DNA of 63,538 nt, counting the filler, from Craspedostauros australis (taxonomy: Eukaryota): the NCBI GenBank assembly GCA_030167865.1. It is 15 parts of 15 records of this genome, joined end to end, with 100 filler letters (N's around TTAATTAATTAA, not from the genome) between each part and the next. Parts side by side here need not be neighbours in the genome. Positions count along the whole stretch, not along the records: positions 17,151 to 25,503 come from JALAGF010006392.1; 14 more parts are not named here. One strand, 5' to 3'. Shown piece by piece: positions 1 through 63,538 of this stretch. The notes under the pieces are model-generated. The model had not been told where the DNA came from, ran no database searches, and saw only the letters and a list, made by a program, of their open reading frames with translations. Each line of letters begins with the position of its first letter. The stretch's first letter is position 1. The position numbers and the translations under genes are program-made.

Positions 1-537
1 AGAGGGACACACTAGAGAGAACATCAGAGATTCGGTCTGGCCATCGCCCGGCAAACATGTGATGTCCAATCCGACCTGATATACCTCCCAACTAAACCTG
101 AAATGACAACACACTCGACAACCTCAAGCATCATCAATGGAATGTGGAATCGACAGAGCCATGGAACGGTGANNNNNNNNNNCGACACAGAAGACATCAT
201 CGCCACATCATGGGTCATCTCCACATCAGAACAAGATCGCAGAGGTGCAATGACTGAGAGCTGACCTTGAAGAGAGCAACGTGAGATACAACTCAATGAA
301 GATAACATAGAACCAGAAGTCACTCAACCCAATCAGTGTCTTCACTCAACAGCTCGTCACCCGTGTCCTGAAAGACTTGATCTCTCTTGAAGGACTCGTG
401 TGATTTCGCTGTGTACGATAACGAGATAACAAGAGACGAGCAGACAGACAGAGAGAGAAGGTCAGCAGACAGCCTATCAACCATCAACAGCAACACCCGG
501 CGCGAGCGCACGGACAGGAACATCAACCATGACAACA
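1..537 (+). mobile_element. Partial LTR-like sequence, diverged relative of LTR family A, in opposite orientation to the LTR at 540-1325
   Basis: Short colinear matches to the reverse complement of 540-1060 (TACyTCCCAACTAAACCT, GCATCAyCAATGGAAyGTG, AACCAGwAGT, CTATCAACCA); ends in ...ACAACA at 537. Confidence 0.45.
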
Positions 538-539
538 GA

Positions 540-1325
540 TGTTGGCAAGTTCCGCTCACGGAAGCCTACGATCGTGGAAGACGGTGTTGGTTGATAGTCG
601 TTCTACTTGCTATTTCATTACTTGGCTACTCCGATCCTCTCTTGCCCGATGCTCTCGGCGCTTCAATCTGTTTCGTAGATTGAGTCTCTGACTATGAGTC
701 GGTGTGCGAGATCCTCTCTCGCCGCTCTTCGTATTCTCTCTCTCTCTCAACATCGTGTGTTCGTCGCACACGATACTCCGTGTTCGATACGTACTCCGTA
801 TTCGACACTCCGTTCATTTACTACTGGTTCCTACTCCATGAGTACTCACCATTTGAACTTCATCTTCTGTATCCATGATCTTGATGCCCTTCGGTCATCG
901 GATCTTTGCCTCCTGCTCTGACCTGAAGACAGATGCCGACGTGGTGACACGATGACATCCTGTCGACGTCAGTAGGCGTCCTTCTGCTCTCCAGATGTCA
1001 CGTTCCATTGGTGATGCAGTNGTCTGTCAGATGATATCGTCATCTGAGGTTTAGTTGGGAAGTACCTCGAGATTCTCTTGGTACCATTGATGGATGGACG
1101 GACGATCTTCCAATTCTCTTAGAAATCGTTATTTGCAAATTTCCTCCAGAAATTCTGCTCATTTTCGTGTGTTCCATTTCTACTGTAATTCTGACGAATC
1201 ACAGCATACTATCGACACGAATGTAGTTATACCGTCCAAGTGTGTATGAGAGAATAGCGGGTGAACGATGCACATATACNNNNNNNNNNNNNNNNNNNNN
1301 NNNNNNNNACATGTACATCTCGACA
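540..1325 (-). mobile_element. 3' LTR of a Ty1/copia element (family A)
   Basis: On the minus strand it starts TGTCGAG right after a polypurine tract GGAAGGG (1326-1332) and an RNase H C-terminus, and ends ...GCCAACA at 540. The 540-1033 part matches 44395-44906, which lies upstream of a gag. Confidence 0.8.
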
Positions 1326-1345
1326 CCCTTCCTGTGTGCATTCGG

Positions 1346-1485
1346 TCATTCGAATGTTCTCGATGTATCAAGGTACGACTTCTCATGTTCACGTTGTAAG
1401 TCGGCCTTGATGTTCTTGGTGAATCCGTCGCTTGTGTTCTGCTCGGATTTGACGAAAATGATTTCGATGGTTTTGTTGATTACCA
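1346..1485 (-). pseudogene. C-terminal fragment of copia RNase H, truncated by the nested LTR at 1486
   Basis: Manual translation VINKTIEIIFVKSEQNTSDGFTKNIKADLQREH...* matches the copia F(V)xSxxNxADxFTK motif. Confidence 0.8.
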
Positions 1486-2028
1486 TGTTAATAGAGCTAA
1501 ACTAGTATCCATCTTAGCGAGATAGACTACGAATCATCCGACTCGTCAGTATTCCAGTAGGTCGAACGAATACTTCACCGACCCCCACGTTTGGAGACAG
1601 ATCCAGAACCTTGAAGCAGATCTTCGGAATTCGTGTCAGGGAACCAATGGGGTTCCGATAACCAAGTTTCTGACACCCACCATCGCCAAAACGCTGACGC
1701 ACGGAACCAAGGCCACAGCAACGCGCATCATCGCCCATTGTCTCTCACAGAACTCAGACAACGGATCTCGACCCACGGTACTCGGGCTACACATCCCACA
1801 CGCATTGTCATACAGGACACCACAGGAGATTCCCCTCGAAGAGAAGAACCATAGCACTAATCTCATAATCCGCACGTTTCTTCACCATCTACCAGTATTC
1901 TNNNNNNNNNNNNNNNNNNNNNNNNNNNNNNNNNNNNNNNNNNNNNNNNNNNNNNNNNNNNNNNNNNNNNNNNNNNNNNNNNNNNNNNNAGACAACAGCC
2001 ATTACGTTTGGGCTCTATTAGATTAACA
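1486..2028 (+). mobile_element. 5' LTR of a CoDi-like copia element (family C)
   Basis: Termini TGTTAAT...ATTAACA form a perfect 7-bp inverted repeat, with subterminal TAATAGAGC/GCTCTATTA. It interrupts the RNase H abruptly and a gag ATG follows at 2066. Confidence 0.75.
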
Positions 2029-2065
2029 GTCGCAAAAGATTGTCAAGCTCTTAGACCTCTGCAAG

Positions 2066-4572
2066 ATGACCGTCACCAACCGCCTTCAGGTCTCCAACCG
2101 GCCACCTCCCAAGAGGAGCCCAGGAGACAGGACCCTCGCCTTCGAGACCCTTCCCGCGGACCTGAAGGACCCAAGCCTCTCTGCCATCCTTGATGGCACG
2201 CCAGGCTACCCAACGGCCGGGCCATCTTCGCTCTCCNNNNNNNNNNNNNNNNNNNNNNNNNNNNNNNNNNNNNNNNNNNNNNNNNNGCGGACCTGAAGGA
2301 CCCAAGCCTCTCTGCCATCCTTGATGGCACGCCAGGCTACCCAACGGCCGGGCCATCTTCGCTCTCCTTCGAGGAGATTGGAGTCAACTTCATCGAGGTC
2401 ACCTTCCGACACCCCATCATCGTGGATGCATGGAACCGAAAGGAAAGAACCAACGAAACCGAAATCGTGCGCCATGTCCACAAGACTACGTGGAACGCGT
2501 TCACGGAACTCAAGCAAGAGTTTCGGATCAGCATCGAAACCGCCATGATCTTTGATCTCTTTCCAGCCAAGACCCTCGCAGAAGAGAAGACCATCTCCCA
2601 ACTGCTGNTCACCATCCATGAAGAAGCCACCGACATGAACCCGGCATTAATCATGTTCAACCTCAAGCACCCGGACGACGTTGCAAGGAACTACGAGACA
2701 GGACTCCTCATCAACCACATCAGAGAATGGGTCAGATCCATCGAAGTTGAGGATGAATCCACTCTCGAATCCACCCTTGATGCAATGTTCACCGACACGG
2801 ACACCACCGCCAAAGCCATGGCAGACTTCTGCCGTTCCGAACGATGCGGCAAACGTCACCACAACCAAGCGTGGTTGAATGCCATCGGGGAACACAAGAA
2901 GGCACTCTCCAACGCATCCGCGACCAGCATCTCATCTGGGTCAGAAGCATCTACCCATAGAACCGGACGCGACAACGACAGCCACCCAGGAGGAACCCCA
3001 TCTGGGCTCTCCCTCCTGCTTGGTGGGAATACCCCGCACCGTACCCCACCCAACTTCCAGAACGAAACCCAACTCTCCGGCATCGCCAAGCAAGGATCAC
3101 AAAACACGTCACCAGTAATCATCGACACCCGTGGTACCACCCCGCCCAACGAAGATACCGAACCAGGCCCCGACTACGACCAACACCCTGGTAACGACGA
3201 TACCGTAGACGTACCCGACAACCGAGGTCCCACAGGACGGAACCGACTTTTCCCCAACGTAGACCCAGCAACGATCGGCGACTACAACCGCAACCCAACC
3301 AGCGCCAAGGTAGTAACCTTTGCCCCCGAAACAACCGCCAGAGGTCCAGGAGGGGCCAACGCACCCCGGATGAACTACCCAGAGAACGACGGGAACCATC
3401 CACCCCACGATCGGAACCCGCATCCCTACCACGGTACCGCGGATACACCAGCCTCACATGGCGTGGGTAACTATCGAGGCAACAACGGACACGAACCCGT
3501 GAACCGAAACCCTGCCAGCAATCCACCCGCGAACCTTGGGACAAACCGCCCGCACCGCGACAACCATGGACCTCCAACTAACCATGGACACAACGGCGAT
3601 AACCCGTATGGGCATCCCCCTAACATGGGAAACCAATTCCCTCATGGCCCACCGATTCCGATGTACCACGGAACCCACCCAGGAGGATTCCCGCCCATTG
3701 GAATCCCTATCCCCATGGGCCATTTTCCCCATGGAGCCGGAGGTTTTCCAATACCACAAGGAGCCTTCACCCCCGTTGGACACCCTCACCCCGGGTATCC
3801 ACCACGACCACCCACGTATGGGTACCGTCCAACCGATCCCACTGGAGGTTTCAGAAGATATGACCCACGCAACATGGGCCCGAACACCCCACACGGGCAA
3901 CACGAACCCGGGTATACACCACATCGAGGATCCACCCGCAGCGAACCACCAGTCGCCCAGGCCAAGCTAACGAAGCGACGCCCCATCCCGGACTCCGTCA
4001 AATTCACGAGTGATGCGGCATCCTTCCAAGTGGTGAAACACCAAATCCATGCCCACCTCCTTGGAAACGACATGGCGTACCTGATCAATGACCAGTTCCG
4101 GCACCGATACCATTCCCAAGGAATCCACGCGATCAAGGACCACATTGACCCGGTGACAGGAGTGCCAACAACCACCTCGCCAGAACAGGTTGCGAGCGAC
4201 GTCAGGACCCTATTCGCGGGACTATACTCCGTCTTCGCCGGCGGCCCAGCACATGGACTCGCCACCAGAGGACTCCTCACCGAGGACGGTATCCTATTCT
4301 GGAATGAACTCCTCAATACCTACGATAACGACTGGATCAGAGGAATGGAGGTCGACTCTCTGATGAAGAGAGTACACGATTTCAATCCCGGCAGACAGGA
4401 CCTGGGATCCTATGTGAAGGAGATCCAGGATATATTCGCGAACGTGAATTTCCTGGCAACCAACCCGGATCAACAAGTCTCCGACGCACAACAACGCCGC
4501 ACGCTCCTTAACCACCTCATCGGTTGCGACGACATCAACGTACGCACCATGGTCCGGAGCATCGAGCGAAGC
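2066..4572 (+). CDS. Gag-like polyprotein of a CoDi-like copia element (3' partial)
   Basis: ATG at 2066. Collapsing the gap-flanking duplicate (2156-2236 = 2287-2367) joins it to the 2422 ORF. The C-terminal part (KFTSDAASF...AYLINDQF...EDGILFWNELLNTY) resembles diatom copia Gag and is preceded by a long Pro/Gly/His/Asn low-complexity region. Confidence 0.7.
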
Positions 4573-4672
4573 NNNNNNNNNNNNNNNNNNNNNNNNNNNN
4601 NNNNNNNNNNNNNNNNTTAATTAATTAANNNNNNNNNNNNNNNNNNNNNNNNNNNNNNNNNNNNNNNNNNNN
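4573..4672. other. Artificial scaffold linker (44 N + TTAATTAATTAA + 44 N), first of 14
   Basis: The same 12-mer, with stops in all six frames, starts at 4617, 7682, 10003, 12333, 17095, 25548, 31256, 35209, 38694, 40448, 47160, 49419, 57947 and 60980, always embedded in N runs. Confidence 0.97.
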
Positions 4673-7637
4673 ATGCGTTTGTATTGCCGAATGACCCGCC
4701 TGCTCCTCCGGTTCATCGACACGGCCACGTAGCACGCGAAGGAACAGAAGAAGGACGATGGAAGAAATACTAGGCTGGCTGGGATTGCCTCATGGTGCAG
4801 ATCAAACGTGATCAGGGCAAGATCAGCGGCGGTCTCAAAATCTCCGAAGTATGTCGCCATCATGATCTTCATTCTCAGCAGTGTTGCTTTCAGAAAGTCG
4901 TCTCCTTGTTGCTCGTACCGAGGCATTGCTGTGACCTCGTCACACGCGTCCCCGACCATGATGGATGGATCCTTGGCGAATCCCCTCAGATTCAGTATGG
5001 CTTGCCAAGTCAGCTTGATACATTCCGCCTGCCGCATCTGGCCGAAGTCCGCCGATACTTTGCTGTAGGTGGAACAATCCATGTCGAGGGTATGGAGTGA
5101 CTTGCCGGTGAACCAAGACATGTCGATGAAGACGAACATGCACCACAGGGCCGATTCGACATCCCCCGTCGCCATTCCGATGCTGTAAGCTCGCAACAGC
5201 GATTTTCTCAAGGTTTCGAACGCCTGGGTGAATTGCAGCACGAAGGCGTTGCACAAGAGGATGACTCTGGCCTCCGACGACCGATCTTCCATCTTCTGCA
5301 CCATGTCGATTGCGTGGTTGGCGCAAACTCGACTCTCCTGTGATCGTCCCAGCGTCCAACCCAGGATCATCCCAAGGATTGCGAATGCGGCTGGGGAGTA
5401 CAGAGTGATGCCGTTGTTGAACGTCCGCCTCACGCTCTTCAGGAGGACCAACGGAAGTAGGCTGGGTTTTGTCAGGTACGCCGCCGTCGATAGCTTGTCG
5501 AGCACCTTCATCACGGCCATATCTGTGGGATCTATAGCATCGGGAAGCGTGTCCATGGTCTGTGGCGTCCATGTGTTGACCGTTGCGTTGAGCCGCAGCA
5601 GACCAAACATCGTGGCAATGGTCATGGGGAGCTTCCTCTTTGGGAACCGGNNNNNNNNNNNNNNNNNNNNNNNNNNNNNNNNNNNNNNNNNNNNNNNNNN
5701 NNNNNNNNNNNNNNNNNNNNNNNNNNNNNNNNNNNNNNNNNNNNNNNNNNNNNNNNNNNNNNNNNNNNNNNNNNNNNNNNNNNNNNNNNNNNNNNNNNNN
5801 NNNNNNNNNNNNNNNNNNNNTGGTACACTCGCATCTTGTCGATCATTGGGCAATCCAGCTTGATGACCTCGTCGGCGTATTTGCGAAACAGCTTCGTTTC
5901 TGAATTCATGAAGGCGCACTCGGTGGCTGCCGTGAAGATGTCCAAACTCATGGCATGATGCGTTTTCCAATGATTCTTCGGAAGCAACTCAATGGCATTC
6001 TTGAAGTACGCTGCCGCTGCGCTGAATGCCGCGCATACGACGGCCTGCGATCCTGCGGAATGATTCAGTTCGGCCAACACAAAGCGTTGAGATGCCTCAA
6101 TGCTCGTGAGGTTCAATTCAGCAAGTGATCGGGCAGGATCTTGGTCCTGTTCGTGGTGTCTTCGATTTGCGTTGCTGCTGTGAGTGTTCAGGCGCGTCTT
6201 GCTTCGCCGATCATCATTGTCGTCCCCATGCTGATCGTTGGGATACGAGTATGGCGGCACTAGATCCAGCCTGGCGTTGAGCAGGTTGACGACGATGAAC
6301 AGTGATCGAGCGAGCTCCGCCGATGATAGCCTGTCCAACAGTATCTTGCCGATCCGGAATTGCAACTCCGCCAATTTTGTATCGGGTACCATGTCCAGCG
6401 CCGATTCCTGCACTTTGTCATGTATGAAGGCGCCTTCGGTGACCGTGTTGCTGGATGCGCTATCAAGCGTGAGACCTGCTCCGCTCGCATCATCTCCGTC
6501 TCCAAGTCCACTGTCGAGTTCGAAAGTCCCATCGATCAGTCCTTCCTCTTCACATGTCTGCAGCATCTGCACCGTCCTAGCGTTATCGGCCGGTGGATCG
6601 CTCTGGAACAAGTCTTTGTAGAAGGCGAGATCGTCATTGGACTCGCGAAAGCCCCTGATCACTTGGCAAACCGACGCAATGGAAAACGTGGATCCCAAAC
6701 AAGCCGCGACGGGCAGGACGAGCTTCGCGTTGGCGACCTGCCGCAGCTTGGACCTCATCAACTCGACCACGTTGGTCGTCGCAGGACAGTCGCGCTGGAT
6801 GGTGTCGTTGTCCCATTTCCATTGACCCGTGGCAATGGAGCAGGAAAGGAGATCTTCGTGCACCAGCAATTTCATGAGCTGCTGCACGAAGAAGACGTTA
6901 CCGTCTGTCTTCTTGTGCACGATCTCTGCCAATCCCTGGGTGTCCTGTACCCGCAATTCGCTCCCCAGCAACTCGGCAAGCATAGTGTGCACGTGCTCAA
7001 CTGACAAGTCGCCCACTCGGAGGTGCGCGGTTCGGATGGATCGATCTTGCTTGGCCTGGTGGATGGATTGGAGCATGCGCTGGCACGGGTTGTCGTGGTC
7101 TGGGCCAACCAGGTTGGACCGGTAGCAGGCTACCACCATCAGCGACGAGATCTCAGTGTCGAGCACCCATGACTCGATCATGTTCAACGATGCCTTGTCG
7201 GCCCACTGCATGTCATCCGATACCCAGACCAGCGGGCAATAGTCGCAGATCACCTTGATGAACCTGCGGAAGGCAAACTTCAAACGATCCGACTGCTCTC
7301 TGTATCCGTGCTTGTTGGTTTCATCCTTCGCAATCACATGCCGCCGATGCGGAGTGCTGGATTTAGAAGTGGCATTGGCGTTGGCGTTAGTATTTCTACC
7401 AGTGTCGACACTTGCGCTCGTATTGGTGCGGCTTGCTGTGTTGCCGTGGGACGCACCGGACAGCACATCCGCGCCAATGATATCCTCGATGTTTGGCACC
7501 AGTCCGGATAGAACCTGCAGTTCGGTGACATCCAGATTCCTCACAATCCGATCGCGTAGATCATCAAAACAGCGACGATCTGCCGCGCTGAAGGATGACT
7601 TGGTGTGGAGGGAATGTCGTTGGCTTGTTCCGTTGGT
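4673..7637 (-). CDS. STAND-class AAA ATPase (AAA_16-like) with C-terminal helical/TPR-like region; partial at both ends
   Basis: Walker B PLVWVSDDMQWADKASL, LAEIVHKKTDGNVFF, AACLGSTF and FIHDKVQESA motifs. ORFs 5622-7544 and 4621-5970 are separated only by an N gap, and the frame stays open to the contig edge at 7637. Confidence 0.85.
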
Positions 7638-7737
7638 NNNNNNNNNNNNNNNNNNNNNNNNNNNNNNNNNNNNNNNNNNNNTTAATTAATTAANNNNNNN
7701 NNNNNNNNNNNNNNNNNNNNNNNNNNNNNNNNNNNNN

Positions 7738-8180
7738 TTGATGATCACCCCATCTGGAGATCATGGCACGTGTCAGCCAGGGACTAGAACAACTCAGAAA
7801 GGGCATCATCCATGACACCAATCATGACACCAATNNNNNNNNNNNNNNNNNNNNNNNNNNNNNNNNNNNNNNNNNNNNNNNNNNNNNNNNNNNNNNNNNN
7901 NNNNNNNNNNNNNNNNNNNNNNNNNNNNNNNNNNNNNNNNNNNNNNNNNNNNNNNNNNNNNNNNNNNNNNNNNNNNNNNNNNNNNNNNNNNNNNNNNNNN
8001 NNNNNNNNNNNNNNNNNNNNNNNNNNNNNNNNNNNNNNNNNNNNNNNNNNNATGCTGCTGCAGGAGATGCTACATGAGAAACGAAAGGCAAAGGAGCTGA
8101 AGAGAATGAACTCACAGTTCTGAATAGTACGATCTAACAACCAATTAGTTCTTACTAACACTAACCCCGGATTTCCAACA
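7738..8180 (+). mobile_element. Partial LTR family B1 (3' half), abutting a copia pol
   Basis: Matches the reverse complement of 20016-20423; ends TAACCCCGGATTTCCAACA. Confidence 0.85.
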
Positions 8181-9958
8181 TGCAGATGCATCCCATCATG
8201 CCAACAGACGACGACAAGACTTGCACAGCCATCACCAAGAATCCATCCAAGGAGATCAGCGCAGTGAACCTGCATCGCATGCTCGGCCACGCGCCACTCG
8301 AGACCATGAAGCGGACGGCCGCTCAGTACGGATGGAAGATCATTGGCGAGATGCCGGTATGTCGNGACTGCGCGNTCGCGAACGCAAGAGTGAANAACAT
8401 NCNGAAGGCAACCATNCCNAGAGCAACTCGCCGCGGCGAACGNCTCTTCATTGACATTAGTTACACTAAACACATAAGCTTCGGAGATAAACGCTACTGG
8501 ACCCTGATCGTGGACGACTGCACGGATCACTGCTGGAGTTTCTTTCTCAAGAACAAGAGTGACCAACCAGGGTACATCAAACGATTCATCCAAACGATCA
8601 AATCACAGACTGGTGACCAACAGATCATCTTCCAAGGTGACAACAGCGGAGAGAACAAATCCACGCAGGATATTCTCATCGATGCANNNNNNNNNNNNNN
8701 NNNNNNNNNNNNNNNNNNNNNNNNNNNNNNNNNNNNACAGACTGGTGACCAACAGATCATCTTCCAAGGTGACAACAGCGGAGAGAACAAATCCACGCAG
8801 GATATTCTCATCGATGCAGGACTCAACATGAAATTCGAATATACGGCATCGAACACGCCGCAACAAAACGGCAGAGTAGAACGCAAGTTCGCGTACCTCT
8901 ACACCAAGATCCGCTCCATGCTCAACGGAGCACAACTCGACAAAGAGTATAGGCATGGCCTGTGGGCAGCAGCTGCTAGCACTGCCACCGCCATCGCCAA
9001 TATCACTGTAGCGAAGAACCAGAAGGAGTCACCACATCGACAATTCTTCGGTAACGATCCACCATATGCGGATGCACTCCGCACTTTCGGAGAGGTGGGT
9101 GTTGTGAAGACTACCTACGGCGGGATCACCGCCAAACTCAAGAANAGAGGAGAAGAGATGGTGTTCATCGGATATGCACACCAACATGCATCAGGGGTCT
9201 ACAACATGTACAGACCATCGACCAAATCATTGGTCTGCTCTCGTGACATCAAATGGCTCAACCAATCATACGGACAGTTCCGTGGCTGGGCACCAACACC
9301 GAACATATCCAACGAAATAGGAACAACGGACGCAGACGGCTTCACAACCATCGGACGGAAGGGAGCAACGCCAAGGACTGCAACGCGTCAAACATCGGAA
9401 GCGAAGAGAGTATCTTTCGCTGACAGCAACAGGTACTACATCCTATCGGACAGAGATGATGAAGATGATGAGGACGATGGAGCAGTAACCCAACTAATCC
9501 ATAACGACGAGGAAGATCGGAGCGAATCCAATCATGAGGATGACGAGATCCTACCATCCGGCGACGAAGCCGATGATGACACAGGCGTTACTCCTCCGAA
9601 CACACCAGCGAGGTCTACACATGACACACTATCCAGACCTCCACCGAGCAAACCAAGCAAGCGTGACATAGCTAGAAAGGAGAGGATCCGACGTCACGAA
9701 GCACGAGGCAGGAAGGGAGAAACTAATCCCAAGTCAACTGCAGGGAAGAGTATTCCCAGAGCTCTGCGTGAGCTCGCAGACTTCAACGAACGAGGTCGAA
9801 AGGAAGAAGGCTATGAGAGCGAACCATCATCCGATGAGGCGAGCGACGAACTCAGCGACGAGATGATCGATGATTCCAACAACGAAACTACAGATGATGA
9901 AGAAATCATGGATGAAGGAGAGATCGAGATCACTCACCATAGTACAACAGGATTGTAC
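8181..9958 (+). CDS. Ty1/copia integrase region of pol (partial)
   Basis: HHCC zinc finger LHRMLGH...CxDC; DDE core LFIDIS / QGDNSGE / TPQQNGRVER; C-terminal MVFIGYA...GVY. The ATG at 8180 is created by the LTR end. Confidence 0.92.
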
Positions 9959-10679
9959 NNNNNNNNNNNNNNNNNNNNNNNNNNNNNNNNNNNNNNNNNN
10001 NNTTAATTAATTAANNNNNNNNNNNNNNNNNNNNNNNNNNNNNNNNNNNNNNNNNNNNAAGAGTCCAAATCCTGCTTTGTTTGAGCACTTTGGAAGCATA
10101 GATGCATCTTTTCGCATTTACAATGCCGATAGAGGGCGATAAGTGCATTTGTGTACATCAAAGCCCCAATTGAGGCACTAGCTACCGCTTGGCACAATTG
10201 CACAATCCCATACATACTCCGCAATGCCGTTTTTGGTTGTTTGTTTGCTTGTTTGTTTGNNNNNNNNNNNNNNNNACTCCCTTCATCGCTGTTGGACGAT
10301 ACATGCGCTGTCATGTAGTCCAGGTCGCGGACAATTGTGATGTTGCTCCTCCCTGGACGGGACTATTTCTCCCGTCCTGGAACCAACGAGCATCACGTTA
10401 CACCAGTACGACTGGTATGTTGCGATTCTTCTATCTACAGATAACAGTGGATTCATCGTTGTTGAGAAGGTCGAGAGGGCGGTGTAGGCCTGCCCTCCAT
10501 GGCAGTAGGGATGGGATGTGATGGTGTTGGAACACTGCTATTTGGCTTTTGTATGGTCGATTCTGTCTTGGTTCACGCCAATGCCACCCCTCAAGCACGG
10601 AGATGTAGAGGTTTGGGGTTGTTTGGGCATTGCAAATTGGGCAGTCTTCCATCACAAAAACAATCTTGCAGCATTCATC

Positions 10680-11995
10680 ATGCCACGAAAGAAGGAAAAT
10701 AATCCACGCTTCATGAAGAAGGGTGGGGATGCCAGGCAGCTCATCTACGAGCTTTCAAAGGACAGCACTCTCTGGTTTTGGGAAGCACGCAGACTGCAGC
10801 AGCATTTCGCATTTCTGACAAAAATACCCATGCAAGAACTTTGCTGCAGGATGGAAGGAGATTAAGTCACAGCTGCTACAAAATAAGATCTTTTTTGGTA
10901 AGTTGGAGTGCAACGATGGTGCTGGTCTCTCCGGTGATGTTCATGTGTGTGTGGTGCATCACTTCTCAAACTCTGTTTTTCTTTCCTCACTTCCCTCTCA
11001 TGAACACCAATCACTCCTTGTTGTGCGCAGACAACGGCAAACTCAATCCTGATGCCAGTGGCAATCTTGGCTTCAACCTGCGCCCATTAGATGCACCAGA
11101 TGGGTTCGATAATACCAAGCCGTCGAAGACTCCCAACAACGAACAATCTCCTCCCACACACCCAAACACGGCCACTGCCACCTCCAAGGTAGCAGCCAGA
11201 CCCACATCACGAAAGAACAGCCCCAATCGCGCTTCGTGTACTACTGAACTACAAATGGATGATAGTTCGGAATCGTTGAGTCCGGAGAGTTTGGAGAGTT
11301 CGCAGTCTGAGAGTGATGATGATGTCTACCATGGTGAAATTGAGGATGTCACTGCCAATTTCACAGAGAATCGCTGCAGCTCACCCACATCACTGATGAT
11401 CCGAGACCCGCTAAAAGAACGCTTCTCGCAGTTCTTTGGGATGTCCGAGAAGGACAAGGTGAAAGAGTTTTGCACTTTTCCCAAGACTATCGAAGCGTTC
11501 CATACATCACAAATTTGGACGCCGGTGGGACAAGCGTATCGCATGCTGGGCATTGACTTCTACCTACCTGCAGCAGCAACNNNNNNNNNNNNNNNNNNNN
11601 NNNNNNNNNNNNNNNNNNNNNNNNNNNNNNGGTGTTGTTGTACACCCCACCCAAAGCGCTTGGTGGACCTGGTGGAGTCGCGCAAGTCCTTGCATCACAT
11701 CTTGGTGGCTGGTATGGTGACATGGAGCAGAAGAAGCTTGCGCACGAGGGCCAGTGTAAAACCGAGCCCTTCACAGCAGACCGACGGTGCAAAATATTTG
11801 TGCCAATGCCGTTCCCAATTGATACTTGGTTCTGTGGCACTCCTTGTCGCACTGTCAAAGGGGCTGCAATCCTGCGCCACACTGTGAAAGATAACAGTGA
11901 CCGCGAGCACGAACATCTCATTCTCACTGTTCGTTTGAAGGAGCAAACAACGCGTGTGGGCGTAACATGCCGTTTTTTGGAGGACGACGACGTCC
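10680..11995 (+). pseudogene. Hypothetical two-exon gene, frameshifted; possibly a DNA-transposon accessory protein
   Basis: ATG at 10680 (MPRKKENNPRF). A frame switch near 10815 gives QKYPCKNFAAGWKEIK, which splices in phase through GTAAGT (10898) ...GCAG (11030) into ORF 10778-11887 and, after a gap, ORF 11632. No family recognised. Confidence 0.35.
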
Positions 11996-12192
11996 ATGCT
12001 CATGCGCGGAAACCTGAATCTGTTGGTGCCAACCAAAACCCCCACAGCAGCATCACATTTCCTCACACAAATCTCAGCACCATCACCATTTCCAACACCA
12101 ACACTCAACACACGGACACGATCCCAACAGCAGCATCCCACTCCAGCAATACTCATCCGCAATGGACCCTTCCACCAGCTACATTGGCAACT

Positions 12193-12246
12193 CCAGCACC
12201 AGCGCCCACACCAGCACCCACACCAGCACCCACACCAGCACCGGCA
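12193..12246. repeat. 12-bp minisatellite (CCAGCACCCACA)n
   Basis: About 4 imperfect tandem units visible. Confidence 0.8.
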
Positions 12247-13363
12247 ACAGCTCTGGCACCAGTACCAGTACCAGCACCTACGATTGACNNNNNNNNNNNN
12301 NNNNNNNNNNNNNNNNNNNNNNNNNNNNNNNNTTAATTAATTAANNNNNNNNNNNNNNNNNNNNNNNNNNNNNNNNNNNNNNNNNNNNGTCCTCAGTCGC
12401 ACAAGATGCTCCGTTCGCCTGTGTTGTTGCCACCTGTTTACGTGGACAACTCCGCTTCCGCAGGTGATGGCGCTGTGGCGGTCACAGTGACATTCCCCCT
12501 ACCACTGATGCAATGGCTCCTGCGTGGTTCACTCAAGAATGATACAAGCATTGTGTGGGCACGGTATGACTTGACATTTCCTCTGTGTTGTGTAAAGACA
12601 TTTTTGGTCCGGCAAAACCACGGTCCGATTGTATGACGTTTTGCGTTTCACTTGATTTGCTTGCTCGATGGATTCTGGCACAGCATCAATCTACGCAATC
12701 ATTGGTGCGGTGGCGATGTGCGTTCCCTCAGACATGGTGTGGTTGGCCACACAGAGAACTCCTATCAATCGACACGTCGGATGATGATGGTGTTGTTGAT
12801 GTCGTGGTGGAAATCATGAAACACATCCTACTTTGGTCAGCAGTTCGAAACCAGGAGTCTCGGCATAAACTGATATTCATTGAACGGACAAACGAACATG
12901 ATGTAGGACCAACGCTGGACAACGTGCTATTTTGCAATGTCCGATATTCGCACAACTGTTAACTAAAGTACGATCAATGTGTATTCAAAATCGGACAATA
13001 CGGCATAATGTCCGAAATACGGTGCGATATCCCAACAATACCGCAACCTCCTAGCCTTGGAGGCCGATACGAAACCATTGTGTCCATGGGACGTCGCGTG
13101 GACATTCGGACGTGTTGCGCCACTAAGTAATTAAAAAACAGGCTGGTTGGTGGAAATCGGCACTCCAAAAGGGCTGGTTCGTGAATTTCCTCAAAAGTTG
13201 TGCAAATCCTGGTGCGAAACCAACCACCCAATCCCACCGCCTCTGTCAGCACTCGCAACAAGAATCGATCCGGCACGGAACAGATCATCTGCGTCACACG
13301 GTTCCAAATGAGAACTCCAAGCGCAACAAAGCTCGGGAGAAATGACCCAAACTCCCCTCAATT

Positions 13364-13570
13364 CACCCTTCAATGGGATGGCTTGCTCGTGCCAGTGATA
13401 AAATATAAGCCATTTGATTGGCTGGAGTCGCCGGCCACGCCAAAAAATAGCCACTCGAACCCCTCCAATGCACCCTTCAATGGGATGGCTTGCTCGTGCC
13501 AGTGATAGAGTCTAAGACATTTGATTGGCTGGAGTCGCCGGCCACGCCAAAAAGAGCCACTCGAACCCCT
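13364..13570. repeat. 107-bp-period tandem duplication upstream of the methyltransferase
   Basis: CACCCTTCAATGGGATGG...CACTCGAACCCCT begins at 13364 and 13471, with a few substitutions and no N gap between copies. Confidence 0.9.
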
Positions 13571-13925
13571 GCGAAAGCCACAACAGCAAAACGAGAACAC
13601 ACAGCAACNCCACAAGGAACACAGAACGGGACGAAACGCAGCGGACATCACGTGCAAAACAGGCACACACGAACACAGAAGCACAACGACACAACACGAC
13701 AAATCTTTCATCGCAGCACAAGGCCAAACGTCGCCTCTCAGTTCACCCACAAACACCAGCCGGAGGGAACGCCCACACCAAGCCTGGCTGAGTCGAGTTG
13801 AGCTGACGGAGAAGTGTCGGAAGATCACCAACTGCCACTATCATTGCCGTCGTTGTCGCCGTTGCCGTCAGTAATCCATATAGTACACGTGATACCTGGA
13901 CTAGTACATCCACGAAGGCACAAAG

Positions 13926-15098
13926 ATGAATCCCAAGCAGAAGCAGAAGCAGCAGGCATCAACGAGAAGCTATTCCTGCGGGAGGGTTATTCTGGCGATC
14001 GGGGCCGTGCTATCCGTCGCCCAGCTCTTGGCCCGCATCAAAACCACCCCGGTGAGTTTCGTAGGATATGGCATATCCGCTGCAAGCAATACGGAGTGCA
14101 AGCCCAAGGATGACCTCGAGCAGGATTTCAAGTTGGCGTACGATGAGTCCTACGGCGTGCTGGATGGCATCCCCAATGACAAATGGAAACAAGCACAGTC
14201 CTGGGCTCGAAGCTTTGGCTTCCACCAGTACCCGGACGATCCAGCTCGATTGCTCCCCCAAGGACAGTCCTTCTGGTTCTTCGTCAACTACGACCCCTAC
14301 TTTGCATGCCCGTACAGCAAACGAATCGGCGGGTTGGGAGATGGCCCCAAATGGACTTGCAACCTGGATCGTCTCAAGGACATCGGTCAGGATCGTTGGA
14401 AGGCGGATGTAGCAAGTGGCAAGCACATTTCCATCAACGCTGACGACGGCGGCGAATCACCATCGTCTACTGCTGCTGCTGTAGCCACAGCTGAGTACGA
14501 TGCATCGAAGTACGGCTGCCTCGTCTACTCCATCGGAAGCAATGGGAACTACCTCTTCGAGGATGCCATTCAAGCACAGCTTGGCAGGGAGGCGTGCGAA
14601 ATCCACGTGTTCGATTTTTCAGGTGACTTCGAGCGCAAGGAGAACGCTGAGAGGAACATCCACTTCCATCAGTGGGGATACAAGGGATCCAAGACCCAAG
14701 ACGCCGACCTCCCAGCCGGCAAGGCTCACATGTTCACCGATCTGTTCGAGATCATCAAACGGTTGGGACACGAGGACCGAGTCATCGATCTCTTCAAGAT
14801 CGACTGCGAGCGTTGCGAGTACATCTCCTACGAAGACTTCACCAAGTACGAGAAGATTAGGCAGATTCTGATCGAGATCCACTCCCCACCACCACTCCGC
14901 GATGAAGACGCCAAGGCCCCGAACGCGCAAGCAGAACCGCGCGTGACAAGACAAACCAAGGTGCTGGTCAACTTCTTCGATTCTTTTGCTCAGAATAATC
15001 TCATCATGTTCTCGAAGGAACCCAATCCATGGTGCAGAGGATCATGTCTGGAGTACTCCTTCATCCGTCTCAAACCATCGTTCCTCAATCCTAACTGA
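13926..15098 (+). CDS. Methyltransferase-domain protein (Methyltransf_22 / METTL24-like) with N-terminal membrane anchor
   Basis: Motifs CP..KRIGGLGDGPKWTC, CLVYSIGSNG, CEIHVFD, IDLFKIDCE.CE and QILIEIH; hydrophobic segment VILAIGAVLSVAQLL; 390 aa, intact. Confidence 0.88.
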   Translation: MNPKQKQKQQASTRSYSCGRVILAIGAVLSVAQLLARIKTTPVSFVGYGISAASNTECKPKDDLEQDFKLAYDESYGVLDGIPNDKWKQAQSWARSFGFHQYPDDPARLLPQGQSFWFFVNYDPYFACPYSKRIGGLGDGPKWTCNLDRLKDIGQDRWKADVASGKHISINADDGGESPSSTAAAVATAEYDASKYGCLVYSIGSNGNYLFEDAIQAQLGREACEIHVFDFSGDFERKENAERNIHFHQWGYKGSKTQDADLPAGKAHMFTDLFEIIKRLGHEDRVIDLFKIDCERCEYISYEDFTKYEKIRQILIEIHSPPPLRDEDAKAPNAQAEPRVTRQTKVLVNFFDSFAQNNLIMFSKEPNPWCRGSCLEYSFIRLKPSFLNPN

Positions 15099-15676
15099 AC
15101 CATCCACAACAGCCATGGACCTCAGGTCGATAATATCATTGTGACGACTACTATTACTTGATTCTGTCAATGCATTGCTGGTCCCTCTCTTCTCGTAGAG
15201 TAGTTGTTGGTGTGGTTAATCATTTTGCTGAGTTGGACATGTCCTGCCCTTCATGTTGAGCCAGAATAGATCCATTGCTCGTAATCATGCTGGCACTCGT
15301 AGGCCAGTTGAACATGATGAATACTGAAGATGTACGCAGTGGGATTGCAAGAACAAGGCAAGAAGGAGATGAAAGCATGGCATGATGCCGACGCTTCGCC
15401 TTGTCTTGACATCCACAGTCTGTTCTTGTTGGCTGGCGGAATACCATGGTGGAAAAGGTGAACCGCCCCTCAAGGATTCCCGCTGCACCTTTCCGACCAC
15501 AAAAAGGTGCCAAGGGGCGGTTGCCATTCGACGGTGATCTTCGTCACAACTCGGCCACCCGAATCTCGATCCGCCCCTGGATTGCAGAAAAATAGTCGGT
15601 GTTGATGATCATGGAACAAGACCAGGAAGTACCAGGAAGACCACCATCACAAACATTACGACATGATTATCAGACA

Positions 15677-15709
15677 GAGGAGGAGGAGGAGGAGGAGGAG
15701 GAGGAGGAG
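15677..15709. repeat. (GAG)11 microsatellite
   Basis: Direct count. Confidence 0.95.
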
Positions 15710-15853
15710 CAACGTATCATGGAACACAACGATAACATCGTGGTTTGAGAATCCTGGCGTCCCAATCGTCATCCTCACTCTCACAATTTTCAAAAGAACC
15801 ACAACACCAACCACAACACCACAAATACAGAAACAATCACAGCAACAATTACC

Positions 15854-16894
15854 ATGACGCCATCCAACAAAAGAAGCAACGACAACAAGACAGCCATCAT
15901 TTTCGGTGCCACGGGAGCCGTTGGACGACACCTGGTGGATATCGTCGTTGCAGAACAACCCAGCTGGACTGTCCTGGCTGTTTCTCGCAATGCAGAGACG
16001 AAGATCTTCTCGCATCTGCCTTCCGTCCAGGTCCTCCAAGGCGATCCCAACAACCGAGAGTCGGTCCTCGCGCTGTCGAAGGATGCCGATATCGTGTACT
16101 CATGCATCGGCTTCAACAGATACGAGGCCAAGTACTGGTCTAAGCACTGGCCGATCATCGCGGACAACCTCCTCGCCGGATCCAACCAGCAACTGCACCA
16201 AAAACTCGTATTTTGCGACAACCTCTACGCCTACGGCAGCGGCAACATCTCTCCCAGCAAGGATCCTGCGCTTTACGTGCAGCCAACCTCGCGACCATCC
16301 AAGCCAGGAACAAGGGCAGCGATGTGGAAGCAATTCCAACCCCGATTGGATGACAACCGCATGGTGATCGTCGGAGGCGCCGACTTTTTCGGTCGATACG
16401 TCACGGCCAGCGGCTTCATGGGAGAGACTTTCGTCGGCGCCATCACCAAAGGGCAGAAGCCCATGGCAGTTGGATCGTCCACCGTCGTCCACGACTTTTG
16501 CTTCGTCCCAGACTTCGCCCGCGCGCTTTACGTCGCGAGCATCAATGACGACGCGTACGGTCGCAAATGGATCTGCCCGCACACCATCCATGGCAAATCG
16601 ATGACGGACATCGCGCAGGATGTTGGCCAGATCGTGCAGGCACAGAACGGGAAGTCAGGAAGGAAGCGCGCCAAGAAAATCTTGGTGACCACATACTCCA
16701 AGCGATTCATCTGGATGCTCTCACCCTTCGTCGGGATCATGGGAGAGATCCTCGAGATGTTGCCCATCTGGACGAAGGACTACACCGTCGACGACTCCGA
16801 CTTCATCGATACGTTCGGCATGAAGGCAACGCCGTACGATGAGGCGCTGAGGTCGTATGTCGATTTCTGGAAGGGTGAAGTCGAGCCACAATAG
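15854..16894 (+). CDS. NAD(P)-dependent epimerase/dehydratase, atypical SDR
   Basis: Rossmann IIFGATGAVG plus LVFCDNLYAYG, DFFG and HDFCFVPDFARAL; 346 aa, intact and intronless. Confidence 0.88.
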   Translation: MTPSNKRSNDNKTAIIFGATGAVGRHLVDIVVAEQPSWTVLAVSRNAETKIFSHLPSVQVLQGDPNNRESVLALSKDADIVYSCIGFNRYEAKYWSKHWPIIADNLLAGSNQQLHQKLVFCDNLYAYGSGNISPSKDPALYVQPTSRPSKPGTRAAMWKQFQPRLDDNRMVIVGGADFFGRYVTASGFMGETFVGAITKGQKPMAVGSSTVVHDFCFVPDFARALYVASINDDAYGRKWICPHTIHGKSMTDIAQDVGQIVQAQNGKSGRKRAKKILVTTYSKRFIWMLSPFVGIMGEILEMLPIWTKDYTVDDSDFIDTFGMKATPYDEALRSYVDFWKGEVEPQ

Positions 16895-17150
16895 GACGAT
16901 GAAGAGGAGATGGAAGTGTGAGAATGCTGTCGATGGGATCATCGACGGAATGGAATAGCCGTAGAGTGTGGAAAGTGTGAGCACGAGCGCAGATAGTCTT
17001 GTTTCGGCGTGGCAAGTACAAGCATTGGGGAAGAGAAGGCGAGCTTCAGANNNNNNNNNNNNNNNNNNNNNNNNNNNNNNNNNNNNNNNNNNNNTTAATT
17101 AATTAANNNNNNNNNNNNNNNNNNNNNNNNNNNNNNNNNNNNNNNNNNNN

Positions 17151-18450
17151 AAAGACAACGATGGTTCCACTCCCCTTCATCGGGCATGTCGCAACGGCAA
17201 GCGGGAGTGTGCGAAGTACCTCATCGAATCATGCAGGGCCGACGCCAACTGCAAAGACAATGATGGTTCCACTCCCCTTCATTGGGCATGCCCCAACGGC
17301 CAGTTGGAGTGTGTGAAGTACCTCATCGAATCATGTGAGGCTAACATCAACTGCAAAACCAAGGATGGTTCCACTCCCCTTCATGTGGCATGCCCCAACG
17401 GCCACCTGGAATGTGTGAAGTACCTCATCCAATCATGTGAGGCAGACATCAACAGGAAAGACAACAATGGAAACACTCCCCTTCATGTGGCATGCCCCAA
17501 CGGCCACCTGGAGTGTGTGAAGTACCTCGTCGAATCATGTGAGGCAGACATCGACTGGAAAGACAACAATGGTTGGACTCCCCTTCATCATGCATGCCGC
17601 AACGGCCAGCTGGAGTGTGTGAAGTACCTCATTGAATCATGTGAGGCAGACATCAACAGGAAAGACAACAATGGAAACACTCCCCTTCATCACGCATGCC
17701 ACAACGGCCAGCTGGAGTGTGTGAAGTACCTCGTCGAATCATGTGAGGCAGACATCAACTGGAAAGACAACAATGGAAACACTCCCCTTCATCATGCATG
17801 CCGCAACGGCCAGCTGGAGTGTGCGAAGTACCTCATTGAATTATGCAGGGCTGACATCAACTGGAGAGACAATGATGCTTCCACTCCCCTTCATTGGGCA
17901 TGTCGCAACGGCAAGCGGGAGTGTGCGAAGTACCTCATCGAATCATGCAATGCCGACGCCAACTGCAACACCAACGATGGTTCCACCCCCCTTCATGTGG
18001 CATGCCGCTGTGGCCAGCTGGAGTGTGTGAAGTACCTCATCGAATCATGTGCGGCGAACATCAACTGCAAAGACAATGATGGTTGGACTCCCCTTCATTG
18101 GGCATGCTCCAATGGCCAGCTGGAGTGTGTGAAGTACCTCATCGAATCATGTGCGGCGAACATCAACTGCAAAGACGACGATGGTAGAACTCCCCTTTAT
18201 TGGGCATGCTACAGCGCCCACCCAGAGTGTGTAAATTACCTTATCAAATCATGTGGGGCCGACGCCAACTGCGAAGACAATGACGGTGAAACTCCCCTTC
18301 ATTGGGCATGCCACAACGGCCAGTTGGAGTGTGTGAAGTACCTCATCGAATCAGGCGCGGCGAACATCAACTGCAACACCACCGATGGTTCCACTCCCCT
18401 TCATTGGGCATGCCGCAATGGCAAGCGGGAGTGTATGGAGTCCCTCATCA
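17151..18450 (+). repeat. Coding tandem array of 13 x 102-bp ankyrin units
   Basis: The T-P-L codons (ACTCCCCTT or a synonymous variant) recur from 17169 to 18393 at exact 102-nt spacing. Confidence 0.95.
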
Positions 18451-19466
18451 GAGGACTTTCGCCTTCAGCTCACCCACAACTGCAACAACTGCAGCAACGC
18501 TTACAACAAAACGAACAAGCAAATGAACAGCCACAAGAACAGTTGGGACAGCAGTTGAAGCGAAAGAAGCACGAGAATGAACACAAACACAATAGCCACA
18601 AGAGGACCAACATCAGCATTGGAGAAGACCGACTCAGACCCTTCCAACTCGAGAACAGGGCGGACACCATCTTCTTGTGTGGACAGGGCGACGAACAGCA
18701 ATCAATCAAGGCAAACTCTGCAGTCCTCATTGTCACTGTTCCATCCATTCAGACATTGATCAACTCCGGAATCCAACATCAATGCACTCACGATGGTGCT
18801 CAAGATGGAACTGATCCCATCCAAACGACCATCCCTCTTCCCAACCTCCAACCAAAACATGTTCGACACGTCCTCCAATGCATCTACACAGGTGAGATGT
18901 CCTTCGACAACAGCGCTCATGAAGACAACACCAATACCGGTGACGCAAACCAACCAACTCCCACCCTCAATGGACAGGACGATCTGCAACAGCTGATCCT
19001 GGTGGCCAACGAGTTCGGCTTCTGGCAACTCAAGCTTGTTCTTGAAGCGGAGTTGGCCCGCAAGCATCTCACAGAGGACACCTTGATAGACGCATTGATT
19101 TTTGCCGATCAACACAACTGCGTGGTGTTGAAGGATGCAGCAATGAGAATGGCAGGTGAACATGAGAATACACTGTTCACTCATCCAGATTTCAAGAAAA
19201 TGTTTCATCACCCTCACCTAATGGGAGTCATTCATGACCTCTGCCATGGTAGAATGGAGAGTGACGGACTTGATGATGAGTACAGTGGCATGTCCATGAT
19301 GGACCTGTACAAGGCTGTGGGTGAAGACGAGGGGATCGCGCAAGTGGATTCATACATGGATTGGGTGACATTGGTGGACTTCGTGCGCTCCTCTGCACCC
19401 TCCATGGTGGCTGACACCGATGGCGCTGTTGAGGAAGAGGAATGGATCACAACAACAGCAGACTGA
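17151..19466 (+). CDS. Ankyrin-repeat / Gln-rich linker / BTB-BACK protein (5' partial)
   Basis: Frame open from the contig edge; 13 TPLH ankyrin repeats; from ~18660 a BTB (ADTIFLC...VLQCIYTG...ANEFGFWQLKL) and a BACK-like helix (LIFADQHNCVVLKDAAM). Confidence 0.9.
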   Translation, partial: KDNDGSTPLHRACRNGKRECAKYLIESCRADANCKDNDGSTPLHWACPNGQLECVKYLIESCEANINCKTKDGSTPLHVACPNGHLECVKYLIQSCEADINRKDNNGNTPLHVACPNGHLECVKYLVESCEADIDWKDNNGWTPLHHACRNGQLECVKYLIESCEADINRKDNNGNTPLHHACHNGQLECVKYLVESCEADINWKDNNGNTPLHHACRNGQLECAKYLIELCRADINWRDNDASTPLHWACRNGKRECAKYLIESCNADANCNTNDGSTPLHVACRCGQLECVKYLIESCAANINCKDNDGWTPLHWACSNGQLECVKYLIESCAANINCKDDDGRTPLYWACYSAHPECVNYLIKSCGADANCEDNDGETPLHWACHNGQLECVKYLIESGAANINCNTTDGSTPLHWACRNGKRECMESLIRGLSPSAHPQLQQLQQRLQQNEQANEQPQEQLGQQLKRKKHENEHKHNSHKRTNISIGEDRLRPFQLENRADTIFLCGQGDEQQSIKANSAVLIVTVPSIQTLINSGIQHQCTHDGAQDGTDPIQTTIPLPNLQPKHVRHVLQCIYTGEMSFDNSAHEDNTNTGDANQPTPTLNGQDDLQQLILVANEFGFWQLKLVLEAELARKHLTEDTLIDALIFADQHNCVVLKDAAMRMAGEHENTLFTHPDFKKMFHHPHLMGVIHDLCHGRMESDGLDDEYSGMSMMDLYKAVGEDEGIAQVDSYMDWVTLVDFVRSSAPSMVADTDGAVEEEEWITTTAD

Positions 19467-20015
19467 GAAGTGAACGAATGCTAGATTAGAGTTGATGTGT
19501 AAAATTAGTGGTCAGAGCAGTATCTATTGTGTAAGGAGGCGATCAACGATGCATGCAATGTCACGCCCGGCATGTTTGTGACGAGTTATTGTGCACACGA
19601 TCGCATCGTTTACAGCACAGCCTGGCTGGACTGCAAGGCGCGATCTTCTGCCATCGGAAGGTTCGCGTCGTCCGCCATTGCATTGCTGATGACCATGACG
19701 CTGTCTTGTATGTGATCCTGGTTGGTGTCCAGCACGTTCGTGTGTGGTATCATCGGACAGTGTGGCACAAAGACGGTGGTCTGGCCACCGCTGTCATCGT
19801 CGTCGTCGCCGATCATACGGTTTTCCATGATGTGGAAAGAGTTGTGTGAGAAAGGGATGCGGACTCCACGGACTTCATGCATGGATTGTAGTACTCCACG
19901 ACAACTTGACAGAGCAGGATGGACTGCTACTGTGCCTTGCTGTTGCTGCGACAGTCTGTCGATGATATCGCGCAAGGCGCACTCCAGCTACCACATGGCT
20001 ACCGATGCAGCCAAC

Positions 20016-20659
20016 TGTTGGAAATCCGGGGTTAATGTTAGTAGGAACTAATTGGTTGTTAGATCGTGCTGTTTTAGAACTGTGAGCTCATTCTCTTCAG
20101 CTCCTTTGCCTTTCATTTCACATATAGCATCTTCTGCAGCAGCATCACATTGTACTGTTGCCTTCATGCATCTTATCTTCATGCTTCTGCGCTTGCATAC
20201 ATGAGATCATATCTGCAGGCATCTTTGTCATGCATCTCACCATGCATATCATCATTCTACATTCCCTGTGGTACGATTCCACAGTCTTGCGTTTCGCTCT
20301 TGATCTCCTGACACCAAACTTTACGATTGGTGTCATGATTGATGTCATGATTGATGCCCTTTCTGAGTTGTTCTAGTCCGTGGGTGACACGTGCCATGAT
20401 CTCCAGATGGGGTGATCATCAATGTGTCGGTCATCATCTTCCTTCACATGGTTTAGATGTCGTGGCCTTTTCTTGATTCACAGAGGACAGGCTTGTTTTC
20501 CTGGTAAGACTGGGGTCATTCACGTGTGGTTTCGTGTCGTGGGTGGAATGGACAATATTCAATGGTGTGACGAATAATATCCAAAGGTGTGACAAATAAT
20601 GTTGAGAGTTGCGGCAATCATGGGTATCTTCGACAGAGTCGTACCCTCGATTCCTGACA
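20016..20659 (-). mobile_element. Complete LTR, family B1 (644 bp), with no internal domain and no TSD
   Basis: Minus-strand termini TGTCAGGAATCG...GGATTTCCAACA; same family at 7738 and 30790; flanks GCCAAC and GATGTG do not match. Confidence 0.88.
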
Positions 20660-22276
20660 GATGTGTTGCGACAGTGCAATGGCGCAATCTCGTGGGATAG
20701 AATTGCATGGAAACTGGCAGGCAGCGGAAACCCGCAAGTCGTTGGTCCAAAGTGTATTCGCAAATTCGTCATGGGATTGGAAGGCAGCGAGTACCGTTCT
20801 ACAACAATGCTCCCTATGATCAATGGCACCACTACAACAAAGCGCGACATCTGGGCTAAGGACTTCTGTGTGTTCTGGGAATCAGCTAAGCTGTTTGAGA
20901 ATACGCAAGTTGTCCTTGTCCACATGGACAAAAAATGGTTCTACTCCATTGTCGCTCGCAAGCATCTCAAACATGTGCCCCAGATGGGAGTTAAGCCTGT
21001 TCACCATGCTGTGCACCACAGTGCCACATTGACAAGACCATGGCAATTGCATCAACAGCATTTGCCCCAACAGACAACCGCTTTGAGCGAGGAGGAAAGG
21101 CGTATCGGGTGAACTTCGAGCGTGTTGGGCGCAAGGCTCCAGCGCAAAAGACTACGTACAAGCGAACTTGGGTCTCGCCAACGGAGTACAGGTACATTCA
21201 TGATAAGAACAAAATCTCTTGCAAGAAGGGTGAACTGTACTTCCAAGCACTGGAGATCACAGGCAGCAAGGAATCAGTTGGTGCACCTGATAAACCCAAG
21301 CCGAAATACAGCCTCAAGAAATTCTTCCGCGAAAAAGAAATCCCCGCACTGGATTCGCTCGCCAGCAAAATCAAGGCCGAAACGGGCAAGAACATGGTGA
21401 TTCGGTACCAGATGGATGGCGCGGGGCCACACAGAGACACGGAACGACTCAGATTCATCAACGAGGAGTTCGACAGTCGCGGATGGCACTTACGACTGCA
21501 ACCACCAAATTCTCCCATCACGAATGTGAAAGACGATGCGATATTCCCAGCGATGTCGAAGCACGTGTCAGCATACCAAGGTACGAACCATGGAAGCCAC
21601 ATGCTTACCACTGACGCATTGTGGGATGCTTGCAAAATCTGTTGGGAACAATTTGGGCTGGACAAGGTGGCGCGTGCGTATGTTCGCCACCATCAGATCG
21701 CCTACGCAATTTGTGCTGCGAAAGGAGGTGACGAATTTGTGACGGAGAACAAGGGACTGAGCATGAACGTGCGGAAACAAACGTTCACTGAATTTGACGA
21801 GATCGGCAACAAGATCGGCGTTACTGTCTCACATGGACTTCGCGTTGGAGGAGGATGAGGCAACCAACGCAACTACCAAGAAACCAGCTGCAACAGGCAA
21901 CAAAGGCAAATCAGCTGGCTTCAAATACGCCAAGCCCAACATCAAAGGTATGTACAATTATGCGCTCAAGGTGATGGCTGTCAGTGGACTGCAGTGCCTG
22001 AAAACGAACCTGCCAACAACCAGCAGCCTCATTCCGTTGCTGGAGAAGCAAATCATTGAGACCATCAAATGTGACAAGGAGACTGAACAACAGAAGAAAG
22101 ACAAGGAGAAAAAGAAGACGCCCAGGAAGAGCAAAGCCAAGGTCATTGAGCCTCACAACAACAACAGCAACACCAAGGCAGCACCCACCATGAACGCATT
22201 CGAAGTGGCCTGTCTGGCTGGCAAGGCCGAGCATCACAGCAAAGCAGAGGAGGATACCAACACAGCAGAGATGTAA
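20660..22276 (+). pseudogene. Tc1/mariner-superfamily transposase (DD39D-like, here D38D spacing), 5'-truncated and frameshifted
   Basis: Motifs LVHMDKKWFY, YQMDGAGPH and LQPPNSPITNVKD; frameshift near 21020 and a probable second one near 21845. Confidence 0.75.
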
Positions 22277-22369
22277 CTGCAAATCGTAGTAGTAGTGATG
22301 ATATGTGTGAGGTACACCTGTGATTCGAATGGTTGTGTGCGCATCGTCTGCTTGATGGCATGGAGGATT

Positions 22370-23151
22370 TGTTGGAAATCCGGGGTTATAGTAGTAGACT
22401 AATCTGTTATCAGTCTGTACCGTTTTAGAACTGTGAGCACAACATGCTCATCTCNNNNNNNNNNNNNNNNNNNNNNNNNNNNNNNNNGCAGTAGCCACCC
22501 GAGGTTACACCCTTTAGCTTGGCTCCTTTCGTCTGCATCTTCATCTTGCTTTCATCGTGGTTCATCGTTTGCTTGGCTGAGGATTGGAGAGCACCTACAT
22601 TCGTCAAGTTCATACTCGTAGACCTGTAGGTACCTCTCCTTTGGTCTCCTGTCACCTCACTGGTCCCACTTCATTTCAGTTCCTCCCTCTGGTCATCTCG
22701 ATGGTTGCCTTTGGATACTTGGAACTTATTGTCATCTGGATTGTGGTCTTGAGTGAATAGGGATCGCCTCTGTTTCGCTTTCTCACATTAGGTTCTCAGA
22801 GACGCGTCGACTTGTTCAGATATATTGGTTGTCGCGNNNNNNNNNNNNNNNNNNNNNNNNNNNNNNNNNNNNNNNNNNNNNNNNNNNNNNNNNNNNNNNN
22901 NNNNNNNNNNNNNNNNNNNNNNNNNNNNNNNNNNNNNNNNNNNNNNNNNNNNNNNNNNNNNNNNNNNNNNNNNNNNCTGTCCGAGTGCAACGGATCGATT
23001 GCTAGGTTGCGGTTTGTCTGGTAGATGCTATTGGGGGTTGCGGCAATCATGGGTATCTTTTCACTTAATACCATTCTGGTTCCAGTCAGTCCTTATGGGA
23101 GCTGCGGTAGAATAGGGTATCTTTGCAAAGTCGTACCCCCGATTCCTGACA
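22370..23151 (-). mobile_element. 3' LTR, family B2
   Basis: Preceded on the minus strand by PPT GGAAGGG (23152-23158); termini TGTCAGGAATCG...TTTCCAACA. Confidence 0.88.
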
Positions 23152-23245
23152 CCCTTCCATTGTCGCACCACCATACTCACCCACACGCAAATCGTCTCTC
23201 GTCACACTCCCTTGTCTCGCTCTTGCACTCATCTCTTCTGTCCCA

Positions 23246-23567
23246 TTAATCCATGGTTGATCTCAATTGAATGATGTTCCCATTGTGTCTATCGTAGATC
23301 TCCTTCTTTGTGTTCTTGGTGAAGCCGTCTGCGATGTTGTCCTCTGAGCGCACAAATTGAATTCGTGCCTCTCCGTTGTCTATCAGCTCCCGAGTGAAAT
23401 GATGTCGTATATCAATGTGTCTCGTTCGCGCTGATGTCGACGGATTGGAGGCAATGAAGATAGCCCCCACATTGTCCACGTATACATCCACTGGTTTGGT
23501 CATCGTCAAGCCGATGTCCTCCATTAGCTGCGTGAGGAAGCGAATCTCTTTTCCTGCTTCTGATAGG
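23246..23567 (-). CDS. Copia RNase H C-terminus (second copy or haplotype of 23995-24316)
   Basis: VDNVGAI, HIDIRHH and NIADGFTK motifs; differs from the neighbouring copy by a few SNPs across a 50-N gap. Confidence 0.85.
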
Positions 23568-23617
23568 NNNNNNNNNNNNNNNNNNNNNNNNNNNNNNNNN
23601 NNNNNNNNNNNNNNNNN

Positions 23618-23900
23618 TTGCCATCCTCATAGATCTCTCCGTTCCCGACCGTTATTGGGACATGGCCGAGTAGGCCACTGGATGAGGGTGCTTGGATGTC
23701 GTATAAGACAGGTAAGGCCATTGGGCTGTCCGAGTGCAACTGGTCGATTGCTAGATTGCGGTTTGTCTGGTAGATGCTATTGGGGGTTGCGGCAATCATG
23801 GGTATCTTTGCACTTAATACCATTCCGGTTCCAGTCAGTCCTCATGGGAGCTGCGGTAGAATAGGGTATCTTTGCAAAGTCGTACCCCCGATTCCTGACA
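23618..23900 (-). mobile_element. Partial LTR B2 (5' part), with PPT at 23901-23907
   Basis: Near-identical to 22977-23151 where they overlap. Confidence 0.85.
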
Positions 23901-23994
23901 CCCTTCCATTGTCGCACTACCATACTCACCCACACACAAATCCTCTCTCGTCACACTCCCTTGCCTCGTTCTTCCACTCATCCCATCTGTCTCA

Positions 23995-25503
23995 TTAATC
24001 CATGGTTGATCTCAATTGAATGATGCTCCCTTTGTGTCTATCGTAGATCTCCTTCTTTGTATTCTTGGTGAAGCCATCTGCGATGTTGTCCTCTGAGCGC
24101 ACAAACTGAATTCGTGCCTCTCCGTTGTCTATCAGCTCCCGAGTGAAATGATGTCGTATATCGATGTGTCTCGTTCGCGCTGATGTCGACGGATTGGAGG
24201 CAATGAAGATAGCTCCCACATTGTCCACGTACACATCCACTGGTTTGGTCATCGTCAAGCCGATGTCCTCCATTAGCTGCGTGAGGAAGCGAATCTCTTT
24301 TCCTGCTTCTGATAGGGCGACGTATTCCGCCTCTGTTGAGCTGAGAGTTACACTTCGTTGTGCCTTTGATCTCCATATGATGGGCACCCCTTGCAGTAGG
24401 ACAAGATGTCCCCCGACACTGATTCGGTTATCCTTGTCTCCCGCAAACTCACTGTCTGCGTAGATCTCGATCTTCCATGTGTCGTTCTCTAATGGGGCTG
24501 GTTGCATTCGTAGTCCGTAGTCCTTCGTGTCCGATACGAACTTCATTACTCGCAGCATCTCCTTGTATGCTGCANNNNNNNNNNNNNNNNNNNNNNNNNN
24601 NNNNNNNNNNNNNNNNNNNNNNNNGAGGAAGCGAATCTCTTTTCCTGCTTCTGATAGGGCGACGTATTCCGCCTCTGTTGAGCTGAGAGTTACACTTCGT
24701 TGTGCCTTTGATCTCCATATGATGGGCACCCCTTGCAGTAGGACAAGATGTCCCCCGACACTGATTCGGTTATCCTTGTCTCCCGCAAACTCACTGTCTG
24801 CGTAGATCTCGATCTTCCATGNGTCGTTNTCNAATGGGGCTGGTTGCATTCGTAGTCCGTAGTCCTTCGTGTCCGATACGAACTTCATTACTCGCAGCAT
24901 CTCCTTGTATGCTGCAGCTGATGGTCCGTCCAGCACCTTGGTAAGTTCCCGCACCGCATTCGCGATGTCTGGTCGCGAATGCTTCACCAAATATAGCAGC
25001 ATGCCTACTCCGCTTCTGTATCTGCTGTGTCGGTCACTATCCACTTTGGGTAGGTTGCTGTTTCTCTGGATACCCTGTCCTGGTGTTCCTGGAGTTCCGT
25101 ATTGTTGTAGAGTCAGCACGTCATCCTTGAATGTATCGATGATGTTCTTGATGATGTGTGGCTGGTTCACCCAGCAGTTCGACTGGTNGTTGTTGAAGAN
25201 GATCTTGCAGCTGAGGTAGTCTTCGAGGTCGTTNTCCACCTTGATTCCGAATTGCTCAGCTTTGATGTCGATNGTCAGTTGCTTCAANTCCNCCTTNTCT
25301 CCNATGCATAGGCAGTCGTCGACGTAGGTGCCTATTAGCAGTAGTCTCCCTTCCTGATTCCGAATCAGAAGGCATGGATCCACTTTGCTCTGTCGAAATC
25401 CCAGCTTGAGTAGAATGTTGACCAGCTTTTTGTTCCATTGTCTGGCGCTCTGCACTAGTCCGTAGATGGTCTTCTTGAGCAGCAAGCATTCGTCGGCCTC
25501 ATG
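23995..25503 (-). CDS. Ty1/copia reverse transcriptase - RNase H (5' partial)
   Basis: LKKTIYGLVQSARQW, QSKVDPCL, YVDD, YADSEFAGD, SSTEAEYVA and NIADGFTK. Confidence 0.95.
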   Translation of the reverse strand, partial: HEADECLLLKKTIYGLVQSARQWNKKLVNILLKLGFRQSKVDPCLLIRNQEGRLLLIGTYVDDCLCXGXKXXLKQLXIDIKAEQFGIKVXNDLEDYLSCKIXFNNXQSNCWVNQPHIIKNIIDTFKDDVLTLQQYGTPGTPGQGIQRNSNLPKVDSDRHSRYRSGVGMLLYLVKHSRPDIANAVRELTKVLDGPSAAAYKEMLRVMKFVSDTKDYGLRMQPAPXXNDXWKIEIYADSEFAGDKDNRISVGGHLVLLQGVPIIWRSKAQRSVTLSSTEAEYVALSEAGKEIRFLXXXXXXXXXXXXXXXXXAAYKEMLRVMKFVSDTKDYGLRMQPAPLENDTWKIEIYADSEFAGDKDNRISVGGHLVLLQGVPIIWRSKAQRSVTLSSTEAEYVALSEAGKEIRFLTQLMEDIGLTMTKPVDVYVDNVGAIFIASNPSTSARTRHIDIRHHFTRELIDNGEARIQFVRSEDNIADGFTKNTKKEIYDRHKGSIIQLRSTMD

Positions 25504-25603
25504 NNNNNNNNNNNNNNNNNNNNNNNNNNNNNNNNNNNNNNNNNNNNTTAATTAATTAANNNNNNNNNNNNNNNNNNNNNNNNNNNNNNNNNNNNNNNNN
25601 NNN

Positions 25604-26614
25604 GAAGACGTACGCGGAAAGCCGGTGCGGCATGATGCCGATGCTGCTGGTGTACTTCAGGCGAAGCGCGGCATGCTCCAGGTTGATGACACCATCGGCC
25701 TGCAGCTTCACCACCAGCTGGTCATTCATGGCAAAGACACGGTGACCGTGGGCATTGCGAGGAATGACGGAAGAGGACGGCTGGAACGAACTCAGCGGGC
25801 AAGAGTGCAAGTCCGCACGTGCAGCAGCAGCCTGGAACTGGCCATACCAGTTGAAGATCGCAGTGGGCGAGTCATCCTTGAGGGGCAGGCGCCACTTGTC
25901 CCAGGCCTGACCAACACCGTAGTCCAGACGCTCGAGAGCGGGCGGGACCTGGTAGGTACGGTGTCGCCGGAACGCGGGGCTGGCGTTGGCCACAGAGTAG
26001 TCAACTCCAGAGTCAGTGACGTAGTCGAAGTCCTCTGCCGGGAGACGAGGAGTCGTGAAATTGGCAGGCGGTAGAGTACGAGAGTCCACGGCAGGCGCAG
26101 TAGAAGGAGCACCATCGCCAGGAACACCACCATCGCCAGACCCACGAACATCGTCAGGCGGCGGCTCGTCAGCGGGATCGCGAACCTTGGAAATGTCGAC
26201 GACCGCGTCGTCCGCACCAGGGCTGCGCTTGTCATGGCGCGAAGCGATGGAGGCCACCGACGAGGGCACGGAGCGGAAGACGGAAGGGATCGGATTCTCG
26301 AGGCGCATGAACGGACGGAACTCGCGCGCTGAGAGGCTGGTCGCCCAATGTTCGTCGTCTTTGCCAGTCTTCAGGTACCACGCGCGGAGCTGCCACAAGT
26401 GTCGCACATGAAGCGGACTCTTGGCGGACCACGCGCAGAGGCACTCGTGGAAGCCATCATCAGGCGCGCAGAGGAGGTCGTAGAGTTCCTCATCCGAGCG
26501 CACCTGAAGATCGGCCATGGCATCCGGGAACCACTTCCACCCGAGGCGGAGAGAGATGGTTTGAGCAGTGGACACCGTCGCAGCGGGCGGAGCGTTGTCG
26601 TCAGCGGAAGCCAT
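25604..26614 (-). CDS. Gag-like ORF of a short-LTR copia element (family D), 3' partial
   Basis: ATG at 26614 downstream of an LTR and a GGTTATGG PBS; LRAWY...W..LSAREF..F motif resembles diatom copia Gag N-termini. Confidence 0.65.
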
Positions 26615-26758
26615 GGTAGAGAGAGGAACGAAGTGCGGAGCGAAGAGAGGGTGACGAGAGGGCATACAGCTCGAAGCCAGGGAATGAAACGTCCTGAAAC
26701 GAAGAGCACGAAGAGACGGAGAGGATGTAGTCACAAAAGCGTGAAACAAGCCATAACC

Positions 26759-26891
26759 TGTCAGTATCTGTACGGGAGGATGTGTGTGTGTGTGTGTGTG
26801 CTAATGATGGATTTATGGGAGGAGACTGTCTCCGTTGTCACTCTTCAGAGGCGGAGGCTGCGGACGTCTGTCCTGCGTACGTATGCCAACA
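26759..26891 (-). mobile_element. 133-bp 5' LTR (family D), followed by PBS GGTTATGG (26751-26758)
   Basis: Minus termini TGTTGG...TGACA; contains (TG)10; identical copy at 27182-27314 with a different outer flank. Confidence 0.8.
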
Positions 26892-27181
26892 CATCCTACC
26901 GCAATCCGCTCCAGTGAAGGAGAGTCCAGTCATGCCTTCATGTGGACAATTTTTAAATCCTGGCTTCATATGCGNNNNNNNNNNNNNNNNNNNNNNNNNN
27001 NNNNNNNNNNNNNNNNNNNNNNNNCAGCGGAAGCCATGGTAGAGAGAGGAACGAAGTGCGGAGCGAAGAGAGGGTGACGAGAGGGCATACAGCTCGAAGC
27101 CAGGGAATGAAACGTCCTGAAACGAAGAGCACGAAGAGACGGAGAGGATGTAGTCACAAAAGCGTGAAACAAGCCATAACC

Positions 27182-27314
27182 TGTCAGTATCTGTACGGGA
27201 GGATGTGTGTGTGTGTGTGTGTGCTAATGATGGATTTATGGGAGGAGACTGTCTCCGTTGTCACTCTTCAGAGGCGGAGGCTGCGGACGTCTGTCCTGCG
27301 TACGTATGCCAACA
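27182..27314 (-). mobile_element. 133-bp 5' LTR (family D), second insertion site
   Basis: Identity to the first copy stops exactly after ...GCCAACA. Confidence 0.8.
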
Positions 27315-28111
27315 GCCTTATTTTAATTTTTATCTCTGACCCACGTCAGCCAATGACCGTACGGTCGCTACAGGATCCTGAAAAAAATGGGCTCCTATAG
27401 AGACTATAATTTAATCATATGTACTTCAACACATCGGTAATAAGGTAGGAGTGTTAGACAGTGAGTCCAGGCCTTGGTTATAAACTTATGATGGCGTCAG
27501 CCTAGCGTTTTAGAGGCAAAACGTGATGCAAGCAAACCGGGATATGTATGAAACCGTTGAAATGGCGTTACACGATAGTCGCCACTATCAATCATGGACG
27601 ACATAGCAATGAGACAACTGCACCGACGCATACGACATCGATAAGACTCATAATCTGCATCTTTACTCTTTTTCGCTCTAAACCGGTTTCACGTGTGTCG
27701 AAACTTGGTTTATCATTCTCATCCGCTCATGCGGGCATGTGCGAGCGTGCGGGGACCGCCTGAAGAGGCGACGATAATACTGGGACCCCGCTCCGAGGGT
27801 GGACCGTCACCAAGCCGGCACTGCTTGTACTGTGCTGCATCCTCTTTGACCATGATGTGTTGACGCAGATGGTCACACGGAAACCCCTACTGCGACACGC
27901 GCTGTCATCAGCGGAAAGATCGTGTGCCTTGTTGCCCGGTCCGTGCTTCTCATCGCGGGTTGTTACCGCAAAACACACGTTGAGCCATTTTTTCACGACG
28001 AAAACACACCATGTCCCAGTGTGGTTTTCTTGTCAACACAACTCTCTCCCCTTTCTCCACTTCTTTCTCTCACCATCATCATTATCACCACTACGTACGA
28101 AAATCATCAAC

Positions 28112-30789
28112 ATGGCAGCCGCTGCAAATGCAAACGTGAACGAGATACGTGACTATTGCAAGAATGTACTCAGCTTCCCTGACGATGACATCGTCGATGC
28201 TTTGGAAGATCAAGGCTTGACCAAATTCGACAACTTTCTCTCCATTACCAACAAAGGTGTTACTGCCCTGTGCAAGCGCATCTGCGATGGCAGTGGGTTC
28301 ATCGAAAACCCAGCATACAAGGCAGGAGCCAAGGGCAACATACCACCACAAATCAAGGACCCAGGCATCAGTGTTGGTTGGGTTCATGAGACAAAGCTCC
28401 GTCAACTCCGTTATGCACGATTCCACTTCCAACGTATCCAACGCCCTTTACGGCAGCAGAGGCGCCCATGGACCGCCTCGTCGCGCTGTGGGAGCTCTTC
28501 TTGGAGGAACAACGTGTCAAGAAAGAAACAGAGCCAGACATGCCAGAACGGCTGGTCAAAGTGGACCGCATCTGTGACAGCCTTGAAGACATTCAGAACT
28601 ACTTGGAGAACACGCATGGTGCACTTGACACTCCACTCTCCTATGTGATCCGTGAGGATTCACGTAAACCTGAGGATCGCACACCAGCCATCAACAACAG
28701 GTTTGGTGTACCTACCATGAAAGAAGAATTGATTGACCGCGCAATCCATGAAGGCATCCGATATGACGCAGACAACGCCAAAGTATGGCAAGTGGTTTGT
28801 CATGTCACGCATGGAGGACCTGCATGGGCTTGGGTCCAAGGCTTTGAGCGCTCACGCAATGGTTGTGCAGCATTCATCGCTCTCAAAGAACATTACCATG
28901 GCGACTCATTCTAAGCACGCACCAAGGCAGCCGCATCCAAAACAATCGCAACCAGTTTCTACGACGGAAAATTGCGTCAATTCTCTTTCGAACGATACAC
29001 ACAAATCATGAAAGGCGCATTGGAAGACATGGCACAATGTGGTGAACCATTGGTGAACGCGGCGAAAGTGCGTCACTTCCTCGATGGTATCCGCGATTCG
29101 CGTCTCGACAGCGCATGTGTTGCTATCAAGATCAATGAAGCCCTTCACAAAGATCTACCGGGTGCCATCAATGTCCTGAGCAAAGTCATTGACCACAAAC
29201 AAATCGCATCACCCAGACACTCTATTGGTTCAATGGGCCGTGGCAAAGGCGGTCGCAACAACCGCAATGGAACACCAAGCAAGGGTGGTCGCGGCGGTCA
29301 AGAAAAACCCAAGAAATACGACCCTGACATGGTCATTACGGATCGCCACTACTCACCAGAGGAATGGTCGGTCATGTCGTCTGCACACAAGACCAAGGCA
29401 CTTGAGATGCGTGCAGAACGGGACAAGCGCCGTGGGGTTATGTCGGTGGGCAGAAACACGCCATCGAAACGCTCCCACGACAAGACAGATGGTCACTATG
29501 GACCACGCGATACTACGAACCAAGGCAACGGTCAAACGGGTACCAACAATCAGGCTGGTATTGGCAGCATGGCCACTCGTCACAACCAACAAGGACGTTC
29601 CTGACTGCGAAGTCACACTTGACGGCTCACATCTGTTAGCATGTCTCTGTCGTCTGATACCCCACGGGCAGAACTCGATTTGCATGCGGATACATGTTGT
29701 TTTGGTGACACTGTGTACATTGTGCATCAGACCGACCAAACCGTCACTGCAACCCCTTTTATTGACTCACTTGGGTCCATCGATAATGCACCAATCGTCA
29801 CAGCTGCGATAGCATACGATGATCCAGTTACATATCAAACATTCATTCTTTTCTTTCCACAATCGATCTACTTTCCTCGTCTTGAACATCCTTTGTTGTG
29901 TCCAAACCAAATGAGGGCTGCGGGTATAGTCGTGAATGATGTTCCTCTGCTCATGATCAAAGAGCACGAACGGAAGCCGGAAGACCACTCCGTGGTCTCA
30001 TTCGACGACGACCTACACATTCCTCTACGGTTGCAAGGCACTGTATCCTACTTCCACATGAGGAAGCCAACACAACAAGAAGTCCAATCCGATCGTGACT
30101 GCATCCATGTCATGATGACACAAGAGGCTACATGGGACCCATCCCAATGGTTGTCAGGGGACGACGAAGATGCCATCCGTGCATCTCTCTCATCACAACG
30201 AACCATATCATCCATCAGCATCCATGGCACGCACACGTCCAATCGAAAGGGGACTATTACACCGGATGTCCTTGCACAACGCTGGCGCATCGGAACAGAA
30301 GCCGCATCACGTACTCTTGACGCAACAACGCAACTGGCCATTCGTGACTTTCGTCATGCTTCAGGAACACGTCTTCTCAATCCATACGCCATGCAACTAC
30401 GATATCGTCGGCTCAACACCCAACTCTACGCCGACACCATGCACGCAAAGACCAAGTCGATTCGTGGCAACAAATGTGCCATGATATACTGTACACCGTT
30501 TCACTGGGTCCGGGTGTACCTGATGGCGGAACGCAAAGAAGCACATCGCACACTTGACGAACTGTTTCGTGACCACAGCATCCCACACACCATTATTCCA
30601 GACAACGCAAAAGAGCTCGTGGCTGGCGAATTCCGTCGCAAGCTACACAGAGCACAAGTCTCCATCTGTCCAATCGAGGCATACATCCACAACCAGAACA
30701 AAGCAGAAGAAACCATCCGCGAACTCCGCTAACATTACCGACGTTTGATGACATCGACAGATACACCGGAATACTTGTGGGATTATTGT
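28112..30789 (+). pseudogene. CoDi-type copia gag-protease-integrase, degenerate and interrupted by LTR B1
   Basis: Gag motifs PLSYVIR, DNAKVW, NG..AF.AL..HY and YSPEEW; protease ELDLHADT; integrase YADT / PDNAKE / QNKAE; frameshift ~28450; stops at 28912, 29602, 29620 and 30730. Confidence 0.88.
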
Positions 30790-31211
30790 TGTCAGGAATC
30801 GAGGGTACGACTATGTCGGAAAGATACCCATGATTGCCGCAACTCCCAACACTATTTGTCACACCTTTGGATATTATTCGTCACACCATTGAATATTATC
30901 CATTCCACCCACGACACGAATCACACGGGAATGACCTCAGTCTTACCAAGCAAACAAGTCTGTCCTCTATGAATCAAGAAAAGGACACGATATCTAAATC
31001 ATGTGAAGGAAGATGATGACCGACACATTGATGATCACCCCATCTGGAGATCATGGCACGTGTCACCCACGGACTAGAACAACTCAGAAAGCGCATCATC
31101 CATGACACCAATCATGACACCAATCGGAAAGTTCGGTGTCAGGAGATCAAGAGCGAAACGCAAGACTGTGGAATCGTACCGCAGGGAATGTAGAATAAGG
31201 ATATGCACGAC
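30790..31211 (+). mobile_element. Partial LTR B1 nested in the integrase
   Basis: Starts TGTCAGGAATCGAGGGTACGAC immediately after the ...LWDYC codons; matches 20659 onward on the minus strand. Confidence 0.9.
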
Positions 31212-33399
31212 NNNNNNNNNNNNNNNNNNNNNNNNNNNNNNNNNNNNNNNNNNNNTTAATTAATTAANNNNNNNNNNNNNNNNNNNNNNNNNNNNNNNNN
31301 NNNNNNNNNNNCGATCGGTCAGTTCGCGCCAAAAGCATCGGGCCGCATCCTCAGTGCGCCGAGAATGTGCGCATCCTCCAACGCATGATCCTTCGCGGGG
31401 CCATGCCCCTATGCGACAATCATTGATCGACAATGCTCAACCACAGACGTTCAGTCTCCCAAGTAATTCGATCACTGGACGCTATCCTATCAGACTCAAT
31501 TTTCAGCATATCAACACATCCGTTTGGTTTCGCATCCGTTTCACTGAGCACACACACACTCCTCGCACTTGCCCGCGGTGTATGGCAATTATCAGACCAT
31601 CAGCTTCCGCACCTCAGCCAACTAGTCATAAAACCCAAGTAGCTGTATTCTAAGACCGCGATCTATCACATAGTAGTCGGATCATTTTGGGGGCACCAGC
31701 TACATACACTTTTGATCCGCTGCATCACGCGGTTACGTTCCAGGTCATTGGTACGTATGTGCCTACGGACATGCAATTCAGAGGACTACGTTGTGACCTT
31801 GAGGACCAACTCCAACCATTCGCGGCATGTATCAACGCAATAGCCACGCTACGAATACTCGACCACGTATTCGTTACTTTTGGAATGCGGTTCACANGAA
31901 ACANCCAGACGGACCAAGGAACAACGCCAACAGCACAAAAGAATGAAGTTATGCTTTCGCGGCGACGGCCACCAATCTCATGATCATTGCGAGCCCATGC
32001 AATTGAAGTATGATCGGTCGTGACACATTGCGATCTCGCTGCAGATTCCATTTTTCACAACCGGCACATATTCAAGGACACGGAGAGCACCATCCGCATC
32101 ATCCCCGCAACAAATGTAATAAATAGGCTACCGCAAGAGAGCTGCTGTCCATTTTCCTGCTATACTCAGCTTGCCGTGGTTCATGGTGATTGCAGTCTCA
32201 GCCATTTCGTGTTTTGCATGATATTTTGCAGGGAATATGAACTAGCGTTTTGCTCCACNNNNNNNNNNNNNNNNNNNNNNNNNNNNNNNNNNNNNNNNNN
32301 NNNNNNNNNNNNGCCTGTCTGAACTCCAACCTGTGAAGTGACGTCGCTCACTTTTTGCCGCTTTGGAGGTGCGCGCCAGTCGCTGGCGATCGTTTTACTC
32401 TCCATCCTTGGGTGCACTCGTCTCTCACCCATGGAACCGTCCTGCCAGGTGCGTGCATGGCTGTCACAAATGAAAGTTGTACAAATGCTTGGGCTCCTAT
32501 CACCAACAATAGGTCGTGCGGTGCTGTTTTCATTTTGTTCCATTTCTCNNNNNNNNNNNNNNNNNNNNNNNNNNNNNNNNNNNNNNNNNNNNNNNNNNCC
32601 AGACGGACCAAGGAACAACGCCAACAGCACAAAAGAATGAAGTTATGCTTTCGCGGCGACGGCCACCAATCTCATGATCATTGCGAGCCCATGCAATTGA
32701 AGTATGATCGGTCGTGACACATTGCGATCTCGCTGCAGATTCCATTTTTCACAACCGGCACATATTCAAGGACACGGAGAGCACCATCCGCATCATCCCC
32801 GCAACAAACGTAATAAGTAGGCTACCGCAAGAGAGCTGCTGTCCATTTTCCTGCTATACTCAGCTTGCTGCCGTAGTTCATGGTGATTGCAGTCTCAGCC
32901 ATTTCGTGTTTTGCATGATATTTTGCAGGGATTATGAACTAGCGTTTTGCTCCACAGGAAACAAAAAATGACGAGTCAATGGTTCAGTTGGCCCACGGCA
33001 CATTTTTTGGCCTGTCTGAACTCCAACCTGTGAAGTGACGTCGCTCACTTTTTGCCNNNNNNNNNNNNNNNNNNNNNNNNNNNNNNNNNNNNNNNNNNNN
33101 NNNNNNNNNNNNNNNNNNNNNNNNNNNNNNNNNNNNNNNNNNNNNNNNNNNNNNNNNNNNNNNNNNNNNNNNNNNNNNNNNNNNNNNNNNNNNNNNNNNN
33201 NNNNNNNNNNNNNNNNNNNNNNNNNNNNNNNNNNNNNNNNNNNNNNNNNNNNNNNNNNNNNNNNNNNNNNNNNNNNNNNNNNNNNNNNNGGTGCTCCACT
33301 TGTGCCATGGAACTATGCAGCACATGTGCCAACTTTCTTGTAAAAGGGTGAAAGGCTGATTTATGATAACTTGACTGTCGTCTTCTGATTGCAGCGCGA

Positions 33400-34439
33400 G
33401 AGTGAGCGATGCCCTGCATGCACCGTGCGATGGGACGAGATGTCAGCTCTTGATTGTAGTAGAGCGGTGAACGGAACAGGATGACTGGTGGCTCTGACGT
33501 TGCTGGTCTGATGATCAAAGAAGGACAACGATGCTGCATGATGTTGTGTCATGCACGAGGATCTGGGAACCGATGTAGAGGGGTTTTTCTGAGGCGGCAA
33601 CAATCCAGAAAGTCCGTGGCGAAATGGTCTGGATAGCTCATATGTTGCATCTAGCGCATGGCGTGGGAGCAATGGGCAGCTCGAAACGAAGCACTTTTTG
33701 AAGGTCAAGACTTGGCTGAAGCCGGAATAAATCAAGCTCTTCGCAATAGATCAGAATCATTTCGTCTCCGCCGCGAGCACCATCGGCCCACTCACCACAG
33801 GATTCAACGGACGGCACCAACAGCAGACGCGCACATAGCGCAGGTCGCGATATGGGTCGAGCAAACCACACAGATGTTGCATGAACCGACTGCCTCTGGC
33901 ACCCTGTTCATGTGGCTGAAGCGCAGAAGACGCNNNNNNNNNNNNNNNNNNNNNNNNNNNNNNNNNNNNNNNNNNNNNNNNNNGTTGCTGGTCTGATGAT
34001 CAAAGAAGGACAACGATGCTGCATGATGTTGTGTCATGCACGAGGATCTGGGAACCGATGTAGAGGGTTTTTTCTGAGGCGGCAACAATCCAGAAAGTCC
34101 GTGGCGAAACGGTCTGGATAGCTCATATGTCGCATCTAGCGCATCGCGTGGGAGCAATTGGCAGCTCGAAACGAAGCACTTTTTGAAGGTCAAGACTCGG
34201 CTGAAGCCGGAATAAATCAAGCTCTTCGCAATAGATCAGAATCATNNNNNNNNNNNNNNNNNNNNNNNNNNNNNNNNNNNNNNAGGATTCAACGGACGGC
34301 ACCAACAGCAGACGCGCACATAGCGCAGGTCGCGATATGGGTCGAGCAAACCACACAGATGTTGCATGAACCGACTGCCTCTGGCACCCTGTTCATGTGG
34401 CTGAAGCGCAGAAGACGCGCTCATCCAACCCCGGCCTAA
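33400..34439 (+). pseudogene. Degenerate 3' end of a non-LTR retrotransposon ORF (duplicated across a gap)
   Basis: Manual translation gives RCPAC...C (zinc-knuckle remnant), then KW..*LI..I*RMAWEQWAARNEALF, the W..W..RN motif found at LINE ORF2 C-termini. Confidence 0.5.
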
Positions 34440-36489
34440 AATGTAAAGCAGCCGCATACACGACAGCTCGCACATTCACTGAATGCATACAACAATCAAC
34501 AGATTCTGTGCTCCCTTAGTGTCCGGCGCGAAGTTGAAAGGAGGCGGAGGGAAGCGCCTCCAGCGCAGCCCCATAAGAGAGTTTGATCTTTGCATTATTT
34601 ATTTGCTCATGCACAAGGATCTGAAGCTTCAAGGAACATGACAGACGACGTAGGATGATGGAGGGAGTTGCAATTTTCGGGGCGAGGTTGGTGATGGCGC
34701 CATTTGTTGATTGGTATCTTTCATCGAGTCCCCAGTCACGGATTACTGACAACTCCATCGACTCCCACAACTTTGCCGCATGCGTTCACAAAATACGATC
34801 GGGCACTGTGCCATGCATGGACGTGGTCGATCGGGACGGCTCGTACTCGCATATGCTCGATGATAGTGCCGATACGCATCAAAGTATTGCTTGCGTTTTG
34901 TTGCTGTAGACTGGCTCAGATCAGCCTACATTGGTGCATCCATCCGTCCGAGAGGCATTGAGGTTGCAGGCTATGCACATGCTCATTCGCATGCATTCAC
35001 CTCCACCATTCTCAAACCTCCACATCCAAAATCATGTGTGAACACTCTTAGGAATGTGAGATCGCGATTCTCAAGCTTGGTTCAGTACGATAAATCGCTT
35101 AGAAGCTGCCATGCTGATATGGGTATGGGTATCCAACCATTCAGGTCTTTGCGGAGGCTTCAGGNNNNNNNNNNNNNNNNNNNNNNNNNNNNNNNNNNNN
35201 NNNNNNNNTTAATTAATTAANNNNNNNNNNNNNNNNNNNNNNNNNNNNNNNNNNNNNNNNNNNNGCATCACATTACATCACAATACATCACATCACTCTC
35301 CACACAACAAGAGTTTTGTGTCCACACCAACGATTCTGTGCGAGCACAAGGTAGAGTCACTCTCCGGAAATTCAAGAATCGCGAGCAAGGCCCAAACGAT
35401 GGAAGAAAAAGGAACGTTTTGGGACGAATGACCACTGCGACTAAATTGAAACGTCAATGAGCTCTGTGGCGTCTGTGCGTTATTCACCTAATACGTAGAT
35501 TTGACATGACTTTCAACCCTCTATAACTTTAAAATGATTGGACGGAACAATTCTAGTTCTTGCCATATGATGTATTTGATGTAGGAGAAGAGATATACGC
35601 AGTTTTTTTCAACACAGAAACGACGTTCCCGAGAAAGGTGTACTATTTTCGCTCAGGCGGGTCATATGTGGTGAGTTTCGATGAAGAGACTGTGAGAATT
35701 ACGATATTCTTGGTTTGGTTGGGCATAAAATTACTTCAAGAGTCCACATGACAAACCTTTGGGTCGAATCACCCGGGGTGGCTCAGACTTTTGATTCTGA
35801 GCTACCCCTTTCGCTTGTTGAAGCGACAACAACAGCGCGAATCTGCCAGCCGTTCGCATTTTCCTTCGCTTCTTTGCGATCGGTATCCATCAATGCTGAC
35901 ATGGAGTTGGATTGGTCGAATTAATCGACGGACATGATGGTGATGATGACCTGTCTGTTTGTGCTTGCAAGTCTGTCGCCAACTGTCTGTTTGAATCAAA
36001 CTCACAGACTAACAAAGTAGTTCAAACAGACAGCCATGTGTGAAATGTCATAAAGAAGGACATTTAGCATGATGAATGAACAGAACTTCTCTCAATGCGC
36101 TGGAATGTCTCGTGCGTGTCTGGATATCGACATGAATCTATCAATGAGGTCACAAATCCATGATCGGATTCGCGTGACAAAATCACAATAACCAGCGCCT
36201 CTTCTGCCACGACACTCGTCGTGCGCAAGCCTTCTGGGAAGTTTGTGAGTGTATTGTCCAGTGTCTGTTTGATGGATGACAAAATCCGTGCCTCCAGTCC
36301 AACGCTGTGATGATTGGGACGGCTTCCAACACCGCCGATGTTGTCCGAAGGTATTGGAACTGAATTGTGAAAGGCGCGTACTCGCACTGGAAGCTTTTTC
36401 CGACCAACAATGCCATTCTCAACATAATTGTACGATTGTATACAAGCGCGTTGGTCTTGATTGTTCCACTCGTGGTGGATGCAAACGCC

Positions 36490-36511
36490 AGAGAGAGAGA
36501 GAGAGAGAGAG
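36490..36511. repeat. (AG)11 microsatellite
   Basis: Direct count. Confidence 0.95.
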
Positions 36512-36768
36512 GACAGGACCACATTTCCGCACTAATAGTTCCAGTGGACTGCCCCTGCCTCTCGTGAAGCATAGATACGAACGCATGCGGATTGGTTCAT
36601 CACCTTGCACATCGCAACTGAAGATACGACATCCGACTCTCTGCGAACATACAGTGCCGATACAGTGGCAAAGATCACAAACTGAGACCGGAACTGGCAC
36701 GTCAAAGTTGACATCCACAAGGCCGTTCCGCAATTTGGACATCCACAACGACCGAATCGACGATCGCA

Positions 36769-38649
36769 ATGACATCAACGCCAACGATGACGACAACGAC
36801 AACAATGACAACAACGACATCATCTCGCGTGCCGCTGGCCGACACACCCCGGTCCAACATGCTGCACAAGAACAGGACGAGCAGCACGAAGAGCCTCAAC
36901 GATCCATCGACCAACATGTCAGACACAGACTCGCTCACCGACAGCGGACTCTCCGATGCCCATCAACATGGTTATGCCTTCAACTTCGACCGCGCTGGAA
37001 TCGTTGGGCGGGACAAGGAGAAACGGGTGCTGTCCAATGCCATCAATCAGATGCTCAACAGAAAGCGAACCACCCAAGGCACGCGAAGTCTGGATAGCAC
37101 CAGCATCACCACCAGCAGTAGCAGCACCAGCAGTCAAAGCTTCACCTCCAAACACAACAGTGAAGATGAGATGCATCACAAACAACAACGTCGCGGGCAN
37201 NNNNNNNNNNNNNNNNNNNNNNNNNNNNNNNNNNNNNNNNNNNNNNNNNAACATGCTGCACAAGAACAGGACGAGCAGCACGAAGAGCCTCAACGATCCA
37301 TCGACCAACATGTCAGACACAGACTCGCTCACCGACAGCGGACTCTCCGATGCCCATCAACATGGTTATGCCTTCAACTTCGACCGCGCTGGAATCGTTG
37401 GGCGGGACAAGGAGAANNNNNNNNNNNNNNNNNNNNNNNNNNNNNNNNNNNNNNNNNNNNNNNNNNNNNNNNNNNNNNNNNNNNNNNNTGTCCAATGCCA
37501 TCAATCAGATGCTCAACAGAAAGCGAACCACCCAAGGCACGCGAAGTCTGGATAGCACCAGCATCACCACCAGCAGTAGCAGCACCAGCAGTCAAAGCTT
37601 CACCTCCAAACACAACAGTGAAGATGAGATGCATCACAAACAACAACGTCGCGGGCAGCGCCATCGCACAAGTCTCAAGACAGTATGCTTCATCTCGGGA
37701 CCATCAGGAAGCGGCAAGTCCGCACTCGCCATGCACTACAAGCAGCACTGCCTTGACAACTTCGCCTTCTTCATTTCTGGCAAGTTCGATCTCCAGCAGA
37801 TGGAGGAACCATACGCGGGCATCAAGAACGCGATGGGCCAGCTGGTGGAGCAGATCATGGCATTGCCTCAGGAGGATACTCGTATGGCTGATGCGGCAGT
37901 GGATGATCCGCGAAGATTCTCGACATTGCACCAATCGTTGATTCGGTGCCTGTCGTCGAGGGAGCTCAAGACTCTATACAAGATCATTCCAGGTCTACTT
38001 GAGATGATGGTCGGCGAAGGCGCCAGCAATACAATTGCAGATCGACAGAACAAGGACCACGACCTCCAAGAAATTAGCGATGGAGATGCGAGCACATCAT
38101 TGCATGGCATTCGTGAGCAATCTCTGACCAAACAGTCATCGTTCACGAGCGCTTCCACCTCAGGATCGGCTGCTCATGGACTCGATCTATCCGCTCAACC
38201 ATCAACAGCCACAATCACAGAAGGATACAAAGCAAAGTCCGATCGAATCAAGCACACGCTCAAGCGATTCCTTCGGATCGTCTGCAATCACAGCCCGCTG
38301 GTGATCATGATGGACGACATCCAATGGGCTGACAAGGCATCGATCGACATCATGCAGACATGGGCNNNNNNNNNNNNNNNNNNNNNNNNNNNNNNNNNNN
38401 NNNNNNNNNNNNNNNNNNNNNNNNNNNNNNNNNNNNNNNNNNNNNNNNNNNNNNNNNNNNNNNNNNNNNNNNNNCGAGAGAGATCCATCCGTGTCCTTGA
38501 CATCCCAATCCAAGATCTACCGTTGCAGAGCGTCCGCCATCTTCTCATCGAGATCCTCCTGCCCAACAATGACGACGACGTGAACGGTCTTGCTGACATT
38601 GTGCACCGCAAGACTGGAGGCAACATCTTCTTCATGAAGCAGTTCCTCG
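36769..38649 (+). CDS. STAND-class AAA ATPase, N-terminal part; paralog of 4673-7637
   Basis: IVGRDKE, Walker A GPSGSGKS, FISGKFD...PY, Walker B MMDDIQWAD and KTGGNIFF; 37250-37599 duplicates 36856-37199 in two pieces across gaps. Confidence 0.88.
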
Positions 38650-39332
38650 NNNNNNNNNNNNNNNNNNNNNNNNNNNNNNNNNNNNNNNNNNNNTTAATTA
38701 ATTAANNNNNNNNNNNNNNNNNNNNNNNNNNNNNNNNNNNNNNNNNNNNACATATTTATGTCTAATCAAGTACCTAGTCTTGCCAATTCCGACATAAAAA
38801 GTAAGCTTTTCTCCTTTTCCGACAACTCCCTGCGAACTGGCGCACACAACAACGAGAAGAAGGAACAGAACACGACACACCCCCACAACATCGCTGTTGC
38901 GAACACGAGAACACCACAAATGGGAATCGTCGATTCTCGCTTCACCACTTTTGCACGTGCAGAGATGTTCCCAATTCCACGAATTCTGTGTGTCAATGAA
39001 GTACTTCATTAGCTTCTTTCATGAGAAGGACNNNNNNNNNNNNNNNNNNNNNNNNNNNNNNNNNNNNNNNNNNNNNNNNNNNNNNNNNNNNNNNNNNNNN
39101 NNNNNNNNNNNNNNNNNNNNNNNNNNNNNNNNNNNNNNNNNNNNNNNNNNNNNNNNNNNNNNNNNNNNNNNNNNNNNNNNTATCCCCCAAGGAGTCCAAT
39201 CGGCAACATGGTTGCCTGAGAACCGCACATGGAATATGCGCGATGCGTTGTACTACTACGAGTACGCATGAAGGCGGTGGATTGAACGATCGTGTTCCCA
39301 ACAGGTTTGACCAGCAAGTCATCGGCGCTCCT

Positions 39333-39937
39333 TGTCAAAGTGCACAAGTAACTACTGTAGACGTATTGGCCTGTTGTTGTGTGCCCTGGTTGGAGCTCTT
39401 GTTCTTTTATTGTGAGTTGTCCGAAGACAAACCCCCGACCAGTATTTGTGACTAATATGATTAGTAAAGAGGTAAGAAGGTACAGAGAAAGTTGNNNNNN
39501 NNNNNNNNNNNNNNNNNNNNNNNNNNNNNNNNNNNNNNNNNNNNNNNNNNNNNNNNNNNNNNNNNCCAATGCCTTGGTGAGCATATCAGCGAAGTTGTGG
39601 ACCGATGGGACGTGTACTGGAACCAGTATCCCGGCGCCGACGGCCTCACAGACTCGATGGAATGAGATGGCCACATGCTTCTTTTGCAGGCTGTCTGCGA
39701 TGGTCGTGTTCGAGATTACCGCATTGTTGTCACAGAATGTGACTGTGGGTGATTTGATGCGTACTCCCAGCGATCCGAGCACGTATCGTAGTGCAATGAT
39801 TTCCTCCGTCACTGATCGCATAGCGTTGNNNNNNNNNNNNNNNNNNNNNNNNNNNNNNNNNNNNNNNNNNNNNNNNNNCCAGTATTTGTGACTAATATGA
39901 TTAGTAAAGAGGTAAGAAGGTACAGAGAAAGTTGCCA
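39333..39937 (-). mobile_element. Candidate short (~165 bp after collapsing duplicates) 3' LTR, family E
   Basis: Starts TGGCAAC after ATCAAGGGGCG at 39937; 39879-39934 repeats 39439-39494; contains AATAAA; candidate end ...TTTGACA at 39333. Confidence 0.5.
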
Positions 39938-40403
39938 CGCCCCTTGATCTTGAGGTAGACCCGGATAGAAGAGAGCGGTGACAAGAAGTGTTAGTTGCAG
40001 CCTCGCCAATGCCTTGGTGAGCATATCAGCGAAGTTGTGGACCGATGGGACGTGTACTGGAACCAGTATCCCGGCGCCGACGGCCTCACNNNNNNNNNNN
40101 NNNNNNNNNNNNNNNNNNNNNNNNNNNNNNNNNNNNNNNNNNNNNNNNNNNNNNNNNNNNNNNNNNNNNNNNNNNNNNNNNNNNNNNNNNNNNNNNNNNN
40201 NNNNNNNNNNNNNNNNNNNNNNNNCGTATCGTAGTGCAATGATTTCCTCCGTCACTGATCGCATAGCGTTGAATTCCGCGCCGTACGTTGACGTGGTAAC
40301 CGATGTTTGCCTCTTGCTTGTGAAGTACACAGGGGTCCTGCCAAGGAATAGTATGATCCCAGTGTTGGATCGCCGTGTGACGAGATTGTGTGCGTGGTCC
40401 GCA
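39566..40403 (-). CDS. CoDi-type copia RNase H fragments (overlapping duplicated contigs)
   Basis: ADHAHNLVTRRSNTG, KRQTSVTTSTYGAEF, CDNNAV, KKHVAISFH and NFADMLTK. Confidence 0.9.
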
Positions 40404-42151
40404 NNNNNNNNNNNNNNNNNNNNNNNNNNNNNNNNNNNNNNNNNNNNTTAATTAATTAANNNNNNNNNNNNNNNNNNNNNNNNNNNNNNNNNNNNNNNNN
40501 NNNCCGTTGTACAGAGCCTTGTTCGTGGAGAAAAGGTTCACCGCCATCTTGGGTGTGTACTTCACATCATCGAGTCGGATGATGTGGTCAGTGTTGTCTC
40601 GCTGCTTGACCTTCAAGCGAATGGATCCCATCTTGGGAGAATCCAGCTTCGTGCTGTCTCCCACTTGGACGAAGGACTTGATGTGCCGCACGTTGAAGAG
40701 AGCGACGTCTGAATTGACGATGTGACACGAAGCTCCACTGTCGGCGAGCCAGGTGTCCTTGTTGACCTTGTCCTTGTACTTGGTGCTCAGCTCGTGGAGC
40801 TGCTCCACAGCTGCCGCAGCTATCTCGTCGTCGAAGCTGCCGTCATCGTCGTCTTCGTGAATTCCGTCTTCGTTGTACGGATTATGATGATCTTCAGTTT
40901 CGTCACTGTCATCTTCGTCGAAGATGCCCGATCTGTTGTTCCCTGCCGCTGGAGGAGGCGGTGCTGCGCCGCCGTTCGTTTCGTTTCGGCCTCTATCGTT
41001 GTCGTTGATCTCGTCGTTGGCCTCTTCGCTCATGGCCTCTTCGATGTCGCTATCGTTGGCCTCGCTGCCCATCTCAGCTTCGTCACCGTATGGACCGATC
41101 AGGTCGTGCGCGTTGAAGCAGCATTCGTAGCTCACTTCGCGTCTTGGATCCACCTCGTGGATGATTGGCTCCTCNNTGAGCCACTCCGGGACGATCTCAT
41201 CGTCCTGTACTTCGTCGTCACTCCCGACGTACTCGAAGTTATCGAAGAAGGAGTCTTCGATGTAGTTGTCGGACACCAACATGCAGAGCGGCATGTCCTT
41301 TGCCGAGAGTACCATCTCGTGCCCGCTCTTGTCGTGTCCTTCCGTTGCCGTATTGGCTTGTTCGTTGGCCTTCTTGTTCTCGTTGAACTTCTTCTTTCGG
41401 CACTCCGCCTCGCGGTGTCCGAAGATGCCACAGTAGNNNNNNNNNNNNNNNNNNNNNNNNNNNNNNNNNNNNNNNNNNNNNNNNNNGACGACGTGTTCAT
41501 AGGGATTGAACGTATCGTTTGGACGGTCCTCAGCTTCGTCGCTGTCCTCTTCGTCGAAGATGCCCGTTCTCTCGTTTCGCGCTACTGGGGGAGGCGGCGC
41601 TTCACCGTGGTTCCCCTTGTCTCTGGTGACATCGTCGTTGTCTTCGTCTGCGCCGTCTTCGTCGGTGTCTTCGTCGTCTTCGCTCATGGCCTCCTCAACG
41701 TCGATGTCGATGGCTTCGTTGCCCATCTCAGCTCCGTCGCCGTATGGACCGATCAGGTCGTGCGCGTTGAAGCAGCATTCGTAGCTCACTTCGCGTCTTG
41801 GATCCACCTCGTGGATGATTGGCTCCTCGTTGAGCCACTCCGGGACGATCTCATCGTCCTGTACTTCGTTGTCACTTCGGACGCACTCGAAGTTATCGAA
41901 GAAGGAGTCTTCAATGTAGTCGTCGGACACCAACATGCAGAGCGGCATGTCCTTTGCCAAGAGTACCATCTCGTGCCCGCTCTTGTTGTGTCCTTCCGTT
42001 GCCGTGTTGGCTTGTTTGTCGGCCTTCTTCTTCTCGTTGAATTTCTTCTTTCGGCACTCCGCCTCGCGATGTCCGAAGATGCCACAGTAGTTGCACTTGC
42101 TGTTGAAGCCACTTCCCTTGTTGCGGTTGTTGTTGCGTTTTCTGTTCATTC

Positions 42152-42235
<84 letters not shown>

Positions 42236-42258
42236 NNNNNNNNNNNNNNNNNNNNNNG

Positions 42259-42340
<82 letters not shown>
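42152..42340. repeat. (AAC/GTT)n microsatellite encoding poly-Asn in Gag
   Basis: About 28 units on each side of a 22-N gap. Confidence 0.95.
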
Positions 42341-42342
<2 letters not shown>

Positions 42343-43313
42343 TTCTTGTTTTTCTTGTTTTTCTTGTTGTTCGATTTCTTGCGTTCTGGGCAATTGGCAG
42401 ATCTGTGACCATACACACCGCAGTTGTGGCAGGTCCCCTTGAAGTTACCAGTGCTCGTGAAGCCGGTGTCGTTGCTCTTCGTGTTGCTGTCTTGGAAATC
42501 GTCGATGTACGCCTTGCCTCCTTGATGAGTGGCGTATGCTGTGCAGAGTACTCCTCTGATTGCGTTGATGGTAACCAGTTCCGGATTGAACGTGAGTTGG
42601 TGTTGGAAGTTCACGATGTGAGTTCTGTACTTGTTGCTCACCGTGCTGAGGATTTGCATGATCATTTCCTCGTCCGTGATCTCGTACTTGACATCATGGA
42701 GACGCGATTGTAGACCCTCGAGTTGCGTGATGTAGATGTCGGGGTCCGTGTCTCTCTTCATCTTTTCGTTGTTGAATTGGCGCTTGAGTTTGATCTTCGT
42801 CACCGCGTTGGATGGACGGAACTTCTCCGCGAGAACGTTCCACGCTGCGTGTGGATCCCCCTTGGAGTAATTGTCGGAGATGCACTAATTGATGTATTGA
42901 ATGGCCTGCTTGCCCTTTCCCTTCTCTGCATCCATCATGAGGATCAGATCGCTGAAGCAGTCGCCTGCCAGCTCGTAGGTTTCCTCCAGTGCTTCCCTGT
43001 CTGCTTCGGTGGCTGCTGCAATCTCGCTCATTGTTGGGATCTTGGTCTTGCCCAACATCACATCTCTCGTCTTCTGTGCACGAGCGTATGCCTTCGCTTG
43101 GGACTCCCATGCGCTGTAGTCTNNNNNNNNNNNNNNNNNNNNNNNNNNNNNNNNNNNNNNNNNNNNNNNNNNNNNNNNNNNNNNNNNNNNNNNNNNNNNN
43201 NNNNNNNNNNNNNNNNNNNNNNNNNNNNNNNNNNNNNGTTGGTGCGCTCGCGCCCTTGATTTCCGTCTGTTTCTGTGTTGTCACTTTTTCGAATTTCGCT
43301 TGTTGTTGCGTGG

Positions 43314-43997
43314 AGTTGAGATTCAATGAGGGACAGTCTATTACCGAACACGGTATCAACCCGATGGGAGAAATTCTTGTGTTGGCGCAAAATCTTCCGA
43401 CTTGATTGACCACCAAATCTTTTCTCCTCCTTCCTCTCCTCCATTCACGAATCCATCATGACTCAAACCTGACCGACCTGACTCACACCCCACCTGGGAA
43501 CTATATGCTCTTCAGATCCTCCTTACTACAACATACCTCGATTCCTCCATGCTGATGACCACCACACTACCACCGTGGTCTCAACATGCGTATCCAACTT
43601 GCTTCAACCCAAGCAATGGAATCCGAGGGTCAGCTTCAGCCACAGTCACTGCTTCATGACCGTCACCACTAGGTGTCATGACCTACACTGCAGTGTGACT
43701 ACATGTGCGGAGAGCAAAGCACTGTAATGATTGTCTACTCTGTTGCACTGAATCAAGTACATCAGTGCAGGGTCTTGCCAAGTTGTGTGGCATCGTTTCT
43801 TCACCCTACTAACACCAATAAGCTAACTCATAATAACAGACAAGGATTAGCTACAAAGCACTCTACTACTCATCGTTACAGTTACAACTCTTCAATCAGT
43901 ACACCTCTCTTGAACTGCATCACATGGCTATCCCGAAGCCGGCAGATTCACGAGGCATCCTCCACCGATTCGCGATGTCTACGCCCGAATCCTAACT
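43314..43997. mobile_element. 684-bp non-coding insertion with AGTT...AACT termini and 5-bp TSD CGTGG
   Basis: CGTGG at 43309-43313 and 43998-44002; ends AGTTGAGATTC / GAATCCTAACT (9 of 11 inverted match); removing it restores ISTQQQAK, colinear with ISALTRAK in the paralog near 63170. Confidence 0.85.
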
Positions 43998-44394
43998 CGT
44001 GGAGATTGTTTTCGTCACAAATTCTCCTCCTGATGGTGTCTCACTTTTCTCACCCTGTTTGGCTGTGCGAATGCTCTTCGTCACACCAGTCTCCTCTTGC
44101 TTGGCCGCCTTGAGAATCCTCTTCTTCTCGCGGTGTAGTCTCGCAGACCGTTCTTCTTCGGTCTCGTTGATTGCGCTTGCCTCTGTGCCTGATAGGACAG
44201 TAGCCGCAGCTGCTTCCTTCTCTTCTCGTGGTGGAGTCTCATTCGCACCTTCTTGTCTCTTGATAGTCGGGTTGGACAGAGGGATGTCTCTCAATTCCTC
44301 TTCCTTGCTCATTCAGCCTGCTGCTCTTGAATGACGCTCGTCTTCCTTGCACGATCCGATCCATGGGCTCGCCCTGATCTATTGTTTATAAACG

Positions 44395-44906
44395 TGTTAG
44401 CAAGTTCCGTGATTGGTAACCTACGATCGTGGAAGATGGTGTTGATTGATAGTTGTCTGTTTGCTATTTCATTACTTGGCTACTCCGATCCTCTTGGTGT
44501 ACGCCTGTTCTCTTGCCCAATGCTCTCGGTGGTTCAATTTGTTTCATAGATTCAGTCTCCAACTATGAGTCGGTGCGCGAGATGCTCTCTCGCTCCTCTC
44601 TGTATTCTCTCTCTCTCTCTCAACATTGTGTGCTCGTGCTACACGATACTCCGTGTTTAATGCGTACTCCGCATTTGACACTCCGTTCATTCAGTACTGG
44701 TTCCTACTTCATGAGTACTCACCATTTGAAGTTCACCTTCTGTATCCATGATGCTGATGCCCTTCGGTCATTGGATCTTTGCCTTCTGCTCTGACTTGGA
44801 GACAGATGTCGATGTGGTGACATGATGACATCCTGTCAACGTCAGTAGGCGTCCTTCTGCTCTCCAGATGTCATGTTCCATTGGTGATGCAGCAGTCTGT
44901 CAGATG
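44395..44906 (-). mobile_element. 5' LTR family A, truncated at its outer end
   Basis: Homologous to 540-1033; ends ...CTAACA 82 nt before the gag ATG. Confidence 0.85.
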
Positions 44907-47215
44907 GAGGAATGAAGAGTGAGGAAGAAAAAGGCAAGCGAGCTCGCGAGCAGTATTCCAATCAGACACACAGGAAAAAATGCAAGAACAGCGACCAGCA
45001 ACTACAAGATGAAGTGACACAGACACAACAAGATTCCAATGGAGATGGAGATGAAGGCTTCAAAATGCCATGAGCAACCTGTGGGCGGAANNNNNNNNNN
45101 NNNNNNNNNNNNNNNNNNNNNNNNNNNNNNNNNNNNNNNNGGACTAGAATGCGTGTCCTGTGCGCGAAGCTCACCCGAGTTACCCCAGGTCGTGTCCGTG
45201 TGTGAACCGATTCACCTCAGAGAAAAAGATCACACGAGTGAAGGACAATATGCCAGGAGATGACACAGACAGCGACGAAATGAGGGTTGGACACAACCAT
45301 GGTGCCAACTACGATGGTCTCGCATTAACTCGACAATCTCTAAGCGCATATTATCAGGGTCCGTCGGGTGTGCTTCTTTTTATTCGACCAGCACTTCATT
45401 GTGTGGTTTTATATTTCCCCCGCAGCTTCTGAGGGTGGCTGAACGACAAAAACAGAGCGTGCCGTGCCTGTGTTCGGGCTGAATCCTTTCCGGTCGGAGT
45501 AGTACTATGTGTTGGTACGAGTGGTCGTACTTGCAGGGCTACTACTCGATGGATCAACGCGGGTGCTTCTTCCTCCTTTGTGGAACAGGAGGCTCCTCCT
45601 TTTCGGGCGAGCGGTTGTGTCTCTGTTGCTGGTTGGCCCCCGTTATGTCTTTTGTCTTCCCTCTGTGTTCCTCATTCGCTCTCTCTGTCTCCCCTCTGTT
45701 CCACCTCTCCGGTGTGATGGATTTGGTCACAACTCCTTCACTCGGTAGGATCTCCGATCCACGGATGCAAACAACACAAATCACAACAACAAGAACCACG
45801 ACGATGTTGTGACCAACATGTGCCAGCAACTGGAGTACCTCCTGCGCCAGCTTTTTGGGTGGCGATGAGTCGGGCTTTTTTAGTGTTTTCTCGTATCCGT
45901 GTTGTGTTCCCGTTCTGCAATGTGACATCAAACACACTAATTACGAATCGTCTTTGATTCTGTTGTCCGACGAAGCGGTGCATCGGCAGAAATTATTTTT
46001 CCGTGCATCCGAAAAAAAACCGTTGGAATGGTCTTCGGATCGAATTGGTCAAGACCGTGTGTGGCGCGAAATGCCGTCTTCGCTCAAACGCGTACCATCC
46101 GTAGTACGAGCCATGTTGGAGAGGGTAGGATTTTATACTACTCCACTCAACTCTACTCCATAGTATTGGTACTCGCATGCAGTACTGCGACGGAGAGAAG
46201 CTGCAGGCGGTTGCGATCTGGCCAGGGGATTCCTCGCACGGGTTGGCTCAGGTTGACGAAAAGTCAGCGACGGTGACTGCAAAGTGTTGGTCGACTCGCT
46301 CCGGGGCGTACGCGGAAGAGCTACAGTGCACATGTCTCTCCAACTCTTCCTCCAAGCAACTACTGCAGCCATCAGCATCGACGGCATGAACTCCCTCGTT
46401 TGTTTTGGTGAGGTAGTTGACCTGATAATGGTGTTTTGAACATCACTGTGTGCCAAGCCCAGACAGCAGCGTCTGGTAGGTTCGCACCGCAGTTGTTGGA
46501 ATCTCCAGGATGATGTTGTTAGCGAATGCGCATACTCCACGAGTACACAAAGGGAGACAATGTCACCAGTGAAGAAAGCAATTGGACAATGATGAGAATA
46601 TACCGTTGCTTCGCACGTTCGGAGGCTCAGACAATGGACGTTGGCCCTTGCGTGTGGAATGAGAGTCACCCAAGAGTGCTATTGTCGAGTAGAGTAGCAG
46701 GTTTTAGTCGATCCACTGTTGACTATCGTATGACCCGGGTTCAACAGGATCGATGGATATTCCCCGATGATTCCAAATTGCTGCCTCTTAAACTTCACAC
46801 ATCGATAGCCCTATATGTGAGGACCCTACACAACCCTCAAGACNNNNNNNNNNNNNNNNNNNNNNNNNNNNNNNNNNNNNNNNNNNAGTTGGGTCATCGC
46901 GCCGGCCGGCCAAAAGATTTTCTCGCGATGCTCCGTGGTAAGATATTTAGCGTCTTCTGCGACACCGTTGAGATCGGCGGCAAACATGGTGTTTAGATCC
47001 CAAACACGTTCAAACCATGGCAGGATCGGTATTTGGACGTCCCGTCCATGGTGTGCTCGACGTCCCCCCTATGCTGTGTTCGACGTCGCACCCATGGTGT
47101 GTTGGATGTCTGGTGNNNNNNNNNNNNNNNNNNNNNNNNNNNNNNNNNNNNNNNNNNNNTTAATTAATTAANNNNNNNNNNNNNNNNNNNNNNNNNNNNN
47201 NNNNNNNNNNNNNNN

Positions 47216-47404
47216 AATCATGTTGTTGCGCTTGGTATCGTACGCGGTGTGATGGCTGGGTGACAGCCAGCTGACATCGACCTCGTCAAGTCCACATTCA
47301 ATGAACCATTCCGTCGTCTGCGTGCTGAAGACGGAGATGCAGGACGCCCCCTCCTGAAGACACAGACGTTCCAGGTAGCCAAGCATGGCATCACTGAGTC
47401 TTCG
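47216..47404 (-). pseudogene. Degenerate fragment of the C-terminal GNAT domain of amino-acid N-acetyltransferase (ArgA/NAGS-like)
   Basis: DAMLGYLERLC...VFSTQTTEWFIECGLDEVDVSWLS...YDTKRN resembles the ArgA C-terminal T.T..WF..RGF...LP..R...Y...RNS pattern, but conserved residues are altered and the upstream part is unrelated. Confidence 0.55.
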
Positions 47405-49474
47405 TTTTAGTTCGCACATACCGTTTCCTCGATGAGCTGGCCTCGGACAGGACAAGTTTAGAATACTCGACGAGTTGAACAACGAGAACGCAAGTGCACT
47501 CGTATGAACGTCTGGACNNNNNNNNNNNNNNNNNNNNNNNNNNNNNNNNNNNNNNNNNNNNNNNNNNNNNNNNNNNNNNNNNNNNNNNNNNNNNNNNNNN
47601 NNNNNNNNNNNNNNNNGAAGTACGAGAACGCACAACTGGCAAGGCGCGGCGCAGCGCAGCACAGGATGCAAACGATTGTTCCACGACCGTATTGTAACGT
47701 GTAAAGATGTACTCTTAATTCATTATCTTGATGGCGCTTCCGGATCACATCGACATGTGGTGATGCGATGTGATCGAGATATCTTCTTGTTGTTGGCCTT
47801 TCTGTCCTCCGTCTGTTCTTCAGTGTTTGTGTGCCAGCATGTGTTCGTGCGAGTACACACACACATGTGTGTGCGGCAGGGAAGTGGAATTCTCCTCATC
47901 CATTCTCTCCGCAGAACGACGACGCTCTTGTTTGGTGACGATGTGCGATGGATCTCAGCGTGCTTGGGGTACCTGCCATGCCTTGTTGTACCTGCTCTTG
48001 TGTCTGCAATTTCTGAGATGTGCTGATCGGCGCCCCGGATGTGAAAAGATCATCGTTGGACATGTGCTCACATGGATCGAAAAATTCCGTGGCACTGCTG
48101 TTGTTGTCGCTGTTGTCGTTGTTGGCCTCCATGCTTACTTCGTTCATGATCATTTCATGTGAATCCCTGATCCATCTCACTTCCGTCCTGCAAGCTTCTG
48201 CCATNNNNNNNNNNNNNNNNNNNNNNNNNNNNNNNNNNNNNNNNNNNNNNNNNNATTGTTCCACGACCGTATTGTAACGTGTAAAGATGTACTCTTAATT
48301 CGTTATCTTGATGACGTTTCCGGATCACATCGACATGTGGTGATGCGATGTGATCAAGATATCTTCTCGTTGTTGGCCTTTCTGTCCTCCGTCTGTTCTT
48401 CAGTGTTTGTGTGCCAGCATGTGTTCGTGCGAGTACACACACACATGTGTGTGCGGCAGGGAAGTGGAATTCTCCTCATCCATTCTCTCCGCAGAACGAC
48501 GACGCTCTTGTTTGGTGACGATGTGCGATGGATCTCAGCGTGCTTGGGGTACCTGCCATGCCTTGTTGTACCTGCTCTTGTGTCTGCAATTTCTGAGATG
48601 TGCTGATCGGCGCCCCGGATGTGAAAAGATCATCGTTGGACATGTGCTCACATGGATCGAAAAATTCCGTGGCACTGCTGTTGTTGTCGCTGTTGTCGTT
48701 GTTGGCCTCCATGCTTACTTCGTTCATGATCATTTCATGTGAATCCCTGATCCATCTCACTTCCGTCCTGCAAGCTTCTGCCATCTCCATTTTCAACGTG
48801 ACTTTCGTCATCGTCAATGTCAACATTGGCAATGTCGCCCAAAAGATTTTGTTTGCCCGCATTATCACTGATGTCATCATCTTCCTCCTCTCCGCAAAAG
48901 TCCGCGTCGATGTCGTAATCTCTGGATCGGTTGGACGTTCTGGCATCAAGATGATCATGCGTTGATCTGCGAAGAGTGAATCCACCTCTCAGTAGTCCAG
49001 AATATCCGACATGGTTCCTTGCTGGCGACCTCGTCGCGAGAGATTTGATCTGATTCAGCGTGAAGCGAACTGGAAGCGCGAGCGAGCAGTCGATGAACAT
49101 CCCAATCTTGCGCGACCATACAATACCTCACTTTGGCTGCTGGACGGGCCTCATTGGCCTCATGGTCCTCCTGCTGTGCTTCCTTCAGTCTCCGCTTGAG
49201 GATCTCAACCTCGGTATGAGGTGTTTGGAACCCATGGCGGGGGAGTTGTGCAGTTGCGCAGTTGAGTCATGGGAGATCTGTGAGAAAGGAAAGCGAGGGA
49301 ACATGCGGCACAACTGAAGAAGTGAATGGAAGAGTGCCAAAATCTTGAAAATAGAATGGGAGTTCGGTCGACATNNNNNNNNNNNNNNNNNNNNNNNNNN
49401 NNNNNNNNNNNNNNNNNNTTAATTAATTAANNNNNNNNNNNNNNNNNNNNNNNNNNNNNNNNNNNNNNNNNNNN

Positions 49475-49924
49475 GTCGCTGATGATGATCTGTGCCAGTT
49501 GCTCGTCCGACAGGTTGAGCTGCTTCTGTTCCGTTGTGCATGTGGCGGCGACGGCCAATGCGGCCATGGAATGCATCCATGCACGTCGGGATGTCGACGT
49601 TGATGGCAGGGATGGTGTGGCGTCAGCGTTGGCGGTGGTGCTCCAGAGAGGATCGGCAGGTGTGGCTGCATCCTGGAATGATTGTTGTGGCACGTTGGAT
49701 GAGATGGCTTGTCTGGCGTTCTGGAGGAATGCGAAACGGGATGCCGATGGTTGCTCGGACTCGAACATGGTGGCGAAGAGCTGGGTGTTGGNTGATGNTG
49801 GCTGTCTTGTGGTGAATGCCTGTGCTTGGTTGTTGGCGCATGGTGCTGCGAGGACGAGGAGTCCAAGGAAAAGGGAGAGCTTGACACTGGATGTGGTTGG
49901 CTTGCTGTTGCTGTTCATGATCAT
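49475..49924 (-). CDS. Plastid-targeted protein, N-terminus only; possible thylakoid Tat substrate (DUF2358-like start)
   Basis: Signal peptide LSLFLGLLVLAA with AQA|F cleavage motif, Ser/Thr-rich transit region, SRRAW + AALAVAA, then LNLSDEQLAQIIISD at the contig edge. Confidence 0.6.
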
Positions 49925-52395
49925 GATTGTATTGTGTGTGTTGTGTGTGTGTGTTGTGTGTTGTTGATTTGGTGGAGTCTGATTGTCCTCTTTTGCTTCG
50001 TTGTTGTTGTTGTGGTTGTTGTTGCTGTTGTTGTGGCTGTTGTGTTTGTGTTGCTTTTGATTTTGTGAGGAGAGGATGGACATCGGAAGAATCCACACCA
50101 ACGCACAGTTGCGCACATTCACGAGCACAACCACAATGGAGAAGACTGCACAGAGGGACAAGAACGACAAGCCAAAAACACAACGGGCACAACGGGCACA
50201 GCAACAACGTGAATTGCATTCGTTCGTGACATCATTTGTATGGTTCGTGGGCGTTAGCGTCATAATACTCTATGTAGAATCGCCATTCACAGCAACGCCA
50301 CCAGTTTGACCAATCCCCACTTATCGTCTCCCTTCTCCCAACAAAATTCAATTGCCAATCCCGAAATGTGGAGAAGCGATCTGGTTGGCTGTCGAAACAC
50401 GTCATTCACCAGTTCATGCCAGCGGCGAACAATTGGTGCCCACACACAAACACTCAACCAGGCCCGAACAAGGCCAGAGCAATGATGCAACAACACCGGT
50501 GAATCCGGAGGGGTTGGTCTTGTGTGGTGATCCCAATCCCAAATCAAATCACATACCACATACCACATACTTTGGCCCAAGCAAAGGCAGAGTGACAACG
50601 CAAAACTCCTCACCATGCATACCAGTCCATGGATGCCGTCACGCCAAGCAACACAAAACAGCACGATACTCGCGCGCTGCAAGTCCGAACCATGGACATC
50701 CTCCTGATCGTGCCATCCTTCCTCCTCTTCTCTCTCNNCANGTATTCATACNCCGACAGATGNGCACGTCTCATCATCCACACAGACGACCTACACATGT
50801 TCGAAGCCTGTACATGCAACCCAGTAGTCCAGCAGCTTTCGTGATGATGGAGGATTGACAGGGAACAGCAGCTTGAGCACCGTCACCAATCGTGCGACAC
50901 TTGACGACCAGCTACTCTGTGTACCTCTCTATTTGAGTCCGAGTATGGCGTACAGTTGTGGCGGGCGACCGCGGCAGCATCCGCAACTGCAAAGGCGAGA
51001 ACGGAGACCCGCACAGTGATAGACTGGCGACAATGCGACGTCTCGCGTGCTTCTGATCATCATCATCATNNNNNNNNNNNNNNNNNNNNNNNNNNNNNNN
51101 NNNNNNNNNNNNNNNNNNNACCAGTCCATGGATGCCGTCACGCCAAGCAACACAAAACAGCACGATACTCGCGCGCTGCAAGTCCGAACCATGGACATCC
51201 TCCTGATCGTGCCATCCTTCCTCCTCTTCTCTCTCACCATGTATTCATACTCCGACAGATGCGCACGTCTCATCATCCACACAGACGACCTACACATGTT
51301 CGAAGCCTGTACATGCAACCCAGTAGTCCAGCAGCTTTCGTGATGATGGAGGATTGACAGGGAACAGCAGCTTGAGCACCGTCACCAATCGTGCGACACT
51401 TGACGACCAGCTACTCTGTGTACCTCTCTATTTGAGTCCGAGTATGGCGTACAGTTGTGGCGGGCGACCGCGGCAGCATCCGCAACTGCAAAGGCGAGAA
51501 CGGAGACCCGCACAGTGATAGACTGGCGACAATGCGACGTCTCGCGTGCTTCTGATCATCATCATCATGGTGATACGGATCCAATCATACAGACCAGTAC
51601 CATCGTCGCCATCCATACCATGCATACCATCCATCGTCCTCTCTTCAGTTGCTCTGCAACCAGTTTGCTCCATCTTTCGTGGTGAAAATGTGAACTGGTT
51701 GAGTCGCGAATGACCTGCTGTCTTGTTGTTCTCTTGGGTACGCATTGCGCAATGATGATGATGTTTGCGGATTTATGGGGTTTCTCCGAGAACCAATTAA
51801 CAGTTGGAATGGGCAGGATAAGTCATTCACTACCAGCACGCCCAACTGTGCATCTCGTATTGTTGTTGTTCTTGTTGTGTGGGGAGAAGGGATGTTGTCT
51901 TTCGTAACGTGTTGTTCGTGGTTGGGTGTGAGGCCATTGGAGTTGTGTTGACGGAAGACTGGTAGAGGCTTCTGATTGGCCATCGAGGATGGACGTGGCA
52001 ACGAATTCATGACAAACCGGTGTTCCTGTTTCCAAACGTTTGCACGAAGCTCACTTTCGCCACACAACACCCAACTTCGTGTGTTTTGCGGTACTCGCTG
52101 CTTGTGGTCCCACCTCTATTTCCTGCGTGCCGAACAAGACCAATGCTTGGGGATGGAAGTGTGGTTGAGACTGCTCCAGGCGTTGTGTTCTCTGCACCCG
52201 CATGTATTCCGCCATGACTGGAACCTGTATGACAGATTGCGGAGGTTGCCGCTCTTGGGTCGGCAAGCTGGTACCTTCTTCATCCTCTCTGTGGTGTCTG
52301 TGGGAAGCAAAACAAAACAAAACAGCTCGACCTTCCTCTCACAAAATACAAACCCATCCACTCCACAAACCGCAACAACAACAACTACAACCGCA

Positions 52396-53722
52396 ATGAC
52401 AGCATACAACAACACGACGGCACTCATCGCACTCACGCTGCTGTGTCTGTGCAACTCCATCACAAACTGCCAAGCGTGGGTGACACACAACACGCCATCG
52501 GCGTCAAAAACATCAACCACACACACACGACAAGGACCGCCACCAGCCGCCACGGCAACTCACATCAATCCACAGCAAACGCACGTCCTCGTTCTTCCAG
52601 GCTTCGCAACCGCAGCCAGCGACTACGTCGACGACCTGGTTCCCAACATCGCACAGCAAGCCATCGACGCTGGATGGTGGAGCAACGACAACGACAACAA
52701 CAACAACGACAACGATATGACCAACGCAATGGATCACATCCACGTCCTGCCACTCCAGCGACATGATTGGGCACAGACCATTGCATTCGGCATGTGCGAT
52801 CTCGACTTCATGACCTTCAAGGCACCAGCAACCAAGTGGGCGTACCGATGGTACCTTCAGAAGGTGGCNAANGAGGTCAAGAGAATCCAGNATGTCGCCA
52901 ANGAGGAAGGCACNACCGCCAAGATCATCCTGGTGGGACACTCCGCCGGTGGCTGGCTCGCAAGGTGAGTTTGGTGCGGCTTTGCTCCTGTGCGACTGCT
53001 CCTGTGCATGCTTCAGTGTTCTGCTTTACTCTGCTCTACTCCATTCATTTCACTCACACTATCACCCCTCGCGTTCTCCCTCCATGCATCATCACGTTCA
53101 TCATTCACCATTCACCATTCGCCTCCTTCCAACAAACAGAGCCGCTGTCGGATACGGAATGGACGACACCAACGGCAAGGATCTGCAGATTGACATCGAC
53201 AGCATCCTGGGAATCGTCACGCTCGGGTCTCCCCACATCCCATGCCCCAAGGGCTCCGTTGACATCACCGGCGGTGCACTCCGTATCGTTCACGACACCT
53301 TCCCAGGTGCCTTCTTCAACGACCGTCTCTTCTACGTGTCTGCTGCCGGATCCGCATTGAACGTCGAGCAGCAGCAAGCACACATCCCTTCTCCAAACAC
53401 CATCACCTCACAGCCAGATGCTGATCACATGCTTGCGTACCAATCGTACAAGTTGCTGTCTGGTCAAGGACACCAGGACGGCGATGGCATCGTCCCTGTC
53501 CCGCTTGCGCACCTGGAGGGTTCCAATCTCCAGATCACCTTGGACAACGTGTACCACACCTCCATGCTGCAGAACCAGCATCAGCATCAACATGAGCACG
53601 ATCAACACACATCTGACGCATCCGAAGCCTCGGAATCGAGATGGTACGGATCGAGGGACATCGTCCAGCAATGGTTCAGTCCTGTTCTGCACAAGGTGCT
53701 GCCAGCCATGATGGTTCAGTAA
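52396..53722 (+). CDS. PGAP1-like alpha/beta hydrolase, probably plastid-targeted; exons 52396-52964 and 53140-53722
   Basis: Signal peptide with CQA|W; VLPGF; nucleophile GHSAGG; a 175-nt GTGAGT...CAG intron joins the frames (WLAR|AAVG); VTLGSPH, DGDGIVP, NVYH and WYGS motifs. Confidence 0.9.
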
Positions 53723-56057
53723 CTTGCTTTCCTGCGCTTAGACTTGAAGTCGCAGATGCGGTTGCAGTCAATCGCCGAACGAGTACGCAACCATGAATAC
53801 CACAGCATCACACTGCCCGTCTACATACAGACGCACACATTTTTCACCATACACAAACATATCATAGAATAGAACTCAATACATGAGATCACCAAACAAT
53901 AGATTACCATGCGAGTACGAATGAGAATAGTCGGTGTGTCCACCGCACTCATGCGGACAGCAGAGATCCTGATTTGACACCATTTCGTTTTGGTCCACTC
54001 CACGATCACACAGGAATGCTCAACTCCATCGTTGCATCCGTTGATTCAAAGCTGGATGCTGCCTCGCTTACTGCATTGGTAGCGCAGAATACTTCAGCTT
54101 GATGGATGCCTTCGGACCTGCTTCATCCAGTGGTTCAATGATGTTGCTCGGATGAGATGCGCACACGAGAGAGAGGAGTTGGAGACGCGGTTTGATGGTT
54201 GTGACGGATCTTTGTGGATACCTTTATCGACCCATCTGAATGGATCACGAACTTCGATCATGGAAGTTAGGGACTCATTTGGATACAACCAAACAAGAAC
54301 AAAAATGGCGCGCAGATCACCAAAATTGTGGCTTCTCTTCTTGTTCGCCAGAATGGCAGACATGAGATGAGACAACGGTTACGGCGGTGGGGATGGCATG
54401 AAGAGGAATGGACATGGTCGTGTGGTGTGATGTGGTGTGGGACGAGGATGGCAGATGAAGGTGGAACGAAGTGCCACTGCTATTGATGAGCGTCGATGAA
54501 GCGCGGCGTTGCCAATGATGACCGCATGACAATCGAGTTGACAGAGATCCATCCGTGGAGTGAAGAGAAGAGATGAAGCATGACAGGACATGACGAGACG
54601 TGACGACAAGCGAAGGCCATGATCAAGAGAAGGTGATGCGAGACAGAGAGATGGAGAAATGCAGAACACAGCATTGCTTCTGCAAGTATGCCAGCAACGC
54701 ATTCAACAATCTCATGACGACTCCATCATCGCGAATGAAGTCACGACGATCATGATGATCACGATGTGAAGGTCCGCGGATGCAGCTCATGCCACCATGG
54801 TCAGCGGTATCATCAATATCGGCTCCTTCACCACGAGGATTGATGATTGGGATCACATTGAAAATTGCGACCAGCAACCGGCGTCGCAGATCCAAGAAGC
54901 CCGAGGATGCGCAGCACGAACCAGGCATGCTGATCCTCGGCAATACTTCAGCAACCGCGGTTGCTTGACATGCTCCAGAGCAGAATACAACACAACTGCA
55001 CGAAGCAGAGAAGCGCTGCAAGCGTGCCTGCATGTCGAGCAACCATGGATGGAGGATGCTTCCACATGGCCAGCTCACAGTTGCCAACGCCAGCATTCGT
55101 ACTCGGCACTTGATCAAGTGTCATGGATTGGAAAACACACACACAGATCAGGAATTCGGAAAGCAACGACTGCCGTCGCCGATGAATCCAGCACCAGTTC
55201 TGCTGTGGAGGCGGTAATTGCATGCCAGGCGACGATGAAGGAGAGGATTGGCAAAAAATGACCAACATCTTCCCCGCAATCTACATCCAACTGAGATGAG
55301 AACATCAGGCAACCGATGACATGAGTACCTTACAACATGTCCGACGAGTCATCCCCAATGAAGTCTCTCAAGTGACGGGCACAGCAGTGCGTTGTGAAGG
55401 CTTGTAGCCATCAAAACATCAGCAGATCCGCGGCACAAGTTCCAACGCGCTGCCCGAAATGTAGCGGACTGGAATGAATGTTCCTGCTCTACCTTCGGAG
55501 GACATGTATTGCGTTTCGCATCTTCCCCATGCACTCTTTGCTTTCCCGGACGGTTGTGGTAGAATTGGCTTGCGTAAACTGTGCGGCAGTGGCATCAGGC
55601 AAGAATATCGGACTTGATTTCGAGTGGACGGGACGCATGCTTCATCAGTTGATGTACGTACGTCAGCCAGAGCCGTTGGCAATGGATCTGCTCAAGGCTC
55701 GGTTGTGCTGACGTTCCGTGCTCCTTGCTAGTTCACCATCGCACCAGCATCAATCGGATCTTCCTATCAGATCGAGACGTCACAAAACCAGACCAAAAGC
55801 ATAACACTCTGGCGATTCTGGTATGCAGTATAATACTATCCACAACACAAAGCACAGCAATTGCAAAGCGAGCACAGCGTGCAAATCAACCTTCGTCTTT
55901 TCACTGAATGCAAGCAAAATTGTTGCACTGATGAATGGCTCGGCATGTGCGGCGTGCCATTGAATGGGTCACTGATCACCTGCTTGCACTGTAGTTACTT
56001 GTAATACTCTGATTCCTCATCTAATTCATCTTCTTCATTCCATGACATGCTTGCTCC

Positions 56058-57902
56058 TCAGTCTGCTGTTGTTGCCGTTGGTGCTCATTTCGCTTCCTCG
56101 GCAGCGCCGTCGCTCTCAGCCACCCTGGAGGATGTGATGGAACGCACGACGCGATCTATGTACGAATCCATCTGCGCAGCACCCTCGTCTTCATCCACAA
56201 CCTTGTGCAACTCCATAATGGACATGCCACCATGCTCATCATCACCTCAATCGGGTCACCATTTCCCCGCTGCGAAGGACATGAATGCCTCCCATCAGTT
56301 GATGGTGTGGAATCAGCTTGCTGAAATCTGGATGAGTGAACATATCTTTCTCACTTTCAGCTGCCATTCTCATTGCTGCATCCTTCAACACCACGCAGTT
56401 GTGTTGATCGGCGAATATCAACGCATCTATCATGTTGTCCTTTGTGATGTGCTTACGGACCAACTCTGCTTCAAGAACAAGCTTGAGTCGCCAGAAGCCG
56501 ATCTCGTTGGCCACAAGGATCAGCTGTTGCAGATCGTCCTGTCCATTGAGGGTGGTAGTTGGCTGGTTTGTGTCGCCGGTATTGGCGTTGTCGTCATGAG
56601 TGTTGTTGTCGAAGGATATCTCGCCTGTGTAGATGCATTGGTGGACGTATCGGACGTGTTTTGGTTGAAGGTTGGGAAGAGAGACGGTTGTTTGGATGGG
56701 TTCAGTTCCGTTGTGAGCGTCATCATTCGCGCGGTGAAGTTGGGTTCCTTTGTCGATCAGTGTCTCAATGGATGGGACGGTGATCATGAGAACTTCAGAG
56801 CTTGCCTTGATTGGTTGTTGTTCATCGCCTTGTCCACACAAGAAGATCGTGTCTGTCCTGTCCTCAGTTGAAAGGATCTGGGCCGGTCTTCCCAAGTGCT
56901 GATGTTGGTCCTCTTGTGGGTACTGTGTTTGTGTTCATTCTCTTGCTTCTTTCACTTCAATTGCTGTCTCAACTGTTCTTGTGGTTGTTCATTCTCTTGT
57001 TCCTTCAGCTTCAACTTCTGTTGCAATAGTTGTCGCAAATGCTCCTCCTGTTCCAACTGTTGTTGCAATGGTTCAATCTCTTGCTCGTTTTGTTGCAAGT
57101 GTTGTTACAGTTGTGGGTTGCGGTGGCTGGGACGCTTAATGATTAATCTCTTGATTTTGGCGTAATCTTCTGCATCGAGCAAATCGAGGGGTGTGTTGTT
57201 GCCGTTGTTTTGTATGTCGACATCGGCATTGGCTGATCCAATGATGTACTCGATACACTCCAGGTAGCCATCACTGCATGCGTAATGAAGGGGAGTCCAA
57301 CCATGGTTGGTTTGGCAGTTGATGTTCGCCTCACATGATTCGATGAGGTACTCGATACACTCCAACTGGGCACCAAAGCATGCCGAATGAAGGGGGGTGT
57401 CACCATGGTTGTCTTTGTAGCTGATGTTAGCACCACATGATTCGATGAGGTACTTGACACAGTCCAGCTTGCCGAACATGCATGCCCAATGAAGGGAAGT
57501 GGAACCATTGTTGTTTTGGCAGTTGATGTTTGCTCCACATGATTCGATGAGGTACTCCGCACACTCCATGTGGCCGTTGGAGCATGCCCGATGAAGGGGA
57601 GTGTTGCGCTGGTTGTCTTTGCAGTTGATGTTCGCCTCACATGATTTGATGAGGTACTTCACACACTCCAGGTAGCCACGGTCGCATGCGAAATGAAGGG
57701 GAGCGTCACCAGGGTTGTTTTGGCAGTTGACGTCCGCCCCACATGATTTGATGAGGTACTTCACACACTCCAGCTGGCCGTTGCGGCATGCCGCATGTAG
57801 GGGAGTGGAACCAACCCAGTCTGTAACCTTGTTGACATCAACTCCTTCGTTCTGCGTCTCGTCCTGCTTCTTCCATTCCTTCAACACCGACAAGTCACCT
57901 GC
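56058..57902 (-). pseudogene. Ankyrin-BTB paralog, pseudogene (5' partial)
   Basis: Six 34-aa ankyrin repeats plus a cap; in-frame TAA at 57105 and TGA at 56952; frameshifts near 56866 and ~56250; BTB region clearly homologous to 18660-19466. Confidence 0.88.
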
Positions 57903-59035
57903 NNNNNNNNNNNNNNNNNNNNNNNNNNNNNNNNNNNNNNNNNNNNTTAATTAATTAANNNNNNNNNNNNNNNNNNNNNNNNNNNNNNNNNNNNNNNNNN
58001 NNTGTTGGCATTATCGTCCTTGTTTTTGAACAGTGGCTGCTGTTTGGACAGAAAGAAACAAGAAGAGACAAGAATCATGCGTTGATCGGCACACACAAGA
58101 TGCAAAAAGGGAGAGATCTGGACAGTAGAATCAATCATTTTGGTTCAGATTGGGAAAAATGCGAAAAACTATGTTGGTACCATGAGGAAACAAACAGTTT
58201 GACGAAACGGTGTGGGAGGTGGGAAAGGAAGAAAGCGAAGCGTGACGTCACATGAGCATTACAAAGACCCTAATCCTCACGAAAGTGGCTGTCTCGGTTG
58301 TGCCTAGACCAGTCTCTATTGCGGGGCTCCCCCTGAAATTCGGATAGCCTGGTGTGTCTTAGTACCCAAGTTCTGGGGCCACTAGAACCCCTCCATTGAT
58401 TTATTGCGCTGCGATTCCAACAGGTGCAGCTCTCTACCAGACGTATCTATCTTCAAGCGCCAGAAGGAGCACTTCTGTGTCAGGAGCTTTTCGTCTCTGT
58501 GATGCATGGCGTGGTAACGTGTCACGGAACCCCATGTTCCGGCTTCTCCTACCCTTGGTCATTGACAAGTTCGGATTGTGTGGGTGCGTGTGCGGCAACG
58601 GAGGAGGACCAAAGTTCGTTTGGCGACCATTTCTCCAAACATACACCAAGTGATCGTGTTTTGGTGCCCCCCAAAACACACAGCAATACCATTCACCAAA
58701 CAATCCCGTGTCGCGAAATCGAGTGCGCGTTCGTCCTGGCCACAACGCCCAAGAGCGACACCGACACATGGAGACGCCAAAAAACGCACCACCTCAGCGC
58801 ACATACGAGGTCCAGATCGCAGTTGATGCACTCACGATAACACTAGTTGTGGAGTTTTGGCCCCTTGTTGCCACTGGTTTGCTCGCTTTTGGGAGAATCG
58901 GCGATTGGATATTTAGAGCTATTTCGTGTTTGCTCTCGCTGATCCGTCTTCTACGTCACAGGGAACGGATTCCACGTCATGAAAAACGAGTCACAACAGA
59001 GGAAGAGACATGGTGTGACTCTTCCTCCACAAGAC

Positions 59036-59824
59036 TGTTGGAAATCCGGGGTTATAGATATAGTCTAATGCTTATTAAACTGTACCGTTTTAGAACTGTG
59101 AGAACAACACACTCGTTTCTCAAATCGTCAACTCGTTTGCCCATGAGGATGCTGATGGCCTCCTGTAGTTGCCCCTCATGATCATCATTGCAATCTCTCT
59201 CATCATGTCCATTTCATTGTTCATGACAAGTGCATTTCATCATGTTCAGCTGTTGAGAGATCAGTCTACACTCCTGAGGCGCATGCATGCCGATGCTCGA
59301 TTCACTCTCTTCTCATCGGACATCCATCACTCATTCAGTACACTCTTCCGTGTTGTTCACTCACTCTTCTCACATGTTCACCAACATTCACACTTGCTCA
59401 GAACATGGAGTTCTGGCACGATCAGTGCAGTCCTTCGATGCTGTTCCAGTCCGCGCTTTGTTCTCCTTCGCTGGTTCTCTGTCAGTCACGTAATCATGTT
59501 CTGGGTTCCGAGCGACTCAACTGTGGTAGCGCATTTGCATAGATGTTTCAGGTTAACCGGTCAACCCTCATGCTTGGAACACTTCGGTGTTCCAGTCTCC
59601 CTTTTACATCCTCCGTTCGCCATGCCAGTTCGTCAATCCACTCAAACCATGTCTCACGATTCGTCTGTCCGTCGTCCGTCATACTCTTGACACACAGAGG
59701 AGGAGGTCCACAATGGACTTGGGAGCGTGTCCGACTTTGGTAGATCGGTCAGTCTATTTTTGGTATTATGGGAGGTGCGGCAATCTAGGATAATACGACA
59801 TAGTCGCACCCTCGATTCCTGACA
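59036..59824 (-). mobile_element. Solo LTR, family B3 (789 bp), with 6-bp TSD CAAGAC
   Basis: CAAGAC at 59030-59035 and 59825-59830; termini shared with B1 and B2. Confidence 0.88.
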
Positions 59825-59956
59825 CAAGACAACGTGATGACCGTGTGAAGCAACAACAGAATGTGCCAGGCCATGACAGCCAACAGCAGCCTGCATTGAC
59901 CGATCTNNNNNNNNNNNNNNNNNNNNNNNNNNNNNNNNNNNNNNNNNNNNNNNNNN

Positions 59957-60125
59957 ACGATTCGTCTGTCCGTCGTCCGTCATACTCTTGACACACAGAG
60001 GAGGAGGTCCACAATGGACTTGGGAGCGTGTCCGACTTTGGTAGATCGGTCAGTCTATTTTTGGTATTATGGGAGGTGCGGCAATCTAGGATAATACGAC
60101 ATAGTCGCACCCTCGATTCCTGACA
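59957..60125 (-). mobile_element. Start of a 3' LTR B3 from another locus, with PPT at 60126-60132
   Basis: Identical to 59656-59824 but flanked by GGAAGGG and RNase H instead of the TSD. Confidence 0.85.
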
Positions 60126-60196
60126 CCCTTCCATTGTCGCATCGACATCATACCATAGACTCCACACTCCATCACTCTCTTGCACCACCATCCCGT

Positions 60197-60935
60197 TCAC
60201 TCCTCTCGGTCCACTGCTGACCGAGGCTGGATGATATCTCCCTTGTGTCTGTCGTAGATCTCTTTCTTCGTGTTCTTGGTGAAGCCGTCAGCGATGTTGT
60301 CCTCTGAATGTACGAACCGGGCTCTAGCCTCTTTGTTCGCAATCAGCTCTCGGATGAAGTGATGTCGGATATCGATGTGTCTGGTTCTGGCCGATGTAGA
60401 TGGGTTGGAAGCGATGAAGATTGCTCCCACGTTGTCAACCATCACGTCTGTCGGCTTGTGTATCCCCAACCCGATGTCACTCATCAATTGCGTCAGGAAG
60501 CGGATCTCCTTGCCTGCTTCCGACAGTGCAACGTATTCTGCCTCCGTTGAGCTCAGCGTCACGCTGCGTTGCGCCTTCGATCTCCAGATGATAGGCACTC
60601 CCTGTAGTAGGACGAGGTGTCCTCCCACACTGATGCGATTGTCCTTGTCACCAGCGAACTCGCTNTNGGTGTACACCACAATCTTCCATGCATCGTTCTC
60701 CAAAGGTTTCGGTCTCATCTTCAGACCGTACTCCCTCGTGTCCGACACGAACTTCATGACTCTCAGCATCTCTTTGTACGCTGCGGCCGTTGGTCCGTCC
60801 AACACCTTGGTCAGCTCTCGCACTGCATTGGCGATGTCGGGTCTTGAGTGGTTCACCAGGTACAGCAGCATCCCCACTCCGCTTCGGTAGTTGCTGTGTC
60901 GCTGCTTGTCGACCTTTGGTGAGTCACTCTCTCTC
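60197..60935 (-). CDS. Copia RT C-terminus - RNase H (partial), family B3
   Basis: YRSGVGMLLYL, SRPDIA, SSTEAEYVA and NIADGFTK; close paralog of 23995-25050. Confidence 0.93.
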
Positions 60936-61035
60936 NNNNNNNNNNNNNNNNNNNNNNNNNNNNNNNNNNNNNNNNNNNNTTAATTAATTAANNNNNNNNN
61001 NNNNNNNNNNNNNNNNNNNNNNNNNNNNNNNNNNN

Positions 61036-63494
61036 ACCCACAGGTGTCGCTCTCCTGCATCGTCATCGTCTGAGTACAAGCGCATGCCTGCCGTCATTAC
61101 AGCGTTGCGGATGAGCTGTCGTTGCATGATCTCTGCAGTTGCCGTTAGTCGTGGAATCGCATCGTTTCTGAAGTTGATGCCCTGTCTGGTGAATTCCACG
61201 ATCGGCGCGAATACGATGTCGTATGGATAGACGACCTCTTCATTTGGATTGAATCGATCTTCTTCTACCGATCCATTGCTGCGATCTTCGTTGAAGATAC
61301 CCATTCTGTTGTTCCCCGCTGCTGGAGGAGGCGGCGCCTTGCTGCCATTCATCTCGTCTCCGGAGACGCTGTGGTTGTCTTGATCTGCGCCGTTCTTGTT
61401 GGTGTTGGCATCTTCTTCACTCATGGCCTCTTCGATGTCGCTATCGATGGCCTCGTTGTCCATCTCAGCTCCATCACCGTATGGACCAATCAGGTTGTTC
61501 GCGTTGAAGCAGCACTTGTAGCTCACGTCACGTCTTGGGTCCACCTCGTGGATGATGGGCTCCTCGCTGAGCCACTCTGGGACGATCTCATCGTCCACCA
61601 CTTCATCGTCACTCCCGACGTACTCGAAGTTATCGAAGAAGGAGTCTTCGATGTAGTCATTGGACACCAACATGCAGAGTGGCATGTCTTTTGCTGAGAG
61701 TACCATCTTGTGCCCGCTCTTGTCGTGTCCTTCATTTGCTGTGTTGGCCTGCTCGTCGGCCTTCTTCTTCTCATTGAACTTCTTCTTTCGGCACTCTGCC
61801 TTGCAGTGTCCAAAGATGCCACAGTAGTTGCACTTGCCCTTGAAGCCGCCTCCCTTGTTGCGGTTGTTGTTACACTTTCCATTCATTTTGTTGTTGTTTC
61901 ATTTCTTGTTGTTCGATTTCCTACACTCAGGGTAATCCGCAGATCTATGACCATACACACCACAGTTGTGGCAGATCCCCTTGAAGTTACCAGTGCTTGT
62001 GAAGCCGGTGTCGTTGCTCTTCGTATTGTTGTCTTGGAAATTGTCGATGTACGCCTTTCCTCCTTGATGAGTGGCGTATGCTGTGCGGAGTACTCCTCTG
62101 ATCGTGTTGATGGTGACTACATCTGGGTTGAACGTGAGTTGGTGATGAAAGTTCATGACGTGAGTTTTGTATTCGCTGCTCATCATGCTGAGGATCTGCA
62201 TGATCATTTCCTCGTTGGTGATCGTGTATCCAACATTGTGGAGACGCGAGCGTAAGAGCTCGAGTCGCGTGATGTAGACGTTGGGGTCCGTGTCTCTCTT
62301 CATCCTTTTGTTGTTGAATTGACGCTTGAGTTTGATCTTCGTGGCTGCGTCAGATGGCCGGAACTTTTCCGCAAGAACATTCCACGCTGCGTGTGGATTC
62401 CCCTCAGGGTAATCGGCGGAGATGCACTGATTGATGTATTGGATGGCCTGCTTGCCTTTTCCCTTCTCTGCATCCATCATGAGGATCAGATTGCTGAAGC
62501 NNNNNNNNNNNNNNNNNNNNNNNNNNNNNNNNNNNNNNNNNNNNNNNNNNAGGATCTGCATGATCATTTCCTCGTTGGTGATCGTGTATCCAACATTGTG
62601 GAGACGCGAGCGTAAGAGCTCGAGTCGCGTGATGTAGACGTTGGGGTCCGTGTCTCTCTTCATCCTTTTGTTGTTGAATTGACGCTTGAGTTTGATCTTC
62701 GTGGCTGCGTCAGATGGCCGGAACTTTTCCGCAAGAACNTTCCANGCTGCGTGTGGATTCCCCTCAGGGTAATNGNCGGAGATGCACTGATTGATGTATT
62801 GGATGGCCTGCTTGCCTTTTCCCTTCTCTGCATCCATCATGAGGATCAGATTGCTGAAGCAGTGAGCTGCCAGCTTGTGGGTCTCCTTCATTTCTTCCTT
62901 GTCTTCTCCCGTGGCGGCTCCGATCTCACTCATTGTTGGGATCTTTGTCTTGCCCAACATCACATCTCTTGTCTTCTGCGTATGTGCGTACACCGTTGCC
63001 TGGGACTCCCATGCGTTATTGTCTTCTTGGTCACCGCTGAATAATGGCACCTTGATGCGTCGCTTGTTCATGTTGGCTGATGTCGCCATGTTGCTTCGTT
63101 GTTTCATTGATGTTGCGCGCACGCTCGTGATTTCCATTTGTTTCTGTGTGGTCACTTTTTCGATTTTTGCTCGTGTTAGCGCGGAGATGTTTTTCGTCAC
63201 AGATTCTCCTCTCCGTGTCGTCTTATTTGTTCCACTCTGCTTGGCCATGCGAATGCTCTTCGTCACACCTGTCTCGTCTTCCTTGATGCCTGTGAAAATG
63301 CTCTTCTGCATGCAATGTTGTTGCATGAACTGTTCCTCTTCAATCTCGTTGATCGCGCTTCCTTCTGTGCTAGAGAGGACAGTGGACGCGCCCTCTTCCT
63401 TCTGTGGTTGAGGTGGAGTCTCACTTGCACCTTCTTCTTGCTTGATAGTTGGATTGGACAGAGGGATGTCTTTCAATTCCTCTTCCTTGCTCAT
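61036..63494 (-). pseudogene. Copia family A gag, second copy
   Basis: Starts MSKEEELKDIPLSNP; two CCHC-like knuckles; in-frame TGA at 61899-61901; internal duplication across the gap at 62501-62550. Confidence 0.88.
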
Positions 63495-63538
63495 TCAGCC
63501 TGCTGCTCTTGAATGATGTTGTCTTCCTTGCACAATCC

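Follow-up and report, generated by a model that had tools for sequence, protein, structure and literature searches.

A gene of the pennate diatom Craspedostauros australis, which carries an array of near-uniform ankyrin units followed by a BTB-BACK module, is by sequence searches one of about 200 (170-230) single-exon genes in this genome. The family suggests a fast-evolving recognition repertoire with antibody-like surfaces made from reshuffled ankyrin repeats. Overall, we somewhat favor the view that the diatom itself encodes these genes as a repertoire of variable protein binders confined to its lineage. The gene (the focal gene) lies in a 63,538-nucleotide stretch of joined contigs, here called the window, which also holds a second family member. 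The parts of both are as follows.

17051..17150, no strand: assembly spacer between separate contigs (44 N + TTAATTAATTAA + 44 N)
17151..19466, + strand: focal gene (ankyrin array, Q-rich linker and SPOP-like BTB-BACK), its frame opening at 17151
17151..18374, + strand: 12 complete ankyrin units of 34 codons (102 nt) each
18375..18449, + strand: incomplete 13th ankyrin unit, leading directly into the linker without a C-cap
18450..18620, + strand: Q/E/K-rich linker
18621..19067, + strand: BTB domain with two low-confidence insertions, a mosaic of subfamilies
19083..19244, + strand: 3-box/BACK helices, below the Pfam cut-off, assigned by fold and by HMM match to SPOP
19296..19394, + strand: two C-terminal helices common to diatom MATH-BTB proteins
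19464..19466, + strand: stop codon TGA
57105..57902, - strand: second member, of BTB-lost type (part of the N-cap, about six units and C-cap), on contig C6402
56085..56934, - strand: broken BTB-BACK remnant of the second member, separated from its ankyrin frame by stops

In the focal array, TRF found a period of 102 nt, 12.7 copies, 83% matches and 0% indels, and Pfam recognized Ank in 13 stretches. An earlier note on this DNA had counted 13 units of 102 nt; the period stands, and the count is 12 complete units plus the first 23 or so codons of a 13th. No two units are identical, and the closest pair differs at 6 of 102 nt. The open reading frame lacks a start codon and an N-cap because position 17151 is the first base of contig C6392, behind the assembly spacer; as the 5' end is cut at the contig edge, 13 units is a minimum, and the start codon, the N-cap and possibly further units are missing. 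The linker, whose length varies widely among paralogues, is probably a coiled coil, judging by composition. Its best matches are BTB-lost copies (described below), and ending without a C-cap, as the 13th unit does, is typical of that subfamily; the focal copy is a mosaic that took its linker from there, and may be transient. The C-terminal helices (19296..19394) gave no Pfam match, and the corresponding stretch of the diatom MATH-BTB proteins scores as SAP-like (E 2.6e-6 in P0149, 0.047 in P0142). Contigs from sequencing run X1, whose RNA nature is a guess, number 1,176 over 17151-19425, with few over 19601-20125 and none over 20126-22400; run X2 gave no contigs over the focal region, and no piece from either run spans the array. 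Ty1/copia fragments are abundant in the window, with many retroelement frames around the focal gene.

The earlier note had treated the focal gene as a single gene, a view that the genome does not bear out. A search of this one fragmented assembly, the source of all copies, gave at least 154 matches, with 147 of the 394 candidates scored. The N-cap motif has 197 matches and occurs in 102 of 117 sampled loci, hence about 225 genes; the BTB motif has 65 matches and occurs in 48 of 128, hence about 170; and the unit motif has 966 matches and occurs in 523 of 824 units, hence about 1,500 units. Reversed-pattern controls for these counts gave 0. Nearly all sampled units are distinct (800 of 824), and the paralogues of this assembly carry 1-60 units each. 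Family genes often stand in head-to-tail tandems of ~8 kb at about 85% identity, in which the spacer contains only a frameshifted S/R-rich frame without a Pfam match. Four 3' ends are 100% identical, which may reflect assembler collapse. In the second member of the window, the ankyrin frame is open and ends at TAA, its 5' end is cut by the contig edge, and the BTB-BACK remnant is 83% identical to the focal BTB over 678 nt.

Variation within the unit is concentrated on the putative binding surface. Family-wide, codons 4, 6, 11 and 14 are hot, codons 2, 3, 15 and 17 more weakly so, and the scaffold is conserved. The positions randomized in designed ankyrin libraries include those matching codons 4, 6, 11 and 14 (PMC4308713), in agreement with the proposal that hypervariability falls on the ankyrin binding face. 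Among 798 distinct units, transversion divergence at these four codons is 5.9 times that at four-fold sites (183 of 1224 at second positions versus 91 of 3603), whereas scaffold transversions (21 of 3978) reach 0.21 times that level. In 306 disjoint nearest-neighbor unit pairs, pN/pS is 3.7-4.4 at the four hot codons. The transversion excess is 4.8-fold in 81 pairs of full copies, 6.4-fold in 151 pairs from loci that are not full and 8.4-fold in the 102 closest pairs. All four bases are seen at positions 1 and 2 of hot codons, to be set beside the adenine-specific, templated change with a linked reverse transcriptase that marks targets of diversity-generating retroelements, and third positions are mostly fixed. 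These figures are pairwise counts on pairs that are not independent events, and synonymous rates are uneven among sites (0.2-3.5 times). The residues listed earlier at unit codons 6, 11, 14 and 34 are all correct, and the first three codons are hot; codon 4 had been missed, and codon 34 (C/R/W) is not hot family-wide (transversion ratio 0.91, p=1). Codons 29 and 34 were both considered as hot spots and set aside, being variable in the focal array but without elevated transversions across the family. From these counts we are highly confident that the binding face is under diversifying selection.

Units are also shuffled. Linkage (r2) falls from 0.10 at less than 6 nt to about 0.005 at 40-60 nt. 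Of 780 units, 200 have their closest counterpart in the same gene, versus 11 expected, and units within genes differ on average at 19 of 102 nt. Two twin genes, L079 and L081, show no difference across the 3,070 nt that start with the last unit. Further inside the arrays, even best-matching units are 2-15 nt apart and stand in a different order, and the twin copies have 17 versus 16 units. In the 3' half of the focal gene, the best match switches among subfamilies. The sharing of variants by non-adjacent focal units (RNGKREC in units 1, 8 and 13, NTxDGS in units 9 and 13, and an alternating pattern in units 3-6) is present as reported earlier. The crossover or conversion read from it is borne out by the linkage decay, mosaics and twin genes of the family; in the focal array alone the support is modest, a PHI-like test giving p=0.012 on 32 informative sites and p=0.077 once the four hot codons are left out. 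At the level of the family, the sequence patterns make repeat shuffling very likely.

The module that follows the array resembles that of SPOP. In Pfam, BTB is above the cut-off (E 1.7e-6) and BACK below it (E 0.003). The model of the focal BTB-BACK (pLDDT 71.6) has helices at 155-208 after the BTB, its top fold matches in Foldseek are all SPOP (E 1.5e-7), as expected from the earlier assignment to BTB-BACK, and the 3-box/BACK matches SPOP 109-189 by HMM. No MATH substrate-binding domain was found in the focal gene by Pfam, and the ankyrin array stands in its place. Profile search with the BTB part returned 14 proteins at E<=1e-30, the nearest relatives being diatom-labelled ANK-BTB and MATH-BTB proteins and the nearest without ankyrins MATH-BTB-BACK. 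The BTB thus seems to descend from diatom MATH-BTB adaptors, which implies that ankyrin replaced MATH. When the BTB part was compared by words, 0 of 1,401 candidates matched, a false negative given the profile matches; an ankyrin-only member as query, in a search limited to 8,000 candidates, gave generic ankyrins and no close relative among the best 120 of 467 matches, which were at most 46% identical; and the ESM Atlas held generic BTB clusters only.

Evidence on CUL3 points both ways. The genome contains a CUL3 gene, but introns interrupt the stretch coding for its N-terminus, and we therefore modeled a stand-in, the diatom CUL3 P0001, with 82% identity across the compared part. The complex model scored 0.57 versus 0.00 for the best control, with runs agreeing on at least 51% of contacts and partner pLDDT of at least 66. 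Of solved pairs, 51 of 78 attain the mark for such models, and of mismatched pairs 2 of 108; passing scores of 0.60 or less are weak, a range that holds 5 of 78 solved pairs and all 4 mismatches that passed. Structures of like complexes are also already solved. The phi-x-E motif lies in the alpha3/beta4 loop, and E85A in KLHL3 severely disrupts CUL3 binding (PMC3616122). The loop after helix 3 of the focal BTB reads G-I-Q-H-Q, without Glu, and none of 44 BTBs has the phi-x-E glutamate at alignment positions 50-54, in a register set by eye from model helix 42-49 and from SPOP and KEAP1 sequences. Several diatom MATH-BTB relatives, also by eye, lack glutamate at that place, and the loss may therefore be characteristic of the lineage. 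BTB dN/dS is 0.57 (0.52-0.62, 21 pairs) in intact copies and 0.74 (0.68-0.81, 33 pairs) in broken ones, and by these values the constraint in intact copies is moderate only. The modeling that had been suggested as a check gives a weak indication of CUL3 binding by the focal BTB-BACK; for full-length copies generally, we lean slightly towards recruitment of CUL3.

The earlier reading as a CUL3 receptor is narrowed by a large class of copies. Among 125 loci with units, the BTB frame is broken in 66 and 43 are full, so that most copies would be unable to recruit CUL3 themselves. The arrays of these 66 BTB-lost loci (39.5 kb) contain 0 stops and 0 frame switches, while their BTB remnants (48.6 kb) contain 48 stops and 79 frameshift-type gaps. 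The N-cap is in frame in 60 of the 66, a rare-variant test gave 12.8 stops expected and 0 seen (with only 12 synonymous events behind the expectation), and the excess at hot codons is no weaker than that of full copies. On these sequence criteria, the arrays of BTB-lost copies are open and still diversifying. In the BTB tree, itself unreliable because of recombination, most BTB-lost copies group in one part, and the class may for that reason be a derived subfamily; it is not a single clade, since the tree has 7 label changes and 0 of 200 bootstrap trees have 1.

This class gives weight to a different account, in which the ankyrin binder does the work and ubiquitination plays no part, the BTB-BACK serves only dimerization or scaffolding or is vestigial, and all members bind and block variable targets. 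Intact arrays beside decayed BTB remnants, purged stops, in-frame N-caps, an undiminished hot-codon excess and the missing glutamate would all follow. Set against them are the 43 copies that keep the whole frame with lower BTB dN/dS, the retained SPOP-like fold with 3-box, the weak pass of the complex model, and the possibilities that the glutamate loss is a lineage trait and the BTB-lost class a derived subfamily. We regard this account as rather unlikely.

What drives the diversification is most likely biotic conflict with virus, parasite or bacterial effector proteins, and we put the chances that the targets are foreign at even. Because no signal peptide is apparent by eye in the N-caps, the target would be intracellular, which also suits internal targets such as selfish elements, mating or self/non-self determinants or drive toxins in place of pathogens. 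The sequence signature is the same as that of fungal self/non-self receptors (PMC4986451), and there are the retroelement frames around the focal gene; the tandem spacer, however, holds no linked partner gene under selection. Internal targets seem unlikely to us.

A concern of another kind, that the assembler pieced the focal array together from paralogous units and that its shared non-adjacent motifs and hybrid 3' half are artefacts, arises from a contig that starts inside the array, from ~1,500 similar units in the genome and from the lack of a spanning contig. However, any two focal units are 6 or more of 102 nt apart, no focal unit has an identical counterpart in another sampled locus (the closest is 7 nt away), and units across the family are almost all distinct. 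Mis-joining, which we think improbable here, could not yield a codon-specific excess or purged stops, and would alter the order of focal units, not the family result.

Non-adaptive growth of a tandem array by unequal crossover, its surface codons unconstrained and pushed by CpG decay, is very unlikely. CpG observed/expected is 0.60 in units versus 0.92 and 1.17 in two neighbor genes, several hot-codon states are CpG-related, and the ~8-kb tandems carry a dead passenger frame. But CpG decay does not make transversions, and their excess, greatest in the closest pairs, rules it out as the sole cause; relaxation alone would give a ratio of about 1, and third positions of hot codons are mostly fixed. 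Finally, giant viruses have many BTB proteins (PMC4209131), and the family is intronless, multicopy and close to retroelements, but carriage by a transposon or endogenous giant virus is highly improbable, since BTB relatives are diatom-labelled, upstream homology ends are staggered instead of falling at one boundary, no transposase or mobile-element boundary was found, and none of six spacer frames scanned had a Pfam match at cut-off.

Under the repertoire reading, an ankyrin domain would have taken the place of MATH on a SPOP/BPM-type BTB-BACK adaptor, as homology suggests. One branch would then have homogenized its repeats to the 102-nt unit and multiplied, largely as ~8-kb head-to-tail tandems. 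The sequences show that point changes at codons 4, 6, 11 and 14 are retained far above the neutral rate, and that unequal crossover or conversion, whether inside a unit or from one unit or gene to another, recombines them and alters repeat number (1-60). In full-length copies, the concave ankyrin face may hold a variable target, which the BTB-BACK would bring to CUL3 for ubiquitination; BTB-lost copies may serve as free binders that block or sequester targets or act as decoys, or else donate repeats. A more speculative extension, which we hold unlikely, is a natural library of targeted degraders, with ~200 loci and 1,500 interchangeable units recombined during clonal growth into new anti-viral or anti-parasite specificities, where BTB copies destroy targets via CUL3 and the larger BTB-lost class supplies decoys, inhibitors and a donor pool that rebuilds intact receptors, as in the focal mosaic.

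How diatoms recognize intracellular viruses and parasites is poorly known. The family is a concrete candidate for this role, with ~200 genes whose binding faces appear to be under strong diversifying selection, in what seems, from labels on identical protein records, to be a cultured species; its majority class, in which the adaptor is dropped and the selected binder kept, is unexpected. The earlier note knew of no such system in diatoms, and a literature search also found no description; other genome papers may list the family.

Several known systems share parts of this design. The high-identity ANK, TPR and WD40 repeats of fungal NLRs in Podospora are likewise near-identical tandem repeats that vary in number; their concave ankyrin face is under positive selection, and they recombine inside loci and probably also from one locus to another (PMC4986451). 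That source's criterion is more than 85% amino-acid identity over 100 aa, a different measure from the 83% nucleotide matches of the focal array. Unlike fungal NLRs, the diatom genes have no death domain and no NACHT or NB-ARC (none in a Pfam scan of the focal gene) and have a C-terminal BTB-BACK partner instead; they form ~200 loci with one common unit and include a large class without an effector module. Ectocarpus ROCO-LRR and NB-ARC-TPR candidate receptors, from another stramenopile alga, also combine birth-death, diversifying selection and repeat shuffling, with one repeat per exon (PMC3341825), whereas here units are contiguous in one exon and the domains are ankyrin, not LRR or TPR, and BTB, not GTPase or NB-ARC.

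Among cullin adaptors, nematode and plant MATH-BTB and F-box genes have expanded by birth-death, with pathogen defense hypothesized on indirect evidence (Thomas 2006, cited in PMC1866355). The family shares with them the birth-death expansion of a CUL3-type adaptor and a BTB-BACK derived from MATH-BTB; its substrate-binding part is instead a shuffling ankyrin array, so that specificity could shift through gain, loss or reordering of repeats and not through point changes alone. Parachlamydiaceae BTB-LRR and F-box proteins are also a large birth-death set that joins a cullin adaptor to a repeat domain, but they are bacterial effectors (PMC4209131), and the diatom family is of host origin. Like SPOP and BPM adaptors, the family has a BTB with 3-box/BACK fold and an N-terminal binding domain, and differs from them in the absent phi-x-E glutamate, two insertions and about 20% identity. 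ABTB1, ABTB2 and plant NPR1, ANK-BTB proteins of the same general layout, are few and conserved and are not known to be hypervariable.

The organization as N-cap, self-compatible internal repeats and C-cap is that of DARPins and ANK-N5C, and hot codons 4, 6, 11 and 14 are designed-library positions 3, 5, 10 and 13 (PMC4308713, PMC8683736). Unlike those libraries, the family is natural, with units of 34 not 33 residues, a Cys-rich scaffold, 1-60 repeats and a fused BTB-BACK. Engineered ankyrin binders and ankyrin-BTB degraders thus have a counterpart in nature, one that would unite the shuffled hypervariable repeats of fungal NLRs and brown algae with the birth-death cullin adaptors of nematodes and plants.

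The frame at 17151..19466 (plus strand) translates into 771 residues, in which Pfam recognizes 13 ankyrin stretches, a BTB domain above the cut-off and a BACK domain below it. Re-reading of the array reproduced exactly the residue lists and the motifs common to non-adjacent units reported in the earlier note; of the 13 units counted there, 12 are full 102-nt units and the 13th is only partial. Position 17151 is base 1 of contig C6392, one of the contigs chained by N spacers in the window, so the start codon and N-cap are absent, and perhaps further units too. The 3' half of the gene is a mosaic: its linker resembles that of copies with an open ankyrin array but a broken BTB frame (BTB-lost copies), its BTB core resembles loci L036-L039 and its BACK resembles loci L041-L047. 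The window also contains:

~56085-57902, minus strand: second family member, whose ankyrin frame is open and whose BTB is separated from it by stops
13905-15098, plus strand: Methyltransf_22 gene (Pfam), an ordinary gene on the neighbouring contig
15749-16894, plus strand: NAD-binding epimerase-like gene (Pfam), an ordinary gene on the same neighbouring contig

The adjacency of the last two to the window gene is an artefact of contig joining.

With the BTB part as query, a search of the same genome turned up 394 candidates, and the 147 scored among them contain 154 matches. From the 150 matches listed, the two window copies were put aside, three split pairs merged and nine loci with <700 nt upstream removed, leaving 136 loci, or 137 with the window gene. 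Units are present in 125 of the 137 (824 units, 800 distinct); the other 12 are either divergent ANK-BTB genes of older origin or contig ends. The gene plan is constant: an N-cap is followed by 1-60 units, in most cases a C-cap, then a Q/E/K linker that differs in length among copies and BTB-BACK, all in a single exon. Scaling motif matches by sample rates, we estimate ~225 N-caps (197 matches; rate 102/117), ~170 BTBs (65; 48/128) and ~1,500 units (966; 523/824) genome-wide, in an assembly that is fragmented and may contain both haplotypes in places. All 13 further ankyrin loci picked from the unit list fit the family, with a BTB or remnant in 10 of the 13 fetched stretches. Genes lie head to tail on all seven multi-copy contigs examined, in units of ~6-9 kb aligning at ~85%. 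Stretches of >=300 nt of the tandem spacer are common to 86 of 149 family loci, and the spacer matches the window gene only weakly (261 nt); its S/R-rich frame is frameshifted and has no Pfam match. Tandem units of a gene plus this passenger frame make up L189-L197 (G000:C6721, C6716, C4880, C6574, C4457, C3652, C5682), probably a long array fragmented by assembly.

Individual loci vary the plan. L063 (G000:C3870:18192-27502) is one open frame of ~2,400 residues in which 60 ankyrin units precede an intact BTB-BACK. The Q/E/K linker of L038, L039, L045, L049 and L050 consists of variable tandem repeats reaching ~350 residues; between L038 and L039 the ankyrin array is identical, but linker and BTB differ. 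In L006, L007, L010 and L022 the frame continues beyond the usual stop into a hydrophobic tail of ~90 residues that could be a membrane anchor; in L036 the DNA of this tail sits behind a stop.

Entropy over the 798 distinct units free of N is 3.1-3.8 bits at codons 4, 6, 11 and 14 and <0.7 at scaffold codons. The earlier note expected per-codon ratios above 1; in the sampled units, pN/pS was 3.7-4.4 at these hot codons and 2.1-2.7 at codons 2, 3, 15 and 17 in pairwise counts over 306 disjoint nearest-neighbour unit pairs, whose common ancestry makes the selection p-values too optimistic. Because units are CpG-poor (0.60 versus 0.92 and 1.17 in neighbouring genes) and synonymous rates uneven, we repeated the test with transversions only. 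Hot-codon second positions carried 183/1224 versus 91/3603 at four-fold sites (5.9x), and the excess was 8.4x in the 102 closest unit pairs; scaffold transversions (21/3978) stood at 0.21x four-fold sites. No transversion excess was found at codons 29 and 34 in family-wide unit pairs. Of the variable sites named initially, 6, 11 and 14 are elevated family-wide and codon 34 lacks the excess. In a library scaffold (PMC4308713), randomized positions corresponding to codons 1, 3, 4, 6, 11 and 14 here form a single binding surface. These substitution patterns show that the predicted binding face is under selection.

Patterns among units likewise show recombination across the family. Within one unit, r2 between variable sites drops from 0.10 to ~0.005. 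For 200 of 780 units the closest other unit is found within the gene itself, versus 11 expected, indicating that local homogenization and between-gene exchange both occur. Beginning at the last unit, L079 (17 units) and L081 (16) share 3,070 identical nt, an identity that may be assembler collapse; unit 1 is nearly identical, but the inner units are ordered differently and diverge by 2-15 nt. Near-copies in L063 stand 18-44 units apart. In the window array itself, a recombination test of the kind suggested earlier gave a modest signal (p=0.012; 0.077 with the hot codons left out).

The 125 unit-bearing loci comprise 43 with a whole BTB frame, 66 whose frame stops ahead of the BTB or early within it, 13 affected by N gaps, two late stops and one at a contig end. 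In the 66 BTB-lost loci, 39.5 kb of units contain no stops or frame switches, and 48.6 kb of BTB remnants contain 48 stops and 79 frameshift-type gaps. Many of these lesions are inherited, with 47 distinct frame ends, and the gaps counted include compensating pairs, which are present in four full loci too. Rare variants in BTB-lost units include 32 non-synonymous scaffold changes versus 56 expected and no stops versus 12.8 expected, both expectations resting on 12 synonymous events, and the hot-codon excess is 6.4x in unit pairs from non-full loci. On these observations, ankyrin-only products are very probably selected, or kept as repeat donors.

All species-named proteins among the strongest BTB-BACK profile matches are labelled Craspedostauros australis. 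P0123 and P0124 are letter-for-letter L157 and L166; P0124 has a transcriptome source, so the older paralogue L166 is transcribed. On these labels and identities, and with diatom proteins as the named relatives of the genome's CUL3, the host is this pennate diatom or one very closely related to it. In the profile search the ANK-BTB matches are followed by MATH-BTB-BACK proteins, some of which carry a SAP-like tail, and we infer from this that ankyrin occupies the place of MATH on the adaptor. The BTB-BACK model (pLDDT 71.6) has SPOP as its best fold match (E 1.5e-7). A complex model with CUL3 of another diatom scored 0.57 versus 0.00 for the best control, a weak level (contacts agreeing to >=51%, partner pLDDT >=66), at a mark reached by 51/78 solved and 2/108 mismatched pairs, similar complexes having already been solved. 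The loop corresponding to the one with phi-x-E in KLHL3 (PMC3616122), in a register placed by eye, reads G-I-Q-H-Q, with no glutamate in 44/44 BTBs. This absence, and a BTB dN/dS of 0.57 in intact versus 0.74 in broken copies, count against CUL3 adaptor function. Named relatives of the genome's own CUL3 (L031:3478-3765 (-), G000:C2183) are diatom proteins. Its BTB-binding H1-H2 region deviates at positions (near-)invariant in 52 other diatom-like CUL3s, with NHNTS in place of NRNAS and YRSSY in place of YRNAY among the differences; it possibly co-evolved with its unusual BTB adaptors.

At the level of sequence, the family is shown to combine many genes, one interchangeable unit, recombination and a selected binding face, with an adaptor decaying in most copies. 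We propose that full-length copies would pass bound targets to CUL3, that BTB-lost copies would bind without degradation, and that foreign proteins would supply the selective pressure. A binder-only function, to which the missing glutamate lends weight, is unlikely but deserves serious attention. Internal or self/non-self targets are distinctly less probable, and we give similarly low credence to the window array being a local assembly mosaic, which would be compatible with the other readings. Neutral turnover is very unlikely beside the selected binding face, and mobile cargo is scarcely credible.

Elsewhere in the window, short tandem repeats match in opposite orientation ~10 kb apart on different contigs (20554-20600 and 30853-30899; 20325-20356 and 31101-31125) and look like DNA transposon family ends. 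The ORF at 20995-21858 (+) is DDE transposase-like by eye, with no Pfam match at cut-off. Many Ty1/copia-type gag, integrase and reverse-transcriptase fragments were recognized by eye at 2194-4620, 8165-10006, 23246-25551, 27764-30732, 39009-43455 and 60197-63494. Two long AAA-ATPase/STAND-like gene fragments, at 4621-7685 (-) and 36712-38705 (+), have a GPSGSGKS P-loop and a helical C-terminus; we take them to be of kinase-ATPase-TPR type, possibly another expanded sensing family.

We found no such family in diatoms in the literature covered, mainly search listings and abstract openings. In the way it works, the family resembles fungal HIC-repeat receptors (PMC4986451) and the MATH-BTB adaptors of nematodes and plants (as cited in PMC1866355), and Ectocarpus exon-shuffled receptors (PMC3341825) are a parallel case. 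It is neither an NLR nor a canonical member of the SPOP-type adaptors, and is distinctive in its BTB coupling, its scale and its BTB-lost majority.
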